64,000 nt of DNA from Gammaproteobacteria bacterium (GTDB lineage Bacteria; Pseudomonadota; Gammaproteobacteria; UBA4575): positions 227,116 to 291,115 of the forward strand of contig CBDCTA010000018.1 in the NCBI GenBank assembly GCA_965221955.1. The letters are read 5' to 3'. The notes under the pieces were generated by a model. The model worked only from the letters and a program-made list of their open reading frames with translations, was not told the origin of the DNA and ran no database searches. The stretch's first letter is position 1. The number at the start of each line of letters is the position of its first letter. A program made the position numbers and the translations under genes. Of this stretch, positions 1-64,000 are shown one piece after another.

Positions 1-693
1 AAAGGCTTTAACGTCGTTCGCTTAAACTTTAGAGACCATGGTGGCACGCAACATTTAAATAAGGAGCTATTCCACTCTTGCCGCTTAGAAGAGGTATTGA
101 ATGCTACACAAACTATCCAACTTCAAGTGCCTCATTCAACTTTTTACATTATTGGATTTTCCTTAGGTGGTAACTTTGCGTTGCGGATTGGTACAGAAGC
201 AGATAACAAGGGCCTAAATATTAATAAAATAATTTCTATCTGCCCTGTCATGAATGCCGCAAACGCATTGGCTGAAACTCAATCCATGCCAAGTATTTAT
301 ACAGAATATTATTTAAGACGTTGGAAAAATATGCTCAAAACTAAACACAAACTTTTCCCTGATGCTTACGACTTGGCTACTATCCAAAAACAATCCTCAC
401 TTACCAGCATGACTGAGCATCTGTTATTGCAATATACAAAATTTGATTCCGTTGCTCATTATTTACATGGCTACTCGATTACAGGAGAGCGCTTAAAAAC
501 GTTAAGCATTCATAGTGATGTCTATATTGCTGAAGATGACCCCGTAATTCCTTTCCATGATCATGAGAATCTATATGCTTCAGAATTTCTTAACATTCAT
601 CTCACACAATTTGGTGGCCACTGTGGATATTTAGATGGACTATTTGATATGAATTGGATAGATAAACAAATCATCAAAAATCTACAGGCATAA
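1..693 (+). CDS. Alpha/beta hydrolase (YheT-like), 5'-truncated by window edge
   Basis: Frame open from base 1 (KGFNVVRLNFRDHGG...); nucleophile GFSLGG, acid EDDPVI, His motif GGHCGY. Confidence 0.85.
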   Translation, partial: KGFNVVRLNFRDHGGTQHLNKELFHSCRLEEVLNATQTIQLQVPHSTFYIIGFSLGGNFALRIGTEADNKGLNINKIISICPVMNAANALAETQSMPSIYTEYYLRRWKNMLKTKHKLFPDAYDLATIQKQSSLTSMTEHLLLQYTKFDSVAHYLHGYSITGERLKTLSIHSDVYIAEDDPVIPFHDHENLYASEFLNIHLTQFGGHCGYLDGLFDMNWIDKQIIKNLQA

Positions 694-729
694 AAAAACC
701 TACTGCATCCAAAGACACAGTAGGTTTTT
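694..729. terminator. Bidirectional intrinsic terminator
   Basis: AAAAACCTACTG-N12-CAGTAGGTTTTT between convergent genes. Confidence 0.8.
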
Positions 730-755
730 AAGGAAGTCCCAATTAAATAGATTTA

Positions 756-3023
756 CTAAGGTATAGGTAACGGAAGTGTATTGTTTTCACAATCCGTTGT
801 ATTCGCACCATAGAAGTTCAGGAACATGTAGTTCAAGATCCTAGTTGAGCATGTTGCATCACAATTAGCTTCAAAGCCAATTGGCATTGTATCAGTAATT
901 AAACCTACTAGACCTGCCGTTCCGTTAAAAGTAACACAAAGATCATTCTTATTATCTAATCTTGTGATGCCATTACCAATCGGGCCATGGCATGCTGCAT
1001 TAGCACAGGTTAACACACCACCAAATGTCTCTGTTTGATACAGATACTCACCCGTTGATGTTGGGTCGATAGTCACTGTTGCGTTTGCATTGTAATTTTG
1101 ATTATCTAAACCAACACAATTCAATGTGAATGTAGTGGTATCAAACAATGCTGTTATGGCTTGATTTTGTGTAGCTAAAACAGTTTTAGCACCTGTCCAT
1201 TGAGCATTAACCGGGTTTGCAACTGCGGTACACGACTGCATATCGGTTACATTCCAAGTTAAGGTACTCGCTCCACCTTCACCAATCATAGTTGGATTTG
1301 CAGTCAAGGTTACAGATGGGTTCGGTTGAACAACGGTAACCGTTACATTCGCTACTGTATTCAAAGCTCCAGCATTAGTGCAATCCAACGTAAATGTATT
1401 ACTTGCAGCTGTTAGATTTTGTATTAGTTGTGTGCCATTAACAGCTTTATTGGCATTATCCCAAGCTGGATTAGCTGGATTACTCGTTGCTATACAGCTA
1501 TCTGCATCCGTGGTTGACCAGGTAAGCGTTGAGTCACCGCCGCCAACACCTAACATTGTTGGATCAGCAGATAAATTAACTACTGGCGCTCCAGGTTGAG
1601 CCATCACAGTTACATCAACAGACGCAACCGCGGAATTAATTCCACCCTTAGTACATACTAGCGTAAAGGTATTTACACCTGCAGTGGTTAAATTAGTGAG
1701 CGTTTGCATTGAGGTTGGTAATAATGTACCTGTCCATTGATTATTCGCAGTAGCACCGCCTGCTGTACATGTATCACCGTCAGAAGCCCAATTTAGGGTC
1801 ACCATGCCATTGTATGGAATAGGTGCACCGGCATTTGAAACTGGATCTGCTGTAAATGACGCTATTACAGGCTGAACATCATTATCAAGATTTGTCACCG
1901 AGACATCGGATGCATTTGCTCCGCCGTATGCACGGTCATTACTGATCGCAGCTGCCGTAACAATACTGTAAGCAATGTTGCCATCAACTGCTGGAGCCGC
2001 AACATCATCTACACCAGTAACCGTTACAGTCTGTGCGACATTATAATTACCTGAATTAAACACAACGGATGCAGGTGCTACCGTACCTTCCGCAGCATTA
2101 CTGCTTGAAAGGCCAATCGTTACATCTGCAGTTGGTTGAGTACCTAAAACAATTGTAAAGGTGGCAGAAGTACCATTAGCAACATCACTTTCGCTAGTCT
2201 CAAGACCTGCAACTGGGTCAACAGTAATCACACCTTGTCCAGGTGCTTCATCATCTCGGTTCACAACCGAAACATCTGTAGGATCAATACCATTGTATGC
2301 AGCATCATTACTCACTGTTGCTGAAAGTTCTATGGTGTATGGGGTATCTAATGCAGCATCTAAAACCGCATCATCGACACCAGAAATTGTAATGGTATGT
2401 TGCTGGTTCCAATTTCCGGGAGTGATTGTTAGTGAAGCTGGAGCCACTGTTCCTTCAGCAATATTGCTGCTGGTTATATTCATTGTGACGTCATCTTCAG
2501 GCACTGAATTCAATGCAATGGTAAAAGTAGCAGTGCCATTATTTAACTCATTAGTCATAAGACCTGAAGTTGGATTTACTAATACAGCAGGATTGTTGTT
2601 TGCACCAGGAAGGGCTTTACCCTGAATAAATCCTTCGATAATGAATTGAGAGACATCGCTCGCACATGCACCCACACAGCTATTTGGATCATAAGTTGGT
2701 GCAAGTGGCATGGTGTCTGCGTTAACAGTTATCAAACCATTTAGATCACCACATGAATTACATGCAAGTGGCGATACCTCATTTAAAGCACCACCCGCAG
2801 TAGCGGTGCCTTGACCTTGTGCACCATGACAACTTGAACATGCGTAATTAGGGTCTTGATATATTGCGAGACCTCGTTTTGCAGATTCTGATAATAGAGC
2901 ATCTGAAAGACCTCCACCGAGATCCATAGTGCCTGAACTTTCGCCTGAAGATTCACCACCACAAGCGCTTAAAAAAAACGAGACGATCGCAACTACTGCG
3001 ATACTTTTTAGTATGCCGTTCAT
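756..3023 (-). CDS. Lipoprotein with N- and C-terminal c-type cytochrome domains separated by Calx-beta-like and Ig-like repeats
   Basis: ATG at 3023 after GGAG; lipobox LSAC; CSSCH and CANAACH each followed by TMP and CxxxC; two ~120-aa and three ~90-aa internal repeats. Confidence 0.8.
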   Translation of the reverse strand: MNGILKSIAVVAIVSFFLSACGGESSGESSGTMDLGGGLSDALLSESAKRGLAIYQDPNYACSSCHGAQGQGTATAGGALNEVSPLACNSCGDLNGLITVNADTMPLAPTYDPNSCVGACASDVSQFIIEGFIQGKALPGANNNPAVLVNPTSGLMTNELNNGTATFTIALNSVPEDDVTMNITSSNIAEGTVAPASLTITPGNWNQQHTITISGVDDAVLDAALDTPYTIELSATVSNDAAYNGIDPTDVSVVNRDDEAPGQGVITVDPVAGLETSESDVANGTSATFTIVLGTQPTADVTIGLSSSNAAEGTVAPASVVFNSGNYNVAQTVTVTGVDDVAAPAVDGNIAYSIVTAAAISNDRAYGGANASDVSVTNLDNDVQPVIASFTADPVSNAGAPIPYNGMVTLNWASDGDTCTAGGATANNQWTGTLLPTSMQTLTNLTTAGVNTFTLVCTKGGINSAVASVDVTVMAQPGAPVVNLSADPTMLGVGGGDSTLTWSTTDADSCIATSNPANPAWDNANKAVNGTQLIQNLTAASNTFTLDCTNAGALNTVANVTVTVVQPNPSVTLTANPTMIGEGGASTLTWNVTDMQSCTAVANPVNAQWTGAKTVLATQNQAITALFDTTTFTLNCVGLDNQNYNANATVTIDPTSTGEYLYQTETFGGVLTCANAACHGPIGNGITRLDNKNDLCVTFNGTAGLVGLITDTMPIGFEANCDATCSTRILNYMFLNFYGANTTDCENNTLPLPIP

Positions 3024-3314
3024 TGTTCCAACTCCAATTGAAATCAATTTATTTATGCATCAAAGCAAAGAAATCCTATTCAGTGCTTCATACAAAATGT
3101 AGAAAATAACTATACTTTCGTTAATTTTCCTCTCATATAAATTTACGATATAAGGCCTAACAACTAAGACCTATATCTACGGCACCTATGATAGTGACCT
3201 AAAAGAATATTTAATAATTTCTAGCCAACCACTGATCCGTTTTTTTTGCCCATTTGTCATGGTCAAAATTACGTAAAAATGTGAACTAAAAATTTTGCAC
3301 TGAGATTCAGTGAA

Positions 3315-5310
3315 TTATGACTTAGGCTCTGGAGAAATTGGTTGTAAATGCACACTTAATCGTGTCGGCTTTTGGTCCAGCTTCCACTCAAACATAGCGG
3401 TATACGCCAATACTGCGCGTACATATTCACGTGTTTCAGTAAAAGGAATGGTATCTACCCAAACGTCTGCAGGAAGTTCATACTTTTCTGGCAACCAAGC
3501 ATTTACACGATGCGGGCCTGCGTTATACGCAGCAGAAGCTAAAGCCCGATGCCCATCAAATTTATTCAGCATGTCGTCTTATATAACGACTACCTAAATT
3601 TATATTAAAACTTGGCATATATAAGTCATGCCGAGTTGGAGATTTTAGTTTGAGTTTTTTTGAAACTTGCTTTGCTGTTGCTGGCATTAACTGCATCAGG
3701 CCTCGTGCCCCTACAGGAGAACGCGCTTGAGGATTAAATGCACTTTCACGACGAATAATCCCATAGATAAATGCCGGCTCGAGACTTCTTTTGGCAGCAT
3801 ACTTTTCTACATAACTAGTAAATGGAGTTGGAAAACGAATGTTTAAATCATCAAAGTAACGACCTTTAGCAATGGTAAAAATTGCATAGTCATACCATTG
3901 CCATTGATGAGCTAACGATGCCGCAATTTGATATTGCCTTTCAGAAAAATCTTTTGTTGCATAGTTCCATTCCCTACGTGCATCGGTAAATTGATCGACT
4001 AACAACAACTCTCTTGCACGAATAATACTGGGTGTTTGCTCGATCTTTTCTAGCTCAGACGCATTGTATTGCACAGGTATGCATCAACAATATTGTATGG
4101 CTTAGAAAGTTTGTCTGCGGCCAAAAAACCATAATAACTGCGATCTTCAGCAATTTTTTCGTACAAAGCTTTTGCATCAGACCGCAAACCTTTTTCTTCT
4201 AAAGCACGCGCTTTCCAGTATTGCCATTGTGGTTCAGCTTTTTCTTCTTCATTTAGCATTGCAATTCCGCGTAGCACCAAGTTCCCAATCCAAACTACGC
4301 AAAGCTGAGCGCGTCCTCCACATGCTAGTGGAAGGATCAACTAAATCTTTTGGTAATTGATACATCCAAGTAGTCGCACGTTCATCATGGCGATATGCTG
4401 CACGCAAAGCTAAATTCCTTTCTACTTCATCATGCAAATCTGAACCAAATGCATAATTATCTTGAATGCTCAACCATCTCTCATATGCTTGACTTAAATC
4501 TTTCCTTGCTAAGCGTTGCATTCCATGGCGAATAATTTGCCGATTCTGATGGTTATCTTTCTGCAAGGCATTTGATAGTAATTTAGCTTTAGGATTACGA
4601 TAGGTTTCTAGCCAGAGTTTAGCTTGCTCTTGCTCACTCGCAGGTAATTTTTTAGCTAGGTATCTCGCTAAACTAAGACGATTATTCTCCATAGCCAAAG
4701 CAAATCGTTCCCAAATTAGCTCAGTGGTTAAATAACCTTGCTGGTTATACCAATCAAATAATGAATCGCATTGTTTAGGTTGTGATTTCCCAACTAACCA
4801 TAAATCGCGCGCTTGATTAAGATATTGTTTTTTATTTTCTTCGAATTGGTTATGACGAATCTTGGCACGCAAAAAATAACATTGCAGAGCAATAGCATTA
4901 TCATTTTGATAATATTTTAAAAAACTTTCGGAACGACCTTTTCTTTGCAATTGATAGAGCCAAGCAACACGCAAACGATCGGCTAATGGACTCTCTTTAT
5001 TTGCAGCAATAAAAACATCTACTTCTTGATTGCTTAAACTTGCAATGCGTAGCTTTAACTCTTCGTAATTCAGATAAGGAAATAAAGGATATTCAGTCAA
5101 CCTTGCTGAGTATTGATTAAATTGATTAATCTGTTTTTTAACCAGCGCTTTACGCGCTTTCTTATATAGTTCGCGCTCTTCTTGCCACTGTGTATTTGCA
5201 TGAACAACACCAATTGACATGCAAACAACGAACGCAGCTCTTAACAAACTAAAGAGCGAAAAAGATATAAATTGATGGGTAAGGATGTGCGGCGCTAAAA
5301 ACTGCCGCAC
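3315..5310 (-). pseudogene. slt: Soluble lytic murein transglycosylase Slt70, broken by three frameshifts (pseudogene or sequencing errors); start uncertain
   Basis: Four consecutive ORF pieces give YPLFPYL..., RSYYGFLAA, IRRESAFNP, GARGLMQLMP, AAYNAGP, IPFTETREYV in correct order. Confidence 0.85.
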
Positions 5311-5319
5311 ATCCTTTTT
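5281..5319. other. Perfect 13-bp hairpin between bactofilin and slt
   Basis: AAGGATGTGCGGC-N10-GCCGCACATCCTT, T-run on + strand only. Confidence 0.7.
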
Positions 5320-5329
5320 AGAATAGCAT

Positions 5330-5791
5330 TTAGAAAGAAGTTGCCTCTTCGAATGATTCTTTGAGGTTGTCTTGAGATTTATCTGCGGCAATTTTTGTAC
5401 TTTTAGAATCAGGTTGGTCAATGAGACCACTTCCATCATGGATTTTCATAGTCCCATCTATCATCGCACCCTGTGCTACAGATACACTGGTGCCACTCAC
5501 ATTGCCAAAGATTCTAGCACTTCCTGTAATTTCTAGCTTGCCTCGAGCAAAAACATCACCCTTTACCGTTCCGCCTATAATTACATCGTCAGTATGAATA
5601 TTGCCTTCCCAAACCGCGGTTGAAACCAGTTCAACTAGACCATCGATATCACCATCGCCCTTCACCTGACCGCTGATCACAATAGAGCCAGTACCTTTGA
5701 CGTCACCATTAATGACAAAATCTTTCCCTAGAATAGTTGCTGGTGTTGAAACCTTGTCACGTAATTTTCGCATACCCATAGGGGCCTCCAC
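5330..5791 (-). CDS. Bactofilin (CcmA-family polymer-forming cytoskeletal protein)
   Basis: TILGK..INGDV...I.ISGQVKGD..., G.V.G.V.A...LEI...ARI.GNV beta-helix pattern. Confidence 0.9.
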   Translation of the reverse strand: MEAPMGMRKLRDKVSTPATILGKDFVINGDVKGTGSIVISGQVKGDGDIDGLVELVSTAVWEGNIHTDDVIIGGTVKGDVFARGKLEITGSARIFGNVSGTSVSVAQGAMIDGTMKIHDGSGLIDQPDSKSTKIAADKSQDNLKESFEEATSF

Positions 5792-5950
5792 ACTTATAAG
5801 ATGAATGTACTAATAATACACCCATGCTAGACACAATGGCTGAGCCCGAGGCTATTGCTCCGACTGATGCGTAAAATAATGCTATGAAATGACAATTTGC
5901 CTAAAATTGCTGATATTCCAGGCTAAATTCATTCGATGTAAAGTATCAAT

Positions 5951-6205
5951 ATGGAAACAATTGAGACTTTTCTACAAACTTTGTACAACTCCCCCCATTA
6001 TTCATTCGGCTGGCTTGTATTTGCAGGACTAACCCTGCTTCCAGCGATCGTCAGCGCGAATCTAATCCAACATGATTTGAGTAAACTTATAAGTGGCAAA
6101 TTTGAGGTTAAGGAGCTGTTATCGTCGCTACTAAAAAATATAATTATACTAATAGCATGTGTCAGCGTGATTTCATATGCGTTTTATTTATACTTTTGGA
6201 TTTAG
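5951..6205 (+). CDS. Small two-TM membrane protein
   Basis: 84-aa ORF filling an intergenic gap, two hydrophobic segments. Confidence 0.6.
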   Translation: METIETFLQTLYNSPHYSFGWLVFAGLTLLPAIVSANLIQHDLSKLISGKFEVKELLSSLLKNIIILIACVSVISYAFYLYFWI

Positions 6206-6209
6206 CAAA

Positions 6210-7403
6210 CTAGCTTTTCTCAATCACTTTAAAAACATTCGTCTGCTGTTGCTTTTCTTCACGTAATTTTGTTTCTTGAATCGTTGAATAGTGACTAATT
6301 TCCACTTGTTCTTCAATTTTCGAAGCCACAATCGAAGAGTACGTACTTAATTTACCCATCCCTTTTAACTTACGATGCAAATTATCTTGCTGCCACCCTG
6401 CTGGCATCGCATCATGAATAATAAGAATACCATTAGGTTTAAGATTGCCCCAAACTTGATCAAGCAAAGCTATTTGTTGAGCTTCATCTAAGCTAGATAA
6501 TGCGTGAATCAGACAAATTACATCTGCTTTGTCACTTGAATTAGCAGTTTCAATAGAACCAAGATGAATCTTATGCTGATCACCTGTATGTGGGGCAAAA
6601 TAGCTAGCAAAACTTTTCGTCACCACCTCATCTATCGCTGCAATATGAGTCGTAACCCCTCTATCAACATTAATATAGTTACTTAACAACAAATCGGTAA
6701 CTAACAATCCATAATCATTACTCACGCAATCTACTGACACCGCTTTTTTAGCGCCAAAGTAATCTAAGATAATTCTTTCGATAACCGAGCTGTGGGTATA
6801 ATTCGCCCACGCTCTTATCGCCATTTTTGCATAAACACTGGCTATCTCATCCCGATTACCTGATTGCAATAGTTTGCCAAGTGCAAGATTTGAACGTTGT
6901 TGATAAAACCATTCTGCACTACTTGGAATAGGGTCTGGCCATTTACGTCCTACTCCAAGTGACATGACACCATCATTTTCTGCACGCACATTACTAAAGC
7001 CTGTCCAACGTTCACGACTTAAGAAAATATTTTCCAAAAAACTTCGTGACCAATAACCTTTTTCCTGCGCCTGACCTTCTGGATATACGGGAAGAATGAC
7101 AACGCCACCGGGTTTAACAATTTTTAAAAGTTCTAATAAAAATGAAGCGCCCCAATTACTTGCAAACAAAGGTATGCTGATACCGATATATACTCGATCT
7201 AATAAATTAGGCAAAGTTGGATAAAAGAAATTACCAATCTTGTCATCATCTAAATTCACACTCAAATGATTTGCAGTTGGTGTCATACTGTAAATATTAT
7301 CGTCTGGACGAATTTGATTATTTTTATCTCGCTCACCAGAAAAATAATAATCTAAATCTTCACTAATGAATTCTTCCGATAGATGAAATGCTGCATCTGT
7401 CAT
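6210..7403 (-). CDS. Hypothetical protein with two class I methyltransferase-like half-motifs
   Basis: LLKIVKPGGVVIL and WGNLKPNGILII; no clear glycine-rich motif I. Confidence 0.55.
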   Translation of the reverse strand: MTDAAFHLSEEFISEDLDYYFSGERDKNNQIRPDDNIYSMTPTANHLSVNLDDDKIGNFFYPTLPNLLDRVYIGISIPLFASNWGASFLLELLKIVKPGGVVILPVYPEGQAQEKGYWSRSFLENIFLSRERWTGFSNVRAENDGVMSLGVGRKWPDPIPSSAEWFYQQRSNLALGKLLQSGNRDEIASVYAKMAIRAWANYTHSSVIERIILDYFGAKKAVSVDCVSNDYGLLVTDLLLSNYINVDRGVTTHIAAIDEVVTKSFASYFAPHTGDQHKIHLGSIETANSSDKADVICLIHALSSLDEAQQIALLDQVWGNLKPNGILIIHDAMPAGWQQDNLHRKLKGMGKLSTYSSIVASKIEEQVEISHYSTIQETKLREEKQQQTNVFKVIEKS

Positions 7404-7546
7404 AGCTTAGTATTTTTTTATTTTTAATTAGAAAAACGCGAAAGCGAATTCTGCTTAAGCAGAACACTCATTGCAAGATTATTTATTAATAAGGTTAAGG
7501 AACCAGGTCTGTCCAGATTTACGGATTTTAAAGAGAAGTAATCTTG

Positions 7547-8110
7547 CTAACGGAAAGTTAGCGTTAAACCTGCACTTCCATAACGAGAATTGCTTCTTCG
7601 CGGTAATTTGCAACTTTGCGTTCTCGAGCGATTTGCATTACTCCAGCGCAACTTACCACCTGAGTATTTGCTGTAATGCTTATGATGCTTGTTTCTAAAA
7701 CCATGATGACCATAGCCAAACCGGTAAGCAGGATAGTACACACGGCTGGATCGCTCTTCTTCTTGATTCAAATAGACAACGTGTGGAACTAGAGCAGCTT
7801 GTGCTTGTTTTAACGCAGCTTTTTGTTTGACCTTTTCAAGCTGTAATTTTTTACGCTCTAAACGCTCTTCTCGCATGCGTGCCCATTGATTCGTGATCGA
7901 ATAGTAATTTTCCTTGTAGTCAGAATCAGAATAAACATTTGAAACATCTATTTGATTGGTACTAATAGGATTATTTAATGGCGCTTGATCTGAATAATGC
8001 GTCACGCCATTTTCATCCACCCACTTGTGTATAGTGCCTGCATGTACAACCGATAGCGTTATCCAGAATAACGTTACAAGTAATAAGGGTATGTACTTAA
8101 ACATATTCAT
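7547..8110 (-). CDS. DUF4124 domain secreted protein
   Basis: Signal peptide then IHKWVDENGVTHYSDQAP, coiled coil, basic tail. Confidence 0.85.
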   Translation of the reverse strand: MNMFKYIPLLLVTLFWITLSVVHAGTIHKWVDENGVTHYSDQAPLNNPISTNQIDVSNVYSDSDYKENYYSITNQWARMREERLERKKLQLEKVKQKAALKQAQAALVPHVVYLNQEEERSSRVYYPAYRFGYGHHGFRNKHHKHYSKYSGGKLRWSNANRSRTQSCKLPRRSNSRYGSAGLTLTFR

Positions 8111-8168
8111 ACTTATAGGACTGTAGCGCCTCAGCTTGGTTCTGTCATGTTAGAACCTACGAACAAGC

Positions 8169-8393
8169 TTACTCTTTAATGATTTGCCACCCGTCAAGAT
8201 CCATAGGGGCAGAATGAGTCTCTAATTGATCCCAAATCGTATAACCCGTATGCTGCTCATAGACTGCAATTGCCGCTTCTTCAGCAGTAGAAAATGTTAG
8301 AGTAGGCAAATTATCCACCCACAAATCCCATAAACCTAAGGGTTCTTTTTGTATTTCAAATGTAGATGCATCTGTTTCTAATTTATACTTCAT
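8169..8393 (-). CDS. Hypothetical protein
   Basis: 74-aa ORF, Trp-rich globular composition, no overlap with neighbours. Confidence 0.6.
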   Translation of the reverse strand: MKYKLETDASTFEIQKEPLGLWDLWVDNLPTLTFSTAEEAAIAVYEQHTGYTIWDQLETHSAPMDLDGWQIIKE

Positions 8394-8428
8394 AAATAAA
8401 GTATAACGTAATTTTTTATTTAAATATT

Positions 8429-8788
8429 ATGTCGACCGCTAACTTTTTCTTTCACGGACTATTCCCAGACTGTATTGAAGCCGATGAAGATACAGGTAGA
8501 CAAATATGTAAAGTTTTATTTGATGTAGATTTTGAAGGTGAATTCCATTCCCATTTGTTAGCCGACCTTTGGCCTATAGAAGAAGGAGACGGTATACCCA
8601 CTTTTGAAGTCCGCTACGATCTGCCTTTCAATTGTGACGACTTTTCTAAAACCGCTGTGCAATATTATCAACAAGTGATGGGGCCACAATCCACCACCAT
8701 CAGCCATAGCGGCCCAAAAGGAATGAATCCAAGAAATAATGTATTTCGCGCACAATGGCAAATCGCTCTCGAAGCTAGTAAAAAATAA
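8429..8788 (+). CDS. Hypothetical protein
   Basis: 119-aa acidic ORF ending 7 nt before the ptrB ATG. Confidence 0.6.
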   Translation: MSTANFFFHGLFPDCIEADEDTGRQICKVLFDVDFEGEFHSHLLADLWPIEEGDGIPTFEVRYDLPFNCDDFSKTAVQYYQQVMGPQSTTISHSGPKGMNPRNNVFRAQWQIALEASKK

Positions 8789-8795
8789 TTCCTCT

Positions 8796-10910
8796 ATGAA
8801 CTCAAACCTCAAAGCATTATATGCTGAGGCACCGATTGCGCAAAAGAAAAAATCTGCAATTACGCAACACGGATACACACGCATTGATGATTATGCATGG
8901 CTGAAAGACGAGAACTGGCAGCAAGTTATTCAAACTCCCGAGGTGCTCTCACAAGAAATCAAAGACTATCTAGTGGCTGAAAATGAATATTTAGCACAAT
9001 GCATGGGCGATACTGAAATTCTACAAAAAAAATTATTTACCGAACTACGAGCAAGAATTAAAGAAGACGATAGCAGCGTTCCTGAAAAAGATGGTGATTA
9101 TTTTTATTACGATCGTTACGAGGAAAACCAACAGTATCCAATTTATTGTCGTTATCATAAAGACAATCCTGAACACGAAGAAATTCTACTAAACGCAAAT
9201 CTTGCAGCTAAAGGTTTTGACTACTTTGATATTGGCGATGCAGGACACAGCCCAGACCACAAATACTTTGCGTACAGTGCTGATATTAAAGGTTCTGAGT
9301 TTTACACACTTTATATTATCAATTTAGAAACAGGAGAATTACTCAAAGACCAAATAAGGAATATACAAAGTGTTTTTGTATGGGCAATGGATAACCGTAC
9401 GCTTTTTTACACCACACTTGATGACAATCATCGCCCAGACAAAGTTTATCGTCATACACTAGGTGAGAATATTTTTGATGATGAAATGTTATACGAGGAG
9501 AAAGATTCAGGTTTTTTTGTCTCATTGGATATCACTGAATCCAACCGCTTTATTTTGATCTCTGCACATGATCACGTCACTACTGAAATACATATCATTG
9601 ATGCATTTAATCCTAAACAAGCTGCAAAATGTTTTTCCAAACGCCAAGTGGGTGTTGAATACGAAATTACTGATCGTGATGGCACATTTTTTATTGTTAC
9701 CAATAAGGACGGCGCTGAAGATTACAAAATCATGCAAACCGATCTACAGCAAACCGAACATAGCCATTGGCAAGATGCATATGTTCCGGAAACTGGAACA
9801 CTACTACGTGGTATTTACTTATTTAAAGGCTACTTGATCCGTTCAGAGCGCATTAATGGTTTGCCTAGAATCGTAATTGTTCAATTTCAAGATAATAAAT
9901 TTGGTCAAGAATATTGTATTAATTTCGATGAAGAGGCTTATGAATTAAATATCATTCCAGGCTATGAATATGACACGCACATGCTTAGGTTTTCGTATAC
10001 CTCAATGACAACACCTACACAAATTTATGACTATGAGATGTCAACGCGTGAGCGAACCTTAAAAAAACAACAAGAAGTTCCTAGTGGCCATCATCCGGCC
10101 GATTACACTACACGCAGACTTTTTGCCACTACAGATGATAATAAAGAAGTACCGATTTCATTACTCTATAAAAATACTACACCATTGAATAGCACTGCAC
10201 CTATGTTGTTATACGCATATGGTTCTTATGGCAGTTCAATGCCCGCTAGTTTTTCAACCAATCGCTTAAGTTTAGTCGATCGCGGATTTATTTATGCCAT
10301 TGCACATGTTCGCGGCGGTATGGAAAAAGGCTATGCATGGTATAAACATGGAAAACTAGAATACAAAACCAATACCTTCAAAGATTACATCACTTGCGCA
10401 AACTATCTTGTTGAAAACAATTTTACTCAAGCGGGTAATATTGTCGTTCATGGCGGCTCAGCTGGAGGCATGTTGGTCGGGGCGGTATTAAACATGAATC
10501 CCACTTTATTTTATGCGGCAATTGCAGATGTACCTTTTGTAGATGTACTCAACACCATGAGTGACGATAGTCTACCCCTTACTCCTCCTGAGTGGCCTGA
10601 ATGGGGCAATCCTATAACGAATAAGTCTGACTACGATAATATTTCTCAATACTCTCCTTACGATAATGTTTCTGAACAAGACTATCCCCATATATTAGTG
10701 ACCGCAGGACTTACAGATCCACGCGTAACGTACTGGGAACCTGCTAAATGGGTGGCTAAACTTCGTGTACATAAAACCGACAATAATTTGTTGTTATTAA
10801 AAATGAACATGAGTGCAGGACACGCAGGGGCATCAGGACGCTTTGATTACTTAAAAGAGGTTGCATTAATGTATGCATTCATTCTCAAGGTATTCAATAT
10901 GACAAGCTAA
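8796..10910 (+). CDS. ptrB: Oligopeptidase B (S9A)
   Basis: RIDDYAWLKD, GGSAGG nucleophile, DPRVTYWEPAKWVAKLR, AGH; ATG at 8796 preferred. Confidence 0.95.
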   Translation: MNSNLKALYAEAPIAQKKKSAITQHGYTRIDDYAWLKDENWQQVIQTPEVLSQEIKDYLVAENEYLAQCMGDTEILQKKLFTELRARIKEDDSSVPEKDGDYFYYDRYEENQQYPIYCRYHKDNPEHEEILLNANLAAKGFDYFDIGDAGHSPDHKYFAYSADIKGSEFYTLYIINLETGELLKDQIRNIQSVFVWAMDNRTLFYTTLDDNHRPDKVYRHTLGENIFDDEMLYEEKDSGFFVSLDITESNRFILISAHDHVTTEIHIIDAFNPKQAAKCFSKRQVGVEYEITDRDGTFFIVTNKDGAEDYKIMQTDLQQTEHSHWQDAYVPETGTLLRGIYLFKGYLIRSERINGLPRIVIVQFQDNKFGQEYCINFDEEAYELNIIPGYEYDTHMLRFSYTSMTTPTQIYDYEMSTRERTLKKQQEVPSGHHPADYTTRRLFATTDDNKEVPISLLYKNTTPLNSTAPMLLYAYGSYGSSMPASFSTNRLSLVDRGFIYAIAHVRGGMEKGYAWYKHGKLEYKTNTFKDYITCANYLVENNFTQAGNIVVHGGSAGGMLVGAVLNMNPTLFYAAIADVPFVDVLNTMSDDSLPLTPPEWPEWGNPITNKSDYDNISQYSPYDNVSEQDYPHILVTAGLTDPRVTYWEPAKWVAKLRVHKTDNNLLLLKMNMSAGHAGASGRFDYLKEVALMYAFILKVFNMTS

Positions 10911-10938
10911 GGGGTTTTATAGTATCGTTATGGGCTAG

Positions 10939-10962
10939 AGCACCAGATATTGGTGCTTTTTT
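10939..10962 (+). terminator. Intrinsic terminator after ptrB
   Basis: AGCACCA-GATAT-TGGTGCT followed by T5. Confidence 0.75.
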
Positions 10963-11021
10963 AATCACACACTGTACAGCCTCTACAAAGAACGCTAACC
11001 AGAAAACAAGCGGAAATAACA

Positions 11022-11237
11022 ATGGTTGAAGAAAATTTAATTCGACGCGATGAAGACACAGGTTATATCATCGCATGGAAATTAAAGTATGATTTCGAGA
11101 CAGGGAAGTTAACAGATAACACCATGACCTATGGCGAAGCTCGTAAAAAGTGTGCTGAACTGAATGCTGAAAACTCTGAAAAAACATTCTGGCCAGAAAA
11201 AGTGAAGCCTGCACCAGAGTGGCATATCATTTACTAA
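11022..11237 (+). CDS. Small hypothetical protein
   Basis: 71 aa, GCGGA RBS-like sequence upstream, protein-like composition. Confidence 0.7.
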   Translation: MVEENLIRRDEDTGYIIAWKLKYDFETGKLTDNTMTYGEARKKCAELNAENSEKTFWPEKVKPAPEWHIIY

Positions 11238-11238
11238 A

Positions 11239-11290
11239 CGCTCAAGTAAAGTTGAGCGATATCTACTGACTTCTCAAGTAGAGTTGAGAA
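11239..11290. repeat. Tandem pair of related hairpins
   Basis: CGCTCAA-GTAAAG-TTGAGCG and TTCTCAA-GTAGAG-TTGAGAA. Confidence 0.65.
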
Positions 11291-11313
11291 AGACCCAAAA
11301 GTATATTGTCGAC

Positions 11314-11961
11314 TTAAGGCGAGAGTCGTTCTATTTTCCAATCCGATGAAATTCTTATGTAGCGCAATCTATCGTGTAGTCGATTGGGCCTGCCCTGCCA
11401 AAATTCAAACAAATTAGGAATGACACGATACCCACCCCAATGCTCGGGATATGGAACTACTGTATTCTCATATTGCTGTTCCAACTTCTCATATTCATCT
11501 TCAAGTACTTTATAACTATCTATTACAGCACTTTGATGAGAAGCAATTGCACCAATCTGACTCCCCCTTGGTCTTGAATGAAAGTATTCTTTTGATTCTT
11601 GTTTTGACACTTTTTCTACGTGCCCTTGGATGCGTACTTGCCTATAGAGTTTATCCCACCAAAAAGTTAAAGCGGCTTTATTAGAGCTCGCTAAATCATG
11701 TGCTTTACTACTTTTATAGTTAGTGAAAAACACAAAACCTTGTTCATCATAACTTTTGAGCAATACCATCCGCGCAGAAACATCTCCCTTTTTATTTACT
11801 GTAGCAATATTCACTGCGTTTGGTTCCATTAAATCCGCATCAGATACCTCACTAAACCAGTCCGCAAATAATTTAAATGGGTTCTTATCTACGTCTTTTT
11901 CAGACAAGGTTCTTGATTCATAATGCTGACGCATATTTTTAACATTAGTATCCTGACTCAT
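11314..11961 (-). CDS. pdxH: Pyridoxamine 5'-phosphate oxidase
   Basis: RMVLLK, FFTNYKSSK, EFWQGRPNRLHDR, ERLSP. Confidence 0.97.
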   Translation of the reverse strand: MSQDTNVKNMRQHYESRTLSEKDVDKNPFKLFADWFSEVSDADLMEPNAVNIATVNKKGDVSARMVLLKSYDEQGFVFFTNYKSSKAHDLASSNKAALTFWWDKLYRQVRIQGHVEKVSKQESKEYFHSRPRGSQIGAIASHQSAVIDSYKVLEDEYEKLEQQYENTVVPYPEHWGGYRVIPNLFEFWQGRPNRLHDRLRYIRISSDWKIERLSP

Positions 11962-11978
11962 AGCACTTCCTTGTTTAA

Positions 11979-12611
11979 TTAACTAAACGCAACCCCTATA
12001 CCCCCTAGCCCACAGTAGCCATTAGGGTTTTTAGCAAGATATTGCTGATGATAATCTTCAGCATAATAAAATTCGGGCGCATCAATGATTTCCGTTGTAA
12101 TCGCCCCATATCCTTGCTTGGTCAATACGTCTTGGTAAGTGTGCTTAGTTTGCTCTGCGATTTGTTTCTGTTCTTCGCTATAGGTGTAAATACCAGAACG
12201 ATACTGCGTACCCACATCGTTACCTTGCTGCATTCCTTGTGTAGGGTTATGCGACTCCCAAAACACTTTTAGTAATTCTTTGTAGCGAATCACCTCAGGA
12301 TCAAATACCACACGTACCATTTCATTATGCCCAGTCAATCCCGTACACACTTCTTCATAGGTAGCATTTGGCGTGAAGCCCCCTGCATAGCCCACTGATG
12401 TAGAAAACACACCTCGAAGTTGCCAAAACTTGCGCTCCGCTCCCCAAAAGCAACCCATTCCAAACATGGCTATCTCAAGCCCTTCAGGGAAAGGAGGCAG
12501 CAAAGAATTTCGATTGACGTAATGTTGATTTGAAACTTGCATTGCCTCGGCACGGCCTGGCAAAGCATCTTGCCTAGATGGCATTAACGTTTTTTTATTT
12601 GTGAATAACAT
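11979..12611 (-). CDS. msrA: Peptide methionine sulfoxide reductase A
   Basis: [18 protein letters not shown]. Confidence 0.97.
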
Positions 12612-12777
12612 AGTGTTAATTTCTCAAACTACCATACATAAACCTTAATCTAAACGGATTGTACAATGCAAAATAGATAACGGCTTTCAGCAGTCTTAGC
12701 GTGAGCAAATTAAGCAAATATTCAGAAAAAGAGATTTAGCAGATATTTAATAAAACGCCAGGACTTCTGGTTTTAAA

Positions 12778-12805
12778 ATGACCGCTTTCAGCCGAAAACG
12801 GTCAT
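12778..12805. repeat. Palindromic element / possible terminator downstream of usp
   Basis: ATGACCG-C-TTTC-AGCC-GAAA-A-CGGTCAT. Confidence 0.55.
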
Positions 12806-12870
12806 AATTCTTTATTGGATACTATAAAATTCGCCATAAATTAATACTTACTTGGGTAAACTTTCTACCG

Positions 12871-13830
12871 TTAGCTATCAATAGTAATTGGACTTTCAAA
12901 GTTATCTGGTTTGATTGCTAAAACAGAGCAATCCAACTGATTAAGAATGTTCTCAGCAGTGTTGCCTATCAATAATCCTGGAACACCAGCACGACCTACA
13001 GTTCCCATTACTACAAGCTCTGCACCGATTTCTTTTGTAACCTTCGGTACTATTTTTTTTGCATTGCCTTGCACGAGATGAAGCTGTGGTTTAAGAAAAT
13101 TCATAGTTTCTTCACCGTATAAATTACAAGACTTCTCAACTACATCCGTTAACCATTGTGTACGAATCGCCTTCTCATGATTAACCATTTCATCTACTTC
13201 TGAATCTGTGTAAGACATATGCGGACCACGTAGGTAGCTCTCATAAGGTAAATTCCATACATGTATGACATGCAACTCTCCAAAATCAGCTAATGCCAGT
13301 GATATGGACAGTTCTAATAGTCGCTGATTGAGAGCTTCGTTATCCATATTTTCATGTTGATAATCCAGTGCGACAAGAATCTCTTTTTCACCTATTTGTT
13401 GGGTTGATTTTATTATCCACACTGGGCATGGGCATTTTCGTAGCAGCTTCATTTCTGAAGCACTGAATAAATAACGAACTACAGAAGAAGTATTTTTGAC
13501 AGTTTTAATAATCAAATCACCATCATTCCTAATTACTTCACGTATGATCTCAACAAACGGTCTCCCAGTCAGCACCTTGGTATTAATTATAACCCCGGAG
13601 TTTTTTATTCCTTTCACAAGCAACTCTAGCTGTTCTTGTCTCTGTTTAGTGAGTATAGGTACAAGCTCATTGTTGCGACCACTTTTCTGATCAACGCTTG
13701 ACATATACACAGTCCCAATTACAGTAAGCTTCGCTTGATGAACTTTTGCTAAAGCGACAGCTTGTTCAAATGCCGAGGAGTTATCAAGCTCTTCCTCTAA
13801 GACGAAAATAATATTTGAAAATTTAACCAT
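12871..13830 (-). CDS. Tandem-domain universal stress protein (UspE-like)
   Basis: LLRKCPCPVWIIK, VMGTVGRAGVPGLLIGNTAE, CSVLAIKP. Confidence 0.9.
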   Translation of the reverse strand: MVKFSNIIFVLEEELDNSSAFEQAVALAKVHQAKLTVIGTVYMSSVDQKSGRNNELVPILTKQRQEQLELLVKGIKNSGVIINTKVLTGRPFVEIIREVIRNDGDLIIKTVKNTSSVVRYLFSASEMKLLRKCPCPVWIIKSTQQIGEKEILVALDYQHENMDNEALNQRLLELSISLALADFGELHVIHVWNLPYESYLRGPHMSYTDSEVDEMVNHEKAIRTQWLTDVVEKSCNLYGEETMNFLKPQLHLVQGNAKKIVPKVTKEIGAELVVMGTVGRAGVPGLLIGNTAENILNQLDCSVLAIKPDNFESPITIDS

Positions 13831-13921
13831 TTCACCACCTATCGAAAATATTTTTAATAAAACTTAAAAAAATAAAAATCCAGATCACAAAGTCACTGTA
13901 ATATAGCTAGGACTCCAATAA

Positions 13922-13935
13922 CTGATCTGGCTCAA
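13922..13935 (-). promoter_or_regulatory. Possible FNR-type site upstream of usp
   Basis: TTGAG-CCAG-ATCAG, 8/10 to TTGAT-N4-ATCAA. Confidence 0.35.
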
Positions 13936-14386
13936 GTAAGTAACCGTTTTAATATTCGTTTTTAACTGCGCAAATCTTCAGTTTTTTCGAATCGTAACTC
14001 GCCGTTTTAACGACAAGTAATTAATTAAATTAAATGACTGATTAATAAATAAGACATTTATTGGAAAGTGATTGATTGCTCAAAACTTGAAAAGTTATGA
14101 AACAAAATGCATTTGAATTGTTGCAAACAACAGTCATCTAAGTGATTGCTGTTTCAGTTGTATTCAAATAAGCAATAGAAGCAAGTCCGCTTATTTTTTT
14201 ATTAAGTTTGTTAAGTGTTGTAATACTTAACCCTAATGTCCACTATGGGTTGTAAGCAGATATTTTGAATGTTTGAATTGAAGTTTCCTACCTGATTTTC
14301 CCCTCAGTAGTTTGAATTATGGTTGTTTTAGATCAAAAGCGGAAATTTTGTTAATCAAATTTTAATTTCCCAACCCATATATTATT

Positions 14387-14620
14387 TCAGCTACCTAAGT
14401 CTTTGGAATGGGGTCTTTTAGCAAGAAACCTCCAACCTAAAAAGAAAACACTTAATAGCACCCCTACGGTTAGATACCAGTCTTTATATAAAAGATGTGC
14501 AATCACGGCCAACAAAAAACTTACTGTTACCCAAAACGATTTTTCTAACGTTTCATACTCACTCTTTAGTTTTACAACTTGTTTGCTCTCTTCTTCATTA
14601 TTTTGTTGACCTTTATCCAT
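14387..14620 (-). CDS. Small membrane protein
   Basis: 77 aa, two hydrophobic helices. Confidence 0.6.
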   Translation of the reverse strand: MDKGQQNNEEESKQVVKLKSEYETLEKSFWVTVSFLLAVIAHLLYKDWYLTVGVLLSVFFLGWRFLAKRPHSKDLGS

Positions 14621-14650
14621 ATGAATATTATAAGTCTTAGTTAAATTTTA

Positions 14651-15157
14651 TTAAGTTAACCCATCTATGACCAATTGTTTATACAAGCTTGATTCACGCT
14701 TAAAAAAGCCTTCTGTATGAAAGGAATCTTCTAATTTATAGAGTTCATAATCTAAGTGATGACAGACTTCATGAAACAAAGTGCGCATATAGGTTTTAAA
14801 AGCGACCACTTGTTTTCGCTTAGCGGTTAGCATCCAGACTGAGATTTCCGCCACCTTCGTTTTACGCGAGACAGGTTCATATAAACCATGTAACTCCCCA
14901 TAGTTATTATGAGGTCGACTGGTTAATACTTTCACTTTAATCGGTGGAATTTCCAATTGTAGAGTCAATTGATTTGTTAGCGTTTGACTCGCGCGCAGCA
15001 CATGTGCTTTTTGTTTGGTTTGCAGTGCAGACCGAACATCACGCACATAAGGCAATAATTGGTTAGAGTTTTTTAGACTTACGTTAGAAATTTTATCGCT
15101 GGCGCGGTAAATTTTTTTATCTTTTGCAGGTAAACGACGATAATAAGAATACGGCAT
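14651..15157 (-). CDS. Putative minimal zinc metalloprotein (HExxH)
   Basis: TLFHEVCHHLD...SFHTEGF; basic protein. Confidence 0.65.
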   Translation of the reverse strand: MPYSYYRRLPAKDKKIYRASDKISNVSLKNSNQLLPYVRDVRSALQTKQKAHVLRASQTLTNQLTLQLEIPPIKVKVLTSRPHNNYGELHGLYEPVSRKTKVAEISVWMLTAKRKQVVAFKTYMRTLFHEVCHHLDYELYKLEDSFHTEGFFKRESSLYKQLVIDGLT

Positions 15158-15221
15158 TACTAAAACACTGGCTGTGAAGTCAGTATTCTAGCGTTTTGAA
15201 AAATTAGAAACTAGCCAGAAA

Positions 15222-15869
15222 TCAATTTGAAACGAATTTATGCTCGTTTTTACCAAGATCTAGTGTGAACTTAATATCACTTGCCGCAACTGAAATCGAA
15301 TAATCTTCTAGTCTCACCAAGCCTTGTTCGGTACGGTAAGCACCATAACCACGTAACATCCCTGCAAGCACAAACTCTCCATTTTCACAGCTCAGTAACC
15401 CACCACCCGATTCACCAGAATCTATTCCAGCACTAGTATGAATGGCCTCAGCTTTTTGAGAAACAAAATTTCCTGAAGTAGTAAGTAAACTTTGCGCACG
15501 CGGATATCCTGCTGCCCACACTTCTTGACTTTCATATAAATCAGATTTGCTAAGCGGGATAGGATAAAGATTTTCTGTACGAACTGAGAGTAATGCAACA
15601 TCAGATGCTTGATCTACTAATAACACTGATGCTTTATACATAGTATTATTAATCTCAACTGCAGTGTTGTCATAATCTTCTAATACATGTGCAGCTGTAA
15701 TAACTAAATCATTGGATACCACTACACCACTGGCGTGACTATTCTCACCACTTTCGATTGCAACAATTGAATTGAGTATTTGATTAGTAGGCCAATGACA
15801 AGTGAGTTCTTCAGCATTACTCACCGCTGCAAACAAAAGAAGAAAAACAATTTTATTAAGGTGCTTCAT
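15222..15869 (-). CDS. Secreted trypsin-like serine protease
   Basis: AGGAG RBS before ATG 15869; signal peptide; TAAH, DVALL, GESGG. Confidence 0.85.
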   Translation of the reverse strand: MKHLNKIVFLLLFAAVSNAEELTCHWPTNQILNSIVAIESGENSHASGVVVSNDLVITAAHVLEDYDNTAVEINNTMYKASVLLVDQASDVALLSVRTENLYPIPLSKSDLYESQEVWAAGYPRAQSLLTTSGNFVSQKAEAIHTSAGIDSGESGGGLLSCENGEFVLAGMLRGYGAYRTEQGLVRLEDYSISVAASDIKFTLDLGKNEHKFVSN

Positions 15870-16191
15870 CTTACGCTCCTTATAATGATGCAAGCATTGC
15901 TCGTGTTATTGTCTATAAACTAGTTTATCCACCTATATAGACAACTCTGAATAGCAATGCATGTGTGCGTATCGACCTTTCTGCTAAACGGTATTTATCC
16001 TTTATTTGTTAATAGTTTAGCGTGCAAAAAGCTGAACTGGATCACAGTAACAATACTTATAAGCAATAATTAACAGTATTTATGATTAGCCCTCTATTTT
16101 AGATCTATCAAAACTCCAGACTACATATAGGAATTACAGATTTAATTTATTTCAAGTGCATTTTTTACAATGACTAAGTTATCGAAGTACC

Positions 16192-17106
16192 TTAACGCCT
16201 AAAACTCCATGATTCTGCTTCTATAAAGACACGTTTTACATTTTTAAATTTTTGCTTAATTTCTTTGTCTATTTTAGAAATTACATCTTCCATTTTTTCT
16301 GTACGAATTTTGTCATTAAACTCCACGCTCAAATTCACTAATATATAATCTGGACCCATGTGCATGGTCAGTACTTCATTGACCTGCTCCACACCTGAAT
16401 ATTTATTAGCGATTTTTCCAATACCCTTCACAACCTCCGGTTCGGCTGCTTCACCAATGAGTAAGCCTTTAGTTTCTAAAGCTAATAGTGCAGCGATTGT
16501 TGCTAATATAATGCCAATACCTACTGAAGCAATACCATCAAATACATAATTTCCGGTCAGTTGACTCACTGCGACCCCTAGCATCGCAAAAATCAATCCT
16601 AACATTGCGGCTGCGTCTTCCAATAGCACAACAAACATTCCTGGGTCTTTACCTTGCCTGATTGCCTGCATGTATGTTTTATTTCCCTTTGACTTATTGA
16701 ATTCTTTAAGTGCGATGTAAAAAACAAATGCCTCAATCAAAATGGCAACACCAAGCACAATATAGTTGATATGCGGACTTGTGATGACTTCAGGATGCTT
16801 TATATGCGCAATCCCTTTAAAAATAGACAACCCCGAGCCTACCGCAAAAATTAAAATCGCTACTACAAAACTCCAAAAATAGATTTCTTTGCCATGACCA
16901 TATGGATAATGCTTATCAGCGGGCTTTTTGGCCTGCCTTAATCCAAATAAGAGTAAAACTTGATTACCTGTATCCACTACCGAGTGAATACCCTCAGAAA
17001 ACATAGCAGAACTTCCAGTGATTGCGGATGCTATAAATTTAGTTACAGCAATTGCACCATTCCCAAATAGTGCTGCGTAGATTACTTTTTTAGATGACCC
17101 AGCCAT
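16192..17106 (-). CDS. Cation diffusion facilitator transporter
   Basis: EGIHSVVD, HYPYGHGKE, LEDAAA, RVFIE. Confidence 0.92.
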   Translation of the reverse strand: MAGSSKKVIYAALFGNGAIAVTKFIASAITGSSAMFSEGIHSVVDTGNQVLLLFGLRQAKKPADKHYPYGHGKEIYFWSFVVAILIFAVGSGLSIFKGIAHIKHPEVITSPHINYIVLGVAILIEAFVFYIALKEFNKSKGNKTYMQAIRQGKDPGMFVVLLEDAAAMLGLIFAMLGVAVSQLTGNYVFDGIASVGIGIILATIAALLALETKGLLIGEAAEPEVVKGIGKIANKYSGVEQVNEVLTMHMGPDYILVNLSVEFNDKIRTEKMEDVISKIDKEIKQKFKNVKRVFIEAESWSFRR

Positions 17107-17155
17107 TCTAGTAGTAGAACCTCAGAATTTTTTAATTATTAGTTAAAAAGATTCA

Positions 17156-19057
<1,902 letters not shown>

Positions 19058-19111
19058 CTATTTTGAATTATTTTTTAATGTGTAGCATGGGCGCGTAGCT
19101 TATGATGAGAC

Positions 19112-19214
19112 TGTGCTTTCCTCCGCCAGCATTATCTGGTTCAGGTAATCTTAAGAGTGTCTCTCAGCCCATTGCATAAGATTATTTTCCATGCAATCAG
19201 CACCTCTAGCTCAG
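19112..19214 (-). ncRNA. TPP riboswitch
   Basis: Minus strand CTAGAGGTGC...GCTGAGA.ACACTCT...ACCTGAACCAGATAATGCTGGCGGAGGAAAG directly upstream of thiC. Confidence 0.92.
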
Positions 19215-19340
19215 TAGCATAATTTTAGTTGAATCAAAGCAGCATTGATATGCTTATAGTTTAAATTTCGGCATAAATAGTTGCTACATGGATGCACACC
19301 CCGTAGTCTTTTACTACTTATCTATGATTATTTCGTTTAC

Positions 19341-20300
19341 ATGTCTTTAAAAGTCGCCATTGTTGGACCGAGTCGCAGCAAACAAGGTACTGGCCCATTC
19401 ATTGCAAGAACATTCAAACAACTAGGCTGCGATGTTCAAGCAGTAGTCAGCAGTTCACTTGCTTCTGCTGAAAAAGCTGTGGAATATTTAAAGAGCGAAT
19501 ATTCAATCAACAGTAAAGCGTACTCATCGCTTGATGAATTATTCCGTCGTCACGATATTGATATTGTCATAATAAGTAGCCCAGTAGATTCACATTTCCA
19601 ACACTTGCAATCGGCTATCGAAGCAAGTTGCCATGTGTTTTGCGAAAAACCACTGTGGTGGGATGAAAATGTATTAACGCTAGCTGATATTGACCGAATG
19701 ACTTCTACAACTACTGATTTGGTAAATGCCTGTAATGCTAAACAGCTTTTGTTACAACTGAATACACAGTGGCCCTATACTTTGCCAAGCTATTATGAAC
19801 TTTACCCTCAATTTGTGGAAAATAATAAAATTGAAACCTTCGAGATGTGGTTGTCTCCACAAAGCGAAGGCAAATCAATGATTGTTGACACGGTCTCACA
19901 TGTTTTGAGCATGCTGTATACCTTATGCAGTGCGGGCAAAATCAATAATATTGAATCTAACTTCCATCAGCTTAAAGACAATCAAGACTTACTAATCAAC
20001 TTCGATTATTTGCATGCATTTGGAGACACACGGGTTTCCATCGCGCTGACTTCGAGTAATCATTTTCCCAAACCCGCAGCCTATGCAATAAATGGTTTGC
20101 GTGTGGATAGACATGTCGAACTACCTAATTACCTGATATCATTACGTTCAACCGAGAAACAGCTACCTATAGTAGACCCGCTAGAATGTTCTATTAAGAA
20201 CTTTATCAGCTCTATTCACTCTAAAGCCTCTTCAGATGAAGTTGCATTGATTGATGGCATGACGCATCTAGCGCAAATTTATCAAGCAGTAATTCAATAG
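19341..20300 (+). CDS. Gfo/Idh/MocA family oxidoreductase
   Basis: LKVAIVG Rossmann start, HVFCEKP; ATG at 19341 preferred. Confidence 0.85.
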   Translation: MSLKVAIVGPSRSKQGTGPFIARTFKQLGCDVQAVVSSSLASAEKAVEYLKSEYSINSKAYSSLDELFRRHDIDIVIISSPVDSHFQHLQSAIEASCHVFCEKPLWWDENVLTLADIDRMTSTTTDLVNACNAKQLLLQLNTQWPYTLPSYYELYPQFVENNKIETFEMWLSPQSEGKSMIVDTVSHVLSMLYTLCSAGKINNIESNFHQLKDNQDLLINFDYLHAFGDTRVSIALTSSNHFPKPAAYAINGLRVDRHVELPNYLISLRSTEKQLPIVDPLECSIKNFISSIHSKASSDEVALIDGMTHLAQIYQAVIQ

Positions 20301-20318
20301 TAATATTAAATAGTAATA

Positions 20319-21710
20319 ATGGAAAAGATACACACTGAAAGTGGTGAAGTGTTAATGACGCTCTCGCCCTTAATTGATTTCACTCAACATAATTTTGAAT
20401 CTAATGCTAAGAGTGAATTAACTCCTCTGCATGTGAAATCCGCAGCGCGTGAAGTAGAAAAGCAAACCGAGCTATCGCCTATCCATGACTTCATGGGAAA
20501 ACTGCGCCAACCTGAAGTTTTAACTCGATTAAAAGAGTATGTTGCTTGGCAGATCAAATGGCGTAATGGCTATGCCAACAATTCCATGACACTTGAAGAA
20601 GCATTAGAGAATGCACCCATCCATGCACCGATTTCTATCAATCTAGATGTCACCACTGCATGTAATTATCGCTGTGATCATTGCGTGGACATGGATATTC
20701 TGAATAAGAATATAAATTATGAACACGAAAAGCTTAAAGACTCATTAACTTATTTAGCAGAAAAGGGTCTGCGTTCGGTCATCATTATTGGTGGAGGCGA
20801 ACCCACTGCCTATAAAGGCTTTGAAGATATTGTGCGACATCTCAAAGCCATGAGTATTCAAATTGGTGTAGTCACTAATGGCAGCATGATGAAAAAAATC
20901 GAAGCGGTTGCAGATGTATTAGAACCACGTGATTGGGTAAGACTGTCTTTAGATTCAGGCACTAATGAAACCTTTCGTGCCATGCATAAACCTGGCAGTA
21001 AAAAATGTACTTTAGAATGGATCTGTAGTCATATCCCATCCATCAAAAAAATCAATCCGAATTTTCAGATTGGGTTTAGTTTCATCATTGTTTGGAAAGA
21101 CTGTGAAACCAACGACACTAAAATAATCGAGAATGTAGATGAAATGCTAACTGCAGCGAAGTTAGCAAAAGACCATCAATTTAATTACATTTCATTTAAG
21201 CCTTTCTTAACACGTGCTGAACTCAACAATGCTGAAGTCATTGGCATTGATAAAGAACGCGAATACGTTGAATCGGTGATGAAAAAAATTCGCGATGCAA
21301 TTAATGAATCTAAAAAGTTAGATGACGATAACTTCGCCGTGATTGAGAGCACCAATTTACGTGTGTTAGAAAATGGCACCTATATGAATTACACCGACCA
21401 ACCGCACAATTGTCATATGCAGTACTTTAGACAAGTACTAAGCCCTTTAGGTGTATTTAACTGCCCAGTATATCGCCATGTGCCGCAAGCATTGCTGGGT
21501 GAAAAACATGCTTATCACACGCAAGAAGGTGTAGTAGATACTCAAAAAAATACTCTTCGTTTAATAGAAGCCTTTGATGCTACACAAGAGTGTAAAGATG
21601 TAACCTGTTTATATAACCACGCGAATTGGTTTATTGAAGATCTAATTAATCATCCTGAGAAACTCGATGCCCTAGATTCGAGTTTTGATCGCGACGATTA
21701 TTTTTTATAG
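20319..21710 (+). CDS. Radical SAM protein with C-terminal twitch/SPASM-like Cys cluster
   Basis: CNYRCDHC, GGGEP, VTNG, RLSLD; C-terminal C..NCP..ECKDVTC. Confidence 0.9.
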   Translation: MEKIHTESGEVLMTLSPLIDFTQHNFESNAKSELTPLHVKSAAREVEKQTELSPIHDFMGKLRQPEVLTRLKEYVAWQIKWRNGYANNSMTLEEALENAPIHAPISINLDVTTACNYRCDHCVDMDILNKNINYEHEKLKDSLTYLAEKGLRSVIIIGGGEPTAYKGFEDIVRHLKAMSIQIGVVTNGSMMKKIEAVADVLEPRDWVRLSLDSGTNETFRAMHKPGSKKCTLEWICSHIPSIKKINPNFQIGFSFIIVWKDCETNDTKIIENVDEMLTAAKLAKDHQFNYISFKPFLTRAELNNAEVIGIDKEREYVESVMKKIRDAINESKKLDDDNFAVIESTNLRVLENGTYMNYTDQPHNCHMQYFRQVLSPLGVFNCPVYRHVPQALLGEKHAYHTQEGVVDTQKNTLRLIEAFDATQECKDVTCLYNHANWFIEDLINHPEKLDALDSSFDRDDYFL

Positions 21711-22718
21711 GAATTTTTGTGCGCTCTCAAAAACTTTATCCACTTCAATACCATTCAAACAATTATAGTGCCCAAATGGGCACTGTTTTTTAAAACAAGG
21801 GCTACAATCTAATCCCAAGTAGTGGATTTCTTTTGTTTCTGTTAGTGGCGGGGTATATTTAGGTGTAATCGAACCATAAATTGCAACAATTGGCCGCCCT
21901 ACCGCTGCTGCAATATGCATTAAGCCTGAATCATTTGTAATCGCGACCTTTGCTAACGATAACAAATCAGTTACTTCCTCAAGTGAAGTTTTTCCACAAA
22001 GGTTTATTGCATCGCCTTTTGCAGCTTGTACAATTTCTTCACCCATAGTTTTGTCATTGGGTGAACCAAAAATGTAAACGTTATACCCTTGTTGTTTAAA
22101 ACGTATCGCAAGCTCTCCAAAATATTTAGCTGGCCATTGTTTTGAAGGACCAAACTCAGCACCGGGCATAAATGCAATTGCGGGTGTCATTTCATCGATG
22201 TCCAACTTAACAGCTGCTTGATGACGCTTTTCTTCATCTACTACAAGCTGTGGAAAATGAATTTTAGGTGACTGTGTAAGCTGGGACGGTAGCGCGCCTA
22301 GTTGTAGATATTTTTCAACCGCTTTATACGTTAATGTTGTATCAAGCCTTCGCATGTCATTAACAATTCCATAACGCATCTCTCCTCGATACGCTGTACG
22401 TTTAGGAATTTTGGCAAAAAATGGAATTAATGCAGATTTAAACGTACGCGGCAAAATAATCGCTCGATCATATTCACCACGCAGGCTCTTGCCTACACGG
22501 TATCGCTCTGCGAATTGTAATTTTCCATGTTGTAGATACACGGTGATAACACTACGAACCTCCGGCATACGTTCTAACACCGGCGCAGACCATGCGGGCG
22601 CGACAACATCAATGATATTATTTGGATCTTGGCACTTCAGTGTGATGAACAAGCTTTGCACCATAACCATATCACCCACCCAAGCAGGTCCAACTATAAG
22701 AATTCTATTTGCGTTCAA
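21705..22718 (-). CDS. waaF: LPS heptosyltransferase II
   Basis: ILIVGPAWVGDMVM, PGAEFGPSKQWP, NDSGLMHIAAA. Confidence 0.95.
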   Translation of the reverse strand: MNANRILIVGPAWVGDMVMVQSLFITLKCQDPNNIIDVVAPAWSAPVLERMPEVRSVITVYLQHGKLQFAERYRVGKSLRGEYDRAIILPRTFKSALIPFFAKIPKRTAYRGEMRYGIVNDMRRLDTTLTYKAVEKYLQLGALPSQLTQSPKIHFPQLVVDEEKRHQAAVKLDIDEMTPAIAFMPGAEFGPSKQWPAKYFGELAIRFKQQGYNVYIFGSPNDKTMGEEIVQAAKGDAINLCGKTSLEEVTDLLSLAKVAITNDSGLMHIAAAVGRPIVAIYGSITPKYTPPLTETKEIHYLGLDCSPCFKKQCPFGHYNCLNGIEVDKVFESAQKFL

Positions 22719-22827
22719 AAGTAGCGTTAAACCATAGATTTTTTAATAAGGCTGTGTTGATTTATTCTGATATTATGATGCGAATCAAATCTACAAAACC
22801 AGACAAATTAGCTGAGTATAAAAACAT

Positions 22828-23493
22828 ATGGATATCGAGCAAGCAAGATTCAATATGATCGAACAACAGATACGTCCATGGGACGTGCTGGATGTCGATG
22901 TATTAAGAGTCATAGAGGATACGCCACGGGAACTATTTGTACCCATTCAACATCAGAAGCTGGCTTTTTCTGATTTAGAAATTCCGCTCGAACATGATCA
23001 AGTCATGATGGCCCCTAAAATTGAAGCACGTATGTTACAGGCACTACAGATAAAAGCAGATGACAATATTTTAGAGGTAGGTACAGGCTCAGGCTTTGTT
23101 ACCGCATGCTTGGCAAAACTTGGTCAACATGTAGATAGTGTTGAATATTTTGAAAGCCTCAGTAATCAGGCCGAAAAGGTTTTACAACAACAGCAACTAA
23201 CAAATTATAACTTGCAAGTTGCAAATGTATTAAGCGATAGTTTTTTAGCCTCTCTTAAAAACAAGAGATATGATGTGATCGCTATCACTGCGTCGATGCC
23301 TATTTATAGTGAACTTTTTGAAGAATATTTATCAGACAATGGAAGACTTTTTGTGATCGCAGGCAAAGCCCCTGTGATGCAAGCCAAACTAATCACTAGC
23401 ATGAATCAACATGGTTGTAATTGCACAAATTTATTTGAAACAAATTTAACTCCATTGATCGGGATGCAAACACCTCGAGAATTTGAGTTGTAA
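22828..23493 (+). CDS. pcm: Protein-L-isoaspartate O-methyltransferase family
   Basis: ARFNMIEQQIRPWDV, LEVGTGSG. Confidence 0.9.
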   Translation: MDIEQARFNMIEQQIRPWDVLDVDVLRVIEDTPRELFVPIQHQKLAFSDLEIPLEHDQVMMAPKIEARMLQALQIKADDNILEVGTGSGFVTACLAKLGQHVDSVEYFESLSNQAEKVLQQQQLTNYNLQVANVLSDSFLASLKNKRYDVIAITASMPIYSELFEEYLSDNGRLFVIAGKAPVMQAKLITSMNQHGCNCTNLFETNLTPLIGMQTPREFEL

Positions 23494-23816
23494 TGTTTAA
23501 GGAGTTTAGCCCTCAGCAATTAAAACAACATCTTGATCAAACAACCGAAACACCGGTTTTACTAGATGTAAGAGAACCTTGGGAGTTCGAACGTTGTCAT
23601 ATTGCTAACTCCAAACTTGTGCCTATGAGGGAGGTGCCAAGTGTATTACAAGAATTTGATCCAGATGATGAAATTGTGGTGATATGTCATCATGGTATTC
23701 GCAGCCGTGCAGTGGCGAACTATTTGGCTCAGCACGACTACTCTAGAGTGATTAATCTCTCAACAGGCATTGATGGTTGGGCAAGAGATATTGACCATTC
23801 CATGCCCACTTACTAA
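23493..23816 (+). CDS. Rhodanese-domain protein
   Basis: LLDVREPWE, CHHGIRS, GIDGW. Confidence 0.92.
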   Translation: MFKEFSPQQLKQHLDQTTETPVLLDVREPWEFERCHIANSKLVPMREVPSVLQEFDPDDEIVVICHHGIRSRAVANYLAQHDYSRVINLSTGIDGWARDIDHSMPTY

Positions 23817-23878
23817 TGAATTAGTACCAATCATTCTATATCGGCTTTAAAAATCAACCTAAATACAGATACATAGGC

Positions 23879-25231
23879 ATGATAATTTCAACTAACAAAG
23901 GCTCTAGATTGTTGATCAAACACCTACTCTGCTACAGCTTTGTTTTAGCCTTTGTAGGGCTTAACACAGCACAAGCGTTCAGTTTAATGGACATATATAT
24001 GAGAGCAAAGCAACACGATGCAGATATCTTGATTGCAGAATCTAAATACCATGCAGATGCTCAAGCAAGACCGATTGCACGTGCGAACATCCTTCCGCAA
24101 GCAAACTTGACAGCAAACACAACCGATGTGAGCCAGGAAACAGACGGACAAACATTTGGCGTATCAGGTAGAGAAGTAGACTTTAATGATCATGGTTATA
24201 CTCTTAGCATCACTCAAGCTTTATATCATCACGACTACTATGTGCAATTACGACAAGCCAAAGACTCTGTAGCAAGAGCAAGTGTTGATTTAGACGCTTC
24301 ATACCAAGCATTAATGCAACGTACTGCAGAAGCATATTTTAATGTGTTGGCAGAACAAGATAATCTAACCTTTAGACAATCTGAGATTGAGGCGATTGAG
24401 CGCCAGCTTGAACAAGCTAAAAAACGTTTCGAAGTTGGCTTGATTGCAATTACCGATGTGAAAGAAGCGCAGGCCTCTTATGATTTAGCAGTTGCCAGTA
24501 AAATTGAAGCGCAAAATGCCCTTGAGATTTCTAAAGATGCATTAGAGGTCATCATCGCGGAACGTGCTGAAACACTTAATCCATTATCGGATCGTATGCA
24601 GCTCATCACTCCTGAACCAAACGATGTTCAAGAGTGGATTAATAAAGCCTTAGATCAAAATTTAAGTTTATTATCTAGTGAATACACCACTAAAATTGCG
24701 CAACACGAAATAAAATTACAAAAATCACAACATTACCCAACACTTGATATTGTTGCCTCACATAATGATACCGATACCGGTGGTTTAACCGGATCGCGCG
24801 AATCAGAAGATACGCGCATTGGTTTGGAGCTCAATATTCCAATTGTTGCAGGTGGGCGCACCTATTACCGAACTAAAGAAGCCCGTTATCGTGCAGAGCA
24901 GTCAATTAATGAACACGAAAAGATTCGTAGAGAAACAATCAAAAACACACGAGATGCATTCTTAAATGTCATTTCAGGAATAAGCCGCGTAAAAGCGCTT
25001 GCCAGAGCACTAGAGTCTACTGAGGCAGCTGCGCGAGCAGCTGAAGCGGGCTTTCAAGTAGGCACCAGGACTTCCGTCGATGTCTTACTCGCTTTACAAG
25101 AAACATTCAGAGCCAAGCGTGACTACTCTCGTGCTCGCTATGACTACTTATTGAGTACCTTAAACTTAAAACAAGCCACTGGCGCACTCAGTGTGGATGA
25201 TTTACTTCAGATTGATGGTTGGCTAAATTAG
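23879..25231 (+). CDS. tolC: TolC family outer membrane protein
   Basis: RFEVGLIAITDV, GFQVGTRTSVDVL, LKQATG. Confidence 0.93.
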   Translation: MIISTNKGSRLLIKHLLCYSFVLAFVGLNTAQAFSLMDIYMRAKQHDADILIAESKYHADAQARPIARANILPQANLTANTTDVSQETDGQTFGVSGREVDFNDHGYTLSITQALYHHDYYVQLRQAKDSVARASVDLDASYQALMQRTAEAYFNVLAEQDNLTFRQSEIEAIERQLEQAKKRFEVGLIAITDVKEAQASYDLAVASKIEAQNALEISKDALEVIIAERAETLNPLSDRMQLITPEPNDVQEWINKALDQNLSLLSSEYTTKIAQHEIKLQKSQHYPTLDIVASHNDTDTGGLTGSRESEDTRIGLELNIPIVAGGRTYYRTKEARYRAEQSINEHEKIRRETIKNTRDAFLNVISGISRVKALARALESTEAAARAAEAGFQVGTRTSVDVLLALQETFRAKRDYSRARYDYLLSTLNLKQATGALSVDDLLQIDGWLN

Positions 25232-25259
25232 ATCCATTACGGACACCGATGCCTACACA

Positions 25260-26519
25260 TTGCAAACCACAAGCACCCGATACAAGCTCTTTCTACTAAT
25301 ACTGAGCCCGCTCGCGCTCGCGCATATTGTCTACCGCTCATTTAAAGACGGCGGGCTTCGATACTTTAAACAACGACTTGGCTTTGGCTATACAAAATTT
25401 CAGCCTTCTAGCTGTATTCATTTTCACTGTGCTTCAGTAGGAGAATTCATTACCGCCAAACCGCTGATTAATGCACTACATGCTGCATTTCCCACAAAAC
25501 AAATCGTAATCAGCACCAATACCCCTACGTCCGCAAGCTTAGTATCCAAGATGGAGAATAAAGAAATTATCCATCACTACTTCCCGATTGATTTAGCATT
25601 TTGTGTAAAACGTTTCCTAAAAAATGTTCAGCCAATAGCCTGCTTCATTCTAGAAACTGAAATTTGGCCGACCTTCTATTCTTTTGCAGCAAAAAAATTC
25701 ATCCCAATTTCTATTATCAACGCAAGACTCTCGAACAAAACACTACACGCAAACAATTTCATTAAAAATGAATATGCGAATGCACTAAAAAATGTAAGCC
25801 AAGTTTTAGCAAGATCCAAACAAGATCATACTAATTATGTAAATCTAGGGGCTTCACCAAAAGTTATTCAAACACTCGGTAATTTAAAATATTCCATAAA
25901 TAATACAAACAATAAATCATTAGCTTGCACAACAATTAAACGCCCATTTTTCTTTGCTGCGTCGACACATGAAGATGAAGAATCACAACTTTCAGAGCAT
26001 ATAGAATTATTACGAAGAAAAAATTATCTGTTAGTAATTGCTCCTCGTTATCCAAATCGCTGCAAAAGCCTCGCACAACAGTTTAGAAGCAAAAACTTAC
26101 AAGTAGCTTTGCGCAGTCAGCACGATGAAATCAATGATACAACTGATATTTATATTGTCGATACTTTGGGTGAGTTAGACCTTTTTTACAATGAAGCAGC
26201 ACTAGTCTTTGTTGGTGGATCACTGATCGAACGCGGCGGGCATAATATTCTTGAACCTGCAAATTTTGGAAAATGCATTATCGTTGGGCCACATACTGAA
26301 AATTTTGAACTAGAAACAAAAGAATTATTACAAGCTGATGCAATCATTCAAATAAAAGATAATCACGCGCTGGGCTTACAATTAGTATGGTTGCTGAAAA
26401 ATGATTTGCAACGCGAGGAATATGGGGAAAACGCGATACGTTTCGTTGAACAGCAATCTGGAATTCTAGGCACTTATATAAACTCTATCCAGCCAATCAT
26501 ACAAGACGCTATTAAATAA
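25260..26519 (+). CDS. waaA: Kdo transferase
   Basis: HCASVGE, ETEIWP, GNLK, VGGSL..GGHNILEPA. Confidence 0.95.
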   Translation: MQTTSTRYKLFLLILSPLALAHIVYRSFKDGGLRYFKQRLGFGYTKFQPSSCIHFHCASVGEFITAKPLINALHAAFPTKQIVISTNTPTSASLVSKMENKEIIHHYFPIDLAFCVKRFLKNVQPIACFILETEIWPTFYSFAAKKFIPISIINARLSNKTLHANNFIKNEYANALKNVSQVLARSKQDHTNYVNLGASPKVIQTLGNLKYSINNTNNKSLACTTIKRPFFFAASTHEDEESQLSEHIELLRRKNYLLVIAPRYPNRCKSLAQQFRSKNLQVALRSQHDEINDTTDIYIVDTLGELDLFYNEAALVFVGGSLIERGGHNILEPANFGKCIIVGPHTENFELETKELLQADAIIQIKDNHALGLQLVWLLKNDLQREEYGENAIRFVEQQSGILGTYINSIQPIIQDAIK

Positions 26520-27255
26520 TATAATTATCCTTAGAATAACCCTTGGTTAAATGCGAAAAACACTCTGGAGTAAAATTGAACGTAGTACTATTTTTCGCTA
26601 TTTTTTCTAGCGAACGCCGTAAACGCTGAAGATTTTTATCTCTCCATCTGTTTTTTGCGATATCGATCTTGGAACGATCAAAGTCTATAAGAAACACATT
26701 TTCTTGATTGTCGAGCAAGATATTATGCGCATTCAAGTCTGCATGATTACAGTTGTTATTATGAAATTGTTTTATGCTTTTCCCTATTTTCATCCAGCAC
26801 AACTCAGAAATCGCTTTTGATTCCAGGATCGAGCTAAGCGTTTTCGTATTTGGAATTAAGGTGGTAATTATATCTGCCGAATATACTCTGCCTTGCTTAT
26901 GTACGCGTACTGCTACAGGCATTGGCACAGGTAAGTTATTTTCTGATAGCGTGGATAGAACTTGCAACTCTTGAAACGCTCTTGTTTTTTCTAAGCCTCT
27001 CCACAGATAACGATCTTTTACAAATTTTGCTGGAAACCCACCGCGACGATAATGACGTAAAACTAAGTTTTGATCATTATATTTAAAGCAATGCACCCCA
27101 CCTCTACCATGATGAGTCTCTATGTCATCAGGTCTCAAAAGAGAGTTCGATATTAAATAATCAGGATCAAATAATGTTAACGGAAACGTTTCGAATAGTA
27201 ATTTATTGTAGGCAACGATATGATTACCTTCATAGCTAACCTCAAAATTTTTCAT
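26512..27255 (-). CDS. kdkA: Kdo kinase
   Basis: GRG, VLRHYRRGG, HADLNAHNIL, LIDFD, NLQRLRRSLEK. Confidence 0.93.
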   Translation of the reverse strand: MKNFEVSYEGNHIVAYNKLLFETFPLTLFDPDYLISNSLLRPDDIETHHGRGGVHCFKYNDQNLVLRHYRRGGFPAKFVKDRYLWRGLEKTRAFQELQVLSTLSENNLPVPMPVAVRVHKQGRVYSADIITTLIPNTKTLSSILESKAISELCWMKIGKSIKQFHNNNCNHADLNAHNILLDNQENVFLIDFDRSKIDIAKNRWRDKNLQRLRRSLEKIAKNSTTFNFTPECFSHLTKGYSKDNYII

Positions 27256-27302
27256 TAAATTACTTTTCTGTATTGAATTCCTACCAATTCACTAAGTTTA
27301 CT

Positions 27303-28346
27303 ATGAATAGTCCACCGAATTCGATTTGTATACTTCGTTTGTCAGCCATTGGTGACGTTACGCACATGGTTCCAGTCGTGAGAACCATACAAAAATATTG
27401 GCCCAGCACAAAAATTACTTGGGTAATCGGCAAAAATGAAGCTAATCTCGTCTCGGACTTTCCCAATATTGAGTTCATTCTATTTGATAAATCTCATACC
27501 TTCGCTAGCTATCAATCTATAGCTAAACAAATGAAAAATAAACAACATGATGTATTGCTATGTGCCCAAGTATCTTTGCGTGCTAACTTATTAAGCAAAT
27601 TAATCCCTGCAAAACTCAAACTCGGTTATGACAAACCACGCGCGAAAGACCTACACACTAGTTTCATCGATGAATCCATTCCTTCAACCCCAGAACAACA
27701 TGTACTCGATAGCTTTTTTAGTTTCATAGAATATTTAGGTCTAAAGGAACGCGAATTAGACTGGAACTATGAGATTCCAGCAGAAGCGCATGAATTTGCA
27801 AATGAACACATTGACACACAACGACCCAATGTGATTATCAGCCCTTGCTCAAGTCACCCAAAGCGTAACTGGAGTAGTGAACGCTATGCTGCAGTTGCTG
27901 ATTTTGCATCCCAATCATTTAATGCACATGTGATTTTATGTGGTGGCCCATCTGAATTTGAACAAAAAGTAGGCGCAGAAATTGAGCGCTCTATGCAAAT
28001 GCATGTCACAAACCTGATAGGAAAAGATAATTTAAAAAAATTTCTTGCTTTGTTAATGCGAGCTGACGTTATCATCACACCTGATTCCGGCCCGGCACAC
28101 ATGGCGACTGGATGTCATACACCTGTGCTTGGTTTATACGCCGCGAGCAATTCTAAGCGAAGCGGTCCTTATTTAAGCTTAAATAATTGTGTTGATCGAT
28201 ATAACCAAGCGGCACAAAAGTATAAAAATAAATCTGCTAGTGAATTAAAATGGGGTGCAAAATTAGAATACGAGGGTGTAATGGATCTAATCAGTATAGA
28301 AGATGTAACAAATCAGTTAGAATCCATCTTAAAGAAACCGATCTAA
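27303..28346 (+). CDS. GT9 heptosyltransferase (OpsX-like)
   Basis: ILRLSAIGDV, PDSGPAHMA, R.GPY; divergent from kdkA. Confidence 0.88.
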   Translation: MNSPPNSICILRLSAIGDVTHMVPVVRTIQKYWPSTKITWVIGKNEANLVSDFPNIEFILFDKSHTFASYQSIAKQMKNKQHDVLLCAQVSLRANLLSKLIPAKLKLGYDKPRAKDLHTSFIDESIPSTPEQHVLDSFFSFIEYLGLKERELDWNYEIPAEAHEFANEHIDTQRPNVIISPCSSHPKRNWSSERYAAVADFASQSFNAHVILCGGPSEFEQKVGAEIERSMQMHVTNLIGKDNLKKFLALLMRADVIITPDSGPAHMATGCHTPVLGLYAASNSKRSGPYLSLNNCVDRYNQAAQKYKNKSASELKWGAKLEYEGVMDLISIEDVTNQLESILKKPI

Positions 28347-28367
28347 GGAAATTGATAATAAAATAAT

Positions 28368-28754
28368 ATGGAAACCATAAACGTACCTATCTCACCTGGA
28401 GAACTTCTAGACAAAATCACTATCTTGGAAATTAAGTCTGAGCATATTGAAGATAAAGAAAAACGAGCCAATGTTGAAACTGAGCTAGAGCTACTCAGCA
28501 ATATTTGGGAAAAAACTTCTCCAAGCGACACACTCATCAAGTTGAAACAAGAATTAAAAGAAAATAATAAAGCACTTTGGGATATTGAGGACAAAATCCG
28601 TATCAAAGAAGCCAACAAAGAGTTCGATCAAGTTTTTATCGAATTGGCACGTTCAGTCTATATTCAAAATGACAAACGAGCAGAGACTAAGAAACAAATT
28701 AATCTTCAATTAGGCTCTCTAATCATAGAAGAAAAGTCTTATGCAGAATACTAA
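28368..28754 (+). CDS. Conserved hypothetical protein (DUF6165-like)
   Basis: PISPGELLDKITILEIK, LWDIEDKIR, ARSVY..ND.R, EEKSY. Confidence 0.8.
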   Translation: METINVPISPGELLDKITILEIKSEHIEDKEKRANVETELELLSNIWEKTSPSDTLIKLKQELKENNKALWDIEDKIRIKEANKEFDQVFIELARSVYIQNDKRAETKKQINLQLGSLIIEEKSYAEY

Positions 28755-29443
28755 TTCCTTTCAGCATTAACATTTTGATTTCTATACCAAACTGACAAGG
28801 CATATACCATCATGAATAATGCCAAAAGGCATTCTTTGGTTTCACCTGCGCGTATATCAAGTACTACAGGAATGTTTATATCCAACAACTTATAAAGTTT
28901 CTCATGCCAGCTTACCAACAAAGAAAGCAGCGCTGCCGGTATACAAACATAAGTTGGAAACAACCAATCAAAAAAAGAGTTTTTATCTGGAATATGCTTT
29001 TTGAATCTTCTATAGATAGGAATCAATACCCCTCCTATCAAAGCGGCAATGGATAATAAGGTTCTTGGAATTTGATCAAAAATTGCAGCAGTATTATGTA
29101 AATTTGTTTCTTGCTGATCGTTTACACTTTGCCAAGATTCAGGCGTACCCCAACCAAAATAATGTTGCCCCCAACTAATCTCCTCACCTGCATAATAAAT
29201 TGAACCTAGCAAAAAAATTATCATCCAGATTTTTAAAAATTTAAAATCTGTAGAGGCCTTTAAAAATAGAAAACAGGCAATAATTGCAACCAGCAAGGCA
29301 ACTACTGTGATATTTTCAATGATGCCCAACTCGGTATACATATATCTATCTGTATCTAAACTGATAAATCTTGCGATATATGGCATCACTGCAACAAATA
29401 CAGGAACAAATAGCCAAACAAATTTTGGTAGATCTCTTTCCAT
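28751..29443 (-). CDS. Multi-pass membrane protein
   Basis: GEEISWGQ and QQETNLHN motifs between TM helices. Confidence 0.75.
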   Translation of the reverse strand: MERDLPKFVWLFVPVFVAVMPYIARFISLDTDRYMYTELGIIENITVVALLVAIIACFLFLKASTDFKFLKIWMIIFLLGSIYYAGEEISWGQHYFGWGTPESWQSVNDQQETNLHNTAAIFDQIPRTLLSIAALIGGVLIPIYRRFKKHIPDKNSFFDWLFPTYVCIPAALLSLLVSWHEKLYKLLDINIPVVLDIRAGETKECLLALFMMVYALSVWYRNQNVNAERN

Positions 29444-29462
29444 ACTTACTCTAAATTTTTAA

Positions 29463-30092
29463 CTAATTTCTTCCTATCCATTTTTTATTTTTACCTCTCC
29501 TTTCCCAGTTTCTTAGGCTTCGATAATCTCTAAATGATTTTTTTCTTATACCTAGCTTAAATGCTAACCATACAACAGGGTTAGGAGGAAACAAGTACTG
29601 CGGCATGATATTAAAATCATATAGCTTTAACTTCCATTCTCCATCTATATTGTTAACCAGCACATTGCCAACACTGATGTCCAAATCATGGATCGCATGA
29701 GCCTCAGCCTCATGCACAATTTCTGTACCTGATTCAAGAATTTCATCAGGTAAGTATCCAAGATCTTTTATTACATTCTCAAGCACTTCCCCTATTACTA
29801 ACTCTTGCACCATACAGTGAGTAAACTCACTTCCGCTTTTGTATACTCTATAAGGTTTAGCGATATATTTCTTAATTTTAGGTAAATCATATAATGCTAC
29901 ATTTCTTCCATATTCATGTTCAGCAATATCCACCTGATACTTATTTAAGTATTTTTGTGCAACATTTTCATGATAAATTTTAATACTCACAGACTCATCA
30001 TTTATATTGCCTTTGTATACATGTGCGCGACCACCGCTGCCCAAATATTCACCAATCTCTATATCGTCTGGTAAACGTATTTCAGGTTTCAT
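29463..30092 (-). CDS. Protein-kinase-like fold protein (LPS cluster)
   Basis: LGSGGRAHVY, SIK, HDLDISVGNV, YDFN. Confidence 0.75.
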   Translation of the reverse strand: MKPEIRLPDDIEIGEYLGSGGRAHVYKGNINDESVSIKIYHENVAQKYLNKYQVDIAEHEYGRNVALYDLPKIKKYIAKPYRVYKSGSEFTHCMVQELVIGEVLENVIKDLGYLPDEILESGTEIVHEAEAHAIHDLDISVGNVLVNNIDGEWKLKLYDFNIMPQYLFPPNPVVWLAFKLGIRKKSFRDYRSLRNWERRGKNKKWIGRN

Positions 30093-30120
30093 GGGCTTTT
30101 AATCAACTAGGAATTTAAAA

Positions 30121-31062
30121 TTAGGTTTTTATTTCACGACCAAATCTACTCAGAACAGTACTTTTAATCAGTCTTGGTAAGTGCTTTAAATTTACTACGG
30201 AACTTGGGATAAGTTTTAACGCATTCATATAACTTTGTGATGCAATTTTATAATCCTTATTTATACATGCCATCCTACCTATCTTTAAATATCTTTTTGT
30301 AAGCACATGCTTTTTTAAACTACGCATTTCATTATTAGTGGGCAGGCTTGCAAATAATTCCTCAACCCCGTGAATTCCAGTCTCAATCACACGATTATAA
30401 TTTTCACGTAAGCTATCTGAGTGCCTAGGCATCTCCACCAATACATTAGGAATCGAGATACATTTAAAATGATACATTACATGACTAAAAAAGATGGTAT
30501 CTTCATCTACATGCACGTTAGCAGGAAATTTGATTTTTTCTAACACACATCGTTTAAGTATTGTTGTACTTGGTCGCAAACCAACCATTTTTGCATTCAA
30601 TAGGCTAACCACATTATCCAAGTTACTTTTTGCTAGTTTTATAGGCGTACGTACTCGTAATTTTCCACTGAAGCTCGTGGCTTGATATCCACCAAAAATC
30701 ATTTCAACTTCTGGTTGTTTATCGATCTCTTTATAGATATTAGCTAAAGATCCTGGAAGCAATTTATCATCAGCATCTAAAAATAACAGATATTCCCCAC
30801 TCGATTGATTGAATCCATTATTCCTTGCAGCAGAAACACCTTTATTGTCTTGGTAAAAATAATAGATGTTTGCTTCAGAAAATTTATCCTGTAGTGTCTG
30901 AACTACAGCTTTAGTATCATCTTTTGAACCGTCATCTATGACGATAATTTCATGTACCGCAGAGCTTTGATTGATAACTGATAATATAGTTTGCTCTATA
31001 AAATTCGCATAATTATAGCTGGGAATAATTACAGATAGCTTGAAATCAGATTTATTAGTCAT
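30121..31062 (-). CDS. GT2 glycosyltransferase
   Basis: SVIIPSYN, IDDGS, FLDADD. Confidence 0.92.
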   Translation of the reverse strand: MTNKSDFKLSVIIPSYNYANFIEQTILSVINQSSAVHEIIVIDDGSKDDTKAVVQTLQDKFSEANIYYFYQDNKGVSAARNNGFNQSSGEYLLFLDADDKLLPGSLANIYKEIDKQPEVEMIFGGYQATSFSGKLRVRTPIKLAKSNLDNVVSLLNAKMVGLRPSTTILKRCVLEKIKFPANVHVDEDTIFFSHVMYHFKCISIPNVLVEMPRHSDSLRENYNRVIETGIHGVEELFASLPTNNEMRSLKKHVLTKRYLKIGRMACINKDYKIASQSYMNALKLIPSSVVNLKHLPRLIKSTVLSRFGREIKT

Positions 31063-31112
31063 AGCGAGAAATATATTCTTGAAGTCAGTAGCTATAGGCT
31101 ATTTAAGTAAAT

Positions 31113-32003
31113 ATGAAATTTAAAAAATTACCTGTGAAATATCACAATAATGATAAAGGCGTCTACGCAATCGCACCCAATATATCAGATAAAGATCAAC
31201 TACTCAGCTGGATACAGAAGAAAGATTATGAAGGCTTTATATGCGATGAGAATAGACTAATAAGACATACTCGGAAAAGAAATAAACTATTCTCTTTCCA
31301 ACACCCTATTATCGACAAACGAGTCATATTAAAAGTTTCAACAATAGATAATCAATACAAACTCTCAAGAAGATTTAATCTTCATATTTCAACAATGTTA
31401 AATGACTACAATTTTCGCGCATTTACTGGAGCTTGTTTTTTACATGCAAATAATATCTCATGCCCTGCGCCCATAGCTTACTGGAATGAAAAAAAATTCT
31501 TCTTAGTAACTAAAAGCTATTACTTATATGAAAAAGTAGAAGCACAAGATTCTGCCCATAGTTTTACTCAAAAATTATTAACTTTGGAAAAATCTAGTTA
31601 TGAGGAAATATTACATATACTAGCCGAAAAAATTATTCAGATTATACAAAATATACATTCAGCAGGCTTCAGACAAGGAGACCCACACCCAGGAAATTTT
31701 CTTATATCAAATCTTGAAAAAGAAATTACACAATTGAGCCCCAAAGACGTAACTCAAGCTAAATTGTCTATTATTGACCTAGATAAGTTCAGCATTAGTC
31801 GATTAAAAATCGCATCTTTACAAAGATTTTTTGATATTCGATGCCTCAGGCGATGTACATTAGGCAATCTAAATCAACAAGATATGTTAAAAATTTATTT
31901 AAAAGAAAATTACACAAATACATGGGCAGCAGTACTTAGTTTTTGGATGTTTGGTGGATTCAACTTCACCAAATGGTTTAAGTCTGATAAGAAAAAGAAG
32001 TAA
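31113..32003 (+). CDS. LPS kinase, Kdo/WaaP family
   Basis: IHSAGFRQGDPHPGNFL, IIDLD. Confidence 0.8.
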   Translation: MKFKKLPVKYHNNDKGVYAIAPNISDKDQLLSWIQKKDYEGFICDENRLIRHTRKRNKLFSFQHPIIDKRVILKVSTIDNQYKLSRRFNLHISTMLNDYNFRAFTGACFLHANNISCPAPIAYWNEKKFFLVTKSYYLYEKVEAQDSAHSFTQKLLTLEKSSYEEILHILAEKIIQIIQNIHSAGFRQGDPHPGNFLISNLEKEITQLSPKDVTQAKLSIIDLDKFSISRLKIASLQRFFDIRCLRRCTLGNLNQQDMLKIYLKENYTNTWAAVLSFWMFGGFNFTKWFKSDKKKK

Positions 32004-33428
32004 TTAGCTTGTTTTGATTTTTGAAATAATCTCAGATGTAGATCGGGAAGGCACATAGTCGATCGTTTTCACTTCACCCCCATTTGCAGTGACAGCATCG
32101 CCACCAACGATATCTTTTACTTGGTAATCACCACCTTTTACTAACACGTCAGGCAAAACCGAATTAATTAGCTCCTCCGGAGTATCTTGATCAAACTCAA
32201 CCAACCAATCTACTGATTGCAGGCTTGATAAAACTTTCATCCTATCTATCAGTTTGTTTACTGGCCTTGCATCACCTTTATTTCGACTTACTGAAGCATC
32301 AGAATTTACTGCAACAACTAATACATCACCTAGCTCTTTTGCTTTTGACAGATATTCCACGTGTCCAGAATGCAAAATATCAAAACACCCATTTGTCATT
32401 ACAACCTTTTTTTCTTCGTTTCGGAGATTTGTTACTTTTTGGATCAATTCTTGCTGAGAAATTATTTTCCCTAAAACCTGGCTTGAACGATTTAGTTCAT
32501 GCTCAATTTCGTTTCGTGACACAGTAGCTGCCCCAAGCTTACCAACCACTACACTAGCTGCGGCATTGGCAATATTCACAGCCACATCCATCGACGAACC
32601 CGCTGCAAAAGACGCTGCTAGCACAGAAATAAATGTATCGCCAGCACCAGTAACATCAAATACTTCCTTAGCTCTGGCAGGAATATTTGTTGTCTTACCA
32701 GACTTTTCAACAAGCGTTACACCTTTTTCACTTCTAGTAATAATTAAAGCATCAAGATTAAGATCGTTTAAAAGCTGCAATCCCTTCTCCGCTAGCTCCT
32801 GTTCGTTTGCAACTGGACCAACTACTGCAGTAAATTCTGATTGATTTGGTGTGATGGCAGTAACATTCTTATATTTTGAGAAATCATTTCCTTTAGGATC
32901 GACAAATATACTTGCGCCCATCGCATTAGCTTTTTTTACAATCTCAGTTATATTTTTCAGCGAACCTTTCTTATAGTCTGAGAGTATAAGTACATCATGG
33001 CTTTGCACTTCATCGCAAATTATAGAGGTTAATTTATCAACACTATTTTTAGAAAACGCACTTTCAAAATCCAAGCGGATGAGTTGTTGATGTCGGCTTA
33101 ATACACGTAATTTTGCAACTGTTTTGGCAGATGAGTCTTTTACACAATGCAAAGAAACGTTTTCTTGTTGTAATAAATATTCTAACTGATTCGCTGCATC
33201 GTCTTCACCAAGTAAAGCCGCCAGTGCACAATGTCCACCTAGTGCCGTGATACTACGAGCAACATTACCAGCACCTCCAGGTCGTTCTTCAAACCCTTTT
33301 ATCAGTACTACAGGTACTGGTGCTTCTGGCGAAATTCTTTGAGTATTCCCATCCCAATAACGATCTAGCATTAGATCGCCCGCCACTAATATATTTATTT
33401 TTGAAAAATCAGGTAAAACTGTCGTCAT
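32004..33428 (-). CDS. hldE: Bifunctional ADP-heptose synthase
   Basis: RISPEAPVPV, DVTGAGD, NGCFDILHSGH, KGGDY. Confidence 0.97.
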   Translation of the reverse strand: MTTVLPDFSKINILVAGDLMLDRYWDGNTQRISPEAPVPVVLIKGFEERPGGAGNVARSITALGGHCALAALLGEDDAANQLEYLLQQENVSLHCVKDSSAKTVAKLRVLSRHQQLIRLDFESAFSKNSVDKLTSIICDEVQSHDVLILSDYKKGSLKNITEIVKKANAMGASIFVDPKGNDFSKYKNVTAITPNQSEFTAVVGPVANEQELAEKGLQLLNDLNLDALIITRSEKGVTLVEKSGKTTNIPARAKEVFDVTGAGDTFISVLAASFAAGSSMDVAVNIANAAASVVVGKLGAATVSRNEIEHELNRSSQVLGKIISQQELIQKVTNLRNEEKKVVMTNGCFDILHSGHVEYLSKAKELGDVLVVAVNSDASVSRNKGDARPVNKLIDRMKVLSSLQSVDWLVEFDQDTPEELINSVLPDVLVKGGDYQVKDIVGGDAVTANGGEVKTIDYVPSRSTSEIISKIKTS

Positions 33429-33442
33429 AGCAGAACTAGAGA

Positions 33443-34249
33443 TTAATATTGCGATACACCTTGCGTAATTCGTGTGACATTTGATTGTAAACGCTTTTTC
33501 AGCCTACTTTCATTTTCTTTTATATGCGAACGGTCATTTAGAGGATGCCATAAATGCAGAACAGATACAGCGTTCACTCCTTCTTTTCGATATATGCCAT
33601 TATTGATTAAGCGTATTGCTAAATCTGCATCCTCGTGCCCCCAGCCCACATATTGTTCATCAAAGCCGTTTACGGCCATAAAATCCTCACGCCACATACC
33701 TAGATTACAGGTTTTCACACCATACCAGTCTTTCTTTTTTTGCTTTCTAAGAATACCTAGCGGTAAACTAATCAAAGGGTAAATGCGTTTAATTTTTTTG
33801 GATGCCCAAAGAGTAGCTAAGTTAATAAATGTAGTATTTGCAAGATTCACCCGAGATTGTATGAACTCACCTGTGTGTTGCTCAGACAGCATTACCCGGC
33901 TACCTCTAACAAAGTAACCTTTTTCAGCCAGTTGGCCATGCTTAGAAATAAAATTAGGAAAAGCTACACAGTCACCATCTAGAAAAATAAGATAATCACC
34001 ACTTGATTGTGCAACCGCTTTGTTACGTATTTGTGCAGCGCGAAATCCTTTATCTTCTTGCCAAACATGCTTGATTTCAAATTTGGATTTCTTTTTGAAT
34101 TCAGAAATCACACCCCTAGTATCATCTGTGGAACCGTCATCAGCAATTACTACTTCAAACGATATTTTAGCTTGACTCTGCATAGAACGTAATACACACA
34201 ATAATGCATCAGCTCTATTATAGGTGCTTACTATTATTGAATACTTCAT
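33443..34249 (-). CDS. GT2 glycosyltransferase
   Basis: IADDGS, FLDGD, NGFDEQYVGWGHED. Confidence 0.92.
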   Translation of the reverse strand: MKYSIIVSTYNRADALLCVLRSMQSQAKISFEVVIADDGSTDDTRGVISEFKKKSKFEIKHVWQEDKGFRAAQIRNKAVAQSSGDYLIFLDGDCVAFPNFISKHGQLAEKGYFVRGSRVMLSEQHTGEFIQSRVNLANTTFINLATLWASKKIKRIYPLISLPLGILRKQKKKDWYGVKTCNLGMWREDFMAVNGFDEQYVGWGHEDADLAIRLINNGIYRKEGVNAVSVLHLWHPLNDRSHIKENESRLKKRLQSNVTRITQGVSQY

Positions 34250-34285
34250 AACAATCTAGCTTAAGCTAATTAAGCTTAACGAGAT

Positions 34286-35557
34286 TTAACTATTTGATCT
34301 ATTCTTTTGGGCTAAATTAAACGCATTACTTAGGAAAACCAAATGAAGTATTAGAAAAATAGATACGGCGTTATTCACATTTATCCAAGTATGAAATAGC
34401 CCAAACAATAGAAAGCATATTGATACAGTCACACCTGATATGAATAAATAGTCTGTCTCAACTCCACTGTTATATTTTCGATATATCGCCCAGTAGCAGT
34501 ACAAAGGCGCAAAGCAGACCGCCAAAATTAATCCAAAAAATCCCAACAGTCCTGTTTCAGCTAGAATACTTACATATATATTGTGCGGCGAAGTGAGCAA
34601 CCAACCGTCTTTTATGTACGTTTTTCCACTATCCATTAGTACTTGAGCATCTTGTGCATAATCACCTAAGCCAGTGCCGATAATAGGAGATTGAGAAAAA
34701 ATCAACAAACCAGTATGAATCATATGTGGTCTTAAGCCCCATGAACTATAGTAATTCTCTCTCGGGTTTTCAGCCAGTTTTTGCAATTCACTTACCCCTT
34801 CAAAAAATAACTGAGCTACGGGCGATGCTGGATGTATAAATACTATCGCAGTTACCACAACAACAAACAAAAAAATTAATATAGTTTTTTTGTTAAAATT
34901 ATTCCTAAAGTAAAAAACCAATAGACCAATAAATGGCACTATAGAAAGCATCGCTGCTCTCGTCTGATTAAGCTTTATTCCATAAACAATTATTACTGCT
35001 GCTATCAATCCTAAAACTAGAACTCTTTTTTTACGATACTCAAAGATCATTACCAAAGCTAAGAGTAAAAATATTGTAACTGCGGTTAACCCATACCGAG
35101 ACCAATGGCGCGCACCTCCCGGCCTTGCCACATCCAACCAATGATGCTGATAAATTGCAACCGCTCCTGTAACAATGCAGCCTAAAACGAGACCCCATGC
35201 AATCCAAGGCCCTAGCTCTAAACTATATTTACGTACAAACATATACATAGGAACGAACGCAGCAAATCTTAGAAATCTTTCGTAAGAACCGATGCCTTCA
35301 TGTAAGTCGCTACTATTTAAAAGTGAAAGCCCAACCAGAAAAACAAACAACAAAAAACTAGACAATAAAAACTTTTCTTCTTTGTATAATGTACTCCAAC
35401 CCATCCAAGCAAAAATCAAACTTGGAATTAGAAGAAGCAAAAAAACTGTGGTTGCCCCGGACTTTACCGTTACAGCAACAGCAGGAAGAATAAATACGAA
35501 CAATCCAATCGGAACAAACTTCCAATCAGGCACAGCAAAGTCTGCTTTTTCAAACAT
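34286..35557 (-). CDS. O-antigen ligase family protein
   Basis: Polytopic; NQTRAA, PIIGTGLG, PHNIYVSILAETG. Confidence 0.85.
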   Translation of the reverse strand: MFEKADFAVPDWKFVPIGLFVFILPAVAVTVKSGATTVFLLLLIPSLIFAWMGWSTLYKEEKFLLSSFLLFVFLVGLSLLNSSDLHEGIGSYERFLRFAAFVPMYMFVRKYSLELGPWIAWGLVLGCIVTGAVAIYQHHWLDVARPGGARHWSRYGLTAVTIFLLLALVMIFEYRKKRVLVLGLIAAVIIVYGIKLNQTRAAMLSIVPFIGLLVFYFRNNFNKKTILIFLFVVVVTAIVFIHPASPVAQLFFEGVSELQKLAENPRENYYSSWGLRPHMIHTGLLIFSQSPIIGTGLGDYAQDAQVLMDSGKTYIKDGWLLTSPHNIYVSILAETGLLGFFGLILAVCFAPLYCYWAIYRKYNSGVETDYLFISGVTVSICFLLFGLFHTWINVNNAVSIFLILHLVFLSNAFNLAQKNRSNS

Positions 35558-35588
35558 ACTATGAAACTCAGCTAACTAACACAGAAAA

Positions 35589-36521
35589 TCAAGCAACAAG
35601 TGTCGCGTAGGATAGCCATGCATCATTATAGTTATGGCGACCATAAACTGAATCAAAGTACATGGCTTGCAGTTTGGTCGTAATTGCGCCGCGAACACCT
35701 GCTCCAATCATACGATTATCAAGTTCGCGAATCGGGGTGACTTCTGCAGCCGTGCCAGTAAAGAAGGCTTCATCTGCAGTGTACATTTCATCACGTGTAA
35801 TACGTTTTTCTATTACTGGAATATTGATGACTTCAGCAAGAGAAATGATAGTTTTGCGTGTAATGCCATCTAATGCAGAAGTTAACTCTGGTGTATATAG
35901 CTTTCCTTGTTTAACAATGAAAACATTTTCACCACTACCTTCTGCTACGAAACCATCCACATCTAACAGCAAGGCTTCATCATAACCATCGTGTAACGCT
36001 TCATTTAATGCCAGCATAGAGTTGACATAGTTACCATTAAGCTTTGCTTTACACATCGCAACATTAACGTGATGACGCGAATAAGAAGAAGTCTTCACAC
36101 GAATTCCATTCTTCATATTATCTTCACCTAAATATGAGCCCCACTCCCACGCAGCCACAATGCAGTGAACTTGTAGGTTATCGGCACGTAAGCCCATTCC
36201 TTCTGAGCCATAGAAGCACATAGGTCGCATGTACCCATAACTCAATTCATTTTTATTAATAACATCAACTTGAGCTTGATTAATTTCTTCAGGAGCAAAA
36301 GGAATATGCATACCAATAATTTTTGCCGAATTGAAAAGCCTTTCAGTATGGTCATGAAGTCGAAAAATTGCGGTGCCTTGATCAGTCTTATATGCACGCA
36401 CTCCCTCAAACACACCAGCACCATAGTGCAAAGTATGAGTGAGCACGTGTGTATTGGCCTCACGCCACGGTACGAATTCACCATCGTACCAAATCCATCC
36501 ATCTCTATCAGACATTGACAT
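35589..36521 (-). CDS. ilvE: Branched-chain amino acid aminotransferase
   Basis: LHYG.GVFEG.RAY, EGSGEN, GTAAEVTPI. Confidence 0.97.
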   Translation of the reverse strand: MSMSDRDGWIWYDGEFVPWREANTHVLTHTLHYGAGVFEGVRAYKTDQGTAIFRLHDHTERLFNSAKIIGMHIPFAPEEINQAQVDVINKNELSYGYMRPMCFYGSEGMGLRADNLQVHCIVAAWEWGSYLGEDNMKNGIRVKTSSYSRHHVNVAMCKAKLNGNYVNSMLALNEALHDGYDEALLLDVDGFVAEGSGENVFIVKQGKLYTPELTSALDGITRKTIISLAEVINIPVIEKRITRDEMYTADEAFFTGTAAEVTPIRELDNRMIGAGVRGAITTKLQAMYFDSVYGRHNYNDAWLSYATLVA

Positions 36522-36582
36522 CTGAACCTAACTCCCTAATAAAAATAAAACTAACCGCAACTCAATGGCTTTGTATTGTAAA

Positions 36583-39456
36583 TTATGTGATACCCGAGTG
36601 TAACAGACTTACCCAATATTTTTGTACGATCCCTCTCTCCTTTTCGAATAAGTTTAGATCAGTAGTCTCTGACATGAGCTGCAAGCTCAACTGATGCAAA
36701 TACTTACGATATTTCAGGTAAATCTCTTTTAATGTAGTTGCATCTACTTCGTCTATCAAACCCACCTCTGCACATCTATCAAGAATTCTTACATTATCTG
36801 TATATTCACAAAGTTGAGGGTATTTCTCAGAATAGCTAAGTACTAAAAACTGCACAATAAACTCAATATCAATTACACCACCAACATCTTTTTTGATACT
36901 TAAAGCAGAATTTGTATTACTTTTATTTGTGTCCAACATTTTATTACGCATTTCTACTACTGAAGATCGCACATCCTCTATATTTCTTGATTGGCACAAT
37001 ACTTTTTTTCTGATTCGTGTAAATTCATTCGCAAGTTTCAAACTATTTGTCACAGCACGCGAACGCACTAAAGCTTGGTGTTCCCACATCCATGCATCGT
37101 TGGTTAAATAATTTTCATATGCATGCAACGAAGTAATGATAGGCCCTGATTCACCGTGCGGGCGAAGCCGCAAATCTGTATCGAACACTTTTCCATTTGA
37201 AGTGACAGTTGTAAGAATATGAATAGTTCGTTGCACCAATCGCGCAAAAAATATATCGTTATGTATTCTTTTATCGCCATTTGCTTCACTTCCAAAAGTC
37301 TCACAATAATCACCCATACTATTATGCAAAAAAACAATATCTAAATCTGAACCATAACCCAGTTCTAAACCACCTAGCTTTCCATACTCAACAATCAATA
37401 CTTCAGGAGTATAAGCTTGCCCATTCAACTTGCATTGCGGCTCTCCATATTTTTTTACTAGCTCATCATATGCATACTGTACAGCACTATTAATACAAAC
37501 CTCAGCCAACCAAGATAAATGGTCACTCACTTTCATAATTGAATAATTTTCAACAACATCTGCAGCCGCTATTTGAATTACCTGAGAATGCTTAAACTCA
37601 CGTAACGCCTCCATATATTTATCTAAACCTGTTTCGAGAGCACTCATGCTGATCTTTAGTTGCTCTTGCATCTCGACTAAAGTTGGTGGCTCATAAGAAT
37701 GGTTCATACTAATGACTTCGTCTAATAGGACAGGGTGAGTAGAAAGATATTGCGCTATCCAAGGACTCGCCTGAATGAGAATAAAGATTGCTGACAACTT
37801 GTTTTTATTTTCAATCAATAAAGAAATATAAGTAGAACGCTGCACAATTTGTTTGAGCATATTAAGAAAACGGCCAAAAACAGCAATGGGTTCTTCAATA
37901 ACACAAAGCTCTTGCAAAAAAATTGGCATAAATAGATCTAATCGGCTTCTTGCCATAGGAATTAACTTCTGAACACGACTGCTTTGCTGAAAAGTTTTTA
38001 AGTGCTGATAAATATGCTCAGCATTTTTTGAAAAATTCCTAGCTAAAACATCAAGGCAGTAATCTTCTTCATCAATCTGATTCCATACATTTTCAAATTC
38101 ATCTATCTCCTCTAAACCATCTTGCTCATCTTCAATATTTAGAATCGACTGAAACAATTCATTAACTAATTTTGCATGATGTTTATATTCAGTATAAAAA
38201 TCTCTCCAATCTTTCATCGCCATCAAATAGGCATAATGATTTCGCTCTTCATCTTGCACTGGAAGTGCATGAACTTGTTGATCTTCACGTAACTGCAAAG
38301 CATTTTCTGCTTTACGAAGGAATAAATAAGCTTTAGTTAGATTGCTAACCCAACTGGATGAAAGTAATTTCTGATTTTTTAATTCTTGCAATCCACTCAG
38401 AGTAGACTGGATACGCAAAGATGAATTCTTTCCACCATAGGTAAGTTGAAACATTTGTGTAATAAACTCTATTTCCCGTATGCCGCCTACACCAATTTTT
38501 AAATCTTCTTTTTCAGCATTTAAACGAGCTTTCTTATCTATCAACAGCTTCATTTCACGTAAAGATTGCATAGCTCCATAATCAAGATAGCGTCGATAGA
38601 TAAACGGAGTCACTTCTTGCAAAAACCGTTCTCCAATTTGTTTATCACCTGCAATCACACGTGCTTTCATCCATGCATAACGCTCCCAATCTCGCCCATG
38701 CATTTGGAAATATTGATCGATAGCCGAAAAACTTGGTAACAGTGAACCCGATTCACCAAATGGTCTCAGTCTAGTATCCACACGAAACACAAACCCATCC
38801 TGGGTTTGCTCTGAAAGCACTTTTATAAATAGCTGAATAACTTTTAGGTAAAACTCTGTTGCCTTAGAAAATTGTTCTTGCGTGTATTCACTTTCATCTG
38901 CATAAGCAAAAACAACATCTACATCAGATGAAAAATTTAACTCTCTACCGCCAAGCTTTCCTAATGCAAAAATAACGATATTTTGTGGCAGACTTTGTAC
39001 AAAGTCATTTGTATTAGGACGTGATTTTGTCCATTCAAAACACCACTGTAGTACTCCTTGTAAACAAATTTCCGCAAACAAACTTAATTCATTTAATGTT
39101 TGCTCTACATTTGTATAAGACTGCAAATCCCTCCAAGCAATTCTTGCAAAACTCGTTGCTCTTAATTTTCGTAGTTGCTGCTGCAAAACTTCAACACTGT
39201 CAGCAGCTTCAAAAACAGGTTTTAATAATTGACGATATTCTTTAAAACTATAATCTTGTTGTAACTCATCTTCTGCAAATAGTGTCTCCAACCATTCAGT
39301 TTGAGAAATACAGACACGTTTAATAAATGGGCTGGCATAACAAGCGCTGATAATTTCTTCTTTATGCTGAATGAGTTCGGTACCGACACCATGAAATAGC
39401 TGGGACAGGTCTTGTTCAAGTTTTGACAAATCCGGTTCGGGAGGAGATTGGCGCAT
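36583..39456 (-). CDS. glnE: Glutamine synthetase adenylyltransferase
   Basis: Two NTase domains: GKLGGRELNFSSDVD and GKLGGLELGYGSDLD. Confidence 0.96.
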   Translation of the reverse strand: MRQSPPEPDLSKLEQDLSQLFHGVGTELIQHKEEIISACYASPFIKRVCISQTEWLETLFAEDELQQDYSFKEYRQLLKPVFEAADSVEVLQQQLRKLRATSFARIAWRDLQSYTNVEQTLNELSLFAEICLQGVLQWCFEWTKSRPNTNDFVQSLPQNIVIFALGKLGGRELNFSSDVDVVFAYADESEYTQEQFSKATEFYLKVIQLFIKVLSEQTQDGFVFRVDTRLRPFGESGSLLPSFSAIDQYFQMHGRDWERYAWMKARVIAGDKQIGERFLQEVTPFIYRRYLDYGAMQSLREMKLLIDKKARLNAEKEDLKIGVGGIREIEFITQMFQLTYGGKNSSLRIQSTLSGLQELKNQKLLSSSWVSNLTKAYLFLRKAENALQLREDQQVHALPVQDEERNHYAYLMAMKDWRDFYTEYKHHAKLVNELFQSILNIEDEQDGLEEIDEFENVWNQIDEEDYCLDVLARNFSKNAEHIYQHLKTFQQSSRVQKLIPMARSRLDLFMPIFLQELCVIEEPIAVFGRFLNMLKQIVQRSTYISLLIENKNKLSAIFILIQASPWIAQYLSTHPVLLDEVISMNHSYEPPTLVEMQEQLKISMSALETGLDKYMEALREFKHSQVIQIAAADVVENYSIMKVSDHLSWLAEVCINSAVQYAYDELVKKYGEPQCKLNGQAYTPEVLIVEYGKLGGLELGYGSDLDIVFLHNSMGDYCETFGSEANGDKRIHNDIFFARLVQRTIHILTTVTSNGKVFDTDLRLRPHGESGPIITSLHAYENYLTNDAWMWEHQALVRSRAVTNSLKLANEFTRIRKKVLCQSRNIEDVRSSVVEMRNKMLDTNKSNTNSALSIKKDVGGVIDIEFIVQFLVLSYSEKYPQLCEYTDNVRILDRCAEVGLIDEVDATTLKEIYLKYRKYLHQLSLQLMSETTDLNLFEKERGIVQKYWVSLLHSGIT

Positions 39457-39550
39457 GTGTGAGTATAGAACTTCTTATTAGAGCCACTATTCTAAACTAC
39501 CTTGTTTCATCAATTTTCTGGATCGCCTAAGCCATGGTAATATTCTAAAT

Positions 39551-39572
39551 GCTAATGAGAATAGGTATCATT
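39551..39572 (+). promoter_or_regulatory. Fur box
   Basis: GCTAATGAGAATAGGTATC, 14/19 to GATAATGATAATCATTATC, ~100 bp upstream of an iron ABC operon. Confidence 0.75.
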
Positions 39573-39670
39573 TATATTAATATTTAACCATATTCTAAAC
39601 ATGGTTTAAGCACAACTTTTCCAGAGCAAAATTAGGTTGAGAAAATTAAATAAATTTAAGGATAAATAAA

Positions 39671-40711
39671 ATGAAAGCTTTTCTAAAAAAATTAGAGCCG
39701 GAAAAAATATATAAAACTCTAGCATTGAGCTTATTACTAACTGCTTCAGTTGCACAAGCAGCAGAAGTAAATATTTACTCCGCTAGAAAGGAAGACCTGA
39801 TTAAGCCCATTTTAGAAGTTTTCGAAAATGAAACAGATGTCAAAGTAAACCTCATCACAGGTAAAGCAGATGCCTTATTACAACGTTTAATCAGTGAAGG
39901 AAAAAATAGTCCAGCAGATATTTTAATCACTACCGATGCCGGTCGTTTACATCGCGCTAAAGAGGCAGGAGTTCTACAAACTATAGAGTCTAAAATTTTA
40001 GCCGACGTAATCCCAGCACAATACCGAGATCCTAAAGGTTACTGGTTTGGACTAACTTTGCGTGCACGTCCGATAGTCTATGCAGTAGACCGAATACAAC
40101 CGCAACAACTTTCTACCTATGAAGCACTCGCAAACTCTGAGTGGAAACAAAAAATTTGTATTCGTTCTTCAGACAATATCTATAACCAGTCTTTAGTAGC
40201 TTCTTTACTTGCACAAAAAGATCACGAGCAAACGCTTGCCTGGGCCAATGCTTTGGTAAAAAACTTTGCTAGACCACCGCAAGGTGGAGATCGCGATCAA
40301 ATCAAAGCGGTTGCTGCAGGTCAATGTGATATTGCAGTGGTAAATACCTATTATCTTGGCAAAATGTTAACTTCAAAAGATGAGAATGAAACCACTGCAG
40401 CCAAACAAGTAAAAATATTCTGGCCCAACCAAGAAGACCGTGGAACACATGTAAATATTAGTGGCGCAGCCATTACTGCCTCAGCCAAAAATAAAGCGGC
40501 TGCAATACAACTATTAGAATTTTTAGTAAGTGATGCAGCACAACAGTGGTATGCCGAAAAAAATCTTGAGTACCCCATTAAACCTGGGATTCAGCCCAGT
40601 GAAATTTTACAATCTTGGGGTGAGTTCAATGCAGATTCATTGAGCTTGCATCAATTGGGAGAACTCAATGCGAAAGCAGTAATGCTTATGGACCAAGCTG
40701 GTTGGAAATAG
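39671..40711 (+). CDS. fbpA: Fe3+ ABC transporter substrate-binding protein (FbpA/FutA)
   Basis: YSARKE, RSSDNIYNQSL, NTYY, HVNISG. Confidence 0.92.
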   Translation: MKAFLKKLEPEKIYKTLALSLLLTASVAQAAEVNIYSARKEDLIKPILEVFENETDVKVNLITGKADALLQRLISEGKNSPADILITTDAGRLHRAKEAGVLQTIESKILADVIPAQYRDPKGYWFGLTLRARPIVYAVDRIQPQQLSTYEALANSEWKQKICIRSSDNIYNQSLVASLLAQKDHEQTLAWANALVKNFARPPQGGDRDQIKAVAAGQCDIAVVNTYYLGKMLTSKDENETTAAKQVKIFWPNQEDRGTHVNISGAAITASAKNKAAAIQLLEFLVSDAAQQWYAEKNLEYPIKPGIQPSEILQSWGEFNADSLSLHQLGELNAKAVMLMDQAGWK

Positions 40712-40747
40712 TTAAGCAAGTACACTAACTCGGCTATATCATTTCGC

Positions 40748-42421
40748 ATGGATGCCACACACCATATCAATGACAAACAAACTTTGTTGCATAATTATTT
40801 GCAACAAAAAAGTAATTTTGGGTGGTTATTAGGCACCGTTGTCATTGCATTGCTGATAAGCATCCCGGTATTTACAGTTTTATCCTCAATATTTTTACCT
40901 GGTAGTGAAGTTTGGGCTCATCTTAAAGCCACTGTTCTCACTAGCTATATAAAAAATTCCATCCTGCTAGCAGTAGGTGTTGGTGTTGGCGCAATGATTA
41001 TTGGAATTAGCACTGCATGGCTATGTAGTGTATGCGAATTCCCAGGACGTAGAATTTTCAGTTGGCTATTGTTATTACCCCTAGCTTTTCCTCCTTACAT
41101 TATCGCTTACACTTACACAGGGTTACTCGATTTTGCGGGGCCTGTACAAAACTTTTTACGTGAATCTTTTGCCTGGAGCTATGGCGATTATTGGTTTCCT
41201 GAAATACGCTCACTTCCTGGCGCGATTATAATGTTGTCGCTAGTGCTATACCCCTACGTTTATTTGCTAACACGCACTGCTTTTTCTGAACAATCAACGA
41301 GCTTTAGGGAAGCCAGCCATATTCTAGGCATAGGATTACGCAAAACCTTTTTTAAAGCCGCATTACCTTTAGCAAGACCCGCAATCATCGCAGGTTTAAC
41401 ATTAGTGGTAATGGAAACCCTGGCTGATTATGGAACCGTGCATTACTTTGGTATTCCAACTTTTACTACGGGAATATTTCGCACCTGGTTTGGTCTTGGT
41501 GATCGTATAGCGGCAACACAGTTAGCCAGCTTGCTTTTACTTTGCGTTTTTTTTGTAATTATTATCGAACGTTACAGTCGACAATCAGCAAAATATCAAA
41601 ACCTTTCTAGTGGACAAAAAAAGTGGCGATATCCTTTATCAGGTAGTAAAGCAATTCTAGCGATTCTCATATGCACAATTCCAGTCCTATTAGGGTTCTT
41701 AGTTCCAGCTTTACAACTCCTTCTTTGGGCAATTAAAACCGCACCAGAAATTATCAACAGTTCTTTTTACACTTTAGTATTTAACACCATAAGGCTCGCA
41801 TTGATCGTTGCTGTTTTAGTAGTGGTCGCCGCAACATTTCTTGCATACGGAAAACGTGTTAGTACACACTTCATGGTGCCATATAGTGTAAACATCAGCG
41901 CAATGGGTTACACCGTGCCTGGAATCATTATTGCCGTTGGTGTGTTATTACCTTTTGCTTGGTTTGATAATACTTTAGACACCTGGCTTAACAAGTATTT
42001 TGGAATCTCAAGTGGATTATTGTTAACTGGAACACTAGCTGCTCTAGTATTTGCGCATGTAGTACGCTTCATGGCTATTGGACTTAATTCAGTTGACGCA
42101 AGTCTTGCAAAAATTCATCGCAATGTAGATGATGCAGCGCAACTTTTAGGCCATAAAACTTTTGATCGATTTTTTAAGGTGCACCTACCTTTAATTCGCA
42201 GTGGAGTGTTAACTGCTGGTTTATTAGTTTTTGTTGAAGTTATAAAAGAGCTGCCTGCAACTTTAGTGCTAAGACCTTTTAACTTTAATACTCTAGCTGT
42301 TCGCACTTATGAGCTTGCTTCAGATGAACGTTTAGCGGATTCTGCTTGCAGTGCATTATTAATTGTCGCTGTAGGCATTCTACCGATATTAATTTTAAAT
42401 CGCTCAATTCACTCAAGCTAA
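40748..42421 (+). CDS. fbpB: Fe3+ ABC transporter permease
   Basis: Duplicated permease, METLADYG, KELPATL.LRPFNF. Confidence 0.92.
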   Translation: MDATHHINDKQTLLHNYLQQKSNFGWLLGTVVIALLISIPVFTVLSSIFLPGSEVWAHLKATVLTSYIKNSILLAVGVGVGAMIIGISTAWLCSVCEFPGRRIFSWLLLLPLAFPPYIIAYTYTGLLDFAGPVQNFLRESFAWSYGDYWFPEIRSLPGAIIMLSLVLYPYVYLLTRTAFSEQSTSFREASHILGIGLRKTFFKAALPLARPAIIAGLTLVVMETLADYGTVHYFGIPTFTTGIFRTWFGLGDRIAATQLASLLLLCVFFVIIIERYSRQSAKYQNLSSGQKKWRYPLSGSKAILAILICTIPVLLGFLVPALQLLLWAIKTAPEIINSSFYTLVFNTIRLALIVAVLVVVAATFLAYGKRVSTHFMVPYSVNISAMGYTVPGIIIAVGVLLPFAWFDNTLDTWLNKYFGISSGLLLTGTLAALVFAHVVRFMAIGLNSVDASLAKIHRNVDDAAQLLGHKTFDRFFKVHLPLIRSGVLTAGLLVFVEVIKELPATLVLRPFNFNTLAVRTYELASDERLADSACSALLIVAVGILPILILNRSIHSS

Positions 42422-42424
42422 GTC

Positions 42425-43481
42425 ATGACAAGTACAACTCCTAGACTAGATGTCCGCAATGTAGGTGTTGAGCTGCAAGACAAAATAATATTGGGCGATG
42501 TATCACTACATCTACAGCAAGGTCAAATTGCATCAATACTAGGACCAAGTGGCTGTGGAAAAACCACTTTACTACGTGCATTAGCAGGTTTTCAGTCCAT
42601 CTCTAAAGGTGAAATTTATGTTCATGACAAACTCTTTAGCAAAGTGGGTTACTCATTAGCACCTGAAAACCGCCATATCGGCATGATGTTTCAAGATTTA
42701 GCTCTATTCCCACACTTAACCGTAGAACAGAATATTTGTTTTGGATTAACTACGTTATCAAAAAGCGAACAACAATCTAGAACTCAACAAGTTCTTGAAC
42801 TTAACTGAGCTCAGCAAACAAGAAAAAAAATATCCTCATCAATTATCTGGTGGACAACAACAACGTGTTGCACTTGCACGTGCATTAGCACCTAAACCTG
42901 AAATTCTTTTGTTAGATGAACCATTCTCAAGTCTCGACCCCGACTTAAGAGAGCAAGTAGCCACCGAAGTACGCAAAATTCTTAAACATGAAAATGTAAC
43001 TGCGGTATTAGTCACACATGATCAACACGAAGCTTTCGCAATGGCAGATGAAATTGGCGTAATGGAGAATGGCTACATCGCACAATGGGACAGCGCTTAT
43101 AATATTTATCACAAACCTAAAACAAGGTTTGTTGCAGACTTTGTTGGTTTAGGAAGCATGGTCTCTGCAACAGTGTTAGATAATGCAACACTAGACACCG
43201 AATTTGGACATGTGAAAGGCGCATTAAATGATAAGCATAAGCCGGGAGATAAAGTTGACCTTTTGGTACGTCCAGATGATATCCCGCATGATGACAGCAG
43301 CTCAATCACAGCTTTAGTAGAAGAAAAACGTTTTCGTGGCGCAGAGTTTTTATATAAGTTGCGCTTACAGAGTGGCAATTTCGTGCTTTGCTACGCACCC
43401 AGCCACCATAATCATCAGATTGGAGAACCGATTGGAATCAAACTTGATTTAGAACATCTCGTCGTTTTCCCCAAGAATTGA
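42425..43481 (+). CDS. fbpC: Fe3+ ABC transporter ATPase, one frameshift near 42803
   Basis: Walker A GPSGCGKT in first ORF; LSGGQQQR, LLLDEP and TOBE-like tail in second; deleting one A at ~42803 fuses them. Confidence 0.88.
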
Positions 43482-43648
43482 ACAAGCACTGAACAAATAA
43501 CTTGGATACGGGTCTATTTGAGGATTCTTGCAAGTACTTGACGCTTAACGCGATTCAAGGGCTTAGCTTAGGGTCATGAAATTGGACTTGACCTAGAACC
43601 GATAAACCCCAACAATATTAAGGAAGATGCTAACTAGAGGAGTCAAGC

Positions 43649-44020
43649 ATGAGACTTAGTAAATCGTTCATTTACCTATTAATTATTTCATTTATTTTTG
43701 TACAAGTTTCGCCCGCTTTTGCAGGCATAGTTGGAACAGATAACTTCTTAGCTGAACAAACCCTTCAGCAAGACCGTGAAAACCTACGCAATCTGATGTC
43801 ACGTGACGAGGTTCGTTCCATGCTGGAAGTAAACGGCTTAACCGTTGAACAAGCTCAAGCGCGGGTTGATTCTTTGACTGATATGGAAGTCAAACAAATG
43901 GCGAAAAAGTTTGATGAACTTCCTGCTGCAGGTGATGCAGCAGTTGTCATTTTAATCATAGCGTTAGTTGTGTTGGTGCTTGAACTCGCTGGTATCACCG
44001 ACATCTTCACGGGAATATAA
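43649..44020 (+). CDS. PA2779-family secreted protein with C-terminal hydrophobic tail
   Basis: GAGGAG RBS; signal peptide, AGIVGT, L...G......ARV..LTD.E, LPAAG + TM + TDIF. Confidence 0.8.
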   Translation: MRLSKSFIYLLIISFIFVQVSPAFAGIVGTDNFLAEQTLQQDRENLRNLMSRDEVRSMLEVNGLTVEQAQARVDSLTDMEVKQMAKKFDELPAAGDAAVVILIIALVVLVLELAGITDIFTGI

Positions 44021-44040
44021 ATTCCGTCAGAATTAAGTTT

Positions 44041-44076
44041 TTATCGCTCGATGGTGTAAACATTATCGAGCGATAA
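44041..44076. other. Intercistronic hairpin
   Basis: TTATCGCTCGAT-N12-ATCGAGCGATAA. Confidence 0.7.
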
Positions 44077-44163
44077 TACTTCTCTCTTCTCTACGTTTTC
44101 AACTCAGCATTTCGGTACTGAGTACTCAATTAGCTCCTATGTTTCCTTGCTGTAAAGCATGGT

Positions 44164-45216
44164 GTGCTTATAATTGCACCCAACGTTTCAATCACGAAGT
44201 CTCATTTGTTATATCACTACATAAAGCATCGGCAACGAAGTATTTTCTACTTCTGCTTTACTGTAATTTTCTGTTCTTTACTCATCGCCTGTGTCGCGCC
44301 CCAAACGCGGCAATTAAGTTTTGAGCGCCCTAAAGATTTACCTACAAAAGCGTACATAGAAAACGTACCTTTCTATCCGCAAAAACAATTTCATTGCGGC
44401 CCTTCTACACTAGCGATGGCGATGAATTTTTATAATAAGAATTTAGCCCCCGACGTGCTAGCTAAAGACGTATTTATTCCTGGTCGCAAAGGCAGCTTTC
44501 AAGCAGAAATGAAAGCTGCTGTGCGCAAACGTGGCATGTTAGCTTACGAACTCACCCCTGAACTCGTGTATTTACTTGCTGAAGTTTCTGTAGGACATCC
44601 AGTCATTATTCTGCAAAACAAAGCTATTAAGTATTATCCGATTTGGCACTATGCAGTTGTAATTGGATATGATTTAGGCAAAAAAAAGATTTATTTACAC
44701 ACTGGAGCAAATAAAAACTACTCTGTCTCCATGAGTGTTTTTGAACACACTTGGAAACGCGCTAAACGCTGGGGCTTGGTTGTATTGCCAGCGGGCACTC
44801 TACCTAATGATCGTAATCAAGTTAATATCTTACAAGCAGCAGTAGACCTTGAAGAAGTCGGACAAATTCAAGCCGCCAATCTAAGCTATCAAGCCATCAC
44901 AAAACGTTGGCCCGATAGTTTTGTAGCTGTAATGGGAGCTGCAAATTCGCACCTCACACTTGGTAACCCGAAAGACGCGACTGCCTATTACTTACGTGCA
45001 CATGAATTAAAACCGCAACGCGCAGATATTTATAACAATCTTGCTTATAGCCTATTGGCGCAATCTTGTTATCAATCTTCTCTGAGCTCTATTCAGTGTG
45101 CTCTCACTCTCGATTCTAGCAATCCTGAATTTCTTGATTCACAACGCGAAATATCTCAATCGCCAAAAAAAACCACATTAAAGTCTTGTCCAAAAATTTC
45201 TTGCCCGTCTTCTTAG
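44164..45216 (+). CDS. PA2778-family C39-like cysteine peptidase lipoprotein with TPRs (true start probably downstream)
   Basis: Lipobox LIAC; VPFYPQKQFHCGP; WHYAVVIGYD; YNNLAY TPR. Confidence 0.85.
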   Translation: MLIIAPNVSITKSHLLYHYIKHRQRSIFYFCFTVIFCSLLIACVAPQTRQLSFERPKDLPTKAYIENVPFYPQKQFHCGPSTLAMAMNFYNKNLAPDVLAKDVFIPGRKGSFQAEMKAAVRKRGMLAYELTPELVYLLAEVSVGHPVIILQNKAIKYYPIWHYAVVIGYDLGKKKIYLHTGANKNYSVSMSVFEHTWKRAKRWGLVVLPAGTLPNDRNQVNILQAAVDLEEVGQIQAANLSYQAITKRWPDSFVAVMGAANSHLTLGNPKDATAYYLRAHELKPQRADIYNNLAYSLLAQSCYQSSLSSIQCALTLDSSNPEFLDSQREISQSPKKTTLKSCPKISCPSS

Positions 45217-45306
45217 CTTTCTATCTATAAATAAAAAACTTAAGCTGACATCATAGCTGGATTGCATCTACACTATGCAATTCAGAATGATGCTCATGGT
45301 GTAAAA

Positions 45307-46998
45307 GTGGCGCAAAAAAAGAACCAGGAAAATAAAAGAAAATTCTCTTCTATCGTTGTAGACGGCGCAGAACGTGCCCCTAGTCGTGCAATGTTGCGCG
45401 CAGTGGGTTTTAAAGATAATGACTTTAAAAAACCACAAATTGGCATCGCATCCACCTGGAGCATGGTGACGCCTTGCAATATGCATATCGATAAGCTCGC
45501 TGACCAAGCTGCAAAAGGCGCAAATCAAGCTGGAGGCAAAGCGGTTGTTTTCAACACCATTACTATTTCCGATGGTATCTCTATGGGCACAGAAGGCATG
45601 AAATATTCTTTAGTGTCGCGCGAAGTGATTGCGGACTCAATTGAAACCGTTGCAGGCTGTGAAGGATTTGATGGCATAGTAGCAATTGGCGGATGCGATA
45701 AAAATATGCCCGGCTGTTTAATCGCATTAGCACGCTTGAACCGCCCATCCGTTTTTGTTTATGGCGGCACCATCATGCCTGGCAACTATAAAAACACAAA
45801 AGTCGATGTGGTTTCCGTTTTTGAAGCGGTTGGGCAACACGCTAAAAAAGAAATCAGTGACAAAGATTTGAAACAAGTTGAATCTACTGCCATTCCAGGT
45901 GCGGGTTCATGCGGCGGTATGTACACCGCAAACACCATGGCTTCAGCGATTGAAGCTTTGGGCATGAGCTTACCCAATAGCTCAGCACAAAATGCAATTT
46001 CAAATGACAAACAAAATGATTGCATTGCTGCGGGAGAAGCGGTGATGAATTTGCTAAATAAAAACATTTTACCCAAAGACATCATGACCAAAAAAGCATT
46101 TCAAAATGCGATCACAGTTTTAATTAGTCTAGGGGGATCCACCAATGCAGTATTGCACTTACTTGCCATGGCGCATGCAATTGGCGTGAAACTAAATATT
46201 GATGAATTCACTCGCATAGGTAAAAAAGTTCCTGTGTTGGCCGACTTACGTCCAAGTGGCAAATATATGATGTCTGAACTAATCGAAATTGGCGGCATTC
46301 AACCTCTGATGAAAATGTTATTAGACAAAGGTCTTTTACATGGTGATTGTCTAACCGTTACCGGAAAAACCTTGGCTCAAAATTTAAAACATGTAAAAGC
46401 TTATCCAAAGTCGCAAGATATTGTGCATAGCTTTGACAACCCAATTAAAAAGGACAGTCATTTAGTAATTTTGTATGGCAATCTTGCTCCAGACGGCGCC
46501 GTTGCAAAAATTTCAGGCAAAGAAGGTTTAAGTTTTACAGGCAAAGCGCGTGTATTTGCATCCGAAGAAAAAGCCTTAGAAAAAATTCTTGACGGTGGAA
46601 TTAAAAAAGGCGATGTAATAGTAATTCGTTATGAAGGCCCACAAGGTGGACCTGGCATGCGCGAGATGTTGTCCCCCACTTCTGCAATCATGGGTAAAGG
46701 TTTAGGCAAAGATGTTGCCTTAATTACAGACGGACGTTTTTCTGGAGGCAGCCATGGCTTCGTTGTTGGACACATTACACCTGAAGCTGCGGTAGGTGGC
46801 CCGATTGCATTGCTCAAGAATGGCGATCAAATAACCATCGATGCACAAACACGTGAGATCAATGTGAAGCTCAGCAAAAAAGAATTGTCTCTACGCAAAA
46901 AGAATTGGAAAGCACCTAAACCCCGTTATAAACGTGGGGTTTTAGCTAAATATGCACGCCAAGTATCTTCGGCTTCTCAAGGTGCAGTCACAGATTAG
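45307..46998 (+). CDS. ilvD: Dihydroxy-acid dehydratase
   Basis: [31 protein letters not shown]; GTG start at 45307 assumed. Confidence 0.97.
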
Positions 46999-47124
46999 TC
47001 GCTGTAAATCACGCAACGTATATCTAAAAAGCACAAATTGTCACGCGCGGCCCAAATAGTTTAGGATTGCCCGTTCAATTCACTACTACCTTAGTATTAC
47101 CACTCAATTTTTAAGGAGCTGTCG

Positions 47125-47763
47125 ATGGCAGAATTACTCACAGGAAAAGCACTAGAAGAAGTCATGGAACGCAAAAATAAAATGCGTCGTGAAGCGTATG
47201 ACCGTCGTGCTGCTCAAGAAAACAAAGATGAAGTCAGTGCAAAAGCTTGTGAAAACTTCATGGCCCTACCCGAATATCAAAATGCAAAAGTTGCCATGTG
47301 GTACATCGATTGCCGTTCAGAAACACGCACCAAACCACATCTTTTAGAAGAAGTGAAAAAAGGTGAAAAGAAGATCATCGTGCCTTATTGCACTGAAGAT
47401 GAAAACGGTGAAAACAAGCTTGGTCTTTGGTGGATGGAAAGCTTGGAAGAAATGGTAGTCGGTAAATGGAATATTCTAGAACCACCTAGAGAATTATGGG
47501 GTAATCCTGAAAAAGAAGTTGAGCCTAAAGAAATCGATATCATCATGGTACCTGGTACAGGTTTTGATAAAACAGGTGGACGCATGGGTAATGGTCAAGG
47601 TTACTATGACCGCTTACTAGAACAACTTCGACCAGACTGCCCACTAGTTGCGCTTTGCTACGAATCACAATTGTTTGATGAAATTTTGGTTGCACCTCAC
47701 GATGTATACATGGACAAAGTTGTTACAGAAGCGGGTGTTTACGAAGGTAAAGGTCGAGACTAA
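47125..47763 (+). CDS. 5-formyltetrahydrofolate cyclo-ligase family protein
   Basis: K..MR N-terminus, SE..T, WNILEP, VPGTGFD..GGRMGNGQGYYDR, PHDVYMD. Confidence 0.92.
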   Translation: MAELLTGKALEEVMERKNKMRREAYDRRAAQENKDEVSAKACENFMALPEYQNAKVAMWYIDCRSETRTKPHLLEEVKKGEKKIIVPYCTEDENGENKLGLWWMESLEEMVVGKWNILEPPRELWGNPEKEVEPKEIDIIMVPGTGFDKTGGRMGNGQGYYDRLLEQLRPDCPLVALCYESQLFDEILVAPHDVYMDKVVTEAGVYEGKGRD

Positions 47764-47783
47764 TTCATATTAAAGGGAAAACA

Positions 47784-48707
47784 ATGCCTGCAAAAATTGA
47801 TGATACGTACGCAGAAGCGTTTAAAAGTTTATACACTGAGTTTCTAATCACCGCGCGCGATCGCAAATGGTTAGATCATGCAGTGAATGCTGCAACCGGA
47901 AATGCTTCAAGCTCAATTTTATGTGATTGTGAAGCAGGCATGGATCGCTATGTTGGTCCTGGTGGTGATGAAAGTTTTGAAACCCCTGATGGTCGCCCTG
48001 GTGCAATTGTTCAATTGCACGTGCCACGTTTCCGCAAAGATCGTGTTAAAGCACTTGAGCGTTCTGCATTAGTACGCATCAGTCAAAATGTCATGACTTG
48101 TCCTACGGCTTCATGTTTCAACTTAGTTGACTCTGAAGAGTACTATCACATGGGTCGCAAAGTGGCGTACTTTGGTAACGGCTACCAAAAACGCATTGAA
48201 CGTTTTGGTCGTAAAATGTGGTGGATTCCAATTTTAGGCGGTGAATTTATTTTAGATCGTCGCTTAGGATATGCGGATGGTTTAATGGGTGGCAACCTTT
48301 GGTTCTTTGGCGACAGTGTAGATTCTGCCTTACTTGCGGCGGAAAAAGGTGTTGAAGCAATTCTTCCCATGCCTGGTGTCATTACTACTTTTCCTGGTGG
48401 TATTGCAGGCAGCGGCTCAAAGGCGGGAAGTAATTATGACTTCACCATTGCAAGTACTTATGAAAAGTTTTGCCCCCTTCTTCAAGATGATCCTACCGTC
48501 GAAGCAGGATTACCTAAGGGTGTGAATTGTGTAATGGAAATCATTATGAATGGTCAAGGCATGCAGCCAATTGTTGAAGCCACACAAGCTGCAATCAAAG
48601 CCTCAGTAGATACACCGGGTTTAATAATGATTTCAGCAGGCAACTACAATGGACGTTTAGGTAAATCATTTATTTACTTAGATCCAAGTAAACAGCCCGC
48701 TGAATAG
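47784..48707 (+). CDS. Formylmethanofuran:H4MPT formyltransferase (Ftr/FhcD) family, divergent
   Basis: DDTYAEAF, CEAG, ETPDGRPG, TCPT, GGN, FPGG..SGSK, AST..FCP, SAGNYNGRLG. Confidence 0.9.
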   Translation: MPAKIDDTYAEAFKSLYTEFLITARDRKWLDHAVNAATGNASSSILCDCEAGMDRYVGPGGDESFETPDGRPGAIVQLHVPRFRKDRVKALERSALVRISQNVMTCPTASCFNLVDSEEYYHMGRKVAYFGNGYQKRIERFGRKMWWIPILGGEFILDRRLGYADGLMGGNLWFFGDSVDSALLAAEKGVEAILPMPGVITTFPGGIAGSGSKAGSNYDFTIASTYEKFCPLLQDDPTVEAGLPKGVNCVMEIIMNGQGMQPIVEATQAAIKASVDTPGLIMISAGNYNGRLGKSFIYLDPSKQPAE

Positions 48708-48724
48708 ATAATTGTTTCATGTAT

Positions 48725-48758
48725 TTAAAAAAGCCGCTGAAAACAGCGGCTTTTTTAA
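48725..48758 (+). terminator. Strong intrinsic terminator closing the cyclo-ligase/Ftr unit
   Basis: TTAAAAAAGCCGCTG-AAAA-CAGCGGCTTTTTTAA perfect inverted repeat. Confidence 0.9.
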
Positions 48759-48823
48759 TTCTCAACTAACCTATTGTGAGTAAGCTCTATTCCAGAACAA
48801 ATTTCTAACGCATAATATTCTTC

Positions 48824-49702
48824 ATGACTATAAGTTTTGAAAAAACTCCTGGTGGCGCAATTTTATTAGATGGAAAGGCTGTCGCTGAAAAACTTCAACG
48901 TAAAATTGCGAGTACTCTCGCACAATCACCTGAGTCAAAAATAACGCTTGCTACCGTTTTAATTGGTGATGATCCTGCAAGCGATTTATACGTTGGCATG
49001 AAACAAAAACGTGCAACAGCAGTCGGCATACAATCTCGACATGTGCCACTATCTGGTGATATTTCCATGCAACAAGCGTGCGATGAAATTATCAAACTCG
49101 TTGAGGATAATTCTGTTCATGGCATCCTGATCCAACTGCCGTTACCCAAGCAGCTCGATACCCACAAAATAATTGATCTACTTCCTCCTGAAAAAGATGT
49201 AGACGGTTTAAGTGAAAACAATCTCGGCAAACTTTTACGTGGTGTGGAAGGTTTAGTGCCCTGCACACCATTAGGTGTGATGCGCATTCTTGAACACTAT
49301 GAAATTCCAACGAGTGGCAAACGCGCAGTCGTCATTGGTCGTTCCACTTTAGTTGGGCTTCCACAAGTATTGTTACTTGGTCGTAAAGGAGTTGATGCAA
49401 CGGTAACGCTTGCACATTCACGCAGTGGTGATATTGGAGAAATAACCAAGTCTGCAGATATTGTTGTGGCTGCAGCAGGTATTGCTCACCTAGTTAAAAA
49501 AGAACACATTAAACCTGGTGCTACGGTGATTGATGTTGGCGTGACGAGAACAGATGAAGGCATTCGTGGCGATGTAGACTTTAATCAAGTACAAACTGTA
49601 GCTGGAGCAATTACACCTATGCCAGGCGGCACTGGGCCCATGACTGTTGCCTGTTTATTAGAAAACACATTGTATGCTGCTAAACTTCAAAACGCGCTCT
49701 AG
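48824..49702 (+). CDS. folD: Methylene-THF dehydrogenase/cyclohydrolase
   Basis: S..YV..K, GILIQLPLP, KDVDG, PCTP, TPMPGGTGPMT. Confidence 0.96.
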   Translation: MTISFEKTPGGAILLDGKAVAEKLQRKIASTLAQSPESKITLATVLIGDDPASDLYVGMKQKRATAVGIQSRHVPLSGDISMQQACDEIIKLVEDNSVHGILIQLPLPKQLDTHKIIDLLPPEKDVDGLSENNLGKLLRGVEGLVPCTPLGVMRILEHYEIPTSGKRAVVIGRSTLVGLPQVLLLGRKGVDATVTLAHSRSGDIGEITKSADIVVAAAGIAHLVKKEHIKPGATVIDVGVTRTDEGIRGDVDFNQVQTVAGAITPMPGGTGPMTVACLLENTLYAAKLQNAL

Positions 49703-49925
49703 CTAGCCCAGCAAAACGTCCTCAAAATACCTTCAATATCTTTGTAATACCCAACCCGTAATATGCAAATTGCTTGAGCCACTATAGGGCTTATGGCAAG
49801 ATGCTGGACTTTTCGTGCAACTCGATTTCACGCTAAAAGATAGCTCCGGCCACAATAATAAAAACTGAATTTTCAGCGGGGCTCATCAGTTTTAACTTTT
49901 AACATTATTTAAGAAGGTTCATTAC

Positions 49926-51188
49926 ATGCCTGGCCAAAAGCTATCTAACCCTGGAAGAAATTATTTATTCTGCCCCGGCCCAACTCATATTCCACAAGCC
50001 GTTCAAAATGCGATGATCGTTCCTCAGGAAGATCACCGTGCGCCAGATTTTCCTGAACTTGTAAAACCTCTTCTAAGAGATGTTAAGAAGATTTTCAAAA
50101 CCACAAAAGGCACTTGCTTTCTATTTCCTGCAACGGGTACTGCTGGTTGGGAAATTGCACTTACCAACACTATGTCGCCAGGTGACAAAATTTTAACTAC
50201 CCGCTTTGGTCAGTTTTCTCACTTATGGTATGACCTAGCAAGACGCATTGGTTTAGAAGTGGATCTAATAGAAACACCGTGGGGCCAAGGCGTTCCCGTA
50301 GAAAAATTCAAGAAAATATTACAAGCAGACAAAAATCACGAAATTAAAGCTGTAGTTTGTTGCCATAATGAAACTGCAACCGGTGTAACCAGTGACATTG
50401 CTGCAGTAGGTAAAATGCTCAAACAAATTAAACATCCTGCACTGTTGATGGTGGACTGTGTAAGTTCAGTAGCAAGTATTGATTTCCGCATGGATCAATG
50501 GGGTGTGGACGTTGCGGTTAGCGGCTCGCAAAAAGGCTTCATGTTACCGGCTGGAATGGCAATTTTAGCTTTCAGTCCTCGCGCAATAAAAGCACGTTTA
50601 AAAGCAAAATGTGCGCGTTGCTTCTTGGATATACAAGACCACTTGAACACAAATAAAGATGGTTTTTTCCCATATACACCATCTGTACCGATGCTTCGCG
50701 GATTACGTGCGTCAATTGACTTATTGTTAGATGAAGGGTTAGAAAATGTTTTCAAACGCCACAACCGTTTAGCAGAAGGTGTACGTCGTGCTGTAAAAGC
50801 ATGGGGTCTAAAGACATGTGCAGTATCTCCAAAATGGAATTCAGATACCGTTACAGCCATTGTTGTACCTGAAAATAAAAATGCAAATGAAGTAATTCAT
50901 ATTGCATACCATAAATACAATATTTCCTTAGGTGCTGGTTTATCAAAAGTTGCTGGTAAGGTTTTCCGCATTGGACACTTAGGCGATAATAATGAAGCAC
51001 GCATGATGGCTGCTCTAGGTACGGTCGAAATGGCACTTTTAGATGCTGGCATTAAAATTAAACCTGGCAGCGGTGTAGCGGCTGCTGGTGAGTACTACCG
51101 TAAGACCGGCAAGAAAATCAAAAAATTTGCTGCACCAAAAGTGGCACCTAAGAAAAAAGCTACAAGAAGAAAAACCCCAAAAAAATAG
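49926..51188 (+). CDS. sgaA: Serine--glyoxylate aminotransferase
   Basis: PGRNYLFCPGPT, DHRAPDF, HNETATGV, GSQKGFMLP, FRIGHLG; serine-cycle context. Confidence 0.9.
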   Translation: MPGQKLSNPGRNYLFCPGPTHIPQAVQNAMIVPQEDHRAPDFPELVKPLLRDVKKIFKTTKGTCFLFPATGTAGWEIALTNTMSPGDKILTTRFGQFSHLWYDLARRIGLEVDLIETPWGQGVPVEKFKKILQADKNHEIKAVVCCHNETATGVTSDIAAVGKMLKQIKHPALLMVDCVSSVASIDFRMDQWGVDVAVSGSQKGFMLPAGMAILAFSPRAIKARLKAKCARCFLDIQDHLNTNKDGFFPYTPSVPMLRGLRASIDLLLDEGLENVFKRHNRLAEGVRRAVKAWGLKTCAVSPKWNSDTVTAIVVPENKNANEVIHIAYHKYNISLGAGLSKVAGKVFRIGHLGDNNEARMMAALGTVEMALLDAGIKIKPGSGVAAAGEYYRKTGKKIKKFAAPKVAPKKKATRRKTPKK

Positions 51189-51224
51189 ATAAATAAAATA
51201 GATTATAAATAGAAGGTACATACT

Positions 51225-52166
51225 ATGAGTTTTACACAACCTAAACCTGCCAGACAAAGAGTACAGCGATGTGAACTCGCTGTTCCAGCGTCCAGCGTCA
51301 AAATGATTGAGAAATCAGCCGACTGTGCTGCAGACTTCGTATTTTTAGATTTAGAAGATGCCGTAGCACCAGGTGACAAAGTACAAGCACGTAAAAATGC
51401 AATTGAAGCCGTAAACGATATCGACTGGGCTGGCAAAGGAAAAACAATTGTTGTACGAATCAATGGTCTTGATACGCATTACATGTATCGTGATGTCATT
51501 GATCTTGTTGAACAAGCTGGCAATAAGCTAGACACCATTTTTATTCCAAAAGTAGGTGACCCCGCGGATGTCTACATGGTGGATGCACTACTCACTCAAA
51601 TCGAAGAAGCGAAAGGGTTTGAAAATAAAATAGCCATAGAAGCAATCATTGAAACTGCACTAGGTATGGCCAATGTCGAAAAAATTGCACAATCCAGCCC
51701 TCGATTGGAAGCCTTGCACTTTGGTGTTGCGGATTACTCTGCCAGTAACCGTGCACGTACCGTCAATATCGGTGGCTTAAACCCTGATTATCCAGGTGAT
51801 CAGTGGCATTCAGCTATTTCACGTATGGTTGTAGCATGCCGTGCATACGGATTACGTCCTATTGATGGTCCGTTTGGTGATATCAAAGATGCTGAAGGCT
51901 ATATGCTTGCATGTCGTCGTGGCGCTGCATTAGGTATTGAAGGTAAATGGGCTATCCATCCATCACAAATCGAAATGGCTAATGAAGTATTTTCACCACC
52001 CGAAGAAGAAGTTGCAAAAGCGCATCGAATTCTTGAAGAACTCGAAAAAGCTGCCAAAGAAGGCAAAGGCGCAGCAACTTTGGATGGCAAAATGATTGAT
52101 GCTGCATCCGCAAAAATGGCTGAAAATGTTGTTCGCGCTGCCGAGGCAATTGCTGCTAAGTCGTAA
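51225..52166 (+). CDS. mcl: Malyl-CoA lyase
   Basis: R.ELAVP, RINGLDTHYMYRDV, LHFGVADY, GDQWH, GKWAIHPSQ. Confidence 0.92.
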   Translation: MSFTQPKPARQRVQRCELAVPASSVKMIEKSADCAADFVFLDLEDAVAPGDKVQARKNAIEAVNDIDWAGKGKTIVVRINGLDTHYMYRDVIDLVEQAGNKLDTIFIPKVGDPADVYMVDALLTQIEEAKGFENKIAIEAIIETALGMANVEKIAQSSPRLEALHFGVADYSASNRARTVNIGGLNPDYPGDQWHSAISRMVVACRAYGLRPIDGPFGDIKDAEGYMLACRRGAALGIEGKWAIHPSQIEMANEVFSPPEEEVAKAHRILEELEKAAKEGKGAATLDGKMIDAASAKMAENVVRAAEAIAAKS

Positions 52167-52212
52167 AGTTAGAATTCCCTAACTTTTTATAATGTTAATA
52201 TAAACATTCTGG

Positions 52213-52239
52213 GTGCCCGCTTTGCGGGCACTTTTGTTT
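52213..52239 (+). terminator. Intrinsic terminator after mcl
   Basis: GTGCCCGC-TTT-GCGGGCAC-TTTTGTTT. Confidence 0.85.
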
Positions 52240-52437
52240 GTACCTAGCCTATTTCATTCTTTGCCTCACCTTATTGCTCATGAATTGAGCAATTACCCAA
52301 CAAGAGAGTTTGTCCTTAGGGATCAGAATAGGCTATAAAAGTCGTTTGGTCTGGCAAAAACCCCATAGACCTACATGGCGACCTCTAAGAACAAGCCATA
52401 CGATAAAAACGAATCAATTTCTCGGGAGGGAATTTAA

Positions 52438-53613
52438 GTGGATATCCATGAGTATCAAGCAAAAGAAATTTTATCCGAATGCGGTGTAGGCATCGCTGAG
52501 GGTGGACTTGCCTATAGCCCTGAACAAGCTGTATATCGTGCAAAGGAAATCGGTGGCACTAAATGGGCTATCAAAGCACAGATTCATTCTGGTGCACGCG
52601 GCAAAGCCGGTGGTATCAAACTCTGTACTAATGACGAAGAAATATGGAACGCAGCAGATGAATTATTAGGCAAGCGCTTAGTAACACATCAAACTGGCCC
52701 AGCTGGCAAAGTGGTGTACCGACTTTATGTTGAACAAGCTACTGACATCGAAAAAGAACTTTATTTAGCACTGGTACTCGACCGCGATAAGCAACGTGTA
52801 GTATTTGTTACCTCAACTGAAGGCGGCATGGATATCGAAGAGGTCGCTGCAACGAAACCAGAAGCGATACACAAATTAGAAGTTGAGCCTGCGGTAGGTT
52901 TGCGTGATTTCCAAGCACGTGAACTTGCTTTTGCATTAGGCATTAAACCTGAACTAATTAGTCAAGCTGTTCACACAATAAAAGGCGCGTATCGTGCTTT
53001 CCGTGATTTCGATGCCACCATGGTTGAAATAAATCCTATGGTGATCACTAAAGACGATCGTGTATTAGCCTTAGATGCAAAAATGGGTTTTGATGACAAC
53101 GCATTATTCCGTCGTCCTCGCATAGCAGAACTTCGTGACAAGTCTCAAGAAGACCCGCGCGAAACCGCAGCATCAGACCGTGGTTTAAGTTATGTAGGGT
53201 TAGATGGAGACATTGGTTGCATGATCAATGGTGCTGGTTTAGCCATGGCAACAATGGACATGATTAAACACAAAGGTGGCGAACCTGCCAACTTCTTAGA
53301 CATCGGAGGTGGTGCTTCTCCTGACCGTGTAGCAAAAGCATTCAAACTGGTTTTAGATGACGAAAATGTTAAAGCTATGTTAGTCAATATTTTTGCTGGC
53401 ATTAATCGCTGTGACTGGATTGCAGAAGGTGTTGTTCAAGCATTTGAAAAATTAGATGTACGCGTACCGGTTGTGTGTAGATTATCTGGCACCAACGTTG
53501 AGAAAGGTATGCAAATGCTAAAAGACAGTGGGCAACCGATTATTACTGCCGACACACTTGCCGAAGCTGCAGAAAAAGTTGTAGCAGAACGCAATCGTGT
53601 TGCAGGCAGTTAA
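52438..53613 (+). CDS. mtkA: Malate--CoA ligase (malate thiokinase) beta subunit
   Basis: SucC-like with [29 protein letters not shown]; between mcl and ppc. Confidence 0.9.
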
Positions 53614-53631
53614 GGATTAGGGAGAAAAATC

Positions 53632-54522
53632 ATGACAATAATGATCGATGACAAAACAAAAGTTCTGGTACAAGGATTCACGGGCAAAATCGGTACTTTC
53701 CATGCTGAAGAAATGATGGAATACGGGACCAATGTTGTTGGCGGTGTAACACCAGGTAAAGGTGGCCAAACTCATATGGGACTACCCGTTTTCAATACTA
53801 TGAAAGATGCTGTAGCTGAAACCGGTGCAGATGCAAGTATTGTGTTTGTTCCAGGTGCATTTGCTGCAGACGGTGTAATGGAAGCAGCGGACGCCGGAAT
53901 TAAAACCTGTGTATGTATTACAGACGGTATTCCAGCTCAGGACATGATGCGTGTTAAGCGTTATATGTTTCGTTACAAGAAAGAAGACCGCATGCGCCTT
54001 ACTGGGCCAAACTGTGCTGGCAGCATCAGCCCTGGAAAATGTTTATTAGGGATCATGCCGGGTCATATTTATGCAGAAGGTAATGTGGGTGTAGTGGCAC
54101 GTTCAGGAACATTGGGCTATGAAGGCGCTTCTCAAATGAAAGCAGAAGGCATTGGTATCAGTTCCAGCATTGGTATTGGTGGTGATCCTATTAACGGAAG
54201 TTCTCACAAAGACATTCTTGAATTATTCGAAGCCGATCCTGAAACCAAGGCCGTTCTAATGATTGGTGAAATTGGTGGTCCACAAGAAGCCGAAGCAGCT
54301 GAATATTTCAAGAGCCATATGACCAAACCGTTAGTAGCCTACATTGCAGGCTTAACTGCTCCGAAAGGTCGTCGCATGGGCCATGCGGGTGCAATTGTTT
54401 CTGGCAAGGGTGAAAGTGCTGCAGAGAAAGTTGAAATGCTTAAAGAAGCAGGCGTAGTTGTTGCTCCAAATCCTTCCGAGCTTGGTTCAACTATGGCAAA
54501 AGTAATGAAAGACATTGCATAA
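53632..54522 (+). CDS. mtkB: Malate--CoA ligase alpha subunit
   Basis: SucD-like with [23 protein letters not shown]. Confidence 0.9.
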
Positions 54523-54564
54523 CAACCCCGCAAGAATTAAGAAGACAGAATTTGGAGAATAATA

Positions 54565-55536
54565 ATGAGCAAACTTAAAGTAATCGTTTCGCGTGCCTGG
54601 CCTGCAGAAGTTGAAGCTACTTTAAAAGAAAAATATGACGTGCAGTTAAATGAAAATGACATCCCAATGACTAAAGACGAAATGAAAGCGGCTTTAGGAG
54701 AATGTGATGCTTTTTTACCTACTGTAACCGACCCTGTTGATGCTGAAGTGCTCAGCGCTGAACCATTACGTGCAAAGTTTATTGGTAACTTTGGTGTTGG
54801 TTTTAATCATATTGATTTAGATGCAGCAAAAGCGCGTGGACTCACCGTAACCAATACTCCTGAAGTATTAACGGACTGTACTGCGGATATTGCCATGGCA
54901 CTTTTGCTCACGGTTGCGCGTCGCACTAGTGAAGGCGAACGCCACTTACGCTCTAAGTCTTGGACGGGATGGCGTCCTACTCATATGTTGGCTACTAAGG
55001 TAACAGGTAAAACCTTAGGTTTAATTGGCATGGGTCGTATTGCTCAAGCCATGGCACAACGTGCTCATTTTGGATTTGGTATGAAAATCATCTTCTCTGA
55101 TCCTTACCCACCTCCTGCAGATGTGATCAGCAAGTTTAATGCTACGCAAGTAGACACCATCGATGAAGTATTAGAGCAATCTGATTTTGTATCTATTCAC
55201 TGTCCTGGCGGTAAAGATACTTATCACTTATTAAACAAAGACAGTCTTGCCAAGATGAAATCTTCTGCATTCTTGATTAATTCAGCTCGTGGCGATGTTA
55301 TCGATAATGATGCCTTAATTGATGCACTTAAAAATGGCGTAATCGCTGGTGCTGGCTTAGACGTATTCGAAGGTGAGCCCGCCTTAGATGAGCGCTTTTT
55401 AGAACTTGAAAATGCGGTGTTATTGCCTCACCTCGGCAGCGCATCCACCGAAACTCGTGTAGCGATGGGCAACCGCGTGTTAGAAAATCTTGCGGCATTT
55501 GAAGCTGGTGAAACACCACGCGATAAGCTGGTATAA
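54565..55536 (+). CDS. D-2-hydroxyacid dehydrogenase, likely hydroxypyruvate reductase
   Basis: GMGRIA, INSARG, LDVFEGEP, LPHLGSA; inside serine-cycle operon. Confidence 0.85.
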   Translation: MSKLKVIVSRAWPAEVEATLKEKYDVQLNENDIPMTKDEMKAALGECDAFLPTVTDPVDAEVLSAEPLRAKFIGNFGVGFNHIDLDAAKARGLTVTNTPEVLTDCTADIAMALLLTVARRTSEGERHLRSKSWTGWRPTHMLATKVTGKTLGLIGMGRIAQAMAQRAHFGFGMKIIFSDPYPPPADVISKFNATQVDTIDEVLEQSDFVSIHCPGGKDTYHLLNKDSLAKMKSSAFLINSARGDVIDNDALIDALKNGVIAGAGLDVFEGEPALDERFLELENAVLLPHLGSASTETRVAMGNRVLENLAAFEAGETPRDKLV

Positions 55537-55613
55537 GTCCAAATCTAGCTTATTTGCGTCCATAATATGGGCCCATATGGGCATACCAAATTGGCTGAAT
55601 CAGTCCTATGATG

Positions 55614-55638
55614 AAGAGGTCCTTTATGGGCCTCTTTT
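55614..55638 (+). terminator. Probable terminator after the reductase gene
   Basis: AAGAGGTCC-TTTAT-GGGCCTCTT-TT. Confidence 0.6.
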
Positions 55639-55675
55639 ACTATGCGCTGCTTAAATCATTAAACTAACTAATTGT

Positions 55676-58453
55676 ATGAACGACACTTCCCCACTTTCCT
55701 GGACTCAGTTTACCAAGGTTGCCGCTGGCAGCATGATCATCAGTCCGTCAGCGACTTATGAAGATGAGTTAGTTGAATTACTTTACCAACAGCTCCTAAG
55801 TGTCATTCGCGCACGACAACCTGATGTTGAAGCGATCATCGAAGGGGATAGTGACATTCGAGATTGTTCGGTCTCTCAAATTCTTTATGTGTTACAAGCT
55901 TATGGGATTTGGTTTCAATTATTAAGTATTGCTGAACAAAATGCCATGGTGCAGCAACGCCGCCAAATTGAAAAGGAATATCACCGTGATCGTGTTCCTG
56001 GAACATTTGCTTATGCATTTTCAAGCGCGGCTCAAAAAGGCATTGCAGCCGAGGAGATTCAAACATTATTAGATAATAGTTTTATCTGTCCCGTTATTAC
56101 TGCACACCCTACTGAAGCAAAACGCGTTACCGTTTTAGAGGTACATCGTCGTATTTATGTATTACTCAAACAATTAGAACTTGAACGTTGGACCCCTAGG
56201 GAAAGAGAAGACCTTATTAACGAATTACGTAATGAAATTGATTTATTATGGCTAACCGGTGAAATTCGTTTAGAAAAACCTACCGTCGAACAAGAAGTCA
56301 CATGGGGATTACACTTTTTTGATGAGTCGCTGTTTGATGGTGTGCAGGAACTCTATGCTGAGTTAGACCGTGCACTCGAACAAGCCTATCCGCATTATGA
56401 ATTCAATGTCCCTGCGATTTTTCGTTTTGGCTCTTGGATTGGTGGCGATCGTGATGGCAATCCCATGGTTACACATAAAGTCACCGCTGCAGCAATTCAT
56501 GCAAATGCAAAAGCCTGTATAAAACGTTATCGTCAAATTATTTTTGAGCTAGGCGCAAAACTAAGTATTGCCAACCATTCAGTTGATGTATCAGAAAATT
56601 TCATGCAAGCACTTAATGAAAAACTTGCCATGCTTGGTGAAACCAAAACTTATTCACAACGCAATCCCGGAGAAGTGTTTCGTCAATTTTTGCGCTATAT
56701 GCTAACGCGTATTGATGCCACCCTTGCAAACTTAAAAAATCCAAAAAAATCGAAACTTGCATACCATCGCGCCGAAGACCTCTCAGCAGATCTAAAAATA
56801 CTTGAAAAAGGATTAACCGATGCAAAATGTGGCAACTTAAGTGACACCGATATTCGACCATTTCGCCATATGGTCGATACCTTTGGTTTCAGAACAGTTA
56901 GTTTAGATTTGCGTGAAAATACTACAGTGATAAATAGTGTGCTCGCTGAACTCTGGCTCGCACTAAACCAAAAAACTCGTTTGGATATTCCTGATCCTGC
57001 ATCGGAAGAATGGAAAAACTGGATTGTGGACCAATTAATGCAACCACTACGGGTTGTACCACGTTTTGATACTTTATCTAAGCAGGCTCAATCGACATTA
57101 GCCATGTTAGAGCAAGTGAAATACTTTCAGCGCAAGCTGGATGTAAAAGCATACGGCGTGTTTGTACTCAGCATGACCCAAACTTCGACTGATATCTTAG
57201 GAGTTTACTTGTTAGCAAAGTATGTGGGCTTGTTCACCGATTCAGATGGACTCGAAGCATGCCGAATTTTAATCGTCCCCTTACTTGAAACGATTGATGA
57301 TTTAGAAAGAGGGCCTTCGATTCTACAAGAATTATTGGAGCACGCATTTGTGCGACGCACAATTCGAAAGTTTGGTGGCTCACAAGAGGTCATGGTGGGT
57401 TATTCTGATTCGAATAAAGACGGTGGTTTTTTAACTTCGAACTGGATCATTAGTAAAGCACAATCACAAATCCATGAAACCGGTCTTAAGCACAAAGTAC
57501 CAATTTCTTTTTTCCATGGTCGTGGTGGTTCCGTCAGTCGTGGCGGCGCTCCAAGTGGACGTGCAATTGCCGCACAACCTGTAGGTACTATTGATGGCCG
57601 CATGCGTGTTACAGAACAAGGTGAAGTGGTTTCATACAAGTATGCCAACCGTGGATTCGCAGAAGAGCAGATGGAAATCCTAGCCTCTAGCGTGATTACA
57701 CACTCATTAATGTCAGGCAAAGACCCCGCTTATCAAACGAATTCAGAGTTTGATGAAGTCTTAGAAGCTTTATCAGGAACAGCTTACGTTACCTACCGAA
57801 AGCTTATCGAACATCCTGGTTTAGTAGATTTTTATCAACAAGCAAGCCCAGTCGAGGAGCTCACATTGATGAAAATAGGCTCAAGGCCGGCGCGTCGATT
57901 TGGTGCTGCTTCATTAAACGACTTACGTGCAATTCCTTGGGTCTTTGCATGGACCCAAAATCGTTTACTCGTTCCAGGCTGGTATGGAATAGGTAGTGCT
58001 ATGGAACAACTGATTAAAATTCGTGGCGAACTTGGCACAGAATTACTAAATCAGATGTACGAGAAACATTCACTGTTTAGACTAATCTTAGACGGTGCTG
58101 AAAAAACACTGCTATTAGTCGATATGGAAGTTGCAGGAAAATATTGTGAGTTAGTCACGAATGATGAACACCGCACTCAAATATTTTCTACGATTAAAGA
58201 AGAATATGAACGATCTTCACAAATGCTGTTAAAAATTACCGGCGAAGAACAGCTCTGTGACCGCTTCCCTAACTTTAAACGCCATTTCTATCGTCGTGCA
58301 GAGTCACTCAATCAAGTTGGTATTGAGCAAGTCGAATTGGTGAAAAAATTCCGCGGCGATGAACAGATCGAAAATACGACTATACAAGATATACTCGTAC
58401 CTTTACTGCTATCGATTAACTGTGTAGCTGCCGGAATCGGTAGCACTGGTTAG
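55676..58453 (+). CDS. ppc: Phosphoenolpyruvate carboxylase
   Basis: TAHPTE, GGDRDGNP, VMVGYSDSNKDGG, FHGRGGSVSRGG, LRAIPW. Confidence 0.97.
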   Translation: MNDTSPLSWTQFTKVAAGSMIISPSATYEDELVELLYQQLLSVIRARQPDVEAIIEGDSDIRDCSVSQILYVLQAYGIWFQLLSIAEQNAMVQQRRQIEKEYHRDRVPGTFAYAFSSAAQKGIAAEEIQTLLDNSFICPVITAHPTEAKRVTVLEVHRRIYVLLKQLELERWTPREREDLINELRNEIDLLWLTGEIRLEKPTVEQEVTWGLHFFDESLFDGVQELYAELDRALEQAYPHYEFNVPAIFRFGSWIGGDRDGNPMVTHKVTAAAIHANAKACIKRYRQIIFELGAKLSIANHSVDVSENFMQALNEKLAMLGETKTYSQRNPGEVFRQFLRYMLTRIDATLANLKNPKKSKLAYHRAEDLSADLKILEKGLTDAKCGNLSDTDIRPFRHMVDTFGFRTVSLDLRENTTVINSVLAELWLALNQKTRLDIPDPASEEWKNWIVDQLMQPLRVVPRFDTLSKQAQSTLAMLEQVKYFQRKLDVKAYGVFVLSMTQTSTDILGVYLLAKYVGLFTDSDGLEACRILIVPLLETIDDLERGPSILQELLEHAFVRRTIRKFGGSQEVMVGYSDSNKDGGFLTSNWIISKAQSQIHETGLKHKVPISFFHGRGGSVSRGGAPSGRAIAAQPVGTIDGRMRVTEQGEVVSYKYANRGFAEEQMEILASSVITHSLMSGKDPAYQTNSEFDEVLEALSGTAYVTYRKLIEHPGLVDFYQQASPVEELTLMKIGSRPARRFGAASLNDLRAIPWVFAWTQNRLLVPGWYGIGSAMEQLIKIRGELGTELLNQMYEKHSLFRLILDGAEKTLLLVDMEVAGKYCELVTNDEHRTQIFSTIKEEYERSSQMLLKITGEEQLCDRFPNFKRHFYRRAESLNQVGIEQVELVKKFRGDEQIENTTIQDILVPLLLSINCVAAGIGSTG

Positions 58454-58479
58454 TTGCATAACTGAAACAATAAATAACA

Positions 58480-59337
58480 ATGAAAAAACTTTTATATCAT
58501 TTTGATACTGACCCTATTGCCAGCGTGTTCGACTCAGTTGTCGCACATGACGGTGGTGCTGATCACGTAACTCAACTAAGTGGAGTTAACGAAGAAAACT
58601 GTGGCGGCCTGGTTGAAGGTGCTATTTATACGCGCGCACCTAAAGATAAGAAAAATACTGCAATTTTTGTAGGAGGTAGTGATTTGGTTGCGGGCCAAAA
58701 ACTTTTTCAAGCAGTACAAAATGAGTTTTTTGCAAATTTTCGTGTATCGGCGATGCTCGACAGCAATGGTTGCAACACTACTTCTGCAGCAGGAGTAGCT
58801 TTGCTTAATAAAGCTACAGATTTACAAGACAAAACTGCTGTTGTACTTGCAGGAACGGGCCCAGTGGGACAAAGAGCCGCAGTTTTACTGGCCAGTAGTG
58901 GTGCCAATGTTCGATTAACTTCTCGCAAACAATCCCGTTCAACAGAAGCATGCGATGAGATGCATGAACGTTTTGGTGTAGAAATGACACCTATGCAAGC
59001 CAGTGATGATGCATCTATTGAACAAGCAATGGATGGCGCACATGTAGTGTTTGGTGCCGCTAAAGCAGGTATACAATTACTCAATGCAAGGCAATGGCAA
59101 GATCACTCAACTTTAGAACTTATTGCAGATGTAGGCACTTCAAAAATTCTTGGTTTTGAAGGTATAGATGTAATGGATAAAGACACTGAAAGACATGGAA
59201 AAAGAGTATTTGGAGGCATCGGAATTGGTGCATTAAAACTTAAATTACACCGCGCTTGTATAGCTAAATTGTTTGATTCTAACGATGTGGTGTTAGATGC
59301 TGAAGACATATATAAAATAGCGCAAACTATGGCTTAA
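58480..59337 (+). CDS. mtdA: NADP-dependent methylene-H4MPT/H4F dehydrogenase (MtdA-type)
   Basis: KKLL.HFDTD..SVFD.VV..DGGAD, IYTR, MLDSNG.NTT, AGTGPVGQR. Confidence 0.88.
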   Translation: MKKLLYHFDTDPIASVFDSVVAHDGGADHVTQLSGVNEENCGGLVEGAIYTRAPKDKKNTAIFVGGSDLVAGQKLFQAVQNEFFANFRVSAMLDSNGCNTTSAAGVALLNKATDLQDKTAVVLAGTGPVGQRAAVLLASSGANVRLTSRKQSRSTEACDEMHERFGVEMTPMQASDDASIEQAMDGAHVVFGAAKAGIQLLNARQWQDHSTLELIADVGTSKILGFEGIDVMDKDTERHGKRVFGGIGIGALKLKLHRACIAKLFDSNDVVLDAEDIYKIAQTMA

Positions 59338-60512
59338 TGACTACAAACAATTCTCCAAAGCTGCTCGAGATGATCGAGCAGTTAATTGCCTTGCCTTCCG
59401 TAAGCAGCACTCAAGCTGATATCGACACAAGTAACCTAGCTGTAATCAACCTTCTCGCTAATTGGCTAAACGATCTAGGTTTTAATATCCAAATCATTCG
59501 TAGTTCAGATGAAGACTCTGAACATAAAGCAAATTTAATTGCCTGGATTGGCCCAGAGGATAACAATGGCGATGATGGTCTTGTGTTATCCGGTCATACC
59601 GATACCGTAAATTTTGACCAAACTGGTTGGAATACAAATCCCTTTAAAGCCACACAAGTCGATGAAAAAATTTATGGCTTAGGCACAGCAGATATGAAGT
59701 CGTTTCTAGCCATTGCAATAGAGGCTGCAAAAGCATTTGCTAGTAAAGATTTAAAACAACGCCTTACTATTGTTGCCACTGCAGACGAAGAATCCACAAT
59801 GCAAGGTGCCAAAACGCTTGTTGCGTCTAATCAGAAATTTGGCAAATATTGCATCATCGGAGAACCTACCAACCTAACGCCCGTGAACCAACACAAAGGT
59901 ATCTTTATGGAGTCGGTAAAACTCATAGGACAACCAGGTCATTCTAGCGACCCTAGTCTGGGTAATAATGCTTTAGAGGGTATGCGCTTAGTGTTAAACG
60001 AGCTTGAGCAATTCAAACAAGAACTTACTCATAAATATATAAATCATGACTTTGTTGTTCCCGTACCCACATTAAATCTTGGCCATATACATGGCGGCGA
60101 TAACCCCAACCGTATTTGTGCGGAATGTGAATTACACATCGACATGCGTCCCTTACCTGGAATGCAAATAGAATCACTAAAAGATGAATTACATACACGC
60201 ATCTTAAAGATTGCTCAAACGCTTGGATTAAAATATGAGTTCACAGCTTTGTTTGATGGAGTACCTGCATTCAAAACAGATGAGCAATCAAAAATTGTAC
60301 AACTTGCTCAAGAACTAAGTAACAAAAAAGCAATGACTGTTGCATTTGGAACGGAAGCACCCTATTTCAACGCTCTAGGCATGGAAACGATCATATTAGG
60401 TCCTGGCTCTATCGACCAAGCCCACCAACAAAATGAATATTTATCCATGAGTTCGATTCAACCCACTATAGCTATTTTACAAAAAGCCATTTCAGATATT
60501 TGTTTACAATAA
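59337..60512 (+). CDS. argE: Acetylornithine deacetylase
   Basis: SGHTDTV, GTADMK, ADEE, GEPT, GHSSDP, DQAHQ. Confidence 0.93.
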   Translation: MTTNNSPKLLEMIEQLIALPSVSSTQADIDTSNLAVINLLANWLNDLGFNIQIIRSSDEDSEHKANLIAWIGPEDNNGDDGLVLSGHTDTVNFDQTGWNTNPFKATQVDEKIYGLGTADMKSFLAIAIEAAKAFASKDLKQRLTIVATADEESTMQGAKTLVASNQKFGKYCIIGEPTNLTPVNQHKGIFMESVKLIGQPGHSSDPSLGNNALEGMRLVLNELEQFKQELTHKYINHDFVVPVPTLNLGHIHGGDNPNRICAECELHIDMRPLPGMQIESLKDELHTRILKIAQTLGLKYEFTALFDGVPAFKTDEQSKIVQLAQELSNKKAMTVAFGTEAPYFNALGMETIILGPGSIDQAHQQNEYLSMSSIQPTIAILQKAISDICLQ

Positions 60513-60803
60513 GCTACTTCGAATCTTATTCAATACCTTTAAAATTATCTGAACAACTGTTCAAGAACTGTTCCTTATAGACTTTGCTCCAATAGGATAG
60601 TTGAGCAAACCTATTTTTCGCTTGCAACACTTGGATCAATGCCTGACATGACACAGATCGGCTAAACCAGAAACTTTAGCCCAGTTATATGCCCAAAATG
60701 ACCTTTTAGCTGCTAGTTTCTGCACTTGATACTCACATTAAAGATGATGCGTGAACTCAAGCGTTGGAACATTTATTCAATAAAGCTAAATGGATTTTGC
60801 TTC

Positions 60804-61646
60804 ATGAAAGATTTTTGCAAAAGAACAGTTAATACAAAATGGTTTGAATACTCCATTATCAGCTTGATATTAATCAATGCTGCCGTACTTGGCTTAGAAA
60901 CCTCTGCAAGTATTAATCAAAAATACACTTCTCTTTTCACCTTTATTAATCAATTTGTCTTAGCAATTTTCGTACTAGAAGCAGTAATGAAAATTACGGC
61001 AGTGTATCCAAAGATTGGAAAATATTTTCGTGATGGGTGGAATGTATTTGATTTTACAATTGTTGTATTGTCTTTCGTTCCAGCCACTGGTCAATTTGCC
61101 GTCATCGCACGTCTTGCAAGATTAATGCGTGTACTTCGACTAATTTCAGCCTTACCCGAATTAAAATTAATTGTCAGCACTTTGATTCGATCTATCCCAA
61201 GCATGGGGAATGTTGTTTTACTAATGTCTGTAATTTTTTATGTGTATGCAATTTTAGGTTTTCACCTTTTTCATCAACATGACCCCCAACACTGGGGTAA
61301 TTTAGGTGTAGCACTACTCTCACTGTTTAGAATTGCCACATTAGAAGATTGGACTGACCTAATGTATGCCGGAATGGAAATGAGCCCACATGCGTGGATT
61401 TTCTTTGTAAGCTTTGTCGTAATTGGCACATTCGTAGTAATTAACTTGTTTATTGCCATCATCATCAATAATCTTGATAACGCTAAAGCTCAAGCATTAG
61501 AAGAATTAAAATCTGTTCCTAGCCGAGACGATTTAATTAAAGAATTAAATGAAGCTGAAGAAGCACTTGCTAAGGTACAACTGCGCCTACGCGAGGCTTT
61601 CGATCTTGATTCTTCTACACAAAAAATACGTAAAGTGCGTATTTGA
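60804..61646 (+). CDS. Voltage-gated cation channel (BacNav family)
   Basis: WNVFDF, S4 ARLARLMRVLRL, filter TLEDWTD, INLFIAII, C-terminal coiled coil; ATG at 60804 preferred. Confidence 0.92.
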   Translation: MKDFCKRTVNTKWFEYSIISLILINAAVLGLETSASINQKYTSLFTFINQFVLAIFVLEAVMKITAVYPKIGKYFRDGWNVFDFTIVVLSFVPATGQFAVIARLARLMRVLRLISALPELKLIVSTLIRSIPSMGNVVLLMSVIFYVYAILGFHLFHQHDPQHWGNLGVALLSLFRIATLEDWTDLMYAGMEMSPHAWIFFVSFVVIGTFVVINLFIAIIINNLDNAKAQALEELKSVPSRDDLIKELNEAEEALAKVQLRLREAFDLDSSTQKIRKVRI

Positions 61647-61682
61647 TTGCTTAAAATAATCTGCTTTCAGAAACTCGGCTAG

Positions 61683-62147
61683 CTAAGCGTTTCTTTTAAA
61701 CCGATTCAAGCCTAGAAAAATACCCTTTATACCTGCAATTGAAAACAGCACTCCAACTATAGCAGGAGTTAATTCTCTTTCTGTCCAAGCAAAGTAAAGC
61801 CCTAATACACCCACTGCAGCTGTCAAAATAGACACAATGATTAACACCGAAGGATTTATAAATCCATCGTTATCAACTTTAAAGTCTCGCCCTGTAATTA
61901 AACGATAAGATAAAACAAATAGAAATATTGTGAGTACAGGTGTTATGAATATTATGGTAAGAAATACAAGTATCGATTGAATCTGTATACCAGAAAGACT
62001 AAAACTTTCCCCAGAAATAATCCCACTAATAATTGCTGCAAATGCATGCAAACTAATCCAACTTCCGATTAGGGCTAAAATCAGGGTAAATATTCCAAAC
62101 CAAAACGAACTAAAACTGTTTGTTTCTATCTGCCCATTTTTTTTCAT
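61683..62147 (-). CDS. Four-TM hypothetical membrane protein
   Basis: 154 aa, four hydrophobic segments. Confidence 0.65.
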   Translation of the reverse strand: MKKNGQIETNSFSSFWFGIFTLILALIGSWISLHAFAAIISGIISGESFSLSGIQIQSILVFLTIIFITPVLTIFLFVLSYRLITGRDFKVDNDGFINPSVLIIVSILTAAVGVLGLYFAWTERELTPAIVGVLFSIAGIKGIFLGLNRFKRNA

Positions 62148-62215
62148 TTGAATTTAGCTTTTTTGAAATCTAACTTGGGCTTCTATTTTGGACAGGAAAA
62201 AACCTTCCCTAGCAA

Positions 62216-62575
62216 TCACCTACCCAGGGCTAACACCAAAATTAACAAAATTAAGATTAATAGTGCTGCTGCAGTACCTACACTTCCTGCTGCAGGCAAA
62301 TCTTCAAATTTATCTGCAAACATTTGTATTTCAGCATCCGTCATAGCATTGATACGTTCTTGAGCAAGCTCAGTAGAAACACCATTTTGTTCTAAAAGTA
62401 CCTGAGCATCTACTCGCGTTACAATACTCAGTAAACGTTCTCTTTTGTGTTCAACATGGTACTCATCCAATAATTGTCCCGTTCCAACCACGCCCGCATA
62501 AACTGGTACTGTATGCGTAAACAAAAGAGAAAAAACACTTATATACACAACAAAAAGGTAAGAAAAATTTTTCAT
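62216..62575 (-). CDS. Second PA2779-family protein
   Basis: AGVVGT, LE.NG....AQ.R...TD.E, KF..LPAAG + TM; aligns with the 43649..44020 product. Confidence 0.8.
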   Translation of the reverse strand: MKNFSYLFVVYISVFSLLFTHTVPVYAGVVGTGQLLDEYHVEHKRERLLSIVTRVDAQVLLEQNGVSTELAQERINAMTDAEIQMFADKFEDLPAAGSVGTAAALLILILLILVLALGR

Positions 62576-62624
62576 AACCTAAGCTCCTTAAACGAATATT
62601 GGGAAAGCAGAATGCTTAATAGAT

Positions 62625-63029
62625 TTATTGCGTTTTCTTTCTCTTAAAACGCTCAAATTTTAATTTATAGATATTACCCTGAGGCACCGCATCATCTTCT
62701 ACAATTAAGTCTTCGGTTTGATTGCTCCTATCACGAGTTGAAATGATACGAGCATTTTCCTCATCCTGACACGCTACAGGATCTACATCATGGTTTTGAT
62801 AATCTTCAGGTGTACAAGGACGAAAACCAGGCAATACTTTAGATTCATAAATAGTAACTGTTTCAGTTTCAACGGTTTCTTGCTTAACAGGAGACTGTGT
62901 AGGAGGTGGAGCATCAACCACTATCTCAGGCGGTGGCTGTGCATCTCTTTCTTCCTCTGCCATAACACTTACAGTCCAAATTAATGACAGCAAGAAAAAT
63001 AATATGTGCTTTAATCTAATCATACCCAA
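62625..63029 (-). CDS. Secreted hypothetical protein
   Basis: Signal peptide, Pro-rich linker, Cys pair. Confidence 0.65.
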   Translation of the reverse strand: MGMIRLKHILFFLLSLIWTVSVMAEEERDAQPPPEIVVDAPPPTQSPVKQETVETETVTIYESKVLPGFRPCTPEDYQNHDVDPVACQDEENARIISTRDRSNQTEDLIVEDDAVPQGNIYKLKFERFKRKKTQ

Positions 63030-63085
63030 CTCCTCAGTATAAAAAGATTAAGCCTAAACGCTTAACCTTAAATTATATTAAGTTT

Positions 63086-63781
63086 TTATAGTTCTGCTTT
63101 TAGCCTTTTTGAGATTTCCTCATCAATCGCCGCAATGGCTTGTTCAAGTTCATTAACAGAATATATATTTTGAATTAAATATTTATCATGTTTCACTTTT
63201 GCATACGATTCATCTAACTCTTTTCTATACTTACCGATAGCAGTAGTGCTGTCTTTCATATCTGTAATCATTTTATTGTGAAATTCTTTGTTCTCATTGA
63301 ACGAAAACATCATCGACATATACACCGCAGAAAAACGAAAATCATAGGACTTATAATCGTCGAGAGAGTGCACATAAGTCCGCGCGGCACGAATTTCATT
63401 ATTAAAGGTATCACTGTAACCCAAGAGTTTTTCTTTAAATTCTCCATCGATTCCATAATCTTCAATCATCTTTGGAATAACCTGTACGATGTTCAAACGC
63501 TTATCGTCATGTGCCAGAATAGAGTCTAGTAACTTCTGTTTCGCCACCTCTGGCTTATCGTTAGCCTCTTTAATCACCGCTAAATCACGTACTCGAGTCT
63601 CACGCTCATCTTGTAGCTGCTCTAAACTTAAACTTTCCATGTTTTCAGGCGCTTGGTAGATCACCTTCACCCGATCAAGAATGGGAGACTTTTTGATTTC
63701 TCCACCCGCTAAACACGCAGAACCCACCATAAGTAAGGCTAAAAAGCTTAAATATGCTGAAATTAACCGGATCATTAACAT
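63086..63781 (-). CDS. Secreted helical hypothetical protein
   Basis: 231 aa, signal peptide, charged helical composition. Confidence 0.7.
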   Translation of the reverse strand: MLMIRLISAYLSFLALLMVGSACLAGGEIKKSPILDRVKVIYQAPENMESLSLEQLQDERETRVRDLAVIKEANDKPEVAKQKLLDSILAHDDKRLNIVQVIPKMIEDYGIDGEFKEKLLGYSDTFNNEIRAARTYVHSLDDYKSYDFRFSAVYMSMMFSFNENKEFHNKMITDMKDSTTAIGKYRKELDESYAKVKHDKYLIQNIYSVNELEQAIAAIDEEISKRLKAEL

Positions 63782-64000
63782 TCTTTATTCCCTATATAGA
63801 TAATTCAGTGTATAAAATTCGACCGGCCGCCAGAATGGCTCTAACGTAGACGGCAACAAGTACCCTATTATAAGGTGCAAAAGGTGCCTTAGATAGCAAA
63901 ACATTAGGCAAAATAACCTTTACTATTTCATAGACTTAACAAAAACAATATAAATTAACTTTTACTCAAACTTAAGCGTTATAAAGAAGTGTCTAAAAAT

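Follow-up and report, generated by a model that had tools for sequence, protein, structure and literature searches.

The gene for 5-formyl-tetrahydrofolate (5-formyl-THF) cyclo-ligase (MTHFS) and the gene for a divergent orphan Ftr/FhcD paralogue, here called FtrL, evidently make up a co-inherited, horizontally spread two-gene module. The occurrence of this pair, a divergent Ftr together with its genome's sole cyclo-ligase, in Gammaproteobacteria, Planctomycetota and Acidobacteriota suggests an undescribed route by which formyl groups pass from methanopterin/methanofuran to folate. To our knowledge, the textbook account, drawn from Methylorubrum, lets the two C1 carrier systems of bacteria communicate enzymatically through free formate and FtfL alone, and we found neither the FtrL paralogue nor the MTHFS-FtrL pair described in the literature.

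The features of the locus are given below in coordinates of the window (the whole 64,000-nucleotide stretch of DNA that was analysed).

47113–47118, + strand: Shine-Dalgarno-like AAGGAG, 6 nt ahead of the MTHFS ATG, read from the sequence
47125–47763, + strand: MTHFS, "type 1" module form, 212 aa (PF01812, TIGR02727)
47784–48707, + strand: FtrL, divergent orphan Ftr/FhcD paralogue, 307 aa (PF01913 + PF02741)
48727–48756, + strand: intrinsic terminator hairpin, bidirectional, closing the MTHFS-FtrL unit (folding energy)
48824–49702, + strand: FolD, methylene-THF dehydrogenase/methenyl-THF cyclohydrolase (PF02882 + PF00763)
49926–51188, + strand: Sga, serine-glyoxylate-type class V aminotransferase with a Lys/Ala/Pro-rich C-terminal tail (profile matches)
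51225–52166, + strand: Mcl, malyl-CoA lyase-like, HpcH/HpaI family (profile matches)
52438–54522, + strand: malate-CoA ligase MtkA/MtkB, beta 52438–53613 and alpha 53632–54522 (NF010647, 698.1 vs. a cut-off of 604)
54565–55536, + strand: Hpr, hydroxypyruvate/glyoxylate reductase-like 2-hydroxyacid dehydrogenase
55676–58453, + strand: PEP carboxylase (Ppc)
58480–59337, + strand: MtdA-like methylene-THF/H4MPT dehydrogenase (Mpt_N domain), end of the cluster

An earlier note on this DNA had described two genes 20 nt apart, closed by a strong terminator and lying directly upstream of folD and serine-cycle genes, and each part of this description holds: the ORF list gives a 20 nt spacing with both genes on the + strand, the hairpin (GCCGCUG-AAAA-CAGCGGC followed by U6) has a folding energy of −21.3 kcal/mol (z = −7.4, matched by 0 of 200 shuffles), and FolD is followed by Sga through Ppc in one array that is complete for Sga, Hpr, Mcl, MtkAB and Ppc. 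A consensus terminator scan reported the hairpin solely for the minus strand, and between 46800 and 50000 it gave no excess of terminator-like or promoter-like sites over shuffles; a candidate −35/−10 pair at 47038–47067 was dropped because promoter-like sites are no commoner there than in shuffled sequence. Rfam at gathering thresholds gave zero matches in the whole window. FolD, which lies downstream of the pair in this family, acts on THF-bound units. The MtdA-like gene that ends the cluster was absent from the earlier note.

FtrL is the third Ftr/FhcD copy of the source genome and is a paralogue, not its only fhcD, since two canonical fhcD genes (profile scores of 428.7 and 408.4 bits, vs. 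293 bits for FtrL) are present on contig C28, each in its own fhc/fwd cluster and both apart from the FtrL locus. The window was correctly said to lack fhcA/B/C, mch, fch and ftfL; matches to fhcA/B/C, mch and ftfL lie on other contigs, so that Mch is present in the genome, and the genome, at 96.6% completeness, yielded no fch (PF04961). The ftfL gene is frameshifted in the assembly, and searches of the genome found neither RuBisCO nor hexulose-phosphate synthase. MTHFS is the genome's only PF01812 gene and FolD is likewise single-copy (one tblastn match), a circumstance overlooked previously.

Both lobes of the Ftr fold are full length in FtrL (PF01913, 143.9 bits, residues 4–150; PF02741, 155 bits, residues 153–299). 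It lies barely above the cut-off of the FhcD equivalog TIGR03119 (293.5 vs. 292.6 bits) and also passes that of PRK02114, while the clade members of genomes G043, G044, G047 and G048 score 276.6–289.9 bits, under the TIGR03119 cut-off, and canonical copies score 383–461. The catalytic glutamate, Glu245 in the M. kandleri Ftr, is aligned with E252 in 27 of 27 FtrL sequences and is found in the same column in 96% of 51 canonical ones. If a column is called conserved when at least 85% of the 51 canonical sequences agree, the FtrL clade retains 46 of 49 such columns, or 41 of 49 under a strict test. Position 19 is reversed in charge (R19E), being R in 94% of canonical sequences and E in 100% of FtrL sequences, and the clade has 14 specific invariant residues (its signature residues are E19, S100, N102 and T267) and two five-residue inserts, GGDES (residues 60–64) and HVPRF (79–83). 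All five motif departures that had been noticed before stand against the 51-sequence consensus (FtrL/canonical: TGNASS/TGFATS, RISQNV/RIGQCV, GIAGSGSK/GIVRSGSK, ASTY/ASTN and EIIMN/EIVID). The basic insertion that had been reported does exist with basic residues after it, but the insert proper is only the five residues HVPRF, and the GGDES insert had been missed. We propose that FtrL, as an Ftr paralogue with its catalytic apparatus intact, diverged after duplication and probably retained formyl-transfer chemistry; because R19E is the sole radical change among strongly conserved columns, a new acceptor is neither evident from, nor proved by, its sequence by itself.

The Ftr tree places FtrL in one well-supported clade (SH-aLRT 100) with a stem of 1.09 substitutions per site and short internal branches, and its nearest neighbours (P0165 and P0197) are long branches. 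Carriers of the clade include relatives of Schlesneria paludicola and Planctomicrobium piriforme. Among representatives at 50% identity, the values fall from 67% to 44% with nothing between, and no non-clade representative matches FtrL at more than about 44%; FtrL is 38–42% identical to its own genome's FhcD copies. Identities within the family are 84–98% for FtrL, 77–95% for MTHFS and 48–86% for FolD, and between phyla they are 66–78% for FtrL vs. 48–57% for the canonical FhcD of Planctomycetota and Acidobacteriota genomes. By this measure FtrL is strongly constrained and exceeds the other genes of its cluster in conservation, and it is kept even in genomes of 1.5–1.8 Mb.

FtrL has the same two Pfam domains and length as canonical FhcD, including that of Methylorubrum extorquens (PDB 6S6Y). 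The catalytic residue of the latter is Glu252 according to its description (PMC6926001), and it aligns with E252 of FtrL; most conserved columns are common to both. Unlike canonical FhcD, FtrL lies outside the fhcBADC cluster in a separate long-stem clade with R19E and two inserts, and its partner gene is MTHFS (67 of 77 informative loci) rather than FhcA, FhcB or FhcC. Its best solved matches are the stand-alone archaeal Ftr enzymes (PDB 1FTR/2FHJ, 1M5H and 1M5S; 225.7–233.9 bits, full length), headed by 1m5h at 233.9 bits vs. 169.5 bits for M. extorquens FhcD (6s6y_D). In common with them, FtrL has no complex partners encoded beside it; unlike them it occurs in bacteria that also hold a canonical copy and is linked to a folate enzyme. 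There are archaeal precedents for each half of the pair, the Ftr-like Eha subunit, an Ftr paralogue whose role is a different one, and Methanothermobacter MTH204, an MTHFS homologue alongside H4MPT chemistry (PMC3087415), but these two are not linked to each other as FtrL and MTHFS are. The same source considers the Eha-associated copy unlikely to be a formyltransferase, in contrast to which FtrL retains the catalytic residues.

The cyclo-ligase is an unambiguous family member (PF01812, 130.1 vs. 27 bits; TIGR02727, 128.9 vs. a cut-off of 84.9; best solved relatives 1sou and 1ydm, 73 bits). The segment GNGQGYYDR is kept in 31 of 31 aligned module copies, with G155, G157, G159, Y160, Y161 and D162 invariant, and its Gly-rich G-x-G-Y-Y-D-R portion presumably has a nucleotide-binding role. 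In the 26 genomes examined the module MTHFS is the sole MTHFS, and it must therefore also serve any folate housekeeping; the adjacency of the pair could for that reason partly reflect housekeeping. Module MTHFS proteins are 45–64% identical over their full length between phyla, whereas MTHFS from genomes of the same class without FtrL gives just 25–45%, in partial matches. Pairwise identities of FtrL and MTHFS correlate (r = 0.73, with 0 of 2000 permutations as high), related genomes being non-independent samples in this correlation as in the counts given here. Two Planctomycetota genomes in which the genes are unlinked nonetheless have MTHFS of the module kind (66–68%), and among FtrL-less genomes a match to it of 33–47% was found in 9 of 28 and none in 19 of 28. 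Evidently the module MTHFS constitutes a subclade of its own, which follows FtrL even where the two are unlinked.

The adjacency to the cyclo-ligase is conserved beyond the family. In 23 of 24 family loci MTHFS is the gene directly upstream of FtrL and shares its strand, and this also applies to 67 of the 80 loci across the three phyla (67 of 77 informative loci, since 3 of the 13 without an upstream MTHFS have no upstream DNA and are uninformative), and FolD comes next after the pair in 22 of 24 family loci. A Pfam scan of 127 neighbouring ORFs at 26 loci gave no third constant partner; fwdBAC (at L127) and mfnB, a gene of methanofuran biosynthesis (at L087), are among the neighbours. FtrL depends on canonical FhcD, which is present in 24 of the 25 diverse FtrL genomes and, in a Planctomycetota sample, in 3 of 3, with FtrL alone in 0 of 201 genomes. 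H4MPT genes were found in every FtrL genome examined. The link to the serine cycle that had been drawn earlier stands for this locus, with its operon downstream, but not for the Planctomycetota and Acidobacteriota modules, which occur without that operon. Locus L127 had suggested that FtrL might substitute for FhcD; this was rejected, as a canonical FhcD lies on the same contig. A tie to dehydrogenase-type FwdB was also rejected; this FwdB is frequent whether or not FtrL is present, and the FtrL genomes G044 and G046 yielded none.

Ftr enzymes formylate N5 of their pterin, and the substrate of MTHFS is N5-formyl-THF. We therefore consider a sequence of reactions in which FtrL would transfer the formyl group of formyl-methanofuran (or methylofuran) to N5 of tetrahydrofolate, MTHFS would convert the resulting 5-formyl-THF and ATP to 5,10-methenyl-THF, and FolD or MtdA would reduce this to methylene-THF to feed the serine cycle; FolD could also open methenyl-THF to 10-formyl-THF. 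A less likely donor at the FtrL step would be 5-formyl-H4MPT. That FtrL formylates THF at N5 from one of these donors and MTHFS then makes methenyl-THF is the reading we favour, at a confidence a little short of even. Slightly more tentative is the fuller proposal that the pair may be a mobile, formate-independent "formyl bridge" in which FtrL would be a formyl-methanofuran:tetrahydrofolate N5-formyltransferase. We infer THF as the acceptor, and likewise the donor and the flux direction, and the choice of THF and formyl-methanofuran rests on gene association; the analysis itself establishes the gene anatomy, the paralogy, the clade, its conserved catalytic core, the cross-phylum linkage, the co-evolution with MTHFS and the dependence on a canonical FhcD. 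The interpretation given in the earlier note is to this extent partly supported: the comparative checks it proposed went in its favour, and among its refuting outcomes those open to sequence comparison did not occur. According to PMC6926001, Fhc of M. extorquens binds methylofuran tightly as a prosthetic group, 97% of it being protein-bound, and a free-standing FtrL might therefore fail to reach it.

Could the linkage be explained without a new acceptor? FtrL might be an ordinary formylmethanofuran:H4MPT formyltransferase isoenzyme (for example a stand-alone, archaeal-style form for free methanofuran, or one dedicated to one of two Fhc/Fwd systems), with MTHFS in housekeeping and the linkage due to co-regulation of non-consecutive C1 steps. 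It does reach the FhcD equivalog and PRK02114 cut-offs, it keeps the catalytic Glu and 46 of the 49 conserved columns, it is nearer to archaeal 1m5h (233.9 bits) than to 6s6y_D (169.5 bits), and MTHFS is single-copy in all genomes examined. We nonetheless judge this unlikely, as 24 of the 25 genomes also have a canonical FhcD, which would require redundancy under unusually strong constraint, as the module MTHFS differs from the ordinary form of the lineage and belongs to a subclade that follows FtrL across phyla even when unlinked, and as FtrL has its long stem, R19E and two inserts.

Alternatively, both enzymes could act on H4MPT, FtrL making 5-formyl-H4MPT and MTHFS serving as an ATP-dependent 5-formyl-H4MPT cyclo-ligase that drives the flow toward methenyl-H4MPT. 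The module MTHFS stands apart as a subclade, H4MPT genes are in all FtrL genomes examined, and the MTHFS homologue of folate-less methanogens has been suggested to act on 5-formyl-H4MPT (PMC3087415). This too appears improbable: Mch, which is present, interconverts the same compounds without ATP, so that an ATP-consuming bypass would be expected to cycle futilely; these genomes would be left without any folate MTHFS; the best solved relatives of MTHFS are bacterial folate enzymes; and the downstream partners in Gammaproteobacteria are the folate enzyme FolD and the serine cycle. Flux might instead run backward as a salvage path, an explanation already among the alternatives in the earlier note. 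5-Formyl-THF is an inhibitory by-product of serine hydroxymethyltransferase, and FtrL could hand the formyl group of this compound on to methanofuran, to be hydrolysed or oxidised, while MTHFS forms a parallel ATP-dependent drain. One substrate for both products is consistent with the linkage, and the Fhc/Fwd systems are present and could pull the reaction. We give this little credence, since two drains for a trace metabolite are an unlikely cause either of the cluster's most conserved gene or of cross-phylum co-transfer, and since 5-formyl-THF is very stable, so that passing its formyl group to methanofuran should be thermodynamically uphill.

The FtrL-MTHFS route to folate proposed above would yield the same product, methenyl-THF, at the same ATP cost and by the same net reaction as the FtfL plus Fch route of serine-cycle methylotrophs. 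It would differ in using unrelated proteins, in proceeding without free formate and in entering at 5-formyl-THF, not 10-formyl-THF. If true, it would replace FtfL/Fch as the serine-cycle feed in a family of marine Gammaproteobacteria with small genomes, account for serine-cycle genomes without ftfL and fch, and explain part of the role of the long-puzzling H4MPT gene set in Planctomycetota and Acidobacteriota; with Fhc/Fwd reversed, formate or CO2 would gain a new entry to folate-based C1 assimilation. Such a direct transfer would alter flux models of methylotrophy, assign a function to a widespread pair in which public annotation labels FtrL as the canonical formyltransferase, and provide synthetic C1 assimilation with a compact part of two genes. 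The idea is directly testable, as two small soluble proteins suffice.

Growth of M. extorquens on C1 compounds needs FtfL. Replacement of FtfL, as implied by the earlier note, finds some agreement in the family, where ftfL is frameshifted in the source genome and was found in 4 of 24 genomes, but no anticorrelation was seen in Planctomycetota. Mutual exclusion of FtrL and FtfL was accordingly rejected for that phylum (FtfL is in 7 of 20 genomes without FtrL, and in 1 of 2 and 3 of 14 with it in two samples), and several FtrL genomes (G048, G049, G051, G052, G062 and G065) have an intact FtfL. In G038, a relative without FtrL, ftfL flanks the same serine-cycle operon.

As the earlier note had it, the pair in the window consists of two ORFs on the + strand with a spacing of 20 nt, closed by a strong terminator (hairpin and U-run at 48727–48756, −21.3 kcal/mol, z = −7.4) and lying upstream of folD and the serine-cycle genes. 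FolD, Sga, Mcl, MtkA, MtkB, Hpr and Ppc are all encoded 3′ of it. The features are as follows:

47125–47763, + strand: MTHFS (5-formyl-THF cyclo-ligase), 212 aa, AAGGAG site just before the start
47784–48707, + strand: FtrL (divergent Ftr/FhcD paralogue), 307 aa, both Ftr lobes found
58480–59337: MtdA-like gene, downstream, after Ppc
upstream of the pair: ilvD

In profile searches MTHFS is full-length, with 130.1 bits for PF01812 and 128.9 for TIGR02727 (cut-off 84.9), and FtrL barely clears the FhcD equivalog TIGR03119 (293.5 against a cut-off of 292.6). The Sga-type aminotransferase (49926–51188) has a Lys/Ala/Pro-rich, basic C-terminal tail of about 25 residues past its family domain.

The source assembly (2.69 Mb, 96.6% complete; the window sits on contig C18) encodes three Ftr homologues: the window copy, and two of canonical type that score 428.7 and 408.4 bits; the latter lie in two separate clusters on contig C28, so that FtrL is a paralogue, which was the point on which a search for a separate fhc set had been proposed. 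Cluster 1 (C28:120549–127800) contains a FwdD-like ORF, FwdB, FwdA, FhcD, FwdC, a ferredoxin and a GltD-like oxidoreductase. Its FwdB (506 bits) matches the solved FwdB 5t5i_B at 378 bits and retains SVCHGPS and the N-terminal Cys motif, whereas the match to the degenerate FhcB of M. extorquens reaches just 56 bits, and the cluster looks like a true formylmethanofuran dehydrogenase. FwdB genes of this type in Planctomycetota and Acidobacteriota relatives have an in-frame TGA, possibly selenocysteine. An Fhc-type set makes up cluster 2, where FhcB stays under the cut-off at 230.8 bits and an NAD-linked formate dehydrogenase comes next. H4MPT genes (MtdB, Mch, Fae and cofactor genes) form an island on C28 as well, and MTHFS and FolD are each present once in the genome. 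No Fch, RuBisCO or hexulose-phosphate synthase was found in this 96.6% complete assembly, and no PQQ methanol dehydrogenase match exceeded its cut-off.

Among 50%-identity representatives of ~15 billion proteins, a single full-length one is 67% identical to FtrL and the next are at 43–44%; its closest relatives among named representatives, like its top matches among solved structures, are archaeal. In a tree of 78 Ftr sequences (quick search, support by SH-aLRT only) all 27 FtrL sequences formed one group with support of 100, on a stem of 1.09 substitutions per site with short branches inside, gammaproteobacterial sequences being nested among planctomycete ones (support 99); the clade's nearest neighbours are long branches. 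By a strict identity test FtrL retains 41 of the 49 columns that are at least 85% conserved across 51 canonical sequences, and clade-level differences affect three of the 49 only (R19E, M151L and V254I). The clade is further marked by two inserts of five residues each and by 14 invariant residues specific to it. Since the catalytic Glu and most of the conserved columns are kept, FtrL is very probably an active formyltransferase in which the coenzyme-binding periphery is predicted to be altered and the chemistry is not.

FtrL is present in all 24 other genomes of the family (84–98% identity) and in none of the 16 genomes examined from the rest of the class. The adjacency to MTHFS proved to be conserved: MTHFS lies directly 5′ of FtrL in 23 of the 24 family loci, the 24th beginning within FtrL, and FolD is 3′ of the pair in 22. 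A wider scan, one genome per species, gave 80 loci (66–98% identity) labelled Gammaproteobacteria, Planctomycetota and Acidobacteriota, the gammaproteobacterial ones including Candidatus Porisulfidus, Candidatus Oxydemutatoraceae, Arenicellales and a Methylococcaceae MAG. Of these loci, 67 have a co-oriented MTHFS directly 5′ and one has it in divergent orientation; the remaining 12 lack it, and in three of them the DNA 5′ of FtrL extends for no more than 151 nt. One contig labelled Planctomycetaceae (L068, 9.4 kb) may be mis-binned, because its FtrL and MTHFS (80% and 76% identical to the window pair) match gammaproteobacterial loci. Serine-cycle genes adjoin the pair only in loci labelled Gammaproteobacteria, Thiotrichales/Thiothrix, Chromatiales, Arenicellales and Candidatus Porisulfidus; elsewhere the neighbours vary. 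In some Planctomycetaceae both glycine-cleavage P-protein subunits precede the pair (loci L100 and L122, about 1691–5366) or a lipoate-protein ligase follows it (L117, 6911–7747; L118, 7225–7998), which ties the pair once more to folate-dependent glycine metabolism. Immediately 3′ of FtrL in the Methylococcaceae MAG (L087, 6965–7672) is mfnB, the 4-HFC-P synthase of methanofuran biosynthesis (PF04476, 228 bits); one locus has fwdBAC near FtrL and one other has H4MPT-type cofactor genes.

Canonical FhcD accompanies FtrL in 24 of 25 diverse FtrL genomes (fragmented in two of the 24), and of 201 Planctomycetota genomes sampled evenly, 23 contained any Ftr, canonical only in 20 and both in three; none had FtrL without canonical FhcD. 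Each of the 25 genomes has exactly one MTHFS, which adjoins FtrL in 19. This MTHFS is different from the lineage's ordinary one: planctomycete and acidobacterial module copies match at 45–64% identity over full length, and those of two Planctomycetota genomes in which the genes are unlinked are still 66–68% identical to module copies, while same-class genomes without FtrL gave partial matches of 25–45%, and 28 FtrL-less genomes gave 33–47% in nine and no match in 19. Pairwise identities of FtrL and MTHFS are correlated (r = 0.73; 0 of 2000 permutations as high). Therefore the pair behaves as a single evolving unit, one that has crossed phylum boundaries. An alignment of 31 loci separates module MTHFS into type 1, with the insert ..DENGxNKLGLW..VGKW.ILEPP (Gammaproteobacteria, Acidobacteriota and part of Planctomycetota), and a shorter type 2 (other Planctomycetota), in agreement with the subclades of the FtrL tree. 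The unpublished genome G051 is counted in the 25-genome FhcD/MTHFS and the FtfL tallies, and its locus L076 in the 80-locus scan; no conclusion rests on it.

The Ftr reaction is established to place the formyl group on N5 of the pterin, and MTHFS is established to take N5-formyl-THF, so the simplest reading is that FtrL formylates THF, which would make the two chemistries consecutive steps with the net reaction of FtfL + Fch. Ftr holds H4MPT weakly in a shallow cleft, and a switch of acceptor would thus be plausible. The transfer to THF should run downhill on account of the high stability of 5-formyl-THF and of published energies, and ATP would be spent at the cyclo-ligase step. PMC6926001 puts formyl-methylofuran hydrolysis at −22.9 kJ/mol and formyl transfer from H4MPT to methylofuran at +4.4 kJ/mol. 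The main obstacle to FtrL as a bridge is that in M. extorquens, according to the same source, Fhc binds methylofuran as a prosthetic group, so that FtrL would need to dock with Fhc, to work with the archaeal-like Fwd system or to accept 5-formyl-H4MPT in its place.

The absence of ftfL reported earlier holds for the window; the gene does exist, on contig C26 (76529–78237; loci L004 and L005), interrupted in the assembly by one frameshift at about residue 310. An ABC-transporter ATPase in two overlapping window ORFs (42425–43481; 127 and 228 aa), which match the N-terminal and C-terminal stretches of shared profile models (for PhnT2, positions 3–121 and 120–352), is a second such frameshift. 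FtfL genes were found in four of 24 family genomes (but not in several closed ones), patchily in three of 14 other genomes of the genus, and in three of the four relatives within the class that carry Fhc but lack FtrL. In one of these last three (G038), which has the same serine-cycle operon but no MTHFS, FtrL or FolD upstream of it, ftfL is convergent, ~80 nt past ppc. Of the hints that the pair performs the job of FtfL, this exchange of position is the strongest, but it is a single case, and kin are not independent. Planctomycetota showed no FtrL/FtfL pattern, with FtfL in seven of 20 genomes without FtrL against one of two and three of 14 (two samples) with it.

That FtrL is a plain H4MPT isoenzyme next to a housekeeping MTHFS seems to us rather unlikely, as it leaves the specialised, co-travelling MTHFS unexplained. 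Action of both enzymes on H4MPT, an idea raised once for a methanogen MTHFS homologue (PMC3087415), would create a futile cycle with Mch, and we consider it improbable. We give equally little credence to salvage of 5-formyl-THF by FtrL running in reverse, which would poorly account for constraint of this strength. We tentatively favour formylation of THF by FtrL. Our literature searches turned up neither the paralogue nor the pair, although an earlier remark is possible in planctomycete papers of 2004–2013 or in supplements. Public annotation names FtrL as the canonical enzyme.
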